Shown here: positions 1 through 64,000 of the stretch, in pieces
Layout of the letters: every line of letters starts with the position of its first letter
Position numbering within the stretch: position 1 is the stretch's first letter
NCBI GenBank assembly: GCA_965240325.2
Contig: OZ251226.1
Location: forward strand, 558,001-622,000
Source of the DNA: Rebecca billardiae RCC1528
Taxonomy: Eukaryota > Protista > Haptophyta
DNA: 64,000 nucleotides
Direction: 5' to 3'
Notes under the pieces: generated by a model
Databases searched by the model: none
Told to the model about the DNA's origin: nothing
What the model saw: the letters and a program-made list of their open reading frames with translations, nothing else
Translations under genes and position numbers: made by a program

Positions 1-480
1 CTGCCGCCGCCGCCGCCGCCGCCGCCGCCTGTTGCCGTGCCCTCGCCTGCGCGCCGCCCCTCGGCTGCGCCACCCTCCGTCGCCGCGCAGGCGGCGGCCG
101 CCGCCTCGCGACGCAGCTCGGTGACAAAGCTCGCCGACGACGTGGACAGCGTGAAGCGCGGCCCGGCCTCCCTCGCGCTCTCCGCCGCGACGACGGATGA
201 GCTCGGCTCGGCGTTCGGCACCTCCGCGTCCTCGTCGCCGACGCCGTCGACGGCCGGCGCGCTGCATGGCGTGTTTCCGTCCAGCTCTGCGTCCGTGGTG
301 GTGCCGGCGCCGACTGTGGCCTCGGGCTCGGCGCACGCGGCGCAGAGCCCGGCAAGCTGCGCTTCGCCCGCCCCCGGGGCGGGATCAGCTCGGCGCGAAT
401 CCTCGCAGGGCGACCTGTTCTCCGCTATCGCAGCGCGCCGACGTGCGCTCCTCATCGATGACGATAACGCTGCGGACTGA
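1..480 (+). CDS. 3' end of a proline-rich protein with a WH2-like C-terminal motif (possible actin regulator); partial
   Basis: Frame +1 is open from base 1 (LPPPPPPPPPVAV...) and ends ...QGDLFSAIAARRRALLIDDDNAAD*, resembling a WH2 helix plus acidic tail. Confidence 0.5.
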   Translation: MPPPPPPPPPVAVPSPARRPSAAPPSVAAQAAAAASRRSSVTKLADDVDSVKRGPASLALSAATTDELGSAFGTSASSSPTPSTAGALHGVFPSSSASVVVPAPTVASGSAHAAQSPASCASPAPGAGSARRESSQGDLFSAIAARRRALLIDDDNAAD

Positions 481-526
481 GGCTGAGCCTCCGCAGCGAC
501 TCACTGATACGACTCAGCACTGATAT

Positions 527-2213
527 TATGGCCCGCGGTGCAGGGCGGAGCGCGCAGCGTGGAGCCCGCACCAGCGGGCCCGAACAACGTTTCAAAAAGA
601 TCTTTGATCAAGAAAAAAGGGACGGGGGACGATTTTCATGGCTGGAGGAGACCGAGTTTCGAATTTTGAGACCCTCTCTAACATGCATCACGGCCGAAAA
701 AGGTCGCGCCCACGGCAAGTTCATAGTAAAGCGTGGAGTGACGCCCGTCCAAAAAACTTCACGCCCTTTAGGATCCCTAACGTAACGAACCGTTACAAGC
801 GATTTTTCCGGCCAATGAGATTGCAGCAAGGTCCAAGGAGCGATGACGTATCTAGATGGAGATTGCCGCGAACCGATGTGACCATGTACGTCCCTTGAAT
901 CAGTTGAATCAACTATTCAATCGCGCCGTGTCTGTATCAGGAGCCGACGAGGCAAGGGTCAGTAGCCGATGGGCCAACCTCGGCGAATCTCAATACTATC
1001 TGACACGAGTTGAGCCGGCTGCCCAGCAAAGCCAAACCTTGGTTGCCGCGGCTGCGGCGAGACTCACTGGCTCCGCGAGAGGGGGCGAGCCGCACGAGCG
1101 ACCGACGGGTGAGGACGGCGATGGGCACGTGCGCGCGGCGAGTTGCGCCTGGAGCGCGCGGCTGCGGCGGGTCCCGACTGCCGTCGACATCGCGTTCGTG
1201 CCCCCGCTCACTCCGCGCGCCCCCGCCGCCCCGTGTCGATGCCTGCGCGCGGCCGCGCGCCGGTCGGCGCCGGATGCCTGCGCGCGGCCGCGCGCCGGTC
1301 GGCGCCGGGGCGCCCCGGCCGCGCCGCGGCAGCCGCCCTGTATTCGGGCTCTCGCAAGCTCGGGGGCAGCGGCGCCTGGTGCCGGACTGATCGATCTCTG
1401 AGTCTTCGACTTCACCACGCGCCGCCCTTGCCATGCCTTTCCGGGGAGCGCCGACGATCCGAGTCCATCGTCGACGGTCGACTCTGAGCGAGGGCTACGC
1501 CTCGGAACTGAACGGTACTCTACGAGGAGGACGAGCTGCGCGGGCGACGGTGGTGCGTGACGTCCCCAGAGCTGGCTGTGCCTCTGCAACGCGTGCCGAG
1601 CCTGATCGAGGTGTGTCAGCCCGTGCACGCGCGGCGTGCGCGAACGATCCGTGACTGGTGCCCAGTCGCACCTCCGACCTCGGCACCGTGCTCCCTCGGG
1701 CTGTCAGCTCCGCGTGGCCTGGCGTGCACGTCGAGTTGCGCTCATGCGTCGATCACGCCTCGCGCCCGCCTGTCGGCCGTCGCGCAGGCGCTGGTCGAAC
1801 CCTACTCGGACCAGTGCAAATCATCTAACTATCCTGGCGCTCGGCCGGTGCGCGGTGACCCGCGGCGGGACAGCGGTCAGTCAGCAGCAGCGGCCCGAAC
1901 GAATCCGCGGCCCCGCACCGTGCTCCCTGGCTGTCAGCTTCGCGTGGCCTGGCGTGCACGTGGAGTCGCGCTCATGCGTCGATCACGCCTCGTCGCATCC
2001 GCCTGTACACAATCGGCGCCGCGCCGGCGGCTGCGAAGTGCGCCGATGGGCCCGCGCCCCGGGCGCGGCGGGCGGCGGCGCGCCGCTGGAGTCTAGTTGT
2101 ACGGGCATGCAACTCCGGGTCTGTCAATAGACGACTGCGATGGAGGGTGCACCGCCACCGCGGGCCCTGAACTACGTTCGTTCTACGGAAAAGGACCGCG
2201 GAACGCGGTCATA
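527..2213 (+). mobile_element. Non-autonomous element family A, copy 1 (Helentron/Helitron2-like ends)
   Basis: 5' ~100 bp near-identical to 5529-5630. GGCCCGCGGTG (530-540) is inverted at 2156-2166, followed by hairpin GACCGCG-GAA-CGCGGTC (2194-2210) and ATA; the same 3' end occurs at 6758-6817. Confidence 0.7.
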
Positions 2214-2741
2214 TATTACAATATGCGCATCAGCAGTCATCAGAGTCTTATGGCACATCATCATATCGCGCTGGACGGACCGGACAGGCTCCTTCGATGT
2301 GAGTGTCCGACACGCGGACCGGGCCGTCCTGGCTCCCGTGCCCCGTGCCCGCGCACCGGCGGTCCCTGCCCCTGGCCCTGGCCGGCCTGGGACGGCCCAG
2401 ACCCCAGTGGGCCGGGTCGGGCGGTGGCGGGTCCACAATCAGACAATGCCACCGTTGTTGCAGCACTTATTGCATATCATCATTGCATGCTGTACCATCA
2501 TCAGCATGAGCATTCTGATCGCACGGACCGCAGCTTACGTCGTAGTAATAGCTTGGCGGTTTAACTCCGAGTGAAATAACGCGTTATAGTTTAATCCGAG
2601 TATTAAACTAACGCGTTATAGTTTACTATAGCTACTCAGGAGTTAAACTTCCCCGCTTAATCCGGCTTCACCCGCCCAGCTGACGCCCACGCCCGCGCCC
2701 ACGGCCGTGTGCGATCTCGACGACACAAAGTCCAGGTCCAA

Positions 2742-3221
2742 TCACGCGTCCCAGCTATTGCCGATGTCCAGCGCATTTTGCAGAATGATGCACGCGGCCG
2801 CAGTGTCCTTTAGATTCTGCTGTCGCTTGCGGCTCACGTTGAAGTCGCGCATCGATTGCTTGCTGATGGTGGTGGTGAAGCGCTCGTCCAAGAATGCGAG
2901 GGGGATCTGCCCAAAGCGAAGCGACGCAATGTACCGCCGCACGGCATGGCAAGCTGGACCCTCCCTGCCAAGCGAATCTAACGGCAGGCCGACCACGATC
3001 CCACCCACTGCGCTCCTGCTCACGATCGCGTGCATGAATGCCGCGTGCTCGCGAGGCCCAGCCACGGCCCTTCTGTCGACAACCTGCAAGGGCAGCGCGT
3101 GGCGCACATCATCGCTGCTGATCGCGAGGCCCACGGCGCGTGCGCCTGGGTCGATGCCGAGGACGCGCGTGCGCGTGCGCAGCGCGTAGCGCACGATCGC
3201 GGCGAGCGACTTTCCGTCCAT
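2742..3221 (-). CDS. yqgF: YqgF/RuvX-family RNase H-fold nuclease (pre-16S rRNA nuclease-like)
   Basis: Motifs VLGIDPGARAVGLAIS, IVVGLP, FLDERFTT, DTAAACIILQ. Confidence 0.9.
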   Translation of the reverse strand: MDGKSLAAIVRYALRTRTRVLGIDPGARAVGLAISSDDVRHALPLQVVDRRAVAGPREHAAFMHAIVSRSAVGGIVVGLPLDSLGREGPACHAVRRYIASLRFGQIPLAFLDERFTTTISKQSMRDFNVSRKRQQNLKDTAAACIILQNALDIGNSWDA

Positions 3222-3372
3222 GCTGATTATCTAATTTTTATGGGGGTAATACCCCCACTACATCAGTGCGGAAGGTTGAAGTCTGAAGTCTGAACCGACA
3301 CCGCGGTAAACACGCGAACTTCCTTGATGTTGACGTCAGATTCGTCCACCGCCGAATAATCACGAGCGGCGG

Positions 3373-4458
3373 ATGCACTCCCGAAGCCGCGTGCAGATGC
3401 CGCTCGACGTACAGCCGCCGGCGGCGAGGCCGCACACTGGCCCGTGCACGGAGGCCGCGCTGGGCGCAACTGCGGCGGCGGGCGCATGCATCCTCACGAA
3501 CCCGATCGAAGTCGTGCGCGTGCGGCTGCAGGTCGACGCTAGGGCCATGCACGATCTGCCGTCTCCGCTCGCCATCGCGCGTGACATCGCGCGCAATGAG
3601 GGCATGCAGTCTCTCTTCACGCGCGGGATCGCGCCCAGCATGGCGTACAACGCCGTTTTCAACTCGGGACGCTTCTTCATCTTCACACACCTCACAGCTC
3701 CTGAGTCTGAAGTGCCGCCGTATGCCGCAGGCCTGTGCGCTGGAGGGCTCGCTGGCTTCATGGCAAATCCGTTCGCGAGGGCGCGCACTCTGCTGCACCA
3801 GGCGAGCCCGCGTGAGCTGCGCAGCTCACGCTCCTGGCGCGGCATGATGCACGAGGCGCTCATTGGCCGGCCGCTCGCCGGCGCACCCTCCTTCGCCCTC
3901 CGCAACGGCGGGCACACCGCGTGCATCTTCTCCGTGCAAGGCGAGATCAGGACGCGGCTGCAGGCGAGCGCACCGGCCGCGCCAACACCGCTGGTGCACA
4001 TGGCCGCCGCGCTGCAGGCGGCGCTGCTCTCGTGCATCGTGATGAACCCCGTGGATCTGGTCTCGACCCGCCTCCAGGCGCAGCAGCACGCCCGCCTGCA
4101 GGCGAACGTCGGCAGTGGCGCAGTCACGCTGCCCCCCGCGTACTCGGGCGCGCTGGACTGCGTCGTGAAGACGGTGCGCGCGGATGGCGTCGGCGGGCTG
4201 TACCGTGGGCTGGGGGTGAACGCCGTGCGCATCGTACCGCACATGACGGCCTTGTTCACGCTGATGGAGCTCCTGCGCGCAGGCCTCGCCATGACGCAGG
4301 GGGCGTGGTCCGATGCGGGCAACGCTCGCTCGGCCGCGGCAGTGGGTCCGGCGGTCCCAGAGAGGCGGCCAGCTGCTCCGAGGAGGTGGTCGTCCGCCGA
4401 CTCGGCCGCACTTGCCGTGTGTCACACGCCTGGCACTGTGGGGCAAGGCCACTGCTGA
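3373..4458 (+). CDS. Mitochondrial carrier (SLC25 family, OAC1/SLC25A34-35-like)
   Basis: Carrier signatures NPIEVVRVRLQ, NPVDLVSTRLQ, YSGALDC..EG/DG.GGLYRG; the start may be a downstream Met. Confidence 0.85.
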   Translation: MHSRSRVQMPLDVQPPAARPHTGPCTEAALGATAAAGACILTNPIEVVRVRLQVDARAMHDLPSPLAIARDIARNEGMQSLFTRGIAPSMAYNAVFNSGRFFIFTHLTAPESEVPPYAAGLCAGGLAGFMANPFARARTLLHQASPRELRSSRSWRGMMHEALIGRPLAGAPSFALRNGGHTACIFSVQGEIRTRLQASAPAAPTPLVHMAAALQAALLSCIVMNPVDLVSTRLQAQQHARLQANVGSGAVTLPPAYSGALDCVVKTVRADGVGGLYRGLGVNAVRIVPHMTALFTLMELLRAGLAMTQGAWSDAGNARSAAAVGPAVPERRPAAPRRWSSADSAALAVCHTPGTVGQGHC

Positions 4459-4807
4459 ATCGTGCTGGCGTGGGCTTTGCATGTCGAATGGGCGCGGCTC
4501 TCTCGCACCCGCGGGCGTGCAGTGGGGCGGGCAGCCGGTTGGCATCTAACTCCCCAGTGGGGCCAGTGGAGTCATCATCGGAATCATGCAATCCGATGTA
4601 CGATGAAGCCTACGGCACAGTAGCCGCAATAATGTGGTAGCCCGTTGACTGGTCTCTCATTATGATAATAATATTGTGTCACTACAAGTTGTGACACGTA
4701 ACACAGTAACGTCTCACAGTTATGACAGTATTAGTTGATGTACACGTTTTCCGGACTGTCGAGGACCGTCCCGACCCGCCGCGTTTTTGGTGCGCGTGTG
4801 TTTCAGC

Positions 4808-5044
4808 ATGGGGAGCTGCCTCTGCAAGGAGAAGAACGACGAAGCGGCGGCCGAGCAGGAGGCGCGTGATCTCGACGCCCGTGCCAAGGCAGCCGAGGCT
4901 GCTGAGCGTAGGCAGCAGGAGTATGCTCAATCCGCCCACGGGCGGGCGACGGCCGCTTCCATCGAGAAGGCACAGAAGGAGCGTGAACGCGACGCGAATC
5001 GTGGCGGAAGCGACGCTCCGCTCATGAGATGGCAGGTGGGATGA
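4808..5044 (+). CDS. SVIP: Small VCP/p97-interacting protein (SVIP)-like
   Basis: MGSCLC acylation-type N-terminus, VIM-like RAKAAEAAERRQ, C-terminal MRWQVG; 78 aa. Confidence 0.8.
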   Translation: MGSCLCKEKNDEAAAEQEARDLDARAKAAEAAERRQQEYAQSAHGRATAASIEKAQKERERDANRGGSDAPLMRWQVG

Positions 5045-5528
5045 ACGCGTGGCCTGGAGAATTCGCGCGCTCATGCAGCATTTGGCATCTTCATTTCTTG
5101 CGATGGACTCGAGCTGTCGCGCTCACGTAGCATGTGGCATGCTCATTTCTTCAAGATCACTCGAGCTACCCCGTCACTCATCCACGAAAGTGGGACTTTC
5201 ACCTTTGGCGCAGGACAGACTGGGCGTGAGGTGGGGCGCGGCGATGGCGCCACCACCCCTTGCCACTACCAGCTGCGCCGCCGCGGTGACCCTGCGACCG
5301 CAGTCTGCTCGGAGTTTGACTCCCGCCACGGTGAATGTGCCATGCAGCTTTGAAGAGTGTCAGTGAGCACGGCCGCACGGCAGCTTCAGAACACACTACG
5401 GTAGCCAGCTCGCGAATTGGGCAATGGTCGGTTCAAGTGACTTTTGTCAGTAAGCTGCTACTATACCGCCCGAGTCTCGAGCCTGCTGCTTGCCCGATTA
5501 CTGCCGAGAATTCCCGGGCGCGCCAATG

Positions 5529-6817
5529 ATGGCCCGCGGTGCAGGGCGGAGCGCGCAGCGTGGAGCCCGCACCAGCGGGCCCGAACCACGTTTCAAAAAG
5601 ATCTTTGATCAAGAAAAAAGGGACGGGGGGCGGCGGAAAAAAAGGGACGGGGGGCGATTTTTAGGGCTGGCGGAGACCGAGTTTCGAGTTTTTGAGATCG
5701 CATTGAGAGGTCTATCAGGCCAAAAAAAACCGCGCCCAGCTGATTCCCTTAAGTAAAGTGCGATCTGGACGTCAGCTGGACGTGACATTAGTGTAACGGT
5801 TCGTTACGAGCGAATCGTACTCGTCTTCCCGGATCGCGTGACGTCCGGACTGGGCCACGTCCGGATCGTCGGAGGTGACGTGCCCCGGCACGATGGGCGA
5901 TGGCGGATATGCGGGACGGCGCCTGCACGTGCCTCCGGACCCGCCTCCCGCTTGCTGCTCACGCAGTCAGCTGCGACCGTGGCGCATGATCGCAGAAGCA
6001 GTGCCGGCAGTACGGCCTGCATCAGCTAGTGCCGCGCCGAGTCGTGGCGCGCGCGGTACGGTTGCGCGTTTGCAGCGCTCGCCCGGCTCGGCGACGGCAC
6101 GCGCGTGCGGCTCAGGTGTGTCAAATGCGGTCTCGTCGGCGCGCTTTCGCCTGCCACCTCGTGCACCCGTGCCGCCAGTTTCATCGTCTTCATGAGGACT
6201 GCTGCTGCTGTCGCCATCCGCTCTCCATCACCCCGAGTCGCCGGTCGCGCGGCGCGCGCGGTAGGCACTAGGCAGGGCGTACGGTCACTCACCCGTGCAA
6301 CGGGTCAAGTGGCCAGAGTACGTCTGGTCGTTGGCTGGCACGGGCCGCAGCGCTAAAGCACCCTGCTGTCACACCCGACTCCTTCAGTACTCCGAGCTCC
6401 GCGGCACGACTCACTCGGCACGATCGCGGACGGGTCGGATCCGAGCTGATCAGCCAGAGTTGGACACAGTTTGGCAGCTACTAGTAGTAATTCCGATGCC
6501 GATGGCACGATCGCGGACGGGTCGGATCCGAGCTGATCAGCCAGTTGGACATTTGGCAGCTAGTTGTCAGACGGACGTCCGATTTGACGACCGGTGCCGG
6601 GTGCGGTCTCAGGTCCGCTGCTGTGATTGTGTGAAGTGTGAATGAGTCTCGCGGTCGCGCAGGCAGGGCGACGGTCGGACTAATATAGCTTCAGTCATCT
6701 CAGAACCGACTTCAACTGGCGAACTGCCACTACGGCGGAGAGCCGCGATTGCACGGCCACCGCGGGCCCCCAACTGCGTTGATTCTATGCAGAAAAGGAC
6801 CGCGGAACGCGGTCATA
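5529..6817 (+). mobile_element. Non-autonomous element family A, copy 2
   Basis: Same 5' end as 528ff; inverted 11-mer at 6758-6768; hairpin at 6798-6814 then ATA; interior largely unrelated to copy 1. Confidence 0.7.
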
Positions 6818-7038
6818 TTCATCATCAATACTATTTCGGATTACCATCGGACAGCCCGTATTATAAACGAATAAGTCGGATGACTCAATTCTATCGATAG
6901 GATTTAAAGACACAGGCACGAGGGCGCAGCTCTGTCCTGATTCGTCTGTCGTGGTACTGGTCGGTCTGGTCGAAGCTTGCAGCAGTGGCAGTGGTGTGAG
7001 CACTGACCAACGTCCAACCAGTCGGCCGCAGAATTATT

Positions 7039-8592
7039 TAAACTGTGCCCTGGCGGGCGGGGGGGTCGGCGGGCCGTGCCAGTGCTGTCGCAATGTATCC
7101 TTTGCGGGTTCGCGTCTTTCCACATTCGCTCGTGGCCGTGGGTGACGGACAGTCGAATGCAAGGACCAGTGACACGTGAAGTTGGCTCACCGACGTGATG
7201 TACACACGTTTCACGGTCTGTAGACTGTACTCTTAGAGTATTGTATGCGCATCAGCGAGGCCCACACCCACGAGGGAATGTGCAGCACGCGGGGCGGGGC
7301 GGGTAGCCCGTTGCTCCGCGCGAGCGCGGGTACGCGCTGTATGTGCCGCATGTCGACCGCGATGGCGTAATCGAGCGCCTCGCCGCCGACGAAGCCGCCA
7401 GAGTAGATCATGTGCATGTCCTCCTGCCGCCAGCCGAGAGCGGTCGTCGCGAGGATGCTTGTCGATGTCGGCTCCAGGCATGATGGGCTCGGCGCAGGTC
7501 GCGTTGACGTCGTACACGGCCACCACGCTGAGCACGAGCGCGTTGACGTTCACGCGGTCGTCGCTCTTCGCATCTTCGACAGGTCTGGCGCTCGCGTGCT
7601 CGGCGGCACGAGGAGCTGTTGGTTGTGCGCGCGCGCGCACAGCGACAGCGTGTGCCACTCGCGATCGAGAGTGGGCAAGCGCTGCTCACGCGAGCACACG
7701 AATCCCAGCGCATCCGTCACCGGCGTGACGACTTCCGCCTCGTCCCGCAGCGCCTGCGCCATGGACGAGGCCATGGCGCGGCGATGTTGCATGCTCGACG
7801 TTTCATCTCTCTGCGGATGGCATCACGGGCTTGTCTGTGTCGCGCTGCGGCGAGGGTCGCCAACTCGCGATGACGCGGTTGCTGCCACGGCGACAGACCC
7901 GGGAGGTGCGTCCGCTGCGCGTCGTACGCCGTTGGCGCTGCGCTTCCGTCGCATTGGTCACCGTCGACGCCATGCAGGCCGGACGTGGGCTTCGGCTGAG
8001 GGACCGGACCGCGAGCAATGACTGAGTCCGGTGCGCGGATTCCGGCGATCGAGTTCAGAAGGCCGCGCCAAAGCTTGCGTCGCGTGCGATGGCGCTTCCC
8101 GCCCGCGAGACGCCTCGTGATGAGGGCTTTCTCGCACCGAGCCCGACGCGCGACGGTGGATCGCGCGAGGCGGTCATCGTGCGCAGCGCATGATGCTATG
8201 GCCGGTGCGAGCTTTCGACGTGCACGTCGGGCGAGGATCGCCCCAGGTCTCACGATCGTGTCGACGCGCCGAGCGTACCGCTCCAAACGCATCGATTTTG
8301 CCCCCGTTCGACCTGCACGCGAGACGACGAGGGCAGCAATCGCGAATCGGGCGAAAACCCCCCCCGGGAGTCCTCTCACGATGTCCGCGCCGGCGTTGGA
8401 TTTGGCGCGCGCGGCCCATGCGCTCCGCGCCATGACGCAACTCTTTTTCGGCCGAGCGTCCCCAGTGAGAGCTGCGAGGGCGCCCGGTAGTGAGCGAAGC
8501 GAGTTTCTTTTCTCTGCGAGGCGATTTTCTTTTTCTTTTCTTTTCTTATCTTTTCCCGGGCACTACAAGGGGCGGACCTACGGCCCGCCATA
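7039..8592 (+). mobile_element. Non-autonomous element family B, copy 1 (terminal hairpin + ATA)
   Basis: ~1.55 kb homologous in reverse complement to 46602-48123; ends AAGG-GGCGGACC-TAC-GGCCCGCC-ATA. Confidence 0.8.
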
Positions 8593-8621
8593 TAAATCTG
8601 AGCAGTTTAGACCGTAGTATA

Positions 8622-8716
8622 TCATTATTATTATAATAGTTATTATTATAATAGTCGTACGTAGTAGTTACGTAATAAATAAATAAATAAATAAATATAT
8701 ATATATATATATATAT
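8622..8716. repeat. AT-rich microsatellites (ATT)n/(TAAA)n/(TA)n
   Basis: Directly visible simple repeats just downstream of element B copy 1. Confidence 0.85.
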
Positions 8717-8832
8717 TGAGACCGTCGTAGTAGTAGGCTGCTCACACGGATGCTAACTACTTTATACATCATCGCGTCGACATCGCTACACGTCCGAGTG
8801 ACGCCACGGCTGATGATTCTCCGGGCGCCATA

Positions 8833-10903
8833 TCACCGTGGCGTCGTTTTTTGCCGCGGGCTGATCGCAAGCGGCGCCGATGCGGTCGCAGCGCCGCCGG
8901 CAGACCCGTCCTCCTCGTCCTCGTCCTCCATGTCCTCGTCCTCGCCCATGTCCGCGCCGCTGCCCTTGCTCCCGCCCTGCTTCGCCCGCTCCCCGCCGCG
9001 ATTATCGCCGGTCCACTTGAGGATGCTCGTGAACTGCGGCAACCGCTCGGTGCACAGCGGCAGCGCGCGCGGATCGCGGAGCGCGCTCATCTCGTTGATG
9101 AAGAGGCCGAAGAGGTGGTCCATGAACTGCTTGTGGTGCCTCCACTCGTGCCGCGACTCCGACTTGGGGTGGTACGCGTGCATCAGGAACGCCTTGGGCG
9201 CGACGTAGAACTGGAAGCCCAGGAAGCGCAGGTGCTGCACGAATTGGATTTTATTCTTGCCGTACCCTGGTAGTGCGTTGGGGCGCGCGCCGGAACGAGG
9301 GCAGCGTGCGCCGCAGCCGCAGCCGCAGCCGCCGTGGCGGACGGGCGCGACGACCGAGGGGCGTGGTGAGCCCCGCGCGCTCGCGCCGGCGCGCGCGCCC
9401 GCCGCGCCGCAGCGCCCCCGCTCGGACGCCCTCTCTCCGAGCGCGCGGCGCACCCGTGAAGCGCTCGTCGAAGAGGGGCGTGCTCTTGGCCGCCGGCACC
9501 ATCACATACGGCTCGTACACCATGGTGTCAAAGCACGGCACCTTGTACGCCTCGACCGGCCGCGACTTGATGGTGGTCTCGTGCCACCAGTACGGGTAGT
9601 TGGTGGTGAGGTGGTGCGCGGGGATCGCGCCGGGGTACCCCTTGAACGCGTAGCACTCGCGCTTGCCGATGCACCGCGCGAGCCCCGACAGCGTCGACGG
9701 CATGCGCTTGAGCTCCTTGTGGCGCGTCGCGAACGCGGGCACGACGACCGCGGTGCGCGCGTCCTTGGCCCAGTCCTCGTCGAGCAGCCGGAGCAGCACG
9801 TCGTACGTGCCGTCGCTGGGCCAGAGGTCGACGTCGGTCACGAGCCAGTGCGACGTGCTCACCCACTCGCGCGCCTTGTTCCGCAGCGCGTTCACCGGGT
9901 AGTGGTCGGAGCTCCTCCCCTGGATGTACGCGACGTGCCCCTGCTTGGCGCACCGGCTGCGCTCGAGCTCGACCGATGCGTCCGCCATCTGGTTGCCCAC
10001 GACGAAGACGGCGGCGGAGACGGGGCCGGGCCAGACGTCGCAGAGCTTCTTGAGCATCCACAGCCTGTCCACCGACGTCTGCGTCACCAGCGTCACGTCA
10101 CGCCGCCCGTCCGCCGCCGCGGCCGCGCCGCCGCCCGCGGCCGCGCCGCCCGCAGCGCCCCGCACGTGCGCGTGAGGATCGACCCGCGTGCGCGCCTCTG
10201 CCTGGATCGGCCGGATCCAGGACCAGTGCCCCGGCTTGGGCGAGGCGATGCGGCTGGTCTTGAGCACGACGCGCAGCGCGCGCCTCGTGTCCGGGATCGC
10301 CGCCGCGAAGCTGAACCCCTGGCACCGCGGGTCCTCGTTGCACCGCTCCGTCGCCGCCGCCAGCGTCGCCTCCGGCAGCTCCTCGAGATCGTACCCAGAT
10401 GCAATCTCGCCCATCACGCTCGTGTACTGCTTATTCGCGCTGGTCGCCTTGCTCGCGGCGTGCTCGCTCAGCTGCGTCGAGCGCTCAAGGTGCGCGAGCA
10501 CCTTGTCCCGCATGCGCTCCGCCATCGACGCCGCATCCGCGCTCTCGCGCCGAGCGATCGTGTCGGCCGCGCTCCCGGGCATCCCGCCGCGCCTCGCGCT
10601 GCGCGCCGCGCCGGCGCCCCCCCGCCCGTCATCTCTGGGCATGGCGATCCTGACAGCCGAGGTGTGCGACGAAAACGCGGTGGGCCGAGCCAGCGTTCGC
10701 GGGCCCGCCCATTCGCCGCCATCAGCCTCATCAGCGTCATCGACAACGTCGGCGTCCAGATCCGCCACCACCTTCTCGCGCGACAGGCGAGACATGCCCA
10801 CGAACGTGGTCACGCACGCCATGGCAACGAGAGCCAGGACAAGGAGTACGCCACGACTGACGCCACGCCTGCGCGCATGCTGGACGCGCACCACCGGCGC
10901 CAT
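8833..10903 (-). CDS. Type II membrane glycosyltransferase family 49 (LARGE/B4GAT1-like); exons 10903-9454 and 9266-8833
   Basis: N-terminal TM; DVTLVTQTSVDRL, YPVNALRN, DVD motif, YEPY; FDERFTGYGKNK is restored by removing GT-AG intron 9453-9267. Confidence 0.88.
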
Positions 10904-11175
10904 CGTGCGGCCGTGCTGCGCCGCCGAGCGGCGCAACGGGCGCCCCGGGCAGCCCTCGTGCGAAGTACTGCGCTCACGATGGCGGCGGTTAATAATCCGG
11001 CTGATGAGTTTCTTACCGGACCGCTCTCCTGAGCCTTCCAAGCTGGAAAGCCGCTCAACCGCACAGGGCAGGAGGAAGTCAAGGGCACGGACCCCAGCAC
11101 CTTGCTGCTTGAGTGGCGGCGGCCCACCGGTGGCAAACCAACTGCCCCGCGCGGGGTGCAGAAGCGGCCCCGCCG

Positions 11176-12036
11176 ATGGTGCACGAAGACAACAAGGACG
11201 TGCCGCCGCAGCGCGATCCCGATGGCGACCCCAGCTACATCGAGATCCACGTCGACAGCGAGTTTCTGGAGAAGGCGCGCAACCTCAATTTCACGGACGG
11301 TGTCATCGTCTCCGTTCTGCGCCAGGTCAACTTTGACTACATCGCAGCGGCGAGGGAGCTGGCACATCTGGCCACCCAACGAGCGAACGAGCAAGACGCG
11401 GCAGACACCACGCTTCCGCCGAAGAAGCGCCACCGCGAGCTGGAGACGGACGCGATGCGCTCCTCGGATCCGGAGAGCGCCGGCGGTGCGCGGCCACAGC
11501 TGCCGAGCACAGCTGCGAGGGCCGCGGGGTACGCGATGGCAGGCGCGCTGCCCGCGAGGCCGCCTCCCATGGGGCGTGGGCCCAAGAAGCTGCGCACCGG
11601 GAAGGCCGGCTTGGGCGAGCTGATGGAGGCGAACCTCATCGCCGAAGGTGCGCGCGCGCGGCAGTGCGTGCGGGCAGGCGACCGAGTGCACGCGAGCGTG
11701 CTTGCCCCAACGTACCGCACCCTCCCCGTCCACGCGTGCGTCGCGCGGCTCGACGGCGCAGGCGAGGGCGTGCTCGCGGTGGACGTGACCGTGAGGGGCT
11801 GCCGCGTGCGGAGGAGCGGGCACCTGCGATGGGCCTCGGGCCCAGAGGGGCGCTACCCCCTGATCTGCGACGCCGCGAACGGTCTCACCTTTGACTCGCC
11901 GTCAGGCTGGGCCGTGCAGAGTATCAAGGAGGCCTTGAATACCAAGGACGCGAAGACGAATGGCTTCACGGCAGTGTACTACCAGGGGCAGAAGCTCTCC
12001 GACATCCGCGCGCAGCTCGAGGAGATGGAAAAATAG
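11176..12036 (+). CDS. RAMA-domain protein with an N-terminal CUE/UBA-like helix bundle; in-frame intron 11648-11761
   Basis: After splicing LGELMEANLIAEGEGVLAV...GLTFDSPSGWA...NGFTAVYYQGQKLSDIR, the RAMA pattern seen in MPND; N-terminal FTDGVIVSVLRQVNFDYIAAARELA. Confidence 0.75.
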   Translation: MVHEDNKDVPPQRDPDGDPSYIEIHVDSEFLEKARNLNFTDGVIVSVLRQVNFDYIAAARELAHLATQRANEQDAADTTLPPKKRHRELETDAMRSSDPESAGGARPQLPSTAARAAGYAMAGALPARPPPMGRGPKKLRTGKAGLGELMEANLIAEGARARQCVRAGDRVHASVLAPTYRTLPVHACVARLDGAGEGVLAVDVTVRGCRVRRSGHLRWASGPEGRYPLICDAANGLTFDSPSGWAVQSIKEALNTKDAKTNGFTAVYYQGQKLSDIRAQLEEMEK

Positions 12037-13396
12037 CGGCGTCGTTGACACTAATCAGTTCCACCGGCCGGGCGGCCGGCGACTCCCGGTAATTCGTGGT
12101 CCTATACCGCCGAGGTAACTGGTAAGCTGCGCTACAGCCCGTACCGATCAGGTCGATCGGAGTCGCCGGGACAGTCGGTCATCTCGCCTCTTGGGGCCGG
12201 GCGGGCGTGATCAGGAGTCCGCTTAGAAGCAGCCGATTGGCGGCCGACCGTCAGACCGTCATGATGAGTGTCCGTCATGATCCGCCGAACGTTAGTAATC
12301 TGAGTACGGGGCACGGCGCCGCGGCTGAGTAGTGAGTGACGGCGCCGCCCGCCGTCCGAGTTCTCCGTCCGTCCCGCCCTCAGAGCTCCGTCTCGCGAGA
12401 CGGTGTGAGACTACGACTCATACTGACTCCGAGAGTGCTGCGGGGCGCGAGCCTCGGCGCGGCGCGGCGGCCACGAAATTCGTCTCGATGAGACTAGCAG
12501 AGGGGCCAAAGCCCCACTACCGTGTCGGGGGTCAGTGCGTCAGCCGCCAAAAGTCCATGGCAATCTGAAGCAGTGTCTGTCGTCTGCTTGAGATGAGGCT
12601 GCTCTCATCAAACTTCGAGATGTCCGAATATATATACACAGTAACCTCATCTGCTTCATCGCCCAGAGCGCGCTAGGCGGCACGCGCACTCTCCAAGCCC
12701 CTCTTCTGCAGCTGCGCGCCGCTTGGCCGGCGCGCGGCGACGCGTACTACGACCGAGTCATCCTCATCCAGGCGCCCACGCGGGCGCGCACGGGGGCGAC
12801 AGCCGCGGCTGCCGCTTGCCGGAGCTACTCGCCGCTAGGTCGGCGGGCAGCGACATCGACTACGACCTCACCCTCATCCAAGTGCTCCGGAAGGCGCTCG
12901 GCCGCGGCGGCATCTGCCGTCGCCGCCGCGTGCCCCAGGCCCGAGGCGGTGGCTCCATCCCGGCCCCGCTCCCGTAGGGGGGCAGGGCTGCGGGTGGCGC
13001 ACTGTCTGACCTGGACGGAAGGCGCGGACGCATTCTATGTGCCTGCTGCACTCTGAGCCTGACGCTTGCCCGTTGCTGCCACGTCGTTAAATAAATATAT
13101 ATATACATATGCATATGCATATACATATTCAGCATCGCCTGAAATGACCCGCCCGGTGGGGGCGGGCTGGGAGTCACGCTAACAGCAAGTTTTGCGAAAA
13201 TTTTATGTCACATATATACGACTGGAGATGGCTCCGGCTCCGGTCCACCCCCCCCCCCCAGCTCCGTGACCGTTACGTCTGCTTGGCCCCGAGCCGAAGT
13301 CAACCCGAAGCGGACCATGCAGCAGAATGCAGAGTCCCTTCCGACGGTCCCCGATTGATGACTTCGTCAACGAGAAATGTCGCATCCGACCACCTC

Positions 13397-13552
13397 CCAA
13401 TAGGTTCAGACTCTATTTTTACTATGCAATTACCCGTCCCTTACTCGGATTTCAGCACAGTCCGGGAGCGTTCCGGACACCTGTATACATATGCGAAATT
13501 CAGCACCCGGGCTGGGTATTTAGTTAGAGAAAATAGAGTCTGAACCTATTGG
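13397..13552. mobile_element. 156-bp MITE-like element with perfect 23-bp inverted repeats
   Basis: CCAATAGGTTCAGACTCTATTTT (13397-13419) and its reverse complement (13530-13552). Confidence 0.65.
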
Positions 13553-14362
13553 AGGTCGGGCTGATGATCCATTTGGCCGTAATATATCGTCCAAGGGACC
13601 GCCTGGGGTGGTCTAGGAGAGTCTAGCTAGTAGTGTAGATCATCAGAGGCAGCGATCCCGCCGATTCAGCAGATTGCAGTGTCAAGATGTAACGCTCCAA
13701 CCAGTGCCCCGGACTGCCGACTGGGGGGGTGGACCGAAGCCGGAGCCAGATCTACGACCTCAATCTCGACGCGATCTCGGTAACATTAGTAGGGGAGATA
13801 TACGATCGATCTGCCAAAGTGATCTGCTGCTCGCTATCTGCATCAAAGGAAATTAAATGGAATCGCGTACCGGCTAGATCACAGTTTGGCAGTCTGAAAA
13901 GTGAATTCGGCACATGCGGACTTCTACCGATCCCTTTCAGAATTAAGTCCTAAACGAACTTACATGCACGCGGACTCAATAAACAGCGCTAGTAGTAAGC
14001 CGACGAGCAGTAGGAGATGTTTAATCATCATCATATATCTCTCCACGCACGATCTTGCTTTTCTTGTGGCACACTGACCGCTAACAGACAGTGTTTAACA
14101 GTTAGGCTAACTACGCTCATATTAGTCATACTAAGCTATACGCGGTCATTATCATCATCATATCATCCCGCCTCAATATATAATTCTGCGAAGGGCTGAT
14201 GGTCCCCAGTGGCAGTAGACGGCATCAGTTGCTCCGCTTTGTGCAGTTGGGTTTCCAGAATTTGATGATCATTCGCCTTGCAACATCGGTGGATTTCGGT
14301 GGTGCTCGGAGGGCTTCGTCGTGATGTCAGCACTCGATCATCAGCCGTGAGGCTGCACAGAG

Positions 14363-17300
14363 TCAGGTGGCGTGCGCCCCGTCGGGCGCGACCACTGACG
14401 CGCCGCTCCGCCCGCTGCGGTGCGAGGAGCCGCTACGTCCGGAGAGCAAGTTGCGCCGAGAGCCATGTCGACTGCTGCCGCCCGTGCTGGCCTCGGCGAT
14501 GTGCTGGGCGTGGCTCGCCCAGGTCCAGCTCGAGTCGCGATTGACGAGGCGCGAGCGTTGGCCCGGAGTGCTCTGGAGCAGCGCCCGCGGCCGCAGCGCC
14601 GCCGACCTGACCGAGCCTGGCTGCTCGGCCTGGTCGCGCCTCGCGCCTTCTCGCACCATCGCCAGGATCTTGTCGTGACTGCTCGGCGGCAGGTGCTTGG
14701 CGAGGATCGTGGGCGGCGGCGCACGGCGGTGGCGGGGCTCGGAGCGCCCCATCATCGAATGGCGCCGGCGCGGCCCGCTGGCTGCGCCGCCGAGCGCAAC
14801 CGTTCGGGCGGCTGAGTGCAGACCGCCAGCCGGCCGAGGCGGCTGGCCGGTGCTCAGCTCGGTCCGTCCCTCCTCCACGGATGGGCACGAGCTCATCAAG
14901 CCCGGAGCCGAGGAGCGCGCGGCGGAGCCGGCGGCACCCTCCGACCGGCGCAAGCCGCGCCATTCGGGCGCGCGGGTCCTTAGGCCATCGCTCGTGCGCT
15001 GCCGGGTGAGCCACCAGCGGGGCCGAGCCGAGCCCGCCCCAGCCGCGCCGTGATGCACCGCCACCGGGCTCGGTGGCCTGGCGACGGCGTCGGCCTGGTC
15101 CCATTCCCTCGGCGTGCTCGAGCTCGAGTCCCGCCCGCTCCCCGCGCCGCCCGACTGCGCGAGGCCCATGCCCTCGAGCTCGGTGCTGAGCGCGCCTGCC
15201 GCGACCCGCGCCACGCTCAGAAGGCCTCCGAAGAATTCGCTCGGGAAGTAGCGCTCGGTGGTGGCCGGGTCGGCGTCGAGCAGCACGGCCTGCGAGGCGG
15301 GGGTGCCGCCTCCGCCCCCGCCGCCGGCGCCACCGCCGTCGCCGCCGGCGCCAGCAGCCTGCTCCTCCGCCACGCGCTGCAGCTTGGCGAGCAGTAGCAG
15401 CCCCAGGATCGGGTCGACCAGCTTGCTCTTGTCCGCCTCGTCCGAGAACTTCCCGTGCAACACGAGGGCGACGGAGTCGAGCCAGCCCGGCCGCTCGTGC
15501 AGGGGCAGCAGCGCGGGGCCCTGCAGCGCGGCGGGCGCGGCCTCGCGCTGCGCGGCGGCGGCGGCGTCGGAGCCTCCCGCCACCACCTCGCGCTCCTCAC
15601 ACCGCGCCGCCGCGCCCGCCGCGCCACCGCCATCCCACAGGTGCATGCCCACCTTGCCGCCGAGCGTGAGCCTCGACCACTGCTCCAGCCTGCACCAGCC
15701 TCGCAGCTGCGGCGTGGACGCAGGGGCGCGTGCGTGCGCGCGGCCGGGGCGCGTGGCTCGGCGCACGCGGCGCGCATGGCGCGGCGCTCGCGCCGCCGCG
15801 CGCGCGCGCGCGCACTTGATACGTGTCGACGCCGCAGGGCGCGCCGGTGTCTGCGTGCGTGGCGGGCGGCGCCACGACCACAAAGTGGCGCATCGCTGCC
15901 GCGCACACCGCGAGCGTGTCGATGGCGCGCTGCTTGGACGTGGCGTTCTTCTGCGGGATGCACGAGTAGTCGATCTGCGCGCCGCGCAGGCGCACAGCAC
16001 GGCCGGCGGGCGGCGGGTTGAGTGCCGCGCGCGCGCGCGCGGGAGGCGCGCCCGGCGCGCGCAGAGGCCGCGCGTACCCACACATAGAGCTCGGCGGGCT
16101 GCGCGCCCGTCCGAGCGCACAGCTCGGCGCACGCCGCACAGATGGCGTCGAAGTGGACGTTCTGGGGGTCGGGCTCGGAGGAGCCGAGCCACTGCGCGCG
16201 GAGGCGCGGCGAGCGCAGGGCACAGCGCGTCAGAGGCCGCCGGCGCGTGCGCGCGCGATTCGGGCGAGCACGCGAGTTGAGAGAGCGGCGGGCGTGCGAG
16301 TGCACACGCTCGACGCGCGGCGCGGCGCTGGCTGGCCGCTCGGGAGCCGCACACAATCATCGGCAACGCACAGCGCGCGCGCAGCAGCAGCAGCAGCGGC
16401 ACGGGCCCCTACCGCGCGCACGCGCTCGCCCTCCCTGCTGCTGCCGCGCGCGCGCGCCCGAGGTGCGTCTCTCGGCCGCCAGATCGCCATCTCGCGCGCG
16501 TGTGCGCACCTGGTGCGAGACGAAGACGGTCTCGTGCCGCGCGCAGAAGGCCCTCAGCTCCTCGTACGTGTCGAGGGTGGCGAGCTGCGCGCGCACGTGC
16601 TCGTGCGGCGCGAGCCGGCCCAGCGCGCGCAGGCTGGCGAAGGGCAGCAGCACCACGGGGCACTTGAGCTCGACGACTGTCGAGAGAGCCGCGAGCACGC
16701 GCGCCACGTTCGCCTCGTCCTGCTCGCGCTGCGCCACGAGAGCCGAGCGCACGCGCGCGGCGGCGCGCGAGGCGCCATAGAGCAAGGCCGCGAGGACGAG
16801 CGCGCCGATCACCGCCGTGAGCGCGTACACCAGCGCAGCCCGCCAGAACGCCACCTGGTCCGTCGACGGGCTGGCGCGCACCATCACCGTGGCCGAGGCC
16901 GAGCTCGCGCCCTCCTCGTCCTCTGCGACGTATTGCAAAGCGCTCGAGCCGGGCGCAAGCGCGCGCACCCACACCGTGTGCTCGCCCAGCGGGAGCGAGG
17001 CAGGCAGCCGCAGCGCGCGCGCCGACGCCTCGCCGTCGCGCTTGCTCGCGTACAGCTCGAGGGCCGCCCCGTCCTCCTCGAGCGCCTGCAGCCTCACCAC
17101 CAGCGAGCCCGACCCATCGGCGTCCGCCTCCGCCGCCGCCGACCCCGACGAGCCCGCCGCGCCGCCGGCGGCACCGGAGGCGTCCGAGTGGCTGTCGACA
17201 TCGTCGACCGGCAGCCTGACGGGCACGAGCTCGCCGACCGTGAGCTCCGCGAGCACGTCCGACGCGATCGGCGCGTCGTTCCGCGCGCCGATCGACAGCT

Positions 17301-20220
17301 CGACCACGCCCGCCGCGCGCGCCGAGCGCAGCGGCTGGCCGGGGCAGTCGGTGGCCGAGAAGCCGAACCAGTCCGACCCGTGCGCGTCCGCACGCGGCAC
17401 GTAGGTCACGGTGCGCACGCCGGTGGGGAGCGCGGCGGACTGCAGCGAGGTGCTCCCGATCAGCGCGACGTAGTCCACGTAGTTCCAGTCGTCGATCCCC
17501 GTCTCCGCGCTCGTGTCCAGCTCGAGCCGCACGCGGTCGGTCTTGAAGTGCGTGCGGCACGCCGGCACGGTCCACGCGTAGTACGTGCGCGTGCTCGCGG
17601 CCAGCTCGACGGCCGCGCGCTGCGCTGGCTGGCGGAAGAGGCGGGTCCAGCCGCCGCCCGGCGCGCCGACGCGCACGCCGACGACCGCGCCCATCCCGCG
17701 CGGCGAGCCCACCTCCACGCTCACGACGTACACCGCCGTGCGCACGCGCAGCTCCACCCACTCTGTGAAGCCCCGCTCCGGATAGGACGGCACTTGCGAG
17801 TGCGAGAAGGCAAACTGCGGCCCCCATCGGCCTCCGGCCGGGTTGGAGAGGTCGCGCGCGCCGATGAAGCCTTTGCTCGCCGGGCACCACGCTCCCGCCC
17901 GCACCGGCGAGACGTCGGAGAGCCGCACGCGCGCGCGCGGCGCGTGCGGCTGCCCGCTCCGGAGCGGCGCGCAGTCGGCCGGGTAGCTGGCCGTCCTGGC
18001 GGGCGCGTCCATAGCACACGGGACCCACGCGCCGCTCGCGCCGTCGCGCCGCCACTGCGGCAAGTACTCGATGTGAGCGTGCGTCGGGGCCGCCGCGCCG
18101 AGCCCGGCGCCGTCGGCGCCGCCGCCCGCCGCCGCCTCGTCCGCCTCGAGCCCGAGCACGCGCGCCGGAATCCCCGCCGGAGCCGCCGGGTGGAAGAGCA
18201 GCTCGCCCTCGCGCGGCACGCCGCCCGGAAACTCGCCGATGCACTCGCCGTACAGCGCGCACGAGGGTGGGCCGATGAGCTGGATCGGGTGGTAGTCGGC
18301 GAAGGCGCCGGTGCCCCAGTAGGACGAGACCGCCGTCACCTCGTGCACGTACTGCGTGAGCACGTCGCCCACGGCGTACGCGTTGTGCTCCGCCTCGATG
18401 TGCACGCGGCCGCTGTGCGCGAACGGGTCGGCAAAGAACAGGTCGCCCTTGGCCGGGAGCCTCGTGACAAACAGGCCGAACGGGTCGTCGCCCTCCGCGT
18501 TGGTCGCGCGCAGACGCACCTCCACGCCGCCGCGCGCGTCCTCCGCCACCTCCGCGCGCGTGCGCGCCTCGACCACCGGCAGCTCGTCGAAGGGCGTCAC
18601 GTCGAGCGTGAAGTTCATCGTGGCTCCGAGCAGCAGCGCGCCGCCGGCGTCGGCGGCGCCGCCGAGCGCCGCTGCCGTGTCGTTGAGCGCGCGCGCGAGG
18701 CCGAACGAGTCGAAGGCGCGGCCGAACTCGTTGGCGTTGGGCTGGTAGAAGACGAACGCCGAGCTGCCCGCGAGCACCGTGAGCGCCGCCTCCACCCGCG
18801 CGCCGGGCCTGTACACCATCTCCCACCTGGCCGTGCCGTCGTCCGAAGCCCCTGCCGGCCGCTGCGAGAAGACGTGGGCGGCGAAGAGCGCGCCGCGCTC
18901 GGGCAGCCGCGTGACGACGAGGTGCTCGGGCTGGCCGAGCGCGCCGCCGCCGCTGTACACCTCGAGCAGCTTGAGCTCCCCCTCCGCCAGCGTGACGTGC
19001 GTGAAGATCGCCGCGCCGCCGTCCACTGGCATCGGCAGCGGCGGCGCGAGCGGCCAGACGTGCACGGCGGTGCCGCCGTCGCCGTCGGCGTCGATCTCGA
19101 GCGCGAGTGGCGCGTCGAACGGCTCGGGCGCGGTGAGGTTGAGCACGCGGCCGTCGTCGAGCGCGAGCGAGAGCCGCTCGCCCGCGCGCGCCCACGCCAC
19201 GTACGGCGCGCCCGGCCGCACCGCCTTGCGCAGCGGCCGCGAGAGCGGCGGCGGCGTGCGCTCGGGCGGCCGCAGCGCGAGCACGTGCCCCTGCAGCCGC
19301 GCGAGCTCGACGGCGTCGCGCATCTCGGGGTGGGCGTGCACCATCTGGCCGAGGAGCAGGTCTCCGTCCGGGCCGATCGTGCCCAGGTTGCGCTCGACAC
19401 GCGACACCACGCCGCTGCCATTGACCGCCGCGGCCGCCGGCAGCGGTTCGTCAAAATCGTACAGCAGCAGCAAGTCCGGCTCCAGCCCGGCGCGCAGCCG
19501 CGCGGTGAGCGAGGCGTTCCAGCGCTCGGCGATCTGCCCGGGCGAGAGCGCGCCGCCGAAGAGCGCCACGTCGTCGAGCTGCCCGCGGAACCCGAACTCG
19601 TCGTTCACCACCTGGTGCCGCTCCGGGTTATCCACGTTTTGCGGGTACACGTGCGCGCCCAGCGTCGCAAACGGCCGGTCGTCGATGAGCGAGCCGCGCA
19701 GGTCGTCGGCGAGGTCGTAGCCCACGCCGTCGAAGTAGGCGCGCAGCCTGCCGTCCGATGCGTTCCACGTGAGCGCGTAGTGGTGCCACTGCTGCCCGTA
19801 CTCCACCGTGAGCTCGTCGAGCGCGTCCCAACGGATCGGGATGTCATTCGAGAGAATCATGTGGCCACTGCTCGATTGGAAGGGCACAAAGTGGCAGCAC
19901 GCGGCGGTGCGCACGAGCTGGAAGTGTATCCGTGGGCCTCTCGACGCGGACTCGAGCCCGTCGGTGCGCGCCCACACCATGAAAGTCGCGCCGCGCTCGA
20001 GCTTGGCCACCTCGGGGTGCGACGCGTCGAGGGCGCGCGCGCGCTGTCCCGCGATCATTGTCGGGTTGGAGAAAGTGGCGACGTAGTTGCGCGCGATCAC
20101 GCCGCGCGGCCGAGCCGCCACGTGCACTTGCGCCGCCGCCGCCGCGGCGACGAACACGGCGCGGGCGAGCTGCGCCACCCGCGCCCCGGGGGCTGGGCCC
20201 CCACGCCCCGCTCCAGACAT
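14363..20220 (-). CDS. Large single-pass receptor-like protein: LamG + Ig/cadherin-like + galactose-binding-like ectodomain, TM, cytoplasmic HET/TIR-like domain; exons 20220-16510, 16191-16078, 15974-15816, 15706-14363
   Basis: LamG motifs QWHHYALTWN..LRAYFDG, FRGQLDDVALF; repeated YxPxA..GxDxF/NDAP Ig-like units; TM AALVYALTAVIGALVLAALLYG; three GT-AG introns restore FVSHQW, YVWIDYSCIPQ, YQLRGWCRLEQW. Confidence 0.8.
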
Positions 20221-20259
20221 GCTGAGTCGCGGGTGGTCGTCGGCGTTGCGCCGACGCGT

Positions 20260-21144
20260 TTATTCGACCAATCGGAAAGAACCGATGCTGTGGAAACTGC
20301 GGGGGCCTGGCGGCCTTGTCCCGGTGGGGCTGGTCGAACACAGCGCGTCTAGGACGCGACGGAGAAGCTTGCCAGGGCCGGCAGACCCGACGACGATGGG
20401 ACGAGTTGGCCGTTCAGCGCTGACCGTAAGTAACGGTATCATCCGGGCTGCCGCGTCTTCTGAGCGCGTCGCGCGTGCGATTAAGCCAGGCGCGGCAGCG
20501 CGGCACTCTTCTGCAAGGCCCACCGAGGCGCACGGCGAGGCGCGCGTCGATGCAGTCGTCGCTGCGCACGGCCGCTCGGGCACGACGGCACGGCAACGCA
20601 ACCGACTAGTAGCACGGCGTAGACTCCTGCAGCCGTCGCTGAGCACGGCCCGTCGGGCACGACGTGGTACGAGCGGCTCGCGTCGGTGTGCATGTTGTGT
20701 CGTGCAGCTCGCGCCGGCGGGCACGCACCTCCGCGATGGCGCCGCGAGCCGCGGGCGGCGCGGGTGACGGCTCGAAGGCCGCGCCCGTTGATGACGAGCC
20801 AGGGAGAGTAATAGTCGGGCAAGTCGGCGAGCGGGTGGCTTATGGTAGGCTTGTGGTACAAGCTTCTCCATGAGGCCGTTCGTGCACGTCATCTGATGCG
20901 GCTGCGGCTGCTTGATCGCCGCCACGTGCCGCTGGATCTCCGCCAGATCGGCGCAGTTCCTCGCGACGCCGACGATGGCATCTGGCGCTGGGTTCGGCGG
21001 AGGCCCGCGGAGCTGATCCTCGTCGCGCACGTGTGTGCGAGCGCGAGTGCCGGCAGCGTCGTCGAGCCACGCCGGCGGAGCGCCAATCTGCGTGTCGCGC
21101 GCGGCCTTCGCCGCCTGCAGCAGCGCGCTGAGCTCGTTCGTCAT
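20260..21144 (-). CDS. Possible hypothetical protein, structure uncertain
   Basis: ATG-initiated ORF MTNELSALLQAAK...; GTGCGT donor-like site near 20728; no recognisable domain. Confidence 0.3.
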   Translation of the reverse strand: MTNELSALLQAAKAARDTQIGAPPAWLDDAAGTRARTHVRDEDQLRGPPPNPAPDAIVGVARNCADLAEIQRHVAAIKQPQPHQMTCTNGLMEKLVPQAYHKPPARRLARLLLSLARHQRARPSSRHPRRPRLAAPSRRCVPAGASCTTQHAHRREPLVPRRARRAVLSDGCRSLRRATSRLRCRAVVPERPCAATTASTRASPCASVGLAEECRAAAPGLIARATRSEDAAARMIPLLTVSAERPTRPIVVGSAGPGKLLRRVLDALCSTSPTGTRPPGPRSFHSIGSFRLVE

Positions 21145-21800
21145 ACTCAATCGTGTGTGCCGAGCGCACGCGGCGCGGCGGCGAAGCACTCTCAATGTGG
21201 AAGGGATGGTCGTAGAAAAGCGTCAACAAATAGGTGAGAATCGCAACGACGTCCCTATGAGGCGCGCTCAAAAAGGTAACGACATGCGTTCTCGATTCCC
21301 AAGGCGTGCCTAATCAAAAAACGGTTGAGGCCCAGTTGTTCGTATTCCTACTCCGGTATTACTTTCCTCAGCAGTATTGGACACACAATTAAAGGGGGTC
21401 GGAGCTGGGTCTCCCAGAGCTTTGAATACAATTAAAATTCCTTAAAGCTGTGTTCACCAGAATTAGATAGTTCGATGACAATCATTCGATCAGCCTGACA
21501 GGCTGCTCTCAGCAGTGAATACTGTGCTTGCTGCAATGGCCGCCTCGATGAGGTGCGGCAACGCGCCCCTCACCTGCCTGCGCCGGTCTGTTTTGTGGCG
21601 GTGTCTTTATGCAGTGTTGGATGGCGTCAATCACGCCTTAATAATCAGTTCAATGACAATTCATGCCGAGTTGGTTCGCGCGCAAGCGTTGCTGTGTCAC
21701 CGTCACGCCGAGCGGGACTGGCGGTCGGCTGCCACTCCCCGAGGACACTGTCACAACGAGACCCGTTGGAGCCAGTCGGACGTGGGGCACGGCGGCGCGG

Positions 21801-22622
21801 TTAGAGCAGCGCGGACTGCTGCTTGAGCAGCACGAAGTAGTCGGTGAGGTAGATTGTCATCGCGATCGGGATGGCGACCGAGATCAGGTTCTTGTCGACA
21901 CCCCTCCACAGCCAGCGCACGCCCTGCTCCCGCGTTAGCCGCCTGCACACCTGGCTGAGCGACTCGTCGGTCTTGAACATCTCGTTCCGAATGATGTCGA
22001 AGGGGTTGGTGATGGTCGCACCCGCGATCCCCGCCGTCACCGCCTTCTTCGCCGAGCGCAGCCGCACCTCCGAGCGCGGCGCATCCGCCGCCGGCTGCGG
22101 CAGTGCGTGCTCCATCGCATCCTTGACGAAGACGGCGACGCAGTACTTGGGCACCGTCTTGAGGATGCCAGCGGACGTGCCGTGCCAGAGCGCGCCGACG
22201 CCACGCGACTCGCGGATCCCCTGCATCGCCGACGCCACCGTCCGCCACGGCGACTCTGGGTTCTGAATCGTGATCGAGGCGCGAATGATCGGCTGGTTAG
22301 CGACCTGCACGAGCGACGAGATCACGAGCGGCGGCGCGACCATCGCGACCGTCGGCGGCGCTCCGGCGGCGATGAGGGCCTGCTTGCCCGCATCCGAGCC
22401 GTAGAAAATGCTCGCGCGCGCCCACGTCATCCCCGCGAGCACCGGCCCGACTCCTCGCCATGGCGGCTTGAAGGCATTTGCGTATTTGCCAAGCATGCCG
22501 CCGCCCTCCACTTTGAAGCCCGACTGCGCGACGGCGGAGGCTCGCCACAGCGGGTAGTTGACAAACGCCGCGGCCAGCGACGCGCCGAAGTAGCAGTCCG
22601 CGTCCGCGCTGCCCGCGCCCAT
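21801..22622 (-). CDS. Mitochondrial carrier (SLC25 family), divergent
   Basis: Three-repeat carrier pattern NYPLWRAS, NQPIIRAS..GVGALWHG, TNPFDIIRNEM..GVRWLWRG. Confidence 0.85.
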   Translation of the reverse strand: MGAGSADADCYFGASLAAAFVNYPLWRASAVAQSGFKVEGGGMLGKYANAFKPPWRGVGPVLAGMTWARASIFYGSDAGKQALIAAGAPPTVAMVAPPLVISSLVQVANQPIIRASITIQNPESPWRTVASAMQGIRESRGVGALWHGTSAGILKTVPKYCVAVFVKDAMEHALPQPAADAPRSEVRLRSAKKAVTAGIAGATITNPFDIIRNEMFKTDESLSQVCRRLTREQGVRWLWRGVDKNLISVAIPIAMTIYLTDYFVLLKQQSALL

Positions 22623-22975
22623 GCCTGCCGGGTGCGAGTCGGTCCTGGACAGGTGCTCGGGAATCTCGCAGTGCGCAAGGCCGGTGCTGCCCCACCGTGC
22701 TCCGTCGCTCCGGTCGCATCCACCGTCATTTCGTCCCGAGTTTACCGCCGCCCCCCCGCCGCCGAATAATGCGCATGCGAAGGCCGGAAAACGGCCTGTA
22801 GTTTGGGGCTGGTTTTTTTTCGGAGGCGAAAATTCACCTTTTAGTGGACCTTGCTCGGAATCATCCAAAAGTGAAAAGGCCAAATCGGCTGGCTGTGGTC
22901 CCACCGGGAGTCGGCGCGCTTTGAGAGCGGCGGCCGCCCCGGCCCGTCAAGCCGAGCGCAGCCGTTGGACGCACG

Positions 22976-25003
22976 ATGGAGAAGAAGGCCTCGTTCAACA
23001 TCCCCGACTCCATCAAGGACGGGTGCGCGCGCGAGCGCGCGCGTGCACGTCCCTCGCCGTCGCTCGTCCGCCGCGCGTGGCACGGCCTCACGCGCGGCCG
23101 GCTTTCCGCCCGCGCCTCGAGCGCAGCTGGCGGCGCACAAAGCAGACGACCAAGGTGAAGCTGGGCAAGGCGGACGCGACGCAGGATGACGAGGACTTCG
23201 ACCACCTCGTCGTGCAGTGCAAGGAGCAGCACCAGCAGCTCAAGCGTGTGTACAACGCCATCGTCTCGCATGTGAACGCGCTCAAGCACTCGGCTTCCAG
23301 CGGTCTGCAGCTCTCGACCGATCTCACCGAGTTCTACTCGGACGTGGCGGCGGAGCACCGGCCGTTGGCGGTGAGCAACCAGAAGGCGTGGGGAGAGACT
23401 GTCGCGATGAGCGGCCGCTTCCTCGACAACCTGATGGAGGCGAACGTGCTCACGCCGCTGCAGCACTCGCTCGCTGAGTACGACCGTCTCGCTGAGATCT
23501 GGGACGAGCGCGTCAAGCGGCGGATGGACTACGACTACTACAGGCGCGCGCGCTGGGGGCGGGCGGCAGAGGGCGCGCTCGTCGCATCCCCGCGTGCCTG
23601 GCGCCCGAGCTGCTCGTTCGCCTGCGCCCACACGCCTGCCCGCCTGGCGCCGCCCGCGCGCGCGTGCGTCGGCGCTGGTGCGCCGCTGCGCAGGACCAAG
23701 ACGGGCGCGCTCGAGCAGAGGCGCGAGAAGCAGAGCGACGAGAAGATCGCGCGGAACGAGGCCAAGCTCGAGCAGTCGCGCCGCGTGTACGAGGCGCTGA
23801 CCGAGGAGGCGCGCAAGCGGATGCGCGAGCTCATCTCCGAGCGGTACGCGACGTTCGGAGCGCCGTTCACGCAGATGGTCTCGGCGGAGCGCGCGTTCAT
23901 TGTGGAGCTGCACAAGCAGCAGGAGGGCCTCGCGCAGTGGTCAAACGACGTGGCGATCGCCGCCGCGGCGCAGTCGTCGCACGCGCGCCCGTCGCGCCGG
24001 CGGGAGTCGCTCTCGCGCGAGGCGCTCGTCGCCGAGGCGCCGGTGGCGGGCGCGTACACCGACCGCTCGCGCACAGCCTCGGTGGAGGAGGTGGGACCGT
24101 ACGGGAGGGGGGGCGGTGGCGGCGCGGTGGCGGAGCCGGAGGTATGAGCGGACGCGCGCGCGCGCGCGCGAGCGGCCACACGCGTGCCTGCCTTTGCGCG
24201 CGCGCCGTCGCTCACCGGTGCCGCACGGCCGCTTGGCGCGGCGCCGGCGCCGCGCGCCGCGCTCGGATGCACCGCAGGTGCCTGTGGTCTCCATGGAGCA
24301 GCTCACGACGCGCGACGGCCGCTCCGGTTCGGCCGCGAGCAACGGCGCATCGACGGGCGCGGGGTATGCGCCGCCCGCCAGCCAGGGCGGCGCGCAGAGC
24401 CAGAGCAACCCGTTCGCGGACTTGATGGGTGACTCGGCCCCGCCGGCGCAGCAGCAGCAGCCCGCGCCCGGCGCGCAGCCCGGGCCGATGGTCGATCTGC
24501 TCAACGACTCTGCACCCGCGCAGCCTGCGCAGCAGCAGCAGCAGCAACAGCAGCAGGCGGGCTCGGAGCTGATCTCGTTCGGCGCGGGCGAGCCGCTGGA
24601 TCCGCTCGTCGCGCTGACGTCGTCGCAGCCGCAGCAGCCGGCAGCCGTGCCCGCCCCGGCCCCGGTGCCCGCGCCGAGCGGCGGCGGTGAGCGGTACCAG
24701 GCGCTGTGCGACTACACGCCGGGCGACACGCGCATGCTGACGATTCAGAAGGGGGACGTGCTGATCAAGGAGCGCGAAGAGGACGGCTGGTTCTACGGCT
24801 CGAACCCGCAGGGCATGTCCGGCTACTTCCCGTGCGCGCGCGCGCCGTCCGCGCCCGCCACGCGCCCGGAGTGCCTAGGCACCAATGCCGCTGGCAGGCC
24901 GCTGCTGCTCACACCGCCGCGGCCCACCCTCCCCCGCCTGCGCGCGTGCCCCATCACTCCGGTTCACTCTGTGCGCAGGCCAAACTACTGCAAGAAGCTG
25001 TGA
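22976..25003 (+). CDS. BAR-SH3 endocytic adaptor (amphiphysin/endophilin-like); introns 23023-23126, 23544-23693 (GC-AG), 24142-24277, 24832-24978
   Basis: BAR motifs KLGKADATQD..F, RRMDYDYYR; NPF motif; SH3 YQALCDY..LTIQKGD..DGWFYG..GYFPPNY. Confidence 0.88.
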
Positions 25004-25819
25004 TCCGCCGTGTAGCTGCTGCTGCCCGAGTCCCTGCCGAGGCCTCGGGCTCAGGCACAGTTCTTTCTATGCGACGACCACCAGCCGGTCAGTCTTCAGT
25101 CTGCCCAGTCTTCGGATTCAGTGATGCGCATTTTGCGCTCGGAGGACCGGCACCAGCAAGGCACATGCGCCATGCTGGCGTGCGAAGCGAACCCGCTCCC
25201 GCCGACCGCTGGACCGTGGCCAAGGTCCGCCGTACGGCCGATGCGATGGCGGCGACCGTGACGACCGAGTGAGTGGCCGCGAGATCGATCTCACCGGTCG
25301 TCGCGCCCTGCGTCGACCGCGGAGTCCCGCGTCCGGCCGTCCGCGTCTCACTCGGTGCGGGCTGCGAGTGCGGCGTAGTCACTAGTCGCCGTCGGCTGAG
25401 TGTGACTGTCTGACTGAGCGAGTGCTGCCTGGCCTGAGTGAGACTCGGCGGACGCAGCCGGCGGGTCGGAGCGCCGAGCGGGCGCGCCGGGCGCCGGCGG
25501 TGCTCCGGCGACGCCAGGGACAGGGTCATGCAAGCAGTAGGTCCGCCGCGTCTATTAGCTATATATATATATACTGCTAGCTGTCATCAATGCGGCGACG
25601 TCAACTAGTTTGACTTCATCAAGGGCTGTGAGTGAGTCAGTGAGTAGCTAGTGACTGTGACGAGCCTGGGAGTGGGGGCTTAATGGGGCGGCAGGCTGCC
25701 AGGGCCCGGCCGGCGCGGCCCCGCACCGTGTCCGTGTGGCGTATCGTCCTTGAGTGCCCGTGACCGGCTCGACGCCACGGCATTCGCGACTGAGAGCAGT
25801 CCGCCGCGGAAGCGTCGGG

Positions 25820-26425
25820 TCAGATCAACTTCTTCATCTGGAAGTACCGCTTGAGGTAGTAGATTTGCCACAGGCCCATGGCCACCAGGATCGTAAGCGT
25901 CATGATGTTGAACCACAACACGCGCGTGTTGGTGGTCTCGTTGGTGTCTCGCATCTCCTCCTCGCGCCCGCGCATGTAGATCATCTCCTCCTTGATCTGC
26001 AGCGCCATGTCCCTCATCTTGTCGAGCTGCTTTTCTATTTGCTCGACGTGGTCCTTTCGCGCGATTGAGGAGTGGTCATCAACCTCGACGCCCTTGCGCA
26101 CGGTGACGACAACCTTACGCCTCGTCGGCGAGGAGTTTGAGAAGCAGACCTTATGCAGCCCGGTGGACTCCGTCGTCACCGCGAAGTGGTGCGGGTCCGA
26201 CGTCGTCCGCTCGAAGAGGACGACGCTCAGCGGGCCGAGCACCTTCACGTGGCCCTCAAAGTCAGCGGTGGGCTCGATGGTGTAGTCGCCCGTGAAGAGC
26301 GCCTTCTCCGGAAGCTCCTCGGAGATGCAGCGGCTGCTCTGCGCCTCCACCCAAAACTGCGTGGCGCTCGCTGCCCTCGCGCACGCGGCCAGTACCAGCG
26401 CGCGGAGCCCTCGCCGCGCAGCCAT
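25820..26425 (-). CDS. TMED10: p24/emp24 GOLD-domain cargo receptor (TMED10/p24delta-like)
   Basis: Signal peptide, CISEE, REEEMRDTNETTNTRV, TM, YLKRYFQMKKLI* dilysine tail. Confidence 0.9.
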   Translation of the reverse strand: MAARRGLRALVLAACARAASATQFWVEAQSSRCISEELPEKALFTGDYTIEPTADFEGHVKVLGPLSVVLFERTTSDPHHFAVTTESTGLHKVCFSNSSPTRRKVVVTVRKGVEVDDHSSIARKDHVEQIEKQLDKMRDMALQIKEEMIYMRGREEEMRDTNETTNTRVLWFNIMTLTILVAMGLWQIYYLKRYFQMKKLI

Positions 26426-26549
26426 CGCTTCCCCGGGTGGCGGCGCGCCGGACCGCGCGAACTCGGCGAAGCGACCTCGTCCTCCGCGTCCTGACGTCCT
26501 GGCCGTCCGCGTGGGACGTGAAGTTGCTCATCACCGCCCGGGCTACGCA

Positions 26550-27533
26550 ATGGCGTCCGTGACGTCGGAGGAGCTGCCCGGCAAGTACGGCGAGCCGTCG
26601 GCCCGTGACATCGTGGGCTACGGCGCGTCTCCGCCGGACCCGAAGTGGCCCAACGGCGCGAAGGTGGCGCTTTCTCTCGTTCTCAACTACGAGGAAGGCG
26701 CGGAGGCCTGCCTGCTGCACGGCGACAATGAGTCGGAGAAGCTGCTGTCGGAGATCGTGGGGGCGGCGGCCCTGCACGGACAGCGCCACGCCAACATGGA
26801 GTCGTTGTACGACTATGGCTCCCGCGCCGGGTTCTGGCGCCTGCACCGCCTCCTCACGAGCCGGCGCGTGCCCTGCACTGTCTTTGCGTGTGGGATGGCC
26901 CTCGCGCGCAACCCGGAGGCCGCGACGGCCATGGCGACGGCGGGCTGGGAGGTGGCCTCGCACGGGTACCGCTGGCTGGACTACCAGGATGTCGACGAGG
27001 CCACCGAGCGCGAGCACATCGCCACCACCGTCAAAGTGCATGAGCGCCTTTTTGGCAAGCCGCCCGTTGGGATGTACCAGGGCAAGCCGAATGTGAACAC
27101 TCGCAGGCTGGTGGTCGAGCACGGCTCGTTCCTGTACGACTGCGACTCGTACGCGGACGACCTGCCGTATTGGAGCCTCGAGCACGACCGCCCGCACCTC
27201 GTCGTGCCGTACACGCTCTCCGAGAACGACATGCGCTTCGCGATCCCGAACGGCTTCTCGCACGGCGGCGAGTTCTCCAAGTTTCTCATCGACTCCCTCG
27301 ACTATCTGGTGGAGGAGGGGCGGCAGGGGATGCCCAAGATGATGAGTGTCGGGCTGCACTGCCGGCTGGCCGGCCGGCCCGGCCGCGCGAAGGGACTCGC
27401 TGACTTCCTCGAGCACGCGCAGGGGCTCGGCCCGGACGTGTGGATCTGCACGCGCGAGGAGATTGCGCGGCACTGGTACAAGCACCACTGGCCCGCGGGC
27501 CACGGCGAGCCGCCCGCAGCTGCGCTTGCATGA
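26550..27533 (+). CDS. puuE: PuuE-type allantoinase (polysaccharide deacetylase fold)
   Basis: RDIVGYG..WPNGAKVALSLVLNYEEGAE, MESLYDYGSRAGFWRL, EVASHGYRW, YADDLPYW, NDMRF, KMMSVGLHCRLAGRPGR, EIARHW. Confidence 0.92.
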   Translation: MASVTSEELPGKYGEPSARDIVGYGASPPDPKWPNGAKVALSLVLNYEEGAEACLLHGDNESEKLLSEIVGAAALHGQRHANMESLYDYGSRAGFWRLHRLLTSRRVPCTVFACGMALARNPEAATAMATAGWEVASHGYRWLDYQDVDEATEREHIATTVKVHERLFGKPPVGMYQGKPNVNTRRLVVEHGSFLYDCDSYADDLPYWSLEHDRPHLVVPYTLSENDMRFAIPNGFSHGGEFSKFLIDSLDYLVEEGRQGMPKMMSVGLHCRLAGRPGRAKGLADFLEHAQGLGPDVWICTREEIARHWYKHHWPAGHGEPPAAALA

Positions 27534-28551
27534 ACCAGCTCCTGACACCAGGTCGTTGCGTCCCTGCGCCTCGCACGGCGGGCAAGCGCCCCTCGACACC
27601 CGCGCAGCTGTTGGCGAGGGCAGGCGACGATGCCGTTGCCGTGATCGACAGATGACATGTGTGATGCGGTCTGGTGACCAGCCCAGTCCGACCAGCGTGG
27701 CGCCGACTCATCGGCGACAGCACGACCGACGTTCACGTACTCGGCGACAGCATTCTGACCGGATTGAGCCACAGGGGGTTGCCAGTGTATTAGTGTAACG
27801 CGCGCGGGTCTCCCTCTCCCGCTGACGTCCGCGGCATCGCCTGTGGCGGATGCTGAGCCATGTTATCGTCACCATGTAGCTCTTGCTGACTCTTCGGCAG
27901 CGGCACTACTGTCACACTGATTCAGAAGATTGAAGATCGAGTCTCGACTCTCGGCTGCATGCACGTGACGTGCATACGGACTACGGCAGTAGCGTTACAA
28001 GCTCACCGACGACCGTGCGCGTCAGCGCGAGGACAGTGTCAGGCGTGTCCTCGAGTGGCCTGGCTGTGCTTTACAGTACGATATACTTGCTGCTGACTAA
28101 GCAGCCTATAGGCTCATACAAATCATCACTCACTCATCCGCGACCCGATGACTCCCGGGATGAGGCATGACCAGCCACTACTGACCAAGTACTAGGCCAC
28201 GACATCCGAATCATCATCCACCAGCTGCTGACCAAGTAGGTGACGCCCTTGCCGACACAACATGCTCACCCGTCTTTGACTTGGTACCCATGCACTTCCT
28301 GGCGGGCCTGACGACGTCGATGACGACAACAACAACATCAACCCTGGCGACCAACATCAACGTGCTCATCACCTCATGAACACCACTGCCACTGCGAGAC
28401 GCACACTGACACTTGTTACCAGGGCACTCGGAACTCGGAAGCTAGTGCTTGATGAATGAAAACCCACGTGGCGCCATCGCCGAAGCGGCGTTGACGACCT
28501 TCCTTCCGCTCGGCCGGACGCGACGCGCGCTCGTCGGGGACGTGCGTCAGC

Positions 28552-29619
28552 ATGCTCGGACGCTTCAGCCCTCTGGTTCGCGGGGCCGCGTCGGCGGCGG
28601 CGGCCGCTGCCTCGGGCGCAGCGGTGGGTGCGTGGGCCCTCGGCTTTGCCACCCCCGTCGCCGAGGCGGAGCCCTACCACGGCGCGAAGATGTCGACGCT
28701 GCGCGAGACAGACTACCCGATCCCCGACCACTACCACGGCAAGTGGCGCGTGAAGGTGCTCAAGGTGCGACGACCGCCGCCGGGCGTGGAGGCGCGGCAC
28801 GACATCTCTGAGTACATGGTGCGCGTGTGGCTCTGGTCCGACGACTACGAGAAGGTGTACACGAAGGAGGACAACGCAGACCTGGTCGCGACCGACACGA
28901 CCAAGAACACCGTGTACATCGTCGCGAAGCGCACGCCGTGCGAGACGCCGGAGCAGTTTGGCATCGACATCTGCACGCACTTTCTCACCGAGTACCCCGT
29001 CCTCCAGAAGGTCATGGTCGAGGTCGACGAGAAGCCGTGGACGCGCGCGGTCGTGAACGGCGAGGAGCACGACCACTCGTTCGTGCTCGGCTCCAACGAG
29101 TTTGCGCGCGCGACGGTCGAGATCGAGCGGACCAAGATGGGCGCACTGGGGAAGCCGAGCGTGGTGTCGTCGATCCAGACGATGACGGTCCTCAAGACCA
29201 CGCAGTCCGGCTTCACGGGCTACCTGCAGGACCAGTACACGCTGCTGCCGGAGACGGAGGAGCGGTGCGTCGCGACCGAGCTGTGCGCCGAGTGGACCTT
29301 CATGAAGTCGGACCCGCCGCCCAACTACGCAAAGGTGCGCAAGACGGTGCGCGAGCAGCTCAAGTACGGGATCTTCGGCCCGGCGCGCGGCGGCGTGTAC
29401 TCGGCCTCGCTCCAGGCGACCGTCTACGACGCGGGCTGCCTCGTGCTCGACGCGGCGCCGCACGTGAAGGACATCACCATCTTCACGCCCAACCAGCACT
29501 ACCTGCCCGCGCGCTTCCTCGACCAGCTCACCGAGAAGTTCGAGGACGACGTGTTCGTGCCGACGAGCGAGCCGTCGGGCACGATCTGCTGCCGCGTGGC
29601 GCGCACGAGCGCCATCTGA
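28552..29619 (+). CDS. UOX: Urate oxidase (uricase) with N-terminal extension
   Basis: HGKWRVKVLKV, ATDTTKNTVY, TVLKTTQSGF, YSASLQAT, PNQHY, VFVPTSEPSGTI. Confidence 0.95.
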   Translation: MLGRFSPLVRGAASAAAAAASGAAVGAWALGFATPVAEAEPYHGAKMSTLRETDYPIPDHYHGKWRVKVLKVRRPPPGVEARHDISEYMVRVWLWSDDYEKVYTKEDNADLVATDTTKNTVYIVAKRTPCETPEQFGIDICTHFLTEYPVLQKVMVEVDEKPWTRAVVNGEEHDHSFVLGSNEFARATVEIERTKMGALGKPSVVSSIQTMTVLKTTQSGFTGYLQDQYTLLPETEERCVATELCAEWTFMKSDPPPNYAKVRKTVREQLKYGIFGPARGGVYSASLQATVYDAGCLVLDAAPHVKDITIFTPNQHYLPARFLDQLTEKFEDDVFVPTSEPSGTICCRVARTSAI

Positions 29620-30393
29620 GCTGGCGGCGGCGGCCGAGCATCCTTCGAGCGGGATGACGGTCGCCGCGCCGTTGGCATCGGCGAGTGGCCGACTAGGCAC
29701 GCCGTGACGGCCGGGCCGCGGCGCCGCCGCGGCGCCGCAGCGCCGCCTCCGCGCCAGGTAGCGGCTGCCGCCGGCTGCCCGGCGGGTGGCAGCAGGCGGT
29801 GGCGATGATGGCCTCTGCATCCGAGCGGTCCTCTGCGCGAGCCCAATCCTCGAGGGCGGTCGGCCGCTCGTCACCACGTCATCAGTCCGGCCGCGCATCA
29901 TTCGCGCATCCAAGTAGCTGCGCAATTAAGATGAAAGTCTGAAGTTCGGTGTCTCTCTAATAGTAACGACTTATGATACTCGAATTTACGAATAATTAGT
30001 TTGGTGTCTCAACATCCGCGGCTTGACTAGTGGGTATGCAAATGGTATGCAATCAACGAATCGGGACCGCCTTTCGTCAGGCTGCCCAAACTTCTGCACA
30101 TAGTCCCCACTGAGAGCAGCAACTCCAAGCGTTGCGGCTCTGCATCACTTTATTTTTTGTTAGGGCTACCTCCGTTCTCAAACGCCGTTGATTCGGCTGG
30201 AGGCCGCCGCTGAGCGCGCTTATGGCAAAAAAGCGACCGGGGGCCCCGCGCCAGAAGGGCATGCCGAAACCTGGCGAGTAGTACCGCGTGGATGCCCACG
30301 GCGATTCTGTGCATCCGCCACCTGCCTGTTCGTTCGCGCGCAGATTGCCGCCGAGCGCGCCGCTGCTGTCGCCGACCGCCAAAAGCCGCACTC

Positions 30394-32007
30394 ATGTCGC
30401 GCGTGGACGAGGTGCCCACCCTGCCCCCTGCCGAGCATACCCTCGCCTTCTGCGGCCGCTTCATCCGCACCCCGACCCTCGGCGAGCTCGTGATCTCGTC
30501 GCCGCAGGGCCTCATCCTGGTGGACGAGCGCTCGGGCGCGATCGCGCTCGTGCTCGATCTGGCGGGCTCGTCGGCGGCGTGCGACGCCGCGCGCGCGCAC
30601 GTGGGGACGCTGCCGAGCGAGTGCGTCACCACGCTCGGCCCCTCGCAGTTCCTGCTTCCCGGCTTCGTCGATGGGCACGCGCATGCGCCGCAGTACGCAA
30701 ACCACGGGATTGGCCTGGACCTTCCGCTCCTCGACTGGCTGGAGCGGTACACGTTCCCGACGGAGTCGCGCTTCAAGGACGTGGAGTACGCGAAGCGTAT
30801 CTACCGCTCCGCCGTCGGCCGCCACCTGCGCTTCGGCACCACCACGTGCTCGTACTTTGCGACCATCCACCGCGAGGGCTCTGAGGAGCTCGTGCGGCAG
30901 GTGCGGCTCGCCGGCCAGCGCGCGCACGTGGGCAAGGTGTCGATGGACCGGAACTCGCCGCCGAACTACATCGAGCCGTCGGCGACGGTTGCCGCCAAGG
31001 AGGCCGAGCTCTTCGTCGACAACGTCCTCACCTCGCGCAAGCACGACGAGAAGTGCGGCGAGGGCAGCGCGAAGCCGCCGCTCGTGACGCCGGCCGTCAT
31101 CCCGCGCTTTGCGCCGTCGTGCACGCCCGAGCTGATGGCGGCGCTGGGGAAGCTCTCGCGCCGTGGCGAGCCCGGCGGGCGCGGGCCGCTGCCCATGCAC
31201 ACGCACCTCTCCGAGAACGCCTCGGAGTGCGCGTGGGTGATGGAGATGCACCCGGAGGCCTCGTGCTACGCAGACGTGTACCGGCAGGCGGGCCTGCTGC
31301 ACGAGCGTTCCTACTTTGCGCACTGCTGCCACTGCAACCCCACGGAGCGCGACATGCTGCACTCGCACGGCGCGGGCGTGGTGCACTGCGCCGCGTCGAA
31401 CTTCCTCGTCGGCGGCGCGCTGTGCAACGTGCGCCGCTGGTTGGAAGAGGGCGTGCCCGTCGCCCTCGGCACGGACGTGTCGGGCGGCTGGTCCGCGTCG
31501 ATGCTCGATGCGATCCGGCAGACGGTCATCACCTCCAACCTCGTCAGCCGCGCGCCGGACGAGAACGAGCGCAAGTGGGCGCCGCTCACGTGGCAGGAGA
31601 CGCTGTACCTCGCCACGCAGGGCGGCGCGCGCGTGCTCGGCCTCGCCGACGTCACCGGCGACCTCCGGCCGGGCCTCCAGTTCGACGCGCTCCTCGTCGA
31701 CGTCGCGCCGCCGTGCGGCGGCGCCTTCTGCGTCTTTGACGAGGACGACACGCAGATGCGGCTCGAGAAGTTCCTCTTCACCGGCGACGACCGGCACATC
31801 GCCTCGGTGTACGTGGCGGGGCGGCGAGTCGCGGGCGCGTCGCAGCCCGCGCCGCGCTCCACGCCGCGCGGGACCGCCTCCGGCTCGACCGACGAGACGG
31901 CCGACGACCCGCTCGTCGCAAACGCGCGCGGCATCCGCGCGCGCGCCGCCGTGGACGCGGACGAGGCGGCGGCGCGCCCGGCCAAGGCGCTCAAGCTCGG
32001 CGAGTAG
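30394..32007 (+). CDS. GDA: Guanine deaminase (amidohydrolase superfamily)
   Basis: LLPGFVDGHAHAPQY, LLDWLERYTFP.E, GTTT.SYFATIH, PRFAPSC, HTHLSEN, LGTDVSGG, GDDRHI..VYVAG. Confidence 0.95.
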   Translation: MSRVDEVPTLPPAEHTLAFCGRFIRTPTLGELVISSPQGLILVDERSGAIALVLDLAGSSAACDAARAHVGTLPSECVTTLGPSQFLLPGFVDGHAHAPQYANHGIGLDLPLLDWLERYTFPTESRFKDVEYAKRIYRSAVGRHLRFGTTTCSYFATIHREGSEELVRQVRLAGQRAHVGKVSMDRNSPPNYIEPSATVAAKEAELFVDNVLTSRKHDEKCGEGSAKPPLVTPAVIPRFAPSCTPELMAALGKLSRRGEPGGRGPLPMHTHLSENASECAWVMEMHPEASCYADVYRQAGLLHERSYFAHCCHCNPTERDMLHSHGAGVVHCAASNFLVGGALCNVRRWLEEGVPVALGTDVSGGWSASMLDAIRQTVITSNLVSRAPDENERKWAPLTWQETLYLATQGGARVLGLADVTGDLRPGLQFDALLVDVAPPCGGAFCVFDEDDTQMRLEKFLFTGDDRHIASVYVAGRRVAGASQPAPRSTPRGTASGSTDETADDPLVANARGIRARAAVDADEAAARPAKALKLGE

Positions 32008-32893
32008 GCGCGCGGACTGGCCGCCGCGCTCGGCTCGCGCGCGAGAGACGCGCGCGCCGCGTCGCAGAGCCCCTCAACTCCTCCCACCTCGGCATCCACC
32101 AACCACCTGTCGCCCACCACCTGAAGCCCTAGTTTCCTCTGCTCCGCTGTGCACTCCTCGCCCCGGGGCGTCGCACCGGCTCGCACGCGAGCGGTGAGAC
32201 TCACCTTCGAGAAGCCGTGCCGCCGCGCCCGCCTCAAGTCCCTGTCGGGCTTGACGCAGCGCACGTCCGCCATCGCCGCTTCAACAACCTCATCGGCACC
32301 GCGCCCTCCGTGCATCGTCGTAGTCGGATACGGAGGACCAGGACGACACGGCCTGCGACGTCGCGACCGCGGCCGACCGCCGCACCCGGCCCCGGGCCTC
32401 CAGGTCCGTCCAGCGCAGCGGCAGCGGCGCCCAGCGGCAGTGTCCAGCCGTCACGGCACGGCCCATAGCCCCACTGTACACATTTTATAAAGTGACATAT
32501 ACCAACAATGTTCCGATGATGACCGCAGTGACGGCAGCCACTCAGCCCGTCGTACTCGTATAGAGGCGTTAGCGTAGAGTTTAATAATAATAAGATAATA
32601 AGTTACGGTAACTAGTACCGGGCCGTACCGGCACCAGTAGGCAGTACTACGGAGTGAACGCCTTCGGCACGGGCGTCCGGCGTCACGGCGTGCGAGTCAG
32701 TGAGTGAGACGTCCGAAGACGAACGTTGGACGTTGCCAGGCGTCAGTCACTGCTGTCGACTGTCGTTCTGGAGAACGAGATAATCCGAGATTCGGTCCCG
32801 AGACCCGACTCCCGAGCCGCGGCGTGCGGTCAGGAGGCTCGATCGCACTCCACGGCCACGGGCTACGGCTGCTGCGCGCCACTGAGGTCTGAG

Positions 32894-33838
32894 CTAGCTC
32901 AGCCTGTAGATGCGCACGGCATTGTCGTGGAACAGTGCCCGGAGCTGCGCCTTGCCCAGCTTCGCCTCCTGCGCCACCTTGTGGTACATGCCCCAGCGCT
33001 CCTTGGCGCTGCTGAAGTCGATCAGGTCGACGGGCAGGTTCGACGAGAACATGCAGCGCTCCACGCCGAACGCCTCGATGCACGTGAGCACGTGCTTGCG
33101 CGTCTCCTCGACGTCGAAGCCGCCGTCGTACGCGCCGAGCCCGCCAATCTTGCACGCCACGTTCGGCACAGCCGCGAGCTTGGCGAGGCCCCTCTGCCAG
33201 GCGTCGAACTCGCCGCGAAGCGGGAACCCGGCGTGGTTGAGCACGACCTGCAGCTTCGGGAAGCGCGCGGCGAAGCCCGCCGCCTCCTCCAGCTGCACCG
33301 CGCACACCTGCAGGTCGAAGATCAGCCCGCGCGCCTCGAGCAGCCCCACGCCCTTCAGAAACGCCTTGTCGGACATGTAGCGCCCGTGCTCGCTCTGGTT
33401 GAGCTCCGGGCGTGTCGGGTGCCAGTCAAGCATGAAGCGCACGCCGCGGAAGTTCTTGAAGTGCATGTGCGCGTCGAGGATGGGCGCGGCCTGCTCAGGC
33501 TTGTCGAGCGGTGCCCATGCGATGATGCCGTCGGGCCGGCCGGTCGTGTCGGCCAGCGCCTGCATGTACGCGGTCTCTGCGATCGGCATGCCCGTGCTCG
33601 CGTGCATGTTCGCCTGGACGTACACCGACTTGGCCAGCGGTGCGAAGGGCTTGAGGTCCGCCGCATGCATCGCCGGCGTGTACGGCTTGGCGACGGGCGC
33701 GAACCGCCCATACGGCGTGTCGTGCGCAGAGCCGCCTGGCACGACCTCACGCAGCCAATGGTGCGTGTCCGGCGACCAGTAGTGCACGTGGGGATCCGCG
33801 ATCGCATCGGGCATACCGCTCATCATCCGCTTCAGCAT
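32894..33838 (-). CDS. Amidohydrolase_2 family protein (sugar-lactonase/L-fuconolactone hydrolase-like)
   Basis: DPHVHYW, FRGVR, LIFDLQ, VVLNHAG.P, NVACKIGG, FGVERCMFSSN.PVD, NAVRIYRL. Confidence 0.85.
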   Translation of the reverse strand: MLKRMMSGMPDAIADPHVHYWSPDTHHWLREVVPGGSAHDTPYGRFAPVAKPYTPAMHAADLKPFAPLAKSVYVQANMHASTGMPIAETAYMQALADTTGRPDGIIAWAPLDKPEQAAPILDAHMHFKNFRGVRFMLDWHPTRPELNQSEHGRYMSDKAFLKGVGLLEARGLIFDLQVCAVQLEEAAGFAARFPKLQVVLNHAGFPLRGEFDAWQRGLAKLAAVPNVACKIGGLGAYDGGFDVEETRKHVLTCIEAFGVERCMFSSNLPVDLIDFSSAKERWGMYHKVAQEAKLGKAQLRALFHDNAVRIYRLS

Positions 33839-34309
33839 GGCTGTGGCAGGTGTGCGCTGCGCTGAAAATCTCCCACCGCGCCAGCTCTGTCTCAACATGC
33901 GCTCACGCGCTTCCTTCCGGCCAACTTCGCGATCGCGGCCACCCGGCTGCCGACCTTGCTGCCAATCTGAAATCAAGATGGCTGCCGTTCCCGATCGAGA
34001 TCACAAATTCGTGACGAACCGGAAGCCTGTAACTACGGCCAGGCGCAACGGCTCGCCCTTGTAGCGACTACTACCAGTACGGAACCGGATCTCGCGCAAA
34101 ACGAACTCGCGAATAACAGCTCCTAATTGAGAGGATCTTGCGCCGTGTGGCGGCGGCTGCTCGACATCTTGATCAGCAGGCTGCTGATTACTTAGTGATT
34201 TTCTAGTGGTTATCATAGAGCACCTGCTGCGACTCGGACTTCACGGCGCGCGCCGGCGCGAACAGGACGGTTGACGCCCACTCCTGGCGCGGGCACCATT
34301 CCCACCGCC

Positions 34310-35381
34310 ATGACGCACCTGGACCCGCACCACGTCCGGCACGTGGCGCGGGGTTTGCTCCCGTCGAAGCAGATCGTGTTCATTCGGCACGGGCAGTCGA
34401 TCGCGAACGCCGAGAGCGAGATTGCTGATGAGGATCACGCCAACCCCAAGTATTTTGACGCGCGCATGACCGAGCTGGGGCAAAACCAGGCGAGCAGCTG
34501 GGCGGGCGTCGCGCCGACGTGGGACATCGAGGAGGTGTACGTCTCGCCCCTCACCCGTGCCCTGGAGACCGCCTGCCGGATCTTCGAGCACTGCGACTGC
34601 GACATGCACGTGACGCCGTACGCTCGCGAGGGCTGGGTGCATTGCTTCGAGAACCGCGGGCGCTTGCTGCCCGAGCTCGAGAACGGCACCGCCAGCGCGG
34701 AGATAGTCGCGCGATATCCCGTGCTCGGTAAGCAGCAATGGCCTGCCCTCGCCGACCTCCCGGGCGCGCACAAGCTGCGCGGGCTCAAGCAGCTCGCCGT
34801 GCCCCTGCCGCAGCGGTGGGATGCTGCGGAGGAGGAGGGGCGAGCAAAGGACGAGGAGGGGCTCTTCGCCAGGTGGAAGGAGGGCATCGACGACCTGAAG
34901 CACCAGCTCCTCCAGTCGAGCGCCTCGCGCATCGCCGTCGTCTGCCACTGGGGCATCATCTGGGAGCTGACCGGCGTCGACTGCGAGAACTGCTCACTCG
35001 TCCCGACTGTGGTGCAGGGGAGCACGGGCGATGAATGGTCGTGCACCGTGTGCGAGCCGATCATGGAGCACCCGCCCTTGGGTGCGCGCCGCGCGTCTCG
35101 AGCCGCGCGGCCGCCCCAGCGCAGCACGCAGGCTCGCCCCCGCCGGCTCCGCCTGCGGCGCCATTGCCGCGCGCGCTGCGCTGCGCCGCTGCCGCGCGTG
35201 CACCGCTCACGCCCGCCACCCGGCCGGGCGGTCACGCGCGCACGCCGTTGCTGCAGGCATTCGCGCTTATGACCACGAGCAGGCGCAGAGCCCACAGACT
35301 CCGACGCATGCGCACGCGAAGATGGCCGCCGCGCACGGGTTCACCGCGGATGCGGCAGCGTGCGCAACGGTCAACAAGTGA
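34310..35381 (+). CDS. Histidine phosphatase (phosphoglycerate-mutase-like); intron 35082-35256
   Basis: FIRHGQS..N, D..MTELG..QA, VSPLTRALET, IAVVCHWGII. Confidence 0.85.
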
Positions 35382-36212
35382 TGGCCGGTCCACTGGGCCC
35401 GGTCGTGGGCGCGGGGCTGCGCGCGGCCCTACGACCGCCGCCACGGCACATGGGCGTATTGCGATTAGCGCATGGCGAAGGCGATGCACAGCGACACACC
35501 GACGGGGCACCGTCTACGGGCTACAGGGGGGTCCAGATGAAGTTGGGGAGTTTTGAAGGGAAGCCATGGCGGGCATGAATGGCCGTCCCACCGCGATCCA
35601 AGGCGCGAGTGCAACGTCCGGGACAGGGGGGCGTTGCACTCGCCGGTCGGCGTCGCCGTACGAGCGCGCGTGCGTGAGTGACAGCTTCCCTTCCGACTTT
35701 TCGACCACTCTCACGTCCACGTCCACGTCATCGTGTGACCGGCGCGCGCGAGACTGCGCATGGGAAGGATGGGCAAGTAGTGGGCAGGATCACCCTTCTG
35801 ATGGCTGTGTTGACCTCTGGGGCATGCCAGGCGAGGGTGCAGACCTATCAATGTTCTGCCTGACCCCACAAGTCGTGAGTCTGACGATCAATGTTGGCTA
35901 CGCGGTAGTCGTGCGACCGCCGTCCGACACGGCTGCCATGCGATTACGCGTGGCGTGTGCGCGCCTGTCAACGGCGGGGTGATCAACGACCGGCATGGCT
36001 AGCAAGCTGGTCAGTGATAGCAGCAGCCTTCTCTGGGACCACTCCGCGCGATTTGGCGACCTCGCCACGGCTCAATGCCCGTCCAGAGGCACGGACGTGC
36101 CGCACTACCTGGCCAGCCACCATCGAAGTACCCGCCACCATCTGGCCGTACCGTATGTGGTTCAACCTCCGTTCTGCTGCCATTCCCGGTCGGTATTATG
36201 ACGCTCCCGAGA

Positions 36213-36306
36213 CGGGCGTGAGACTGTCCGCCGTGCCGACTCCCTCCCCCGTCCCCGTGCGGGCGTGAGACTGTCCGCCGTGCCGACTCCCTCCCCCGTC
36301 CCCGTG
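36213..36306. repeat. Tandem duplication of a ~46-48-bp unit
   Basis: GGGCGTGAGACTGTCCGCCGTGCCGACTCCCTCCCCCGTCCCCGTG occurs twice. Confidence 0.85.
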
Positions 36307-37129
36307 GCCGAGGTGGAGCCGGGAGGGCTCGCCGATCGCTGTGACTTGAGAGTGAGCTAGTGAGCTAGCGGCTCTGGCTCCGGTTGACCCCTGCCAGTCC
36401 GGTCATAGAAACCGGGCGTACCGAAAATGATCATCGCATTCCTGATGCGGCCGAATAGTGATTAGTGAAGGCGCCCGAAACTACAGATGATTGAAAGTGT
36501 CCCGTGCCCGTGGAGGCACCGTGGACGCGTCACGCGACCTAATGCCACGCGACCCCAAGTGCGGGCCGGTTGCTATGTCAGATGCGGGCGCATGAGACGC
36601 ACACAGCTCAGGCAGGCGAGTAATAAGGACATCTCACTTGACATCTGGCCCGAGACTAGGGGCACAGTCTCGGCAGGGTCCGATAGCTAGTAGCTACTCA
36701 AATAACTCATAGTCTTACCGATACGGACCGGCGCAGGCGGCCCGGTCTGCCCCCGGAGGCCGCGTGAACCAGACACCACTGTCACCAGACGCAGACCATA
36801 TTCATACTATTCAGTAAGGTAGTGAGTGATGTAAGTCAGTAGCTGCCTCTCTAGTCTCTAACGGATCATGGGGTAAGTCCGTTAGTCCCACTCTGACTCA
36901 CCCTGACCCAGGGCGCGCCCGAAGTCTCAGATAGGGCCGCCGCTGTCACGCTGTGGCGGGCTTGACCGCAACTTGGCCAGTGGCCGCTGCCCGAGCGCGG
37001 CCCCCTTGGTTGGCCTTAAATGGCTTAATGGAGCTCGAGAAACTTCCGGTCTGACTCTGAGCCCTGCTCGTTTACTACTCTGCTCATCAGGATTCAGGCG
37101 GGCGGCGCGGTAATTCTGCGAGTGCGAGC

Positions 37130-37332
37130 GTGACCGAGCGTGACCGAGCGTGACAGAGGCGCGGAGTCCGGGGGCGGCTGCCCTGGCGCCAGGCCGCCAG
37201 GCCCCCAGGAGGAGCCCCCCCTGTGACAACGTGACAGCGTGACAGCGTGACAGCGTGACAGCTCACTGAGTCCGGGTGGGCGCGGAGTCCGGGGTGCTGC
37301 CCTGGGCCCTGGCGCCAGGCCGCCAGGCCCCC
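37130..37332. repeat. Compound minisatellite: (GTGACCGAGC)n, (GTGACAGC)n and a duplicated GGCGCGGAGTCCGGGG...GGCGCCAGGCCGCCAGGCCCC unit
   Basis: Directly visible tandem units. Confidence 0.75.
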
Positions 37333-37484
37333 TTTGAATAATAAACACGCGCGATTAAAAGTAGAGTGGAGTTCAGGGTGGTGCGGTGCCGCTGCGGAAC
37401 CTTTAAAATTCCCCTTTATAACGGGCTCCGACTCAATCGCCAACCGCAAGGGCGTTCACACTTCACACTACTGATTTGAAGACG

Positions 37485-38333
37485 ATGGCGGGTCGTGGCG
37501 CGGACAGCTACGTCGAGCACGTGCGTTCGCAGGCGGCCGAGTTTCGCTCGAGCGCGGAGGAGCTCGCAGCCCGTCGTCAGCGCCTCCTCTCTGAGCAGCG
37601 TCACCTCGTTCCGCGAGCTCCGAGTCCGGGCCCACGCAGCCCGGCACGTGGTGGCTATGCGGCGCGAGGCAAGCTCACGCTGCACGCGGACCGCGGTGCG
37701 CCACCTTCGCAGGAGCGCGCGAGGCCGTCGTCAGCGCAGGGCGGCAGTACGCGCCGCCCGGACTCTGCTCCACGTCAATCGCCCTCGCCACCTCCCTCGG
37801 GCGCTCACACAGCCAGGGAGCCTGGTTCCACGCGCTCGACACGCTATCGCGAGATGCAGCACACGGCTTCGCGCCTGCTCGCCGAGCTCGAGCGGTCGGA
37901 TCGTGAGTGGCGCTTCTACGTGGGCAAGCTGGAGAAGCGAGTGGCGGCGCTCGAGGGTGAGAACCACAAGCTGAGGCAACATCTCGACGAGGTGCGCTCC
38001 GTCACGCCTGGCGTAAAGTTCTCGCTCTCCGACGGGCAGCAGGATCTGGAGCCGACGCGAGACCCGCCGCTCGGGCTCACCGCGTATGCAAACGCGTACG
38101 TGAACGTCTCGCCCGTGAGGGCCGCGTTTCTCGACAGGCAGGCTGGCTCGCCGTACCGCGCGCAGCGCGAGTGGGGCTCGGCGCAGGCCGACGTGGCCCG
38201 TGAGCGCATGCTGCAGCACTCGCGGGAGGTGTCCGCCCAACTGTCACTCGCAAGTCGAGAGATCCTTGATCAGCCAATGGCGCGCATGCGGCCGCGCTCC
38301 GAGCTCATCTCGCTTTCCACGCGCCGTTGGTAG
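37485..38333 (+). CDS. Hypothetical coiled-coil protein
   Basis: Intronless ORF with heptad-like LEKRVAALEGENHKLRQHL; AT-rich upstream segment. Confidence 0.65.
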   Translation: MAGRGADSYVEHVRSQAAEFRSSAEELAARRQRLLSEQRHLVPRAPSPGPRSPARGGYAARGKLTLHADRGAPPSQERARPSSAQGGSTRRPDSAPRQSPSPPPSGAHTAREPGSTRSTRYREMQHTASRLLAELERSDREWRFYVGKLEKRVAALEGENHKLRQHLDEVRSVTPGVKFSLSDGQQDLEPTRDPPLGLTAYANAYVNVSPVRAAFLDRQAGSPYRAQREWGSAQADVARERMLQHSREVSAQLSLASREILDQPMARMRPRSELISLSTRRW

Positions 38334-39020
38334 CTCGGTTCTTCTCTGCCGAGTCGCCCACGCACCGTCGGCGTCGTCGGCAATCATCGTGCCGCGGTCT
38401 GCAGCGCAGCACGCGCGCCTAAACGCGCGGCCGATGCATTGCTATATTTGGCCTATTTGAAAATATTTGCTGCGCGCTGTCTGAGTACTGCATGACAGGC
38501 TGTCTCCGTCCACAGTTGCTAAGCTATAGTGTCAGATCAGTGTCCGAACTTATGTCGCGTGGCGTCAAGCTGCTATAGTAGTAGCTACTAGTTAATACTA
38601 ATAGAGTAATTAATAAACTGATGTATAACTAGTGTCACTACTTAGTGTGAGTCACTGAGTACTCAGCACTCTGAGAGTAGTCCGGTGCGGACGTGAGTAG
38701 TTTGCCAGTGATAAGCTGCTACTGCTATACTCATACAGTGATACACTCATCATCATACAGGATTCATCGTCCCGTTTACTCCCTTAATTAGAGTATAAGA
38801 GTAGCAGGCCGCAGCCGCCGAGGCCCAGCGCCAGCGGCCAGCCCGGGCCAGGGGCCCAGTACTCAGTAGGCAGTAGGGCCCGTCCGGTCAGGCCGAACTG
38901 GAACACTCACAAAGTCACACTGTCACTGTGAGTGTGACACTGAGCCTGGCAAGGCACTCGTCGTCTGCTGATTAGTCTCATGCACCCAGTCACCTGCTAC
39001 TCATAATAGTTAGCATCGGA

Positions 39021-40296
39021 TCATCGTCGATCACCGTGACCGGATGAGCAGAGTGATAGATCAGCACCGCCACTGGCACTAGGCCCGGCCTTCACCGAGT
39101 TCGCCGGTGAGCCACTGCCGGCAACGAGAAGCGAAAGCGACTCCGCTTGCTCCTCCTCGTCCATCGTGTCTCGCGGCGTGCTCGCCACAGACCCACCTAG
39201 CATTTTGCCCGCAGGGCCGCCGCCTGTCGCCGCCTGTGCGTCGCGGAACTGCGTGTATTTGTACCATGTGTACAGCATGATGCCAACGAAAGCGACGCTG
39301 TAACCCACCCACTGCGAGAACTGCACGACGCTGTTGAAGACATGCGCCGAGAAGACAATGACGAGCCAGTCCTTTGCCACGCCCACCACCTGCCAGCACG
39401 CGGGTGGAGTGCGCCAGGCGCGCGCACGCGCGCACAGCTCATCAGCACAGCTCACTCACCACCGTTGCTGCCGCCAGCTGTAAATCGTGGGGCGCAGCAT
39501 CTCGTGCGCAGCAGGGCGCGCAGAGCTCGCGGCGCACCTTGAGCGTGAGCGCCGACGTCTGCTTGACGAGCACGAGGCTCGACACGTTGAGCATGAACGC
39601 GCAGACGCCGTTGAGCAGCAGCAGCCTGGCGCTCGCGCCGCGCGCGTCCCACACGCGCGCGAGCTCGGCGCCCTCAAAGTAGAGCGCGACGGGTGCGACG
39701 CAGACGAAGCAGATGGGCGACGTGTAGTACACGCCCGACAGGCCGCTCAGCTTCACGCCCGAGTTGGAGTACAGCAGCTCGACCATGACCAGCCTCAGCG
39801 CCTCCAGGCAGACAGAGACGAAAATCATCACGAAGCCAAAGAGCACGAAGTCGAGCTCACCGTAGATGGCGAGCGCGACGCCGCCGCTGGTGATCAGCAC
39901 GATCGCGGCGAGGAGCAGCGAGGGCTTCTCGAGCCCGAAGAAGAAGGAGAGTAGGAGCACGATCGCGGGCGTCCACGCCTTCACCATCTGGATGAACGAG
40001 ACGGTGAGGTACAGGAACGCCTCGTTGCCCGTGCACACCGCCGACGCAAACAGGACGCCCACGGGCAGGACCAGCCGCCTGATCATGTCGACGCTGAGGG
40101 AGGTGTCGACGTAGCCGGCTAATCTAAACGCGCTCGCGATCGAGAAGCTCATGAACATGTGCATCGCGACCAGGCAGAGCGGGAGTGGGAAGCCGCCATA
40201 GACCATGAGCCATTTGTTGAACAGAATGAGGCCGACGCTCAGCCCCACCCACTGCGCGATGGCGACGGCCTTCGTGAGCCACGCCAGCCCTGGCAT
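39021..40296 (-). CDS. Triose-phosphate/nucleotide-sugar transporter family (DMT, TPT-like); intron 39537-39390
   Basis: ILFNKWL..FPLP..L..MHM, GNEAFLYLTVSFIQMVKAWTP, TSALTLK|VVGVAKD. Confidence 0.9.
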
Positions 40297-40558
40297 GCGC
40301 CCACCCGGCCACGCCCACGCGAGGGCGGCGGCGCGGAGACGAGGAGCTGTGGACCTCGCGGCGCGTGCCGAGGGCGCCGCCGCGGAGGTGCACGCGGCAC
40401 TTCAACCGCACCGCGCGCGGGAGTGTTCAGAATCAGAATACTGTATCGTCACGATGGCGGCCGCTGTTAAAAGATTCCGGTCACTGCATCCAACATTGTG
40501 CCGCAGACTCGCGCGCATTACCCACCGAACTGGGAGCTGCGTAAGCGCGCACGGAAGC

Positions 40559-42941
40559 ATGGCGACGGCGCTCGCGCAGCGCGAGGAATGGGAGCTGGGG
40601 AACCGCAGATGGATCCGCGAGAAGGTGATCGCGTTGTACGAGCGGCTCTTCGACAGCGCTGCCCCAGCCGGCGCGTATGCACCGCTCCCGGAGGAGTTCT
40701 GGCGTGAGCTGCTGCTGCTCAAGGTGAATCGGCTGTGGCTCTTCCAGCGCGTCGTTGCGATGTCGGAGGAGGACATCCTCGGCGGGACGAAGCCGCTTTT
40801 TCGGGATATCCTGCTGCGCTGTCGCGTCGCGCTGCACTCGGACGACGAGCTGCACGCCGCCCACGCCCTCGAGATGCTCAGCGCGATGCTGAGCGGCCTG
40901 GGCATGAAGTCGTTCGCCGATCCCGGCTCGGACACGCTCGAGGTGTTCTGCGGGATCCAGCAGGTGGACCCGGTGATGCGCGACCTGCTCGGCTCGCTCG
41001 TCCGCTTCCTGCGCTCCGACCACATGGAGCGCCGTGCCGGCGCGCTGCAGTGCCTGCTCACGCTCGCGACGCTCACGACCAACATCAACCAGAACATCCT
41101 GACCGAGTTCATGATGGCCGAGGACGTGGTGCGCGAGGTGTTCGGCATCCTGCACGCGGCGGAGCCCGGCTCGGAGGTGTTGTGCGAGCAGGCACGCCGC
41201 TGCGCCGCGCCGCCGCCGCCCGCGCGCCGCCCTGCCGCCGCCATCGTGCGCGAGCGCGTGGCGCGCGCGCAGCCAGCGGGTTTGCTTACGCCCTGGCCGA
41301 GCGCTCACGCGCGCGCCTCGCGCCGCGCGCGCCGCCGCGCAGGCGCTCAAGCTGAGCGTGCTCATGAGCTGCTACCAGAAGTACGAGTCGTCGAACGCGT
41401 ACCTGCGCGTGCTCCGCGGCGCGCAGACCGTCCCGCAGCTGCACGCGCTCCTCCAGCCCGCCGTGCGCAAGCTGAGCGAGTGCACTGCCGTCTGCATCGA
41501 GGGTCCGGCCGCGACCGAGCTCACCGTCACAGGCGCAGTCGTGTGGGCGCTGCAGCGGGGGCTGGAGGTGCTCACGCTCGACGAGCTGATGGGCGAGCGG
41601 CGCGTGACGATCGACTCCGCGCTGCAGATTTCCACGCGCTCCGCCATGTACGCCGCCCTGCTCACCGCGTACGAGGCGGTCACGGGCAACCCGGCGCTCG
41701 TGGCACAGGCCTTCTACAGTGCCGCGGGGCAGGCGGACGTGTCGGCCCTGGGGAACGGGCACGCGCGCGCCAAGCCGGCCGAGGCGAGGAGCGCGGCGGG
41801 CGGCGCGGGGGCGGGGGCGAACGGCAAGCCCGCCCTCGCCAACGGCGACGCGAGCCCGCAGCGCGCGGCCGACGCGCCCGCCGCTCCGGCCGGCTCGATC
41901 GCCGAGCCGCTCTCGGATCGGGCGACCGTGCACTGCGCGGCGCTGAGGCATGTGCTGACGCTGGCCTCGCTCGTCTCGCTCGAGGTGAAGAGGCCGGCGG
42001 CTGTGTCCGAGGCGCACCTGTGCATGCTCACGCTGCTCGCGGCCGCGTCCACGCAGCAGGCGGTGCGCGTGATGCACGCCTCCAACCTCGGCGGCAATCT
42101 CGAGATCTGGCGCGTCGAGCGCACGACGCCGGTCGCGCGGCGCACGGCGCGCAACGCGACGCTCGCGAGCGCCATCTATGAGGTGGTCACGCTGATGCTG
42201 TCGCAGAACATCCGGAACCGCGCGGTGCCCACCGACGCGTTCCAGGCGGCGCTGCTGCTCACGCAGCGCCTGATGGGCTGGGAGCAGCAGACCTCGACCA
42301 AGCTCGCCGACGTGCCGTGGCAGCAGCTGTGGATGGCGGTCGTGAGCAGCCTACTGCACATTGCGCCTCTGCTGGAGGAGGCGGAGGGCGAGGCGCGGAG
42401 CACGCTCAACGCGCTGTGCCACAGGGTGCGCCGCCGCGCACGGCGCGCGGCGCGGCGCGGCGCGGCGCGGCCTCGCTCATGCCCCTCGCCGCCCCCGCGC
42501 CCCCGCCCACCGCAGCACCTGCTCGTGATGAACATGGTGCTGGTGCACGGCGCGTCCTTCTTGCCGCAGGCGGCGCTGCAGCAGCAGTTTGCGTACGAGG
42601 TTGTCAGGCTGCACGTCGACTTCGAGAAGCTGTTCGACGTGGGCAAGCGGTGCGACCCGAGCGGGCGGCTCAAGAAGGCGCTCGCGCTCGTGCAGCGCAT
42701 CATCGTGATGACCCTCGAGCGGCTCGACGGGCCGTCGCACTCGCAGTCGCAGGTGATGAGCGCGCTGCAGGAGCTGCAGCTCGAGGTCGAGCCGCAGATG
42801 GCCGCGTCGCTGCACAAGTGGCAGCTCCCGCCGGAGAACCCGACGCACGTCTCCTTCTTCCAGGCCGTGAGCAGGCAGCTCATCTCGGGCTACCGAACCG
42901 ATGGCACGCTCGAGCTCGCTGGCGGAGCGGCGCAGGGCTGA
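40559..42941 (+). CDS. ARMH3: ARMH3/C10orf76 (UPF0668)-like armadillo-like protein; introns 41192-41342 (GC-AG), 42426-42515
   Basis: REKVIALYERLF..FWRELLLLKVN, NINQNILTEF, YQKYESSNAY, GASFLP..YEVVR. Confidence 0.8.
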
Positions 42942-43464
42942 GCGCCTGGCCCGGGGCGGTCCCGCGCCCACGGCCCACCGTGGCCCACGTCGGACGTGGC
43001 GCGTGCTGCACCGTCTGAGTCAGAGTGAGGTCTACGGAGCAGCACAGTGACAGTGTCTGCAGTGAGCACGCAGCAGCAGCCTCACAGACGATCATCGGAC
43101 TTGGCAGCGGGCCGCACGTGACAGCGCCAGCCTGTGCTGAGCGCGTTGGCTGTTGCTTATATGACGCATCATCAGCTGAGGGTGGACATATCGAAGTTGT
43201 CAGGTCGCAGCTGTCGCAGCTGTCGATGGCCTCGATCAGTCGATGGGCGCGGCGGCAGGCTGCAGCCGCGCCGATTTTCGACGTTGTTGGAGAAAATAAT
43301 CCAAAATAATTCCGCGTCGCGAATCGGGACGACGAAGCGACCGACCGACCGTTGACCGTCCTCAATTTTCGAGCGCTCGCTGCTGCTCGCACGAGGTGGT
43401 CGTTTGAGCTGCTCGAACGGCGACACGCGCTCGAAGCCGCACACGCCGAGCGCAGCTGTCTGAA

Positions 43465-46464
43465 ATGGCATCGGACGACGGGCGCAAGGGTCTTGGGCTC
43501 GAGCGCGACTGCTCCGCCGCGCTGCGCGTGCCGTGCCTCCCGCCCGACGCCCCCGCCGCGCCGACCCCCGCCGACATGCTGCTGCCGTTGCGGCCGCATC
43601 AACAGCGCGCGCTGCACCGCTGTCTGCTGATCGAGCGCGACGGCTCGCTGCGCGGCGAGTTCGGCGTGACGCGCCGCACGCTCGAGGGTGAGGTGAGTGT
43701 CGACTACACCAGCCGCGGCGGCGTGCTCGCCGACCAGGTGGGCATGGGGAAGACGGCGACGGCGCTCGCGCTCGCTCTCGCCTCTGAGGAGCCCGGCCCG
43801 ACGCTCGTCATCGCGCCGTCGCACCTGCTGCACCAGTGGGCCGACGAGGCGCGCAAGTTCGTGCGGCCGGATGCGATCCCTGTGATCGTCGGCGCCGACG
43901 CGCTCGCCGCCACGCCCGCCTCCAAGCTCGCCGGCACGCGCGCGCTCGTGCTGGTCGACGTGCAGCAAGCCGTGGGCGCCGACCGGCTGTGGTACGACTT
44001 CCGCCGCGTCTTCCGCGAGCCGGGCGCGCGCGAGCTGTGCGTGAGCGAGGAGAAGCGCGCCTTGTACCGCGCGTGCGCCGGCTTCTGCGTCAAGTCGCCC
44101 AAGGGCCCGTGCTCGTACACCGGCTGGGTGTACACCGGCGCGCTCTTCGAGCCGGCCGTGCCGTGGCGGCGCGTCGTGTTCGACGAGGTGCAGGACCTGG
44201 TCCGGGAGGGCTCGGACTCGCAGAAGTGCCTGCTGCAGCTGACGCGCACGGCGCGCAGCGTGTGGCTGCTCTCGGCCACCCCCTTCCCGCACGGCAACGC
44301 CTCGGTCCACGCCAACCACGAGCTGCTCGGCCTGACGCGGCTGCGCCTCGACGTGGAGCAGCAGGCCGAGCTGCCGGACGCGCATCCGTTCGAGGCCATC
44401 AAGCGCAAGCTGTACATCCGCTCGCCCGGCCGCGTGCGCGCGGAGGCGGTGGAGGCGAGCGCGCGCGTGGAGCACGCCACGCTGCGCGTCGAGACCAACG
44501 AGATCGAGCGCCACTTCTACCAGGCCGCGCTCGCCGAGGCGCGCGAGCACGCGGGCGGCGCCGCGCCGCCGGGCTTTGGCGCCGCGTGGGAGCCGCTGCG
44601 GCAGCTGACTTGCCACCCGGAGGCGAGCGCGGCGGTGCGCGAGGCGGCGGGCGGCGACGACGGGTTCTCGTCCGTCGGGCTGCGCTCGTTCGCGCGGCGC
44701 ACGCTCGACGAGTCCCGCACGCGTGCGCGCGCGCTCAAGATCGAGGCGGGCGCCGCGCGCGACGCGCTCGCCGTCACCGAGCGCTCGCACCGGTGCGCCG
44801 CGGCGCTGCTCAACGTGCGCGCGAGCGGCGCGTCGGTCGCGGCGTACTTTGGCGGCGGGGCGGGCGGCGCGGAGGCGGGTGGGACGGGCGCGGACGAGCG
44901 GGTGCGGCTGACCGTGCACGACCTCCTCTGCCCCGACGCCGAGCGCTGCGCCAAGCGCCGCTTCACGAACCCGGCGGGGCTGATGTCGTGCAAGGCAGTG
45001 CGCATGCGGCGCGTGCTCAGCGAAGAGGCGCGCGCGCGCTCGATGCCCGAGTTCCTCGTGGGCGGGCCGCAGGTGGAGGCGTACGTGCGGCAGGAGCTCG
45101 GCGCGGACGGCGCGCTGCAGCACTACGCGCACGTCACCGCGCAGACCGCCGACTCCAAGCGGCGCGCGTGCCACGCCCTCGAGGCGGAGCTGCAGCGCAC
45201 CGCGGCGCGCGCGGCCGCCCTCGACGCGATGCTCGGAGGGCTGGCCGACGCGCCCGACGCGCCCACCGGCCTCGAGCTGCAGTACGGCGCGAAGCCTGCG
45301 GCGCTGGTGCGCTTCCTGCGCGAGCTGCACGCGCGCGAGCCCGGCGCCAAGACCATCGTCTTCTCCATGTGGCACGACGTGCTCCGCCTCGTCTTCCAGA
45401 CGCTGCGGCGGTGCGGGCTGCGCGCCGCGATCCTCGACGGCGGCCGCGACCAACTCAAGGCGGCGCTCGACGCGTTCTGCGAGGGCGGCGCGGGCGGGAC
45501 CGACGTGCTGCTCATGTCCGCCAAGGCGAAGGCCTCCGGCGCCAACCTGCAGGTCGCGACGCACGTCGTGCTCCTCGACCCTGCGGGGCTCACCGCCGAG
45601 CACGGCGCCGCGTTGGAGGCGCAGGCGATCGGCCGTGCCGTGCGCATGGGCCAGGAGCGCGCGGTGACGGTCACGCGCTTCTGCGTGGGCGGCACGCTCG
45701 AGCCCGCGCTGATCGAGCAGATCGGCGCGGCGAGCCGCGCGGCGGAGGCGCGCGCGGACGACGGCGGGTACGTGTGCGAGGCCGCGGGCCGCGCGCTCCC
45801 GCCGGACAGCGGCGACGACGCCGACGCCGACTCGTCCGAGGTCGAGATCGTGCTTGCGCGCACGGCCGAGGAGAGGGAGGGGGCCAAGTGGCGCGAGGCG
45901 GAGGCGAAGGGCGCGATCGTCGAGGTGGGGATCGGCGCGGAGGACGACGAGGCGGAGCTCGAGAGCACACCCGACGCGGGGCCCGGCGGCATGCGCGCGT
46001 GCGCCGACCACCAGCCCGCCGAGCAGCCCGCCGCGAAGCGTGTCAAGCTCGAGCCTCAGCCGCTACCGTCGTCCGAGCCCGCCGCACCCTCGCCTGACCA
46101 CGCGCCGCCGCCGCCACCGCTCTTCGAGAGCCAGGAGGCGGCAGCAGCCACGCCTGAGGTGGGGCCGGCGGGTACACCTAGTGCCACGCTCGGCGGCACG
46201 ATGCGCATCACCATCGAGTACATCACGCCCGGCCCGCGCGGCCGCCCGCAGCGCAGCACGCACGTCGCCACCGCGCGCGCGGACGAGCCGCTTGCCACGG
46301 CGCTCGCCGGCTTCGAGCGGCGCGTTGGCTGGGCGGGCGGCTGCGAGTACTGGCTCGAGGGTGCCGGCGGCAAGCGCCGGTCGGTGCGCACGTGTGAGAC
46401 GCCCGCGAGGCTGGGCATCGGTGAGTACCAGCGCATGCACGCGGGGGAGGTGATTGAGCTCTGA
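43465..46464 (+). CDS. SNF2-family ATPase (Rad5/16-like) with a C-terminal ubiquitin/SUMO-like domain
   Basis: LRPHQ, GGVLADQVGMGKT, TLVIAP, WRRVVFDEVQ, WLLSATP, KTIVFS.W, GANLQVATHV, QAIGRAVRMGQ; intronless 999 aa. Confidence 0.88.
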   Translation: MASDDGRKGLGLERDCSAALRVPCLPPDAPAAPTPADMLLPLRPHQQRALHRCLLIERDGSLRGEFGVTRRTLEGEVSVDYTSRGGVLADQVGMGKTATALALALASEEPGPTLVIAPSHLLHQWADEARKFVRPDAIPVIVGADALAATPASKLAGTRALVLVDVQQAVGADRLWYDFRRVFREPGARELCVSEEKRALYRACAGFCVKSPKGPCSYTGWVYTGALFEPAVPWRRVVFDEVQDLVREGSDSQKCLLQLTRTARSVWLLSATPFPHGNASVHANHELLGLTRLRLDVEQQAELPDAHPFEAIKRKLYIRSPGRVRAEAVEASARVEHATLRVETNEIERHFYQAALAEAREHAGGAAPPGFGAAWEPLRQLTCHPEASAAVREAAGGDDGFSSVGLRSFARRTLDESRTRARALKIEAGAARDALAVTERSHRCAAALLNVRASGASVAAYFGGGAGGAEAGGTGADERVRLTVHDLLCPDAERCAKRRFTNPAGLMSCKAVRMRRVLSEEARARSMPEFLVGGPQVEAYVRQELGADGALQHYAHVTAQTADSKRRACHALEAELQRTAARAAALDAMLGGLADAPDAPTGLELQYGAKPAALVRFLRELHAREPGAKTIVFSMWHDVLRLVFQTLRRCGLRAAILDGGRDQLKAALDAFCEGGAGGTDVLLMSAKAKASGANLQVATHVVLLDPAGLTAEHGAALEAQAIGRAVRMGQERAVTVTRFCVGGTLEPALIEQIGAASRAAEARADDGGYVCEAAGRALPPDSGDDADADSSEVEIVLARTAEEREGAKWREAEAKGAIVEVGIGAEDDEAELESTPDAGPGGMRACADHQPAEQPAAKRVKLEPQPLPSSEPAAPSPDHAPPPPPLFESQEAAAATPEVGPAGTPSATLGGTMRITIEYITPGPRGRPQRSTHVATARADEPLATALAGFERRVGWAGGCEYWLEGAGGKRRSVRTCETPARLGIGEYQRMHAGEVIEL

Positions 46465-46543
46465 TCGCAGGTCACAGACAATAAAGAGCGTGCGCATCAC
46501 GCGCGCGCGCCGCTCATGCACGCTGTCGGTCGGCGGACATACA

Positions 46544-46627
46544 TATGGCGGGCCGTAGGTCCGCCCCTTCTATCTCGCCTGCCTGAGCTGTGCGTACCTC
46601 TTATGGCGGGCCGTAGGTCCGCCCCTT
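46544..46627. repeat. Two exact 26-bp hairpin repeats separated by 32 bp
   Basis: TATGGCGGGCCGTAGGTCCGCCCCTT at 46544-46569 and 46602-46627. Confidence 0.9.
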
Positions 46628-48123
46628 GTAGTGCCCGGGGAAAAGATAAGAAAAAGGAAAAGAATAAAGAAAATCGCCCCGCAAAGAATTAAGAAAAGAA
46701 AATCGCCTGCTCACCGGGCGCCCTCGCAGCTCCCACTGGGGACGCTCGGCCGAAAAAGGTGTCGGCCATGGCGCGGAGCGCGTGGGCGGCGCGCGCCAAA
46801 TACAACGCCGGCGCGGACATCGTGAGAGGATTCTTTAGACGGGCTTTCGCCCGATTCGCGATTGCTGCCCTCGTCGTCTCGCGTGCAGGTCGAACGAGGG
46901 CCAAAGTCGACGCGTTTGGAGGTACGCTCGGCGCGTCGACACGATCGTGCGACCTGGGGCGGTCCTCGCCCGACTTGCACGTCGAGCGCTCGCACGGGCC
47001 ATAGTAGCCAGCGCTGCGCACGACAACCACCTCACGCGATCCACCGCCGCGCGTCGGGCTCGGTGCGGAAAGGCCCTCATCACGAGGTCTCTCGCGGGCG
47101 GGAAGCGCCATCGCACGCGACGCAAGATTTGGCGCGGCCTTCTGAACTCGATCCGGAATCCGCGCACCGGACTGTGGGTCGCGGTCCCTCGACCCTCAGC
47201 CGCCAGCCCACGTCCGACCTGCATGGCGTCGACGGTGACCAATGCGACGGAAGCGCAGCGCCAACGGCGTACGACGCGCAGCAGACGCGCCTCCCGGGTC
47301 TGTCGCCGTGGCAGCAACCGCGTCTTCGCGAGCTGGCGACCCTCGCCGCAGTGCGACACAGACAACCCCGTGATGCCATCCGCAGAGAGATGAATCGTCG
47401 AGCATGCAACATCGCCGCGTCATCCTCGTCCATGGCGCAGGCGCTGCGGGACGAGGCGGAAGTCGTCACGCCGGTGACGGATGCGCTGCGATTCGTGTGC
47501 CTGCGTGAGCAGCTCGTGCCCACTCTCGATCGCGAGTGGTACACGCTGTCGCTGTGCGCGCGCGCGCGCACAACCAACATGTCCTCGTGCCGCCAAACAT
47601 GCGGGCTCCAGACCTGTCGAAGAGGCAAAGAGCGACGACCGCGTGAACATCAACGCGCTCGTGCTCAGCGTGGCGGCAGTGTACGACGTCAACGCGACCT
47701 GCGCCGAGCCAATCATGCCCGGAGCGGACATCGGCAAGCGTCCTCGCGACGACCGCTCTCGGCTGGCGGCAGCAGGACATGCACACGATCTACTCTGGCG
47801 GCTTCGTCGGTGGCGAGGCGCTCGATTACGCCATCGCGGTCGAGATGCGGCACATACAGCGCGTACCCGCGCTCGCGCGGAGCAACGGGCTACCCGCCCC
47901 GCCCCGCGTGCTGCACATTCCCTCGTGGGTGTCGGCCTCGCTGATGCGCACGAATAACGCGTACCGCACCGCGTGGGAGAACTTCACAGGCCTGTCACTG
48001 GTCCGACTGTCCGTCACCCGGCCACGAGCGAATGCTGTGGAAAGACGCGAACCCGCAGAGGAAACATTGCGCGACAGCACTGGCACGGCCCGCCGACCCC
48101 CCCGCCCGCCACGGCACAGTTTA
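46602..48123 (-). mobile_element. Non-autonomous element family B, copy 2 (inverted relative to copy 1)
   Basis: Reverse complement aligns with 7039-8592; shared peptide fragments MAQALRDEAEVVTPVTDAL and IYSGGFVGGEALDYAIAV. Confidence 0.8.
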
Positions 48124-48287
48124 GTACTATTCAGGCAGCCTTTATTTATAGGATCTTAATACGTCTGTGCAGTGTGCTGCTGCCAAGTGCCATGGATATG
48201 ATATCCATGGATGACGATGATATAGACAGTAGTGCCTTGCTGCCCTTGAAGCGGGCCGCTTGGGTTCGTCGGGAACAATCCGGGCCA

Positions 48288-49985
48288 TCACTGCATTTTC
48301 TTCCAGGTCGCACGGATGTAGCCAAGCGCGGCACCCATGGTCGATTCCCCCACCGTCGGGTACGGGTGGATCACGCGCGCGATCTGGCCGATCCCCACGC
48401 CCGCCTGGATGGCGAGCGTGAGCTCGTGAATCAGGTCGCCCGCGTGCGCCGCCACGATGGTGCCGCCAAGGATTCTGTCCGAGCCCTTGGCGCACGTGAT
48501 CTTGACGAAGCCCTCGTTCTCCGAGTCGAGGATCGCACGGTCGTTGTGCTCCAGGGTGGCGGTGTACGTGTCGTACGCGACACTGCGGATGCGCGCGCAC
48601 CGCACGGCGTCACGGGTTGGCATCGCCGCGTGCGGGCGGCGCGCTGCGGCTCGCGTGATGGTGGGGGGGGGGGGGGGCAGTGTGCGCACGTGCGCGCACC
48701 CTTGTGCATCGAGACCGTGCTCGTAGTCTCCGACGTGCGCGACCTCAGGCATGGTGTACGTGCACCACGGCACGACGAGCTTCGACAGCCCCCACTCGTC
48801 GCCGAAGAGCGCGTTCTGCACCGCCATCTTGGCCATCTCGCCCGACATGTGCGTAAACTGGAAGGCGTGCGCGACGTCGCCGACGGCGAAGATGTTCGGG
48901 TTGGTGGTGCGGAGCAGGTCGTCGATCTGGACGCCGCGCTTCTCGTCGTACTGCACGCCCGCCGCCTCGAGGTTGAGCCCGCCCACGTTCGGCTTGCGCC
49001 CCGCCGCGACCAGCAGAGCTTCGCACGTGACCGTGCGCTCGGCGCCCTCCTTGGTCACGCAGTCGAGGGCAATTTCCGGAAACGTCCCGCCGTCGGCGGT
49101 GGTCGTCGTCTTGCCGGTGAGGTAGGCCTTCTTCACGGTGGTGTTGAGCGAGACGTCCAGGCCGTCGCGCACGAGCGCGTCGGCCACGAGCTGCGCCGCG
49201 TCCGCGTCCTCCTTCGAGAGCAGCTTGGGCCCGCGCACGAGCACGCTCACGTGCGAGCCGAAGACGGCAAAGCACTGCGCCATCTCGAGGCCGATCGGCC
49301 CGCCGCCGATCACGACCATGCGCGGCGGGAGCGAGGTGAGGTTGTACAGCGTCTCGTTGGTGAGGTAGGGCACCTCCGCGTACAGCGGCGGCGCGATCGG
49401 GCTGCCACCCGTCGCGATCACCGCCTTCTTGAACCGGATCTCGAAGGGCGCCGACGCGTCGGACGTCGGCGTGATGCGCACGCTCGTCGCGGACGTGAAC
49501 TCGGCGGTGCCGCCGAACATGTGCGTGCCGGCCGCGGCCGTGCCGGCGTACGAGTCAGCCGGCGCGATCGCCGCGCGCAGCCGGCGCGTGCGCGCCATGA
49601 TCTCGCCGAAGCGCACCTCGACCTCGCCGGAGATGTGCACGCCGAACGAGCCTGCGTTGCGAACCTCCTTGATGGCGCGCGCGCTGCGGATGAGCGCCTT
49701 GGACGGGACGCAGCCGACGTTGAGGCAGTCGCCACCGGCTAGGTGCTTCTCGATCAGCGCGGACTTGGCACCACGCCTCGCCGCCTGCTTGCTCGACACG
49801 AGCCCGCCCGCGCCCGCGCCGATCGCGACCAGGTCATACACGTCGTGCGGCGTGGGGTTGACCCAGTCCTTGGGCGCGACGTTGTTGAGGAGCGTCGCGT
49901 TGTGCTCGTCGAGGGGGGACACCTTGAGCTCGCTGGATGCGCGCGCGGCGTGCTCGGGGTCGCCGGCCTTCCACGGGGAGGTCAT
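48288..49985 (-). CDS. Class I pyridine nucleotide-disulfide oxidoreductase (mercuric-reductase-like, no C-terminal Cys-Cys); in-frame intron 48699-48583
   Basis: GAGAGG, GGDCLNVGCVPSK, VIATG, GGGPIGLE, FAVGD, IHPYPT. Confidence 0.9.
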   Translation of the reverse strand: MTSPWKAGDPEHAARASSELKVSPLDEHNATLLNNVAPKDWVNPTPHDVYDLVAIGAGAGGLVSSKQAARRGAKSALIEKHLAGGDCLNVGCVPSKALIRSARAIKEVRNAGSFGVHISGEVEVRFGEIMARTRRLRAAIAPADSYAGTAAAGTHMFGGTAEFTSATSVRITPTSDASAPFEIRFKKAVIATGGSPIAPPLYAEVPYLTNETLYNLTSLPPRMVVIGGGPIGLEMAQCFAVFGSHVSVLVRGPKLLSKEDADAAQLVADALVRDGLDVSLNTTVKKAYLTGKTTTTADGGTFPEIALDCVTKEGAERTVTCEALLVAAGRKPNVGGLNLEAAGVQYDEKRGVQIDDLLRTTNPNIFAVGDVAHAFQFTHMSGEMAKMAVQNALFGDEWGLSKLVVPWCTYTMPEVAHVGDYEHGLDAQGCAHVRTLPPPPPTITRAAARRPHAAMPTRDAVRCARIRSVAYDTYTATLEHNDRAILDSENEGFVKITCAKGSDRILGGTIVAAHAGDLIHELTLAIQAGVGIGQIARVIHPYPTVGESTMGAALGYIRATWKKMQ

Positions 49986-50130
49986 CTCGCGCGCGGGCGA
50001 GAAGGAAAGCCCGACGACGGCACGACGCAGGGTGGGCGCGGGCCAGACGGGCGCCGACCAGTGCGAGACCGTTCGGCGTTGGGCCGGACCTTTCGCCGAA
50101 AGATCGGGTCATGATTGATGACAGTACTGG

Positions 50131-50182
50131 TACAGTTTACTAAGTATAAGAGACGCACACAGCTCAGGCAGGCGAGATTGAC
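50131..50182 (+). repeat. Dispersed 52-bp motif (other copies 62238-62289; partial 36594-36620; reverse 46572-46604)
   Basis: TACAGTTTACTAAG(T/A)ATAAGAGACGCACACAGCTCAGGCAGGCGAGATTGAC; one mismatch between the two full copies. Confidence 0.9.
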
Positions 50183-50366
50183 AGTAGGATCAGGGACAGT
50201 CACAAGGTCTGGCACAGCTTCTGACCATCAGTCTCGGCGACGCTGGTAACACTGTCCATGAAGTGCATGCAGCGACTAGCTCCGTGCTGACAACGGCATG
50301 GAACGCGAGCGAAGTTCAAACAACATCATGTGACACGATGCATCATCAATGATGTAGAGCTTTGCA

Positions 50367-51995
50367 TCAATCAGCAGGCTGAGGCTGCCGGCTCGCGTGA
50401 GGGCGGGGGCGCACGCCTGCCCCGCGCGCCGGCTCCGCGCCAGCCCCGCCGTTCGCGTGCGCAGCCCGCGCCCCGTTGGGCTCATCCGCATCCTCGCCGC
50501 ACTCGACGCACGTGTCGTCCTTGAGCGCCGCCGCCGCCGCCGCGGAGGACGCGGTGGACGCCGTGCGCGCGATCTTGACGGCCGAGGAGGGCACGACCTC
50601 GACGCGCGCGCCGCCCTTCTGGTCGCCGTCGTCGGCGCACGCCTGCAGCCCGCGCTGCAGGACGTCCTCGTCGAGCCTGTGCTCGAAGCGCGGCGCGGGC
50701 CCCGTCGCCGCGATCAGCACGAGCACCGAGTCCTCCTCCTCTTCCTCCGCGCCCGCGCCCGCGCCGTGCGCCTCGTCAAAGTGGCCGCGCACCTCGCCGT
50801 GCACGCCCTGCACGACAAACGGCGCGCCCCTGCCCTCGATGCGCAGCGTGCCCTTCAGCCGGAAGAGCTCGGGCTCGTACGCCGTGACCACGTGCTGCAG
50901 CCACCGCTGGAGCGCCTCCAGGCGCAGCTCGCCGTGCACGCGCAGGCACACGGTCTGCGCGCCAAGCGTCTGATGCCTCTGCTCTGCAGCCGCGGCCGCG
51001 GCCGCCACGTGCACGGCGCGGGCCCTGAACGCACCGATCCCGAGGAGCCGGTGGAGCGGCGCGCGCGCGGGGTGGCAGGCGACGATCTCTGCCGCGGGCG
51101 CCTCCGTCCGGATCGCGCGCTCGACCAGCGCGCGCTCGCCGCTCGGCTCGCCGCCCGGCTCGCCGCTCGGCTCGCCGCCGCCGCCGCCGCCGCCGTCGAC
51201 GAGGTCGAACTTGGAGAGCACGACGACGTCCGCAAGCGCGACCTGGCGCGCGACCTCGGGTCGCGCGCGCGCACGCGCAAAGGGGCGGCCCTCGACGGGG
51301 AGGTGGCGATGCACGTTGGTGGCGTCGACCAGCGTGACCACGCCGTCCAGCACGAAGCGCGAGCGCGCCATCTCGTGCCGGAAGAGCAGGTGCACGATGG
51401 CGGTGGGGTCGGCGAGGCCGGACGTCTCGATCAGCATGTAGTCGTACAGCGACGGGTCCACCTCCGCCATGACGAGGAGCTTGTTGAGGATGCCCTCGAG
51501 CTCCGAGCCGGGGGACTCGCCGGAGCAGCACATGCAGCCGTTCTTCATCACCACCACCTCGGCGAGCGCGCCGTCCTGCATGCGCCCGGAGATGAGCGCG
51601 TGGTCGACGGACACGGCGCCAAACTCGTTCACGACGACAGCGACGCGGTAGCCGTGGTCGGGCGAGGAGAGGATGTGGTTGAGCAGCGTGGTCTTGCCCG
51701 CGCCGAGGAAGCCGGTGATGAGCGTGACGGGGATGCGCTTCCCCTCGCCCACGCCGCCCTCGCCCTCGCCGTCGGCGTCCGCACCCGGCCTCGTCGTGCA
51801 GCCGATGAGCTGCTGCGACTTCTCGAGCACACGCCGCAGGCGCATGCGCTGCGTGAGCACGACGAGGCACTGCGAGATGACAAACGACACCACAAGGAGT
51901 GCCACCAGGCCGCCGACCCCCGCCCAGCCCAGCTCTACCACAGCCTGCGGCAGCAGCGCGGACTGCGGCGCCTGCTGCTGGCTGAGAGGCGCCAT
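50367..51995 (-). CDS. CobW/COG0523 (ZNG1-like) G3E metallochaperone GTPase with an N-terminal TM segment
   Basis: PVTLITGFLGAGKTT, VNEFG, NGCMCCS, LIETSGLADP, SKFD, CobW_C-like LFRLKG..VVQGVH. Confidence 0.9.
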   Translation of the reverse strand: MAPLSQQQAPQSALLPQAVVELGWAGVGGLVALLVVSFVISQCLVVLTQRMRLRRVLEKSQQLIGCTTRPGADADGEGEGGVGEGKRIPVTLITGFLGAGKTTLLNHILSSPDHGYRVAVVVNEFGAVSVDHALISGRMQDGALAEVVVMKNGCMCCSGESPGSELEGILNKLLVMAEVDPSLYDYMLIETSGLADPTAIVHLLFRHEMARSRFVLDGVVTLVDATNVHRHLPVEGRPFARARARPEVARQVALADVVVLSKFDLVDGGGGGGGEPSGEPGGEPSGERALVERAIRTEAPAAEIVACHPARAPLHRLLGIGAFRARAVHVAAAAAAAEQRHQTLGAQTVCLRVHGELRLEALQRWLQHVVTAYEPELFRLKGTLRIEGRGAPFVVQGVHGEVRGHFDEAHGAGAGAEEEEEDSVLVLIAATGPAPRFEHRLDEDVLQRGLQACADDGDQKGGARVEVVPSSAVKIARTASTASSAAAAAALKDDTCVECGEDADEPNGARAAHANGGAGAEPARGAGVRPRPHASRQPQPAD

Positions 51996-53003
51996 TCGCA
52001 CAAGACGATGGCTGCGGAGTTCGTCCGGGCTCAACTCCAACTCCAAGGATGACCATCAAATACCATGCACGATGCAATACGGCCCTTGATGCAAGGGCCG
52101 TCACCATGGACGGGCTTTGAGATGAGGGAAGCGGTGCCAGCCATTGGCGCGTGGCTCGAGTCGACGGCTTCGAGCACTTGGCGTGCTGCACCTGCCGCCG
52201 AGCGCTGGCCGCGTGGCGCGCCGAAGAACACTTGACCGTGTGCGCGGGAGGGGTTGTCGTCGTCGTCGTGCCCGTGCGGTCGGTGTCGAACGTGTGCATC
52301 GTTTCGTTTCAAGAAGGAGCAGAGCAAACGTCGTAACGTCATTTTACTTGGAAATCCCTGCCGGTTCGTAAATTCTCACCATAACACGGCATTCGACTGA
52401 CTAAACAGTCATCATATTCGTTTGTGAAAAGTTTGTCGCGTATTCATTGGCGAAAAGTTTGGAGAAGGAGGTGGGTAACAGTATCATATTGATGCAGGTA
52501 GGGAGATGGTCCTGATTGAAGCGAACGGGCATCCGCTTGCAATTAGGTGCATCTTTGAGTAAAGAAACGGCATTTGGAGGGGGTAAATACTATTCCAAGA
52601 ACAATCTGTCCCGATCTCGACGACGCAAGGCTGATGAGATCGCGTCAAAAGATGAATAAAGATCCCGTCCGGCCGCCCGCGCGTTGTTTTCGATGCCTGC
52701 CCCTCCGCGACGTGCCGTTCTGGGCGCAGGCAACTCCGTCGCGCTGCTTTGTGGCGCGTCCGCCCGTTGCTTTCGCTCGGCCCGCGCTGGCGAAACGGCG
52801 CCAAGGTTCGCACGCACTCGCCCGCTCACCTGGAACGGCACGCCGACTCCCGTCTCTTGATGACGAGGTGCGCACGGGCACACGAGGCCTCGCACGCGGA
52901 CCAGGGCCGCTGCTACCTGCCGGCGTCCCCGCCGCACGCAATCGGCATTCGCCCGAGTGCGCGCGTTCCGCGCGCGTCTCTCGCCGGCGCGCAGGCATCG
53001 GCG

Positions 53004-53957
53004 ATGGCCATGCCCGCTCGTCGCGCCTTCTTCGCGGCCGTCTTCGCGCTCCTCTGCACATGCCCAACGGGCCACATCCGGCGATGGTCGCCAACACTCT
53101 CTGGGCGCCGCGTCGCGTCGCCGTCGGCGCGGCCGACGATCACGCGGGCTGGCGGGACTAGCGGCGCGGAGGGCGGACGCACAACGTACGCCAACGAGTA
53201 CGCCCACCGGCTCGCGCACGCCACCGCCTACCTGAAACCGCACATCACGCAAATCGCGAGCGCGCTGCGGTTTGCCGTCGAGGCGCACGACGGCCAGAAG
53301 CGGCAAAGCGGCGAGCCGTTCGTCACGCACCCGATCGAGGTCGCGTTGATACTTGCGTCCCTCAAAATGGACGCGGCGACGGTGATCGCTGGCCTGCTCC
53401 ACGACACGGTGGAGGACTGCGACCACGTGACGCTGGACGAGCTCCGCGCCAAGTTTGGCGTCGAGGTCGCGCGGATTGTCGAGGGCGAGACAAAGGTGTC
53501 CAAGCTGCACACCACGGGGAACAAAAAGTTCGATCAGCGGATGAACACGCGCGCCATGCTGCTCGCAATGGCCGAGGACTGGCGCATCATCGTCGTCAAG
53601 CTCGCCGACAGGCTGCACAACATGCGCACCATTCAGCACATGCCGGTGCACAAGCAGCGCCGGATTGCCGCGGAGACGCTCGACGTCTTCGTGCCGCTCG
53701 CGCGCACGCTTGGCATCAAGCCGCTCGAGGACGAGCTGCGGCAGCTGAGCCTATCCGCCTTCGCCTACGTCGTCGACGTCTCGCTCGCCCACCGCGACGC
53801 CCGCGGCGCGCAGAAGAGCGCGCTCGAGCAGCTGCTCGAGGAGGACTATGTCCTGCGCACGCGCCGCGTCGGCGACCGGCTGCAACAACACCGCGTCGCA
53901 TGGAACGCGCACTCGCTCGCCTGCCTGCCGAGCACGAGCATGCTCCCGGCCTTCTGA
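53004..53957 (+). CDS. RelA/SpoT-type HD hydrolase domain-only protein with a signal-peptide-like N-terminus
   Basis: AHDGQKRQSGEPFVTHP, AGLLHDTVED, IVEGETKVSK, VKLADRLHNMRT; no synthetase domain before the stop. Confidence 0.85.
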   Translation: MAMPARRAFFAAVFALLCTCPTGHIRRWSPTLSGRRVASPSARPTITRAGGTSGAEGGRTTYANEYAHRLAHATAYLKPHITQIASALRFAVEAHDGQKRQSGEPFVTHPIEVALILASLKMDAATVIAGLLHDTVEDCDHVTLDELRAKFGVEVARIVEGETKVSKLHTTGNKKFDQRMNTRAMLLAMAEDWRIIVVKLADRLHNMRTIQHMPVHKQRRIAAETLDVFVPLARTLGIKPLEDELRQLSLSAFAYVVDVSLAHRDARGAQKSALEQLLEEDYVLRTRRVGDRLQQHRVAWNAHSLACLPSTSMLPAF

Positions 53958-55617
53958 AACTACGCCTCCGGCCGCTGCCGCGCACGCCGCCGCCGCGCCG
54001 CACGCACCCGCGTGTGGCACGGGGTGGCGCCGTCGCGCCGCACCGCGCCGCGCAGCCGCGAGCAAGCCGCATCCCGTGGCTTGCCGCAGCTGCGGTCCGA
54101 CCCCCGCCTTTCTGTTGTCCAAGCCACCCGCTTGTCTGCACTGCATCAGCAACCACCTCGTGCCGCACTGCATCTTCTCCTCTCGGCACCACCCGCGTGC
54201 CGTTCCGTGCCTCCAGTCCGTTGCCGACATTGCCCAATGAGAGTGCCACCGTTCCTCCCGGACGAGCCTGGCCGTTTTGAGACGGTCAGCCAGCTCGCCG
54301 GGCCGCGCTCGGCGCAGGTCGCGCAGCCCACATCCCGCATCCGCCATGAGCCATGATGTCGTCATTCCATGCTGTCTAGCCACCACGATCCGGACGTCGT
54401 AGCAGTTGCGGGCCAGTCGAACGGCGGAGTTACGAGCGGTGCCGGCCGGTGGTCGCCGGCCGCGCCCGTCGCCGCGGCGCCCCCGGGCCCCCGGGCGCGG
54501 CGGGCCGGCGGCTCACGAGTCAGTCGAGTCACGGGCCCCTCCGCCGTCGGCGGCGAGACTCTGGAGTCTGATGGTGCCGTCTTGACGCCTGCCCACTGTT
54601 CATGACTGCGTCTGGAATCTTCGCGTCGCGACCCGCGAATAGAAAATCATCAGCCAAAAGGCAAAAGCCCAGCCGGGCAGCATCAAAATGATGAATAAAA
54701 AGGTACTACGTATTTATTTGCTGTGCGTTTAGCCCGCGCGCGTCCGAGTCACCGTTGGACAGCCTTGATTCGACGGGCCTCCCCTGATCCCTCCGCCTCC
54801 GGGGACGGTCCGGCTCCGCCCTCGCCGGGCTCTTCTGACTAGTCTGGCACTGTTCATTCAGTGTTCTGTTCCCTGGGGCTGGGTCACCGCGAGGCCCGCA
54901 GCCGGTGGTTCAAGTCCATGAAGTCCAACCGCAACGGCCAACGGAAGCCGCATCGGCCTGCGAAGGCCCATTTATTTATATATATACGATTTAGGCGGGC
55001 CCTGGATTTGGAAGGCGGGCGGCGGCGGCCGGCACCGAGTCCGAGACCGATGAGCAGTGGCATATATATAATCTGGTCTCTCAGACTCAGCGACTCTTAC
55101 TGGCCCTGGGACGCCTCGGGGCGTGCCCACAGCCCCAGGCCCCGCCACGGCCGCACGGGCCGACAGTCGTCAGTCGTCAGTCGACGCGGGCCGCGTCGGC
55201 GGTCGGACGCGGTACGGGCACGGTCGCCGGCCCGCGCGAGTCGCCGTCCGAGGCCCGAGCCCGCCAGGGCTGCGCTGTGAACGGTCCGAGAAGTGAAGAG
55301 TGACAAGTGACAGTGTAGTGATGACAGTGTGAATTGACAGTCGGTCTCGGTGACTGTGTGTGACTGTCACTGTGCCAGTGTGAGTCAAGTATACTAATCG
55401 GCTGTGAGCCCGTTATACTACAGTAAATAGTAATGCCATTCAGCCGCACAGTACGGGTCGGGCGTCGGCTGTCGCCGTTTGGCCCGTGCCGTACAGGCGG
55501 CGTACAGGGTCAGGGAGGGAGAACCGAGAAGCCAGTCTGGCTCATCACTTCATCATTCATGCCTCATGGACATGGACTCGGACCGACGGACTGTCGCCGC
55601 CAACAATCACACCCATC

Positions 55618-57610
55618 TCAAGGCAGGATGTCTGCAACGGACTCGATGTGGTCAAAGCCGTCTTCGTTGATGCGCGAGTCCTCAAGGCTCTGGTCAAATG
55701 ACTTGTCGTGGTTCTACTGGCGATTGCATGGCGTTCCGCGCGAAGGCGTGCGCACGGACGCGTAAGCTGCGCATCCCGTCGCGCGCAGACCGAGGGGGTG
55801 GGCGCTCGGCTTCGCGGCAGGCGTGCGCTACGCACCCACTTCCCGTCGGACTTATCCGACTCGGCCTCAAAGTCGTCCGCGTCCGAGTGGTACGAGTCGG
55901 CCTCGAGCGACTCGATCTCCTCCGCGATGTCGTCCTCCAGCACGAGATCGTCGTCGTCATGAGCGGCAGGCGCGGGCGGCGGCTGCGGAGGCGCGAAAGG
56001 TGAGTGCGGGCCGGGGCGCGCAGGTCAGGGTTGGGGCTGTGGCGGTGGCGCGGGCGACGCGAGGGCGGGCGCGTATTGGCGTGCAGCGGGGCGTGGGCTG
56101 GCGCTCACCTTGGCCTCCTGTTCTCTGGGCGGCACGGTCGGCGCGGCGGCAGGCGCAGCTGCTGGCTTGGCGCTCGCTGCGTCGTGCTGCTGCGCCGGCC
56201 GCGGCGGCGGCGGCGGCGGGCTCTCGGCTTGCATCTCACGCAGCTTGCGCTCGATGGCACGCAGCCGCTGCATGTCCTCCTCGTTGCCGTCGTCCGGAGA
56301 CTCGCCGGGCAGGAGGATCTTCTTCTCCGCCGCCGGCTGCAGGGCCGACCCGCCCAGGCCGCCCTCCGGCTGTGGCGCGCTCGCGTGGCCCGGGCCGCCA
56401 AGTGGCGGCAGCCCTGCAAGGCTGGACATGGCCGAGCCGCCGCGCTTGCCGCCGAGCGGCGGGAGAGCACCGAGGAGCGAGCGCTCTGAGCCGGAGTCGC
56501 CCTTGCTGTCTGGCGTGCCGAGGAACGGATCTTCGCCCTTGCTCGAGCCAGCGTCCGGGTCCAGTGTGCCGGGCGAGTGCCGCCTTCCGGCGGCGCCGCC
56601 GTCTGGTGTGGTGCCCGAAGGTGAGCCGCTGCCGCTGCCCGCGGCAGCACTCAGGATGTCGAGCGCATCCTGTGGCCGCTCGCTGCGAGCCTTCGACTCG
56701 ACAGGCCGGAGGGAGCCCAGCCGCGCGGCGGAGGTCGGTGGTGCCAACGAAGGGACCGGCGGCTCGAGCTCGGCCGGGCCCGACGGTATCCCCGACGAAG
56801 CCGCCGGGCGCGCCGACAGCGGCTCGTCCGCCAGCGCGGCGGCGCCGCCGCCCAGCGGCTTGGGCGTGGCCGGTGCGAGCACACGCGCGGGCGGGAGCGG
56901 CGCGCTCGACGCGGCCGCGGCAGTCGGCGCCGCCGGCTCGGATGTGGATGGCCGCTCGCCGAGCGGTGAACGCTCGCCGAGGGGCTTGCCGCCCATCGGC
57001 TTTGGGGGCGGCGGGTCTGCGCTGCCGCTGGAGGCGAGCGTGGGCAGCGGTGCGGACGAACTGGGCGGCGGAGGCGGCGCGGCGGACGGCTCCGCCGCGC
57101 GCGTTGCGACCGACGGTGCGGCGTGGGCGCGCGCGCGCACGAGATCGTAGATGAGGGGCATCGCGCGCTCCCCGGCCGAGCCGGCGACGTCGAGCTTCAG
57201 CTTGCTCGCCAGGTCCTCGCGAGGCTCTGCGTCCGCTGCAAGGTTCGCCTCAGGTGTGAGCACGGCCGCCGTGTAGTCCAGCCCGCAGGCGACGAGGAAC
57301 TCGCGGACGAGCTCGAGCGCGAGGCGTCCATCAGCAGTGCGCTTCAGCTCCCGGAGCGTCGCAGGCTCTGCTGACGTCTCTGACCTCTCCTCCTGGATCG
57401 CCGAGAAGACGCTCGAGCGCAGCTCTGCGCGGATCTTGCCGAGCACTCCTGCGCACGGATGGCCGCGGGAGCCGGTGAGGGGGCGGGTGAGCCTTGGCAA
57501 AGTACACTGTTCCGCGTCCCGCCCCGCCTCGCGCGCGCACCGCGCGTCTCCAGTGTCCTTTGCACGATCCCCTTGAGCTCATCCAAGCTCTGGGAAGTAA
57601 TGCCCGCCAT
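55618..57610 (-). CDS. CEP43: FGFR1OP/CEP43-like centrosomal LisH protein; exons 57610-57541, 57448-56109, 55982-~55839, ~55713-55618
   Basis: ELKGIVQRTLETRGVLGKIRAELRSSVF, LELVREFL..GLDYT..V..PEA, acidic C-terminus ending GFDHIESVADILP*; boundaries of the last intron are approximate. Confidence 0.8.
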
Positions 57611-57696
57611 GGTGGGACGGCGGTTTGAATTTGAAAATGCGCTTTTCGTCGAGGAAAAAGTGTATTAAAAGTCGGCCCTTTGATGCTTTATGAATA

Positions 57697-59743
57697 TTAC
57701 CGATTTCGGGCAACCGAAATCGGCAAACAAAAGAAAACGGAAAAGTGAAAACCGATATCGAAAACGAAAACGATTTCGAGAAAACGAAAACGATTTCTCG
57801 AAAACGAAAACGATTTCGTTTTCGTTTTCTCGAAAACGAAAACGATTTCGAGAAAACGAAAACGTTTTCGAGAAAACGAAAACGTTTTCGACGAAAACGA
57901 TTTCGAGAAAACGAAAACGATTTCGAGAAAACGAAAACGATTTCGAGAAATCGTTTTCGTCTTCTTTCTCGAAATCGAAATCGCTTTCCGAGACGCTGTC
58001 GACGGAGGTTCGGTGCCGCGATGATCCGCCGATCTGAGAGCGATCTCGCGCTTTTGGCGGCGGATGGCGGTCTTCTGCTCCGACGTGGACCACGTCGCGC
58101 GCGTGGCGGCACTCGCCCCGTCACGATCGCGCTCGGGCTCGTTGCGGCTTGCTGGGCACCGGCACTGATACACGTAGCGCCCGTCTCCGCCCTCAGCTGA
58201 CCTCCGCGCGCCTTCCGCCGCCGCCGCCGCGTGCGCGATCGACCTGTACCGCACAGCTTGCGGAGCGGTGCGACTGTCCGTCACCGAACGCGCGCAGCTA
58301 GAGTGGCACTGCTTGAGCGGGACGCCCGTCGCGGGGTCTGCCCTCGCCATCGCTACCCCAGTATGTCCTCCGACGCCGTGTGCGCCCGCGTGTGCGCCGC
58401 CTCCTGGCCACGGGCAGCAGCGCACAGACGGACGGCGCGCCACTTCACGCGACTGCCGCGCCATCCAAGGCGACGCGCGCGGGTTGGGCGCGGGTTGGGA
58501 GGCCAGGTCGCCAACGTGCGGTGTCTGCAGCCTGCAGTCTCGTCTATATGCATCGAGCAGTACTACTAGTGAGCCGCGTGCCGTCCCGGAAGGTCACTGA
58601 GCTCGCTGCCTCAGGGACCTGCCATCTCGAGTGGGGTCGGCTCGTCTCACTTACCTTCAACTGTTTCTGCGCTCACCGATGGCCGTGTGTCCGAGCGAAT
58701 GTGCTGACTCAGAGTGCCGTGTGCTGCAGGGCGACGCGTGAACTAGACATGCATGGCTCTCGGGCGAGGAGCACGACCTGGCCTCCCAACCCGCGCGCGT
58801 CGCCTTGGATGGCGCGGCAGTCGCGTGAAGTGGCGCGCCGTCCGTCTGTGCGCTGCTGCCCGTGGCCAGGAGGCGGCGCACACGCGGGCGCACACGGCGT
58901 CGGAGGACATACTGGGGTAGCGATGGCGAGGGCAGACCCCGCGACGGGCGTCCCGCTCAAGCAGTGCCACTCTAGCTGCGCGCGTTCGGTGACGGACAGT
59001 CGCACCGCTCCGCAAGCTGTGCGGTACAGGTCGATCGCGCACGCGGCGGCGGCGGCGGAAGGCGCGCGGAGGTCAGCTGAGGGCGGAGACGGGCGCTACG
59101 TGTATCAGCGCCGGTGCCCAGCAAGCCGCAACGAGCCCGAGCGCGATCGTGACGGGGCGAGTGCCGCCACGCGCGCGACGTGGTCCACGTCGGAGCAGAA
59201 GACCGCCATCCGCCGCCAAAAGCGCGAGATCGCTCTCAGATCGGCGGATCATCGCGGCACCGAACCTCCGTCGACAGCGTCTCGGAAAGCGATTTCGATT
59301 TCGAGAAAGAAGACGAAAACGATTTCTCGAAATCGTTTTCGTTTTCTCGAAATCGTTTTCGTCGACGCCAGACGGTGCGTCGAGCTTCCGCTCGGCGATG
59401 GAGTGATGGGCGACTATGAGGGGGGGGACGACGGCGAGGAGCGCTGATCCTGGTGTTTGTCTCTGCTGCTCGATCTGCTGCTACAGCTTGCTGACTCTGA
59501 CGCCTGCCCGTTGCATACCACGTCGTTAATAGTTTTCTCGAAATCGTTTTCGTTTTCTCGAAAACGTTTTCGTTTTCTCGAAAACGTTTTCGTTTTCTCG
59601 AAATCGTTTTCGTTTTCGTTTTCGTTTTCGAGAAAACGAAAACGATTTCAAGAAAACGAAAACGATTTCGAGAAAGAAAACGTTTTCGTTTTCGATTTCT
59701 GGAAATCATTTGTGGCACGATTTCGGTTGCCCGAAATCGGTAA
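57697..59743. mobile_element. Foldback-type non-autonomous DNA transposon
   Basis: 26-bp TIRs TTACCGATTTCGGGCAACCGAAATCG flanked by TA on both sides; subterminal ~20-bp GAAAACGAAAACGATTTCGA arrays; ~600-bp internal inverted arms. Confidence 0.8.
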
Positions 59744-60363
59744 TAAACAGGGGCGTTGCGCTAGCTGGACAAACGCCTTCCGGTCTTTTCAGATCTGCGC
59801 TTTTCAAAACGAAATGTTCTGCGCTCTGTCCAACGGCAAAGCGCGGCGGATGGCGGCTTCGCCGCCGCATGGGCGGGCGATGGCGTTGCCCGCAGAAGAC
59901 GTGCGTCACAGGCAAGGAAGCGGGCAGATGGCGCGTCGCACGCGTCGTGGAAGTCGGTCGCGACGCTCGCCGGCCTCAGCGCGCGCGGCGAAGCCACGTC
60001 CATGGGCGCCCAGCGTGCAGGCGGCACGGCCACGCCGCTCGGCCGCAGCGACCGGCCTCGCACGCGTCCTTGCCGCGCGAAAGGGCATCCCAGCTGCGGT
60101 CATTCGACTTGTGCGTCAGGAGCAGTGTGCCAGCTAGCCGACGCGCACGCGCCGCGAGCTGCACGGCGTGCGCAAACGTAGCCCGCCGAGCGTGCGCCGA
60201 TGCGGCACAGCGGGAGAGGGCCCCGATCCGAAGGCGACTCTCGTCAGAGGCCCTCCGTAGCTTCGTGATCTACGAAAGCTAGCGTCCTCGCGTTTGTCCA
60301 GCTGGCGCAACGCTCCGGAGCCAAAATCGCCAAAATAATCGGAAAATCCCATCACAAACAAAG

Positions 60364-61218
60364 ATGGCTGACGACGCGCCCGTGCTGCATCCTGATGAGC
60401 CTCCAAGTGAGCGCAACAGGCGGCTCAAACGGTGCACGCTGTGCGAGCGTGCACCTGCGACCAGCTTCTGCGGTCGATGTCGGTGCACGCCGTACTGCTC
60501 GGCGGAGTGCGCACGCAAGCACTGGGCCAGCGCGCACAAGCAGGCATGTCGGCCGAACGAGCCTTGGGCCTCGAGACCACCCGAGCCGCTTCCTCCGCTT
60601 CGGCCCTTCACCGCCGAGGAGTCGGAGGCCTCGCACCACTACTACGTGCTCATACCGGGACGGACGCCGCGGGAGCCGCTCGACGAGCGCGACGGGGCAT
60701 GCATGCTTGTCGAGCCACTCGCTGATGCGGCGCTCGGCGGCCTCCATCGCACTGAGGACGGGCTGGCAACAGCTGCTGCATCCTACTTCGGCTGGGCGGT
60801 CGCGGACTGCCGGCCGGTGATGGGCTACTCGCACGAGGATGAGGAGTACATGGTCGTGTGCTTCGACGAGAACCTGCGCGAGCGCACCGACACCAACAAC
60901 GTCGCCTCTGCGTTTGTTCATTCGGAGCACGTGCTGGCTGGGCAGTTTGTGCTCGCCAAGTTCAGGCGGCCGCGTGCCGACGGCGCGGATGGGGCGGAGG
61001 ACGACGTCGGCGCCGGGAGCGGCTCGGCGCAGCTGATGCCCCTGCGTCTGCCTAAGGCCGAGATCGTCGACATCGCCATCTGGCGCCGCCACCTCTGCTC
61101 GCGCAGGGTGCATGGCGAGCGCATCGGCCACTCGACTCGTATGCACCGCGAGAACATGCGCCGCGCAGAGCGTCAGGAGCTCCTGCAAGGCATGCGATTC
61201 GAGAACGTCTACGTCTAG
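60364..61218 (+). CDS. MYND zinc-finger protein
   Basis: CTLC...CGRC..TPYCSAECARKHW..AHKQAC. Confidence 0.85.
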   Translation: MADDAPVLHPDEPPSERNRRLKRCTLCERAPATSFCGRCRCTPYCSAECARKHWASAHKQACRPNEPWASRPPEPLPPLRPFTAEESEASHHYYVLIPGRTPREPLDERDGACMLVEPLADAALGGLHRTEDGLATAAASYFGWAVADCRPVMGYSHEDEEYMVVCFDENLRERTDTNNVASAFVHSEHVLAGQFVLAKFRRPRADGADGAEDDVGAGSGSAQLMPLRLPKAEIVDIAIWRRHLCSRRVHGERIGHSTRMHRENMRRAERQELLQGMRFENVYV

Positions 61219-61362
61219 GAGCAGTGTCTTCAGGCGCGGCGAGTGTCACTGATGACTCAGATTGTTAGACTGAAGAAGAAGCGTGGGTGCTCCCTACCGC
61301 GCGTGTGGGCGATAGTCAGTCAGCCAGGGTGCCGCGGACTCAGCGAGGCCCAGGCGGGCGAA

Positions 61363-62512
61363 GGCCTGTTTTATTTCTACGAGAGCCCAACGGCGACATT
61401 CGCCAAAACGCGGTAAAATGGCGGCTTGCGGCTTGCCCGCTGGTGGTGGGTGCCGGCGCGATTGCGGAGTAGTGATGGCACGTCGTTGGCGCATGGTCGT
61501 ACTTGGGCGCTGAGCTGTAGCGAAAGGTGTTGCCAAGACATGCTGCTTGCTTCGCCATGACACAGAGGTCACTCGCAGCGCACGGCAGTGTGACCGGATC
61601 GCCGCGCCGCGGCGGCAGACCGCCGAGTAGTTGCGGGCGCGCTGCTAGCTGCAAGCACTCTGCCTTGGCTGCGTCGTGCCCGTGTCAGCTGGTGAACCAG
61701 GATCGTTGAACAACAGATGGACTGCAAATGATTCCAGCTCTACTCGGTCCGCCACCACTTCCTTGTCGAGCGTGAGATGTTTCCGTTGCGTGCGCTCGCA
61801 TGCAGCTTGCCGCCTGCATTTGAACGTGGTCACGGCAGGTTGGTGGGCCGGTTGCTTAAGCCTCCTCGGCGTAGATGACGACAAGGTGCGTGCCACGCGC
61901 ACCCATGACGCGCGGAAAGGCGTGCACACGCGTCCTCGCGCATCTAGCAGGCTGCAGTCTTGGACAAGATGATGAGAACAAGCCTGCCAGTGCCTCGCCG
62001 CGCGGGCGCGAGCGCGCGGAGAGTTCTAGGATCCGACCCATGGTGTTGGGTGTACCTCGTGTGCGACAATGACGAGGCGGACGAGAGCCGCAACTGGATT
62101 CCTGCACTCACCGGTCACCGAGGAGTGCAGGAATCGCGTTCCTCGCGCACGTGGGGGCCGCCATCGGCGGTGAGAGGTACACCCAACGGGGCGTGACACC
62201 GATTCCCACTGGCGAGCAACGGTTTGTCGCCGTGACATACAGTTTACTAAGAATAAGAGACGCACACAGCTCAGGCAGGCGAGATTGACGCCCGCCAACT
62301 GTCACCGCCCATGAAGCCGTCGCCGATGGTAGCGCCGCCGGAAAAAATCGTTCAGCCGTCCGCCTGCGAGGCCTGGACGAGGGCTGCGGCCGCCTCGCGG
62401 CGCGCCAGCGCCCGTCGTCCTCGCCCCACCGTCGTCCACAAAACGTCGTCGTCCGAACTCGCCGACTGGGCGCCGATGTAGTAAATGGAATCTGGTAGAA
62501 ATAAAACAGGCC
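61363..62512. mobile_element. 1150-bp non-autonomous TIR element
   Basis: Perfect 18-bp TIRs GGCCTGTTTTATTTCTAC / GTAGAAATAAAACAGGCC; CGAA duplicated at 61359-61362 and 62513-62516. Confidence 0.75.
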
Positions 62513-63133
62513 CGAAGCGGACCGGCCCGCCCAAAGGGGCAGGCGCCCGTCACTGAGGCGGACGGGGTCACATATCGTCAGATGATGGGTCAGGCAGCCC
62601 CGAACTCCCAGCCCCAGGGAGTTTGGGACTCCGGACTGCGGCCGAGATAGTAGTGCCGGATCGTGCCTCCGCCGGTACGTACGGGTAGATGCGGAAACTT
62701 ACCCGCGCGACTCCTGTGGAACGGTGTCACCGAGCACTGGCGCCCAGTCTGACATGCAATGATGCAGATGACTCCGGACTTGGACCTCGACGGTCCCGGT
62801 ACGACTACGTGTACCCACCGTCCGCACAGTTGCGGGCACAATATAATTATAGTATTATAATTATAACGCATATATTATTATTATTAATTTAATAATAAAA
62901 AGATATATATATATATAGACACATCGGATGATTCGGAATAATCATCATCGGATCGGTCATCATCGGACTGCTAATGCTTAATGAGAGTGATCAGATACTG
63001 ATAGACGCGCCGCGGGGGCGGCGACTCGCGATAATAATATAGGCGCGGCAGTCATCAAGGCTGAGACGAGTTGCTGACGTACGAGTCACCGCGTGCGGCA
63101 CGAAGTAATAGTCATCGTCAGAGACATCAATGG

Positions 63134-64000
63134 TCAAGTAATCGCGGCGCTGAGCCTGGCGGCTCCGCCGCTGTGTCGGCTCAAATCGGCGCTGTCGGAG
63201 GGGCCGGGGTTGCCATCCTCAGAGTCGATCCGCGAGTTCCTCGCCGAGCTGACGGCCGAGCCCGAGGCAGCGCTCAGGCGCATGCGATCCCCACCAGCGT
63301 CGGCGGCCACGCCCGACTCGCCCCCTGCCCCGGCCTCCGCCTCCGCGGCGATGTCCTTCACCTCCTTGAGCAGGCGCATGCGCGCGACGTCCGCCGCCAT
63401 CAAGTTCGTGCGGTGCTCCGCCTCGCGCCGCTCGACGTCGTCCGCCATGCTGTTGCTCAGGTCGCTCGTGTGGTCGCGCTTGAACTTGGAGCGCCGGCTG
63501 GCGCTGCCGGAGGTGCGACCCGGCGACGTCCCGCCTGCCCTCCTCGACAGCCCCGGGCTCGGGTGCGCCGCGCTCGACGTGGATCGCGAGACAGGCGGTG
63601 TGACGGGCACGGCGGCCGTGCGCACGAGCGAGTTCCCGTTGGTGAGGAGGTGGAGCGTCGCCTCCGCGGCGAGTTGCTCGCAGAGTGTGTCGTACGCGTC
63701 CTGCAGGTCGATCAGGTCGTTGGTGCGCACGCGCAGCGCGTGCATGATCGCGGCGCGCGTCTGCTCGATCGCCGCGTGCTCGGAGAGCAACGTCGCGCCC
63801 TCCGCGCCCACGCCGCCACCGCCGCCCCCGAGCAGCGACGATGCCAGCTGCCGCCTGAGCGCGCCCGCATCCGCGTCGGACACGCTCGGCCCCGCCGCGT
63901 CCGAGCCCTCCTCGACCAGGAGCGTCGGGTGCACAGTGGCGGAGCGCTCTCCTCCGCCCTCCTCGCCGTCGCCCTCGGCGGCAAAGGTCACGCCGCCCGC
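63134..64000 (-). CDS. 3' portion of an uncharacterised protein (partial, with coiled-coil segments)
   Basis: Open frame continues to the window edge; helical segments IEQTRAAIMHALRVRTNDLIDLQDAYD and RMRLLKEVKD. Confidence 0.55.
   Translation of the reverse strand, partial: AGGVTFAAEGDGEEGGGERSATVHPTLLVEEGSDAAGPSVSDADAGALRRQLASSLLGGGGGGVGAEGATLLSEHAAIEQTRAAIMHALRVRTNDLIDLQDAYDTLCEQLAAEATLHLLTNGNSLVRTAAVPVTPPVSRSTSSAAHPSPGLSRRAGGTSPGRTSGSASRRSKFKRDHTSDLSNSMADDVERREAEHRTNLMAADVARMRLLKEVKDIAAEAEAGAGGESGVAADAGGDRMRLSAASGSAVSSARNSRIDSEDGNPGPSDSADLSRHSGGAARLSAAIT

Follow-up and report, generated by a model that had tools for sequence, protein, structure and literature searches.

A locus on the minus strand of Rebecca billardiae DNA raises the question of whether a haptophyte joins a lectin- and adhesion-like surface region to an intracellular domain of the kind found in fungal cell-death proteins, and what such a receptor would do. 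A preliminary description had read the locus as a Toll-like-receptor analogue, in which three GT-AG introns link an ectodomain through one transmembrane (TM) helix to a HET/TIR-like effector domain. In fungi, the HET domain (PF06985) is the part of heterokaryon incompatibility proteins, and of some NLRs, that acts as cell-death effector. The features discussed below lie within the window, the whole 64-kb stretch of DNA that was analysed, and their positions are collected in Table 1.

Table 1. Predicted features of the receptor gene, in window coordinates.
Feature	Positions	Strand	Description
Gene	14363..20220	-	four exons, three GT-AG introns
Exon 1	16510..20220	-	1237 aa, C-terminal end ..ETVFVSHQ; open frame, GC3 0.945
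Signal-peptide-like N-terminus	20113..20220	-	residues 1-36, basic then Ala/Val-rich; by sequence reading and hydropathy
LamG_3 (concanavalin A-like lectin/glucanase)	19528..19995	-	residues 76-231; Pfam PF13385, E 1.7e-7
Discoidin / galactose-binding-domain-like module	17446..18375	-	residues ~616-925, with large Cys-containing insertion; fold match
Cadherin-like / bacterial-Ig-like repeats	17122..17442	-	residues 927-1033; Pfam sub-threshold
Single TM helix	16780..16836	-	residues 1129-1147, then basic residues; Kyte-Doolittle peak 2.54
HET-like part 1	16510..16767	-	ends F-x-S-H-Q; profile 3-90, hmmsearch E 8.4e-23
Intron 1	16192..16509	-	318 nt, GTGCGC..CGCAG, one in-frame stop; profile gapless over junction 90|91
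Exon 2 (HET-like part 2)	16078..16191	-	38 aa, WLGSSEPDP..ELYVW, with W..PDP..YVW; profile 91-128, hmmsearch E 6.5e-16
Intron 2	15975..16077	-	103 nt, GT..AG, frame-shifting; junction at profile 128|129
Exon 3 (HET-like part 3)	15816..15974	-	53 aa, IDYSCIPQ..FVVVAP..H.DTG..TYQ; profile 129-181, E 2e-26, partly circular because exon 3 itself fished the family
Intron 3	15707..15815	-	109 nt, GT..AG, frame-shifting; junction at profile 181|183
Exon 4	14363..15706	-	447 aa and stop, opens LRGWCRLEQW..
HET-like part 4	15203..15706	-	first 168 aa of exon 4; profile 183-293, hmmsearch E 7e-18
C-terminal tail	14363..15202	-	279 aa and stop, Ser/Ala/Arg/Gly-rich, probably disordered

Gene structure

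Comparative sequence evidence confirms the locus as one real gene of four predicted exons. This evidence includes a family profile, an HMM of 42 intact (uninterrupted) relatives of the cytoplasmic domain, which was searched against the six-frame translation of the window. The tail of exon 1 and exons 2, 3 and 4 each match the profile, the pieces are collinear and abutting, and the rest of the 64 kb, translated in all six frames, gave no profile match. The proposed architecture, in which splicing of three introns brings together the ectodomain, a single TM helix and a cytoplasmic domain spread over four exons, is thereby upheld. GC at codon position 3 is 0.89-0.95 in all four exons; the introns are flat, with GC of 0.78-0.89 across all three positions. 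In MMETSP transcripts the domain runs without interruption. A motif scan within the window found no second copy.

The host DNA is GC-rich and long spurious ORFs are frequent in it, such as a 1444-aa antisense ORF that overlies the receptor gene.

Homologues present the same arrangement in uninterrupted form. Exon 1 is homologous over ~940 aa to the Prymnesium parvum protein P0152 (E 3e-118), and also to P0103, P0153 and P0154; P0152 holds the matching ectodomain and the HET-like domain (E 6e-91) within one annotated protein. A Tara Oceans contig (L002) has a single ORF that covers the ectodomain, the TM helix and positions 3-184 of the domain, and an intron of this Tara homologue sits 2-3 codons from the place of intron 3. 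When the start of exon 4 was used as a query, an unspliced Logan DNA contig from the same organism was found to be 99.7% identical, with 10 SNPs and no frame-breaking change; it was the only match of this query in the word-index protein search. The same type of search with whole exon 1 returned no match, low-complexity words dominating.

The gene could in principle be an artefact in which two adjacent genes, or one decayed gene, were misjoined by eye, an error that the abundance of spurious frames in this GC-rich DNA, including the antisense one on the gene itself, would encourage. However, the family sequence is restored at the junctions with neither gap nor overlap, the conserved residues are all intact, the equivalent fusion exists in homologues as a single ORF or single protein, and the frame is unbroken in the second DNA source. 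The misjoin is thus largely refuted, and we consider it extremely improbable.

Ectodomain, membrane helix and tail

The predicted ectodomain is ~1128 aa long and glycosylatable, with six N-x-S/T sequons where exon 4 has none. Sequence matches and modelling give it a lectin-type LamG domain, repeats of cadherin/Ig type and a putative beta-sandwich of discoidin type. The LamG_3 match is significant, at 32 bits with a gathering cut-off of 27.6, so that the LamG domain named in the preliminary description stands; Pfam finds the same domain in homologues P0152 and P0153. The Ig/cadherin-like repeats named with it are sub-threshold in the protein itself, where Cadherin_4 (PF17803) reaches 22.2 bits against a cut-off of 25.1 and Big_9 reaches 19.2 against 23.6, but both families are significant in the ectodomain homologues P0152, P0103 and P0153, in P0153 at the aligned position.

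The third element, a galactose-binding-like module, has no Pfam match and was recovered by fold from an AF2 model of low confidence (pLDDT only 53). The structural matches of this model were nevertheless coherent, and included the discoidin domain of muskelin (Z 10.2 over 131 aa, 3.4 Å), IFT25 (Z 9.8), PAPP-A (Z 9.5), CBM32s and F-lectins. All 30 chains at Z>=8 have the galactose-binding/discoidin fold (F5/8 type C, CBM32). In the alignment of homologues the module is the best-conserved part of the ectodomain, with 33-40% identity and 52 invariant columns.

The ectodomain is followed by the single TM helix and the HET-like domain, and past profile position 293 the family profile has no match, leaving none in the 279-aa tail. 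This tail still looks coding because its GC3 is 0.83-0.92.

Pfam annotation of homologues places the LamG-cadherin-discoidin ectodomain on class C GPCR (7tm_3) cores as well, which marks it as a sensor cassette. This bears on whether the product is an adhesion or matrix protein, with a cytoplasmic domain that serves trafficking or cytoskeletal anchoring and not signalling. An ectodomain composed of LamG, cadherin-like and discoidin modules is characteristic of adhesion proteins, but the same cytoplasmic domain stands behind sensors that bind ligands and play no part in adhesion, and the ectodomain is a sensor cassette shared with GPCR cores. We regard the adhesion reading as very unlikely.

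The cytoplasmic domain and its family

The cytoplasmic domain belongs, judging from its profile matches, to an unnamed protist family of ~290 aa with the signature SHQW / WxDY..PQ / RGWCRLE. A search of 1.84 billion proteins with exon 3 as sole query retrieved, at E<=1e-3, 184 cluster representatives. Across 150 members 23 columns are conserved at >=93%, and the Rebecca billardiae domain retains every one of them; 16 columns are invariant across 46 whole domains. The fourth part of the domain carries the conserved Glu in LRGWCRLEQW, together with an Ala/Gly-rich insertion of ~35 aa. At the sensitivity used, no relatives of the domain appeared in viral contigs or in bacterial or archaeal genomes, and feature searches of the ESM Atlas, for which exon 3 and a proxy domain served as queries, gave nothing informative.

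The conserved polar residues comprise S-H-Q-W after strand 1, the D in PDP, the D and Q in W-x-D-Y..P-Q after strand 2, an invariant H after strand 3, and the R-x-W-x-R-x-E that opens the next helix. Fold results for the domain use a proxy homologue of 39% identity, modelled with a pLDDT of 92. In this proxy model every one of the invariant polar residues sits where a parallel strand ends on its C-terminal side.

Family members combine the HET-like domain with a wide range of partners. These are ANF_receptor, Peripla_BP_6, SBP_bac_8, beta-helix, peroxidase with DOMON, and TRP-like domains, to which fold searches add Ank, LRR, MORN and HNOB; soluble members, by the same kind of search, carry Ank, LRR, TPR or MORN repeats. 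Sensors of the ANF_receptor/PBP type, and HNOB by fold search, are shared with receptor guanylyl cyclases and class C GPCRs. The present family differs from those receptors in its output, which is the HET-like domain rather than a cyclase or kinase domain or coupling to G proteins.

Relation to fungal HET

Sequence and model comparisons support a HET-like cytoplasmic domain that is a distant relative of fungal HET and not a member of the Pfam HET family. Three HET motif blocks, read from the exon sequences, are present in order: S-[YH]-x-W at a strand end, then W-x-D-x-x-C-I-x-Q, then R-G-W-x-x-x-E, all shared with fungal HET. PF06985 is the sole Pfam family that recurs among intact relatives, in 15 of 46 at E<=0.1 (best 2.2e-4), and profile positions 4-96 of HET align with the SHQW..WxDY..PQ region of one relative (P0104). 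The proxy homologue model superimposes on a model of an Ascomycota HET cluster, all of whose members (100%) carry PF06985, with TM scores of 0.51/0.52 over 189 residues and an rmsd of 4.2. None of the 46 relatives reaches the PF06985 threshold, the best scoring 22.0 bits where the gathering cut-off is 22.5. The raw ORFs and single exons of the window have no Pfam match to HET or TIR because the pieces are too short. The HET assignment made at the outset is kept in motif order and recurrence, with a tentative match in fold, but falls below the Pfam threshold in every relative.

Several differences separate the two groups. In the surface receptor the domain comes after a TM helix, towards the C-terminus, whereas fungal HET sits at the N-terminus of a cytosolic protein, and the receptor family occurs in haptophytes and other marine protists. 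Compared with HET, the family has extra conserved elements: H-E..R before strand 1, P-D-P, F-x-x-x-A-P..H-x-D-T, and a conserved helical C-terminal part with D-K..L-G-L and F-P.

Relation to TIR

In TIR NADases the catalytic Glu opens the helix that follows strand 3. The cytoplasmic core is predicted to be a flavodoxin-like alpha/beta fold of the TIR / nucleoside-deoxyribosyltransferase type, in which the likeness to TIR is at fold level and middling. It superimposes on entire TIR domains (SARM1, plant TNL, AbTir/ThsB, TLR/MyD88) and has a conserved W-x-x-x-E where the helix after strand 3 begins. HET itself has been described as remotely similar to TIR, with homologues in Haptophyceae (PMC4986451), and the similarity between HET and TIR extends to a functionally important Glu (PMC9153377).

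With the proxy domain, SARM1 TIR gave a Z of 6.3 (106 aa, 3.8 Å, residues 561-673), followed by AbTir (5.8), SPARTA TIR (5.8), MyD88 (5.7), TIRAP (5.5), MAL (5.3) and RUN1 (4.8), yet every structural Z for the domain is below 8, and such values may mean merely a shared alpha/beta arrangement. The TIR range of 4.6-6.3 does not stand above deoxyribosyltransferases (6.2) or fucosyltransferase halves, which are the best structural matches of the proxy domain (NodZ 7.0, FUT8 6.7). Foldseek of the proxy domain against the PDB returned nothing at E<=1e-3. TIR families (PF01582, PF13676 and relatives) were absent among the Pfam matches of the 46 relatives, and the family profile and phmmer against PDB sequences gave no TIR chain and no meaningful match. 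The receptor domain, extended at both its N- and its C-terminus, is also about twice the length of a TIR. The TIR-like effector of the earlier reading thus survives as a core that superimposes on whole TIRs, but the family has no sequence-level match to TIR families or solved TIRs, and its Z values are middling.

The comparison with Toll-like receptors holds for layout only, namely an ectodomain, a TM helix and an inner domain. The surface protein has no LRR ectodomain and, by Pfam, no bona fide TIR, so the analogy claimed in the preliminary description is retained for architecture but not for the domains themselves.

A further parallel in layout comes from another haptophyte. Receptor-like genes of Gephyrocapsa huxleyi (New Phytol 2025) are described as encoding an extracellular region, a TM segment and an intracellular TIR with a conserved Glu, and show induction 0.5 h after the addition of virus (PMC12489294). 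They share with the present gene an extracellular ligand-binding region, one or several TM helices and a TIR-type domain. Their ectodomains, compared here by published description, are leucine-binding and EGF-like rather than LamG/cadherin/discoidin, and their inner domains were named TIR from HHsuite probability (PMC12489294).

Proposed function

We consider it somewhat probable that the product is a receptor of type-I membrane topology, with a ligand-sensing ectodomain and a clustering-activated, enzymatic HET-like tail of general signal output. The ectodomain would bind an extracellular ligand, likeliest a glycan or glycoconjugate borne by a particle, a cell or the matrix. Ligand binding would cluster the receptors, and clustering would switch on the cytoplasmic domain. 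This domain may be an enzyme rather than a mere adaptor because its invariant polar residues cluster at the C-terminal ends of strands, the active-site location in such folds. By analogy with TIR, the domain would most likely cleave or cyclise NAD+, or a nucleotide related to it, and so yield a soluble signal. The Ser/Arg-rich tail probably regulates the receptor or docks partners.

A non-enzymatic adaptor, which would oligomerise homotypically and recruit HET-like proteins in the manner of animal TLR/MyD88, appears improbable. Adaptor TIRs are among the fold matches (MyD88, TIRAP and MAL, at the Z values given above), the soluble Ank/LRR/TPR/MORN members of the family could act as downstream partners, and an adaptor role was proposed for HET by Dyrka et al. 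(PMC4986451). Against it, the 16 invariant columns are mostly polar (S, H, Q, D, D, Q, R, R, E) and lie at strand ends, where they resemble an active site more than an interaction surface.

The output of the receptor could alternatively be cell death. An immune or allorecognition receptor of this kind would sense non-self glycans or cells and respond with NAD+ depletion or death in the manner of fungal HET and of bacterial or plant TIRs, a role to which the relationship to HET lends itself, HET alone being sufficient for fungal cell death (PMC10197012). The virus-induced TIR-tailed genes of Gephyrocapsa huxleyi, likened by description, point the same way (PMC12489294). However, the ectodomain is 33-40% identical across species and outputs rather than hypervariable, and the partners of the family are mainly nutrient, small-molecule or gas sensors. 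Given these nutrient- and gas-type sensors and the presence of the ectodomain on GPCR cores, a general signalling output fits at least equally well, and we judge a dedicated death receptor to be rather unlikely. In the type-I receptor proposed here, the HET-like domain would serve as a general output for many kinds of algal sensor, and defence may be one of its uses.

A bolder proposal, which we offer tentatively as a possibility, is that the HET-like domain is a receptor-coupled NAD/nucleotide second-messenger enzyme that, in haptophytes and other marine protists, takes the place of the cyclases and kinases of animal receptors, with sensor cassettes such as the LamG-cadherin-discoidin ectodomain shuffled freely among HET-like, class C GPCR and TRP-like membrane outputs. 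The activity of HET is still to be established (PMC10197012), and in the literature found none is reported for any HET or HET-like domain.

Significance

Haptophytes are major primary producers of the ocean, and their environmental sensing is poorly known. TIR-tailed receptor-like genes were already known from Gephyrocapsa in 2025 (PMC12489294). What the Rebecca billardiae member adds is a lectin/adhesion-like type of ectodomain, an ocean-metagenome homologue with matching ectodomain and layout, and a clear case of one ectodomain on three different membrane outputs. Together these features make the receptor a handy system for studying both the function of the domain and the ligand of the ectodomain. 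Clustered at 50% identity, the receptor family comprises at least 184 groups; its diverse sensors are joined to one conserved inner domain related to the HET and TIR modules of cell death and immunity. If the domain were indeed a second-messenger enzyme, it would represent an undescribed, lineage-wide signalling system, and the HET superfamily would gain its first chemistry.

Gene structure

The gene is real and intact. It encodes a type-I membrane protein whose ectodomain is of lectin/adhesion type and whose cytoplasmic domain is HET-like, HET (PF06985) being a fungal cell-death domain. The window is eukaryotic DNA (GC 59–76% in 2-kb bins), and the gene starts as a 1287-aa minus-strand ORF (20220..16357). 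All three introns share the 5′ end GT[GA]CGC and the 3′ end CGCAG and lack the codon-position GC periodicity seen in the four exons, where GC3 is 0.89–0.95 and second-position GC 0.53–0.65. A motif scan found the HET-like motifs once within the 64-kb window. A 1444-aa ORF antisense to the whole ectodomain exon (16018–20352, plus strand) was rejected as a GC-content artefact of coding sequence.

Exons and introns of the receptor gene, with matches of the unjoined pieces to the family HMM
Feature	Window position	Strand	Description	Profile positions	E-value
Exon 1	20220..16510	minus	ends ..FVSHQ (read from sequence)	3–90 (exon 1 tail)	8e-23
Intron 1	16509..16192	minus	318 nt, one in-frame stop		
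Exon 2	16191..16078	minus	W..PDP..YVW	91–128	6.5e-16
Intron 2	16077..15975	minus	103 nt		
Exon 3	15974..15816	minus	IDYSCIPQ..TYQ; 53 aa	129–181	2e-26, partly circular (relatives collected with exon 3)
Intron 3	15815..15707	minus	109 nt		
Exon 4	15706..14363	minus	LRGWCRLEQW.., then stop	183–293	7e-18

Exon 4 carries, at residues ~25–60 (15530–15640, minus strand), an Ala/Gly-rich insertion of ~35 aa within the HET-like domain. It separates two conserved blocks, G-G..M..D and L-x-P-L, and is missing from most relatives. Because the frame is kept and GC3 is coding-like, it is probably a loop expansion rather than a fourth intron. The adjacent 367-aa ORF (21801–22904, minus strand) resembles, on reading its translation alone, a mitochondrial carrier-type membrane protein, and nothing evident ties its function to the receptor gene.

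Homology test of the splice model

The splice model was tested against uninterrupted relatives. Exon 3 alone retrieved 184 cluster representatives (E ≤ 1e-3) from a set of 1.84 billion proteins; many of the representatives are long and are matched near the C-terminus. A family HMM of 318 positions was built from 42 relatives with the whole uninterrupted domain, and the window pieces were run against it singly (Table); in a six-frame control of the whole window it matched only these four exon fragments. Since the pieces are collinear and are the sole matches in the window, the junctions restore the continuous sequence of the family exactly. The window gene also keeps 23 of the 23 columns conserved in at least 93% of 150 members. 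On this homology evidence the preliminary description of a HET-like domain assembled by splicing three introns holds.

Logan contig L001 (run ERR14847148) is a second DNA source, which comes from this organism or a very close one. It matches window 17557..14234 collinearly, through the introns as well, and differs by 10 substitutions (99.7% identity), with no indels and no frame break. The substitutions fall in intron 2 (two), exon 3 (two, one of them Thr to Ala in a variable column), exon 4 (two) and exon 1 (four, clustered at 17388–17414).

Fusion of ectodomain and cytoplasmic domain

Sequence comparison with three independent relatives indicates that the ectodomain and the HET-like domain are one protein. 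Tara Oceans metagenome contigs carry the homologue P0103 (1176 aa) as one ORF. Its alignment with exon 1 begins at residue 251, crosses the transmembrane helix and reaches ..SHQ (E 4e-80, ~1100 aa at 28% identity); from there the ORF continues uninterrupted through the W-x-D-Y and T-Y-Q blocks. The rest of its domain lies in two further frames of Tara contig L002 (4860–5260), which has no introns at the positions of window introns 1 and 2. The first L002 intron falls inside R-R-G|W, 2–3 codons from window intron 3, an offset that could have arisen by intron sliding or by independent gain. In the haptophyte Prymnesium parvum, the annotated protein P0152 (1973 aa) has an ectodomain homologous to that of the window gene (residues 74–1012, E 3e-118), followed by ~8 hydrophobic helices (sub-threshold TRP match) and a HET-like domain (E 6e-91). 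The proposed joining of the two parts in one gene recurs in both P0103 and P0152.

Two further homologues, the protist proteins P0153 and P0154, lack a HET-like domain; in them the ectodomain of the window gene sits on the core of a class C GPCR (7tm_3, E 4e-31 and 8e-25). The ectodomain, ~900 aa of LamG-cadherin-discoidin type (P0153/P0154 alignment at 17251–19800, minus strand), is therefore a sensor cassette that occurs with three kinds of membrane part.

Ectodomain modules

Residues 1–36 read as signal-peptide-like. The proposed LamG module is significant in Pfam (LamG_3, residues 76–231), whereas the Ig/cadherin-like repeats are significant only in ectodomain homologues, Cadherin_4 and Big_9 being sub-threshold in the window protein. 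The best-conserved part, residues ~616–925 (33–40% identity, 52 invariant columns, four of them Cys), coincides with the suggested galactose-binding-like module. It has no Pfam match, and its AlphaFold model, from five sequences only, is poor (pLDDT 53), but the structural neighbours of that model are uniformly discoidin/galactose-binding-domain-like (30 chains at Z ≥ 8). They include muskelin (Z 10.2, 131 aa, 3.4 Å), IFT25 (9.8), allantoicase (9.8), PAPP-A (9.5), many CBM32 modules and F-lectins, so that a fold of this type is likely. The ectodomain has six N-x-S/T sequons, exon 4 none. As described, one strong transmembrane helix (residues 1129–1147) separates the two parts; Arg-rich sequence follows it.

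The cytoplasmic domain

Sixteen columns are invariant among the 46 whole domains compared: E, F-x-S-H-Q-W, D (P-D-P), D (W-x-D-Y), Q (P-Q), F, P, Y and R-x-W-x-R-x-E. HET is the only recurrent Pfam family among these relatives (15 of 46 at E ≤ 0.1, best 2.2e-4), the domain motifs aligning with HET profile positions 4–96; nine other families match once each, at chance level. The HET-like motifs of the effector domain first proposed are present. None of the 46 reaches the HET threshold of 22.5 bits, and the family profile found no TIR (the immune enzyme/adaptor fold) among PDB sequences.

For structure, the homologue segment P0104:580–875, 39% identical to the window domain, was folded as a proxy with the family alignment (pLDDT 92.2, pTM 0.89). 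Foldseek found nothing in the PDB at E ≤ 1e-3, its weak list holding plant TIRs, ThsA and a deoxyribosyltransferase. In VIA-align, where Z ≥ 8 was taken as more than a common arrangement, all scores were lower: NodZ and FUT8 halves (7.0/6.7), SARM1 TIR (6.3; 106 aa, 3.8 Å, spanning 561–673), deoxyribosyltransferases (~6), AbTir and SPARTA TIR (5.8), MyD88 (5.7), IL-1RAcPb (5.6) and RUN1/RPP1 (4.7–4.8). An Atlas shape search gave an Ascomycota HET cluster (TM 0.51/0.52 over 189 residues), along with an Ascomycota TPR cluster. The predicted core is compatible with a TIR/deoxyribosyltransferase-type alpha/beta fold. Because HET is the sole recurrent Pfam family, no TIR was found by profile and Z stayed below 8, the domain is a distinct family of HET kind and not a demonstrable TIR.

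In such alpha/beta folds the active site usually lies at the C-terminal ends of strands. The invariant residues of the P0104 model sit at those ends of strands 58–64, 100–104 and 133–137 and at the start of helix 159–172, which is the main reason for favouring an enzyme.

Function and relatives

Ligand binding would cluster the receptor and switch on the cytoplasmic domain, whose output would be enzymatic and TIR-like, cleaving NAD or nucleotides. Remote HET–TIR similarity was shown by Dyrka et al. 2014 (PMC4986451) and includes a functionally important Glu (2022 Plant Cell review of plant TIR signalling, PMC9153377); enzymatic activity of HET is still to be established (2023 review, PMC10197012). 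The layout has a precedent in 'TIR domain-containing' genes reported in 2025 from Gephyrocapsa huxleyi (PMC12489294). Their products combine an extracellular ligand-binding region and one or several transmembrane helices with an intracellular TIR in which a Glu is conserved, and some of the genes are induced 0.5 h after virus addition. These genes may belong to the same family as the window domain. No publication on a LamG/cadherin/discoidin ectodomain joined to a HET-like tail turned up in the literature search.

Relatives came from MMETSP transcripts, Prymnesium parvum, Isochrysis galbana and Tara metagenomes, and no source labels any of them HET or TIR. Partner domains in the family survey are ANF_receptor, Peripla_BP_6, SBP_bac_8, beta-helix, TRP-like, peroxidase+DOMON and DOMON. 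Haptophyte clusters from the Atlas shape search combine this fold with Ank, NLRC3-like LRR, MORN or HNOB (heme NO-binding) domains; the HNOB fusion is reminiscent of soluble guanylyl cyclase, the HET-like domain standing where the cyclase would be. An immune or allorecognition role is possible, but nothing in the present analysis supports it; the partners of the HET-like domain point to an output for signalling in general.

Follow-up and report, generated by a model that had tools for sequence, protein, structure and literature searches.

What brought three non-homologous purine-catabolism genes side by side in the nuclear genome of the haptophyte Rebecca billardiae, and what might keep them there? 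In the stretch of 64,000 nucleotides analysed here (the window, to which all positions refer), three uninterrupted open reading frames follow one another on the plus strand, each a single exon: a predicted PuuE-type allantoinase of the polysaccharide-deacetylase fold (26550-27533; 327 aa, ATG at 26550), a factor-independent urate oxidase (Uox; 28552-29619; 355 aa) and a guanine deaminase of the amidohydrolase superfamily (GDA; 30394-32007; 537 aa). The GDA frame opens at 30292. Residue 3 of the Diacronema lutheri protein aligns with residue 44 of this long frame, the recorded protein P0241 has 537 aa and begins at 30394, and the ATG at 30394 is the probable start. The spacer between PuuE and Uox (27534-28551), which presumably holds the Uox promoter and 5' UTR, measures 1018 bp, and that between Uox and GDA (29620-30393) measures 774 bp, or 672 bp if counted to the first in-frame ATG at 30292; the distances of about 1.0 and 0.8 kb given in an earlier note on this DNA thus hold for the first spacer, and for the second with the 30394 start. 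We detected no gene intervening between PuuE, Uox and GDA: antisense and spacer frames of the cluster had no Pfam matches, and the PuuE-Uox spacer showed no similarity to related loci. The minus strand directly 5' of PuuE carries a genuine emp24/p24 gene (25820-26425; PF01105, 153.7 bits), so that the head-to-head intergenic region of just 124 bp (26426-26549) is the sole upstream DNA left to PuuE. Together with a BAR/SH3 gene and a mitochondrial carrier gene, p24 places the cluster among eukaryotic genes, which supports the eukaryotic setting assumed earlier. An Amidohydro_2 gene 3' of GDA (32894-33976, minus strand) was considered as a fourth member and rejected, as it matched a sugar-lactonase-like structure weakly and is unlinked in relatives.

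The enzyme assignments were judged against the NCBIfam equivalog cut-offs (TIGR03212, 424.6 bits; TIGR03383, 168 bits; TIGR02967, 375.4 bits). PuuE scores 451.5 bits with TIGR03212, above the cut-off, over model positions 2-295 of 297 (452.4 bits in the genome scan), and also matches PF01522. It aligns over its full length with Pseudomonas PuuE structures (1z7a, E 4e-112; 3cl6, E 5e-107), its residues 18-315 pairing with residues 6-303 of the P. fluorescens enzyme 3cl6, and is predicted to be a metal-independent, (S)-allantoin-specific allantoinase. Uox exceeds its cut-off with 266 bits over positions 4-283 of 283, carries two PF01014 uricase (T-fold) domains and finds its best solved-structure matches in zebrafish and mammalian uricases. 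The motifs HGK (near the N-terminus), TDT.KNT, KTTQSGF and PN.HY, which we take to form the active site, are invariant across 12 Uox orthologues (alignment A1) and line up with the zebrafish and mammalian structures, and an Ala-rich N-terminal extension of about 45 aa is common to the haptophyte orthologues in this alignment. Eukaryotic peroxisomal uricases usually end in an SKL-like PTS1; such a C-terminus is absent from Uox (which ends ..ARTSAI) and from every A1 orthologue, and all these proteins carry an extension at the N-terminus instead; this bears on the location of the enzyme, not on its family membership. GDA reaches 367.6 bits over positions 7-401 of 401, a miss of TIGR02967 by only 8 bits that is attributable to score-lowering, lineage-specific insertions. 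It matches PF01979 with 165 bits and the solved guanine deaminases of human (2uz9, E 9e-78), yeast (6oh9, E 3e-74) and E. coli (6ohb, E 4e-56), while the next subfamily, 8-oxoguanine deaminase, scores far lower. Its metal-binding and catalytic motifs HAHAPQY, HTHLSEN and GTDVSGG align with HIHASQY, QSHISEN and GTDVAGG of the human enzyme, its named database homologues are annotated as guanine deaminase, and it ends in a low-complexity tail of about 55 aa. Profile scores, solved structures and aligned motifs together confirm, at the level of sequence, the three identities proposed earlier: guanine deaminase, urate oxidase and PuuE allantoinase.

On the route from guanine to allantoate these enzymes occupy steps 1, 3 and 6, which are not consecutive. 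Step 1 yields xanthine and NH3 from guanine, step 3 converts urate to 5-hydroxyisourate and step 6 (S)-allantoin to allantoate. In a scan of the 72-Mb genome, PuuE, Uox and GDA are each single-copy, and other genes of the pathway (XDH-family loci, a fused OHCU-decarboxylase/HIU-hydrolase, allantoicase and urease) lie outside the cluster. The fusion is of the allantoin-synthase type, a single open frame of 349 aa in which an N-terminal OHCU decarboxylase is followed by HIU hydrolase at the C-terminus, and is located about 880 kb away from the cluster. The earlier failure to find xanthine dehydrogenase, HIU hydrolase and OHCU decarboxylase in the window was therefore correct, all of them residing elsewhere in the genome, and genome-wide scans exclude a HIU hydrolase or OHCU decarboxylase hidden in the cluster spacers. 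Ureidoglycolate lyase (PF04115) was not found in the genome; other enzyme types for this step exist. For a pathway of 7-15 genes among 10,000-30,000, three consecutive genes of the same pathway are expected by chance 2e-7 to 3e-5 times per genome, bearing out the suggestion that three unrelated genes of one pathway are linked here beyond chance.

A comparison with related algae, proposed earlier as a check on the locus, was positive: Uox neighbours PuuE in each of the six pavlovophyte sequences compared, which are divergent from one another (65-85% identity in the cluster proteins), and GDA adjoins them in each of the four with enough context, D. lutheri and Pavlovales sp. CCMP2436 included. 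Order and orientation vary, with four layouts among the six taxa. D. lutheri has Uox(-) PuuE(+) GDA(+), with GDA on the PuuE side, and CCMP2436 has GDA(-) .. Uox(-) PuuE(+); the relative L033 reads PuuE(-) Uox(+) GDA(+) and L021 Uox(-) PuuE(+), and on L028, a single transcriptome contig, Uox(+) is followed by PuuE(+). In four of the six sequences Uox and PuuE stand head-to-head, 46-150 bp apart, but 1.76 kb in D. lutheri. The all-same-strand PuuE-Uox-GDA arrangement is peculiar to the R. billardiae genome and, judged by these layouts, apparently derived. Absence of introns, noted earlier, is likewise true of the three window genes and fails as a general feature, since L033 has two introns in each of PuuE and Uox. 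Outside the cluster genes, L017, L021 and L033 have nothing in common with the 64-kb window above 80-110 bits. D. lutheri does keep neighbours in common with it, a TPT and an ARMH3-like gene, and conservation may therefore partly be plain synteny. With six taxa, four layouts and flanks unshared in three, the linkage nevertheless appears to have been kept beyond background synteny. Among the sequences compared, the cluster is restricted to pavlovophytes: it was not seen with the Prymnesium Uox, on the diatom-clade contig L018, in Ectocarpus, in Phytophthora or in L027, and Uox stood beside PuuE in none of 80 metagenome PuuE loci.

We then have to ask whether the promoters betray a shared control. 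No cis motif common to the three promoters and conserved in relatives was found, and k-mer sharing across 11 regions, upstream or intergenic, drawn from five taxa was limited to GC-rich words expected from composition. ACGT-core/GACGTC sites are enriched upstream of PuuE and Uox in R. billardiae and L021 and absent in L017 and L033. Exact copies of the word GCTCATCACC lie 5' of PuuE and of Uox, and a copy with a single mismatch lies 5' of GDA; the word is over-represented in the window (17 occurrences against 5.7 expected), and was rejected as a conserved promoter element, being missing from the orthologous promoters. Around PuuE we found no flanking inverted repeats that could represent inversion scars, merely short GC-rich chance pairs, and a low-threshold tblastx listing contained noise only. 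As PuuE has no promoter in common with Uox here and the linkage persists, a bidirectional promoter cannot fully account for it. Co-regulation is plausible all the same, because nitrogen deprivation induces genes of the same pathway in Chlamydomonas, GDA1, XDH1 and UOX1 among them, by factors of 4 to 98 (PMC12541418).

One conceivable origin is a bacterial purine-catabolism operon, either transferred as a block or present as contamination of the assembly. PuuE is a bacterial-type allantoinase whose nearest solved structures come from Pseudomonas, Klebsiella clusters such an allantoinase with guanine deaminase (as cited in PMC13751858), and all three window genes are intronless. The other two genes speak against it: the best solved matches are animal uricases for Uox and the human and yeast enzymes for GDA, and the closest database relatives of both are found in haptophytes, ochrophytes, oomycetes and fungi, indicating that they are eukaryotic in type. 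PuuE itself falls into a eukaryote-dominated clade of 39 rows (SH-aLRT 98) comprising stramenopiles and pavlovophytes, so the earlier label of bacterial-type holds for the kind of enzyme, and the phylogeny indicates an old eukaryotic clade and no recent import. None of the bacterial PuuE loci inspected carries a Uox of this type, and the neighbouring genes are eukaryotic. Eukaryote-type Uox and GDA, a PuuE from a eukaryotic clade and the L033 introns argue that this is not a transferred bacterial operon; both block transfer and contamination are already contradicted by these comparisons, and we regard them as exceedingly improbable. Operon-like transcription, yielding a polycistronic or read-through RNA at least of Uox and PuuE, could be suspected from the single strand shared by the window genes and from L028, a contig of 2569 nt (from a JGI record, its PuuE frame also labelled as an MMETSP transcript) with Uox and PuuE in tandem across a spacer of 289 nt. 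This contig is ambiguous, however, given that transcriptome assemblers often merge neighbours with overlapping UTRs, and an MMETSP-labelled GDA orthologue stands alone on a contig of 2014 nt, possibly from an organism other than that of L028. Window spacers of 0.7-1.0 kb also sit poorly with one transcript. Since Uox and PuuE lie on opposite strands in four of the six sequences, co-transcription cannot be the conserved feature, and the "operon-like" same-strand unit of the earlier note does not survive the comparison with relatives. We consider such transcription very unlikely, though somewhat less so than a bacterial block.

A more serious contender is neutral retention, in which the genes came together a single time in the pavlovophyte ancestor and too few rearrangements have since hit the short spacers to part them, the linkage having no functional meaning. 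Spacers of 46 bp to 1.8 kb offer breakpoints little room, TPT and ARMH3-like genes lie near the cluster in both D. lutheri and the window, and no shared regulatory motif came to light. Against this, at least three inversions within the cluster or at its margin have left the genes together, the flanks of L017, L021 and L033 have been completely replaced, and the first juxtaposition of three same-pathway genes is very unlikely to have been fortuitous. We therefore think neutral retention unlikely, if worth keeping in mind, and favour as the probable explanation a lineage-specific eukaryotic catabolic cluster, in which three non-homologous, single-copy nuclear genes have been retained as neighbours throughout Pavlovophyceae. 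Such a cluster would have been assembled inside a eukaryote from parts of mixed ancestry, Uox and GDA of eukaryotic type together with a PuuE of bacterial type that may long have been resident in stramenopiles and haptophytes. Its ancestral layout was probably a head-to-head Uox/PuuE pair with GDA next door, from which an inversion of PuuE in R. billardiae would have produced the tandem PuuE-Uox-GDA and brought PuuE head-to-head with the unrelated p24 gene. Each gene would be transcribed separately, with co-induction when purines serve as nitrogen source, and the linkage may have been kept by favouring co-regulation, through a shared promoter or chromatin domain, or co-inheritance.

Going further, one may tentatively see in this locus a nitrogen-scavenging regulon maintained by selection, a reading we entertain with somewhat more doubt than belief. 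Relocation of genes of mixed ancestry in the pavlovophyte ancestor would have given rise to this regulon; it would be switched on jointly to mobilise guanine and urate from stores or from outside, with the uricase targeted by an N-terminal signal instead of a PTS1, and would be the first cluster of metabolic genes to be recognised in haptophytes. Purine crystals are increasingly recognised as a widespread algal nitrogen store; a preprint describes them in Emiliania and Isochrysis fed guanine and does not mention pavlovophytes. For algal physiologists, the cluster offers three co-located markers for purine-nitrogen use, and the short bidirectional Uox/PuuE promoters of the relatives (46-150 bp) are compact candidate nitrogen-responsive promoters for haptophyte engineering.

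Fungi and plants offer well-documented metabolic gene clusters assembled within eukaryotes, as do some algae in the case of nitrate assimilation. The algal and fungal nitrate-assimilation clusters likewise consist of adjacent nitrogen-acquisition genes, in microalgae in the nuclear genome, that are co-regulated by nitrogen status; they differ from the cluster described here in serving another pathway, in usually including transporters and in having a co-regulation shown experimentally. What we describe is a real gene cluster, of a kind already known in eukaryotes. In the literature searched, we found no earlier description of a eukaryotic GDA/Uox/PuuE cluster, and a 2026 review lists clustering of purine/ureide catabolism only for bacteria and the yeast DAL locus (PMC13751858). 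The hpx/guaD genes of Klebsiella pneumoniae, where the PuuE-type HpxB is linked with guanine deaminase (Guzman et al. 2011, as cited in PMC13751858), resemble the algal cluster in this linkage and in the use of purines as nitrogen source. Both they and the bacterial puu/puc operons have dedicated regulators, transporters and urate-oxidising enzymes of other families, whereas the algal cluster combines eukaryote-type Uox and GDA and its genes are not consistently co-oriented. The allantoin synthase of plants and diatoms, a Urad-Urah fusion (Pessoa 2010 and Oh 2018, as cited in PMC13751858), also couples steps of the same pathway, and R. billardiae has the same fusion; there, however, consecutive steps are joined in one protein that is not part of the cluster.

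The closest parallel is the yeast DAL cluster for allantoin degradation (Wong and Wolfe 2005, as cited in PMC13751858 and PMC10120013). Both clusters are eukaryotic, consist of non-homologous genes for scavenging purine or ureide nitrogen, are found in one lineage each and were apparently assembled in a eukaryote by relocation rather than inherited as an operon; inversions inside the DAL cluster are also documented, according to a paper citing Naseeb and Delneri (2012). They have no gene family in common. DAL comprises an allantoinase of the dihydroorotase type, allantoicase, ureidoglycolate lyase, a permease and malate synthase, serves the part of the route that follows allantoin and accompanied the loss of urate oxidase, while the algal cluster brings together GDA, Uox and PuuE for earlier, non-consecutive steps and is without a transporter. 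As a second, independent eukaryotic cluster on the purine/ureide route, built from entirely different genes in a photosynthetic marine lineage and surviving several inversions, it would be a natural replicate in the study of why genes for nitrogen catabolism cluster.

The window has a GC content of ~67% and is nuclear DNA of a eukaryotic assembly (72 Mb, 41 contigs). Profile scores and solved-structure matches confirmed the three uninterrupted plus-strand ORFs of the earlier note, with their family identities: a PuuE-type allantoinase (26550-27533; TIGR03212, 451.5 bits against a cut-off of 424.6) with full-length matches to 1z7a and 3cl6, two PuuE structures from Pseudomonas; a factor-independent urate oxidase, Uox, with two uricase domains (28552-29619; TIGR03383, 266 bits against a cut-off of 168), whose top solved-structure matches are zebrafish and mammalian uricases; and a guanine deaminase, GDA (30292/30394-32007; TIGR02967, 367.6 bits, 8 below the cut-off with full model coverage), which matches human (E ~1e-77) and yeast GDA (E ~1e-74) and aligns with them in metal and catalytic motifs. 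Translation of GDA probably starts at the ATG at 30394, judging from the alignment of orthologues and from a 537-aa product in the index. Each gene is single-copy in genome-wide six-frame scans, and a family search with the antisense and spacer ORFs of the region gave no match. The nearest relatives of all three proteins, at 70-81% identity, are those of Pavlovales sp. CCMP2436 and Diacronema lutheri, which makes the source of the window another pavlovophyte.

The linkage of these genes is conserved in pavlovophytes: Uox and PuuE are adjacent in 6/6 sequences and GDA adjoins them in 4/4 with enough context, so that the synteny the earlier note had proposed to look for in related algae is indeed present. 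As the cluster proteins share 65-85% mutual identity, the six sequences represent six different taxa. Written with Uox on the plus strand, the window reads p24(-), PuuE(+), 1018 bp, Uox(+), 672/774 bp, GDA(+). The Logan contig L033 has PuuE(-), 150 bp, Uox(+), ~290 bp, GDA(+); Pavlovales sp. CCMP2436 has PuuE(-), ~46 bp, Uox(+), 4.2 kb including N gaps, GDA(+); L021 has PuuE(-), 140 bp, Uox(+), and ends 1 kb beyond; and D. lutheri has GDA(-), 415 bp, PuuE(-), 1757 bp, Uox(+). The 415-bp spacer of the D. lutheri assembly holds a ~70-residue G run 5' of GDA (~9740-9810), possibly an artefact of assembly or a stretch prone to form G-quadruplexes. The sixth sequence, L028 (2569 nt, JGI 3300016846 Ga0186147_100793, labelled MMETSP), reads Uox(+), 289 nt, PuuE(+); this transcriptome contig carries complete tandem ORFs (Uox 58-1116, PuuE 1406-2362) and is either a read-through or bicistronic RNA or an assembler merge of adjacent genes. 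Because the head-to-head Uox/PuuE pair occurs in four taxa (L033, CCMP2436, L021 and D. lutheri), it is likely the ancestral core, from which one PuuE inversion would yield the tandem layout of the window. With orientation differing among relatives and Uox and PuuE on opposite strands in those four taxa, the description as operon-like had to be given up, and we regard PuuE-Uox-GDA as a probable eukaryotic metabolic gene cluster, not an operon. The supposed lack of introns applies to the ORFs of the window and fails in L033, where PuuE and Uox have two introns each.

Three consecutive genes of one pathway are expected by chance 2e-7 to 3e-5 times per genome, for pathways of 7-15 genes and genomes of 10,000-30,000 genes, and still <1e-2 times when 300 pathways are allowed for. 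Part of the conservation may be plain synteny, since TPT and ARMH3-like genes occur both in D. lutheri and in the window, where they are shifted by ~10 kb. Apart from the cluster genes, none of L017 (CCMP2436), L021 and L033 has a gene in common with the 64-kb window. Outside Pavlovophyceae, the Uox of Prymnesium parvum has neither PuuE nor GDA within 10 kb, and PuuE lies without cluster partners in Ectocarpus, Phytophthora, metagenome locus L027 and locus L018, which falls among diatoms in the tree. Uox was found at 0/80 metagenome PuuE loci; ~25 of these are eukaryote-like, several come with 10-20 kb of surrounding sequence, and at three bacterial loci a distant GDA-like gene is close by. 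The eukaryotic relatives of Uox and GDA, which are haptophytes, ochrophytes, oomycetes, fungi and animals, the PuuE tree and the L033 introns together rule out both bacterial contamination and recent transfer of a bacterial operon. The tree, a quick maximum-likelihood one, puts PuuE in a 39-row clade (SH-aLRT 98) made up of oomycetes, brown and yellow-green algae, diatoms and pavlovophytes, the last as a five-member subclade (SH-aLRT 99); nearly all presumed bacterial sequences fall outside the 39-row clade. As for horizontal origin, PuuE is no recent import; it sits in an old, eukaryote-dominated lineage. The cluster is taken to have been assembled inside a eukaryote from genes of different ancestry.

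Immediately 5' of PuuE lies an emp24/p24 (GOLD-domain) cargo-receptor gene (25820-26425, minus strand; PF01105, 153.7 bits); only 124 bp separate the two start codons, so PuuE is head-to-head with an unrelated housekeeping gene. Directly 3' of GDA is an Amidohydro_2 gene (32894-33976, minus strand; PF04909, 131.7 bits), whose sole solved relative is the Burkholderia lactonase-like protein 4dlf (E 2e-18) and whose linkage to the cluster was not found in relatives. Uox begins (residues 1-46, window 28552-28690) with an N-terminal extension, an Arg plus an Ala-rich hydrophobic stretch, then the conserved AEPYxGxK. All haptophyte uricase orthologues in our alignment have this extension and none has an SKL-like C-terminal PTS1; Uox may use N-terminal targeting or anchoring rather than PTS1 peroxisome import.

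As the earlier note held, XDH, HIU hydrolase and OHCU decarboxylase lie outside the window; six-frame scans located them elsewhere in the genome. Two XDH/aldehyde-oxidase-family loci are on contigs C35 and C38; the MoCo-binding domain of the former (C35:215797-216513, plus strand) lies in an open frame of 1876 aa, against ~1350 aa for a usual XDH, and extra domains are possible. A single 349-aa open frame (C8:1466894-1467754, minus strand) on the cluster's own contig, ~880 kb distant, encodes OHCU decarboxylase at its N-terminal end and HIU hydrolase at its C-terminal end, the architecture of the allantoin synthase known from plants and diatoms (cited in PMC13751858). Allantoicase is on C10, a dihydroorotase-type allantoinase/dihydropyrimidinase-like gene scoring below cut-off on C25, two NCS2-family permease-like loci on C13 and C19, and urease on C16, where two urease-alpha matches (1808817-1809289, plus; 1851597-1852067, minus), ~43 kb apart on opposite strands, are possibly an inverted duplication. 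With the other steps elsewhere, the cluster comprises the non-consecutive steps 1, 3 and 6 of guanine-to-allantoate; it holds no transporter or regulator.

Comparison of the loci shows adjacent genes for three enzymes predicted to release or unlock purine nitrogen, an adjacency that has outlasted several local inversions. PuuE, Uox and GDA would be separate transcription units, co-induced by growth on purines as nitrogen source; in Chlamydomonas, genes of the same pathway rise 4- to 98-fold under N deprivation (PMC12541418). With such co-induction, a bidirectional promoter or chromatin domain held in common, or co-inheritance, would favour keeping the genes linked. The first of these is weakened by the window genome, where PuuE no longer shares a promoter with Uox, yet is still linked. 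Motif searches, which the earlier note had suggested for the three promoters, found no cis motif conserved across them and those of relatives. At <=1 mismatch, the 10-mer GCTCATCACC has 17 matches in the window, more than the 5.7 expected; copies lie 5' of all three genes (26526, 28364 and 29866, plus strand) and elsewhere. Its absence from the orthologous promoters of relatives rules it out as a conserved promoter element. As for stored purine crystals as a possible source of the nitrogen, a preprint describes guanine or xanthine crystals in guanine-fed Emiliania and Isochrysis, with pavlovophytes unmentioned.

The enzymes themselves are ordinary. Our full-text literature searches found no description of a haptophyte or algal purine-gene cluster, and a review from 2026 on genes of uric-acid catabolism (PMC13751858) gives clustering only for bacteria and yeast; PuuE-Uox-GDA is a clean and conserved example, apparently undescribed before. 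That review also cites operons of Klebsiella in which PuuE-type allantoinase and guanine deaminase are linked. Most similar is the DAL cluster of yeast (cited in PMC13751858 and PMC10120013), which shares the broad pathway of the algal cluster and arose by relocation, as we propose here, but has no gene family in common with it and covers later steps.
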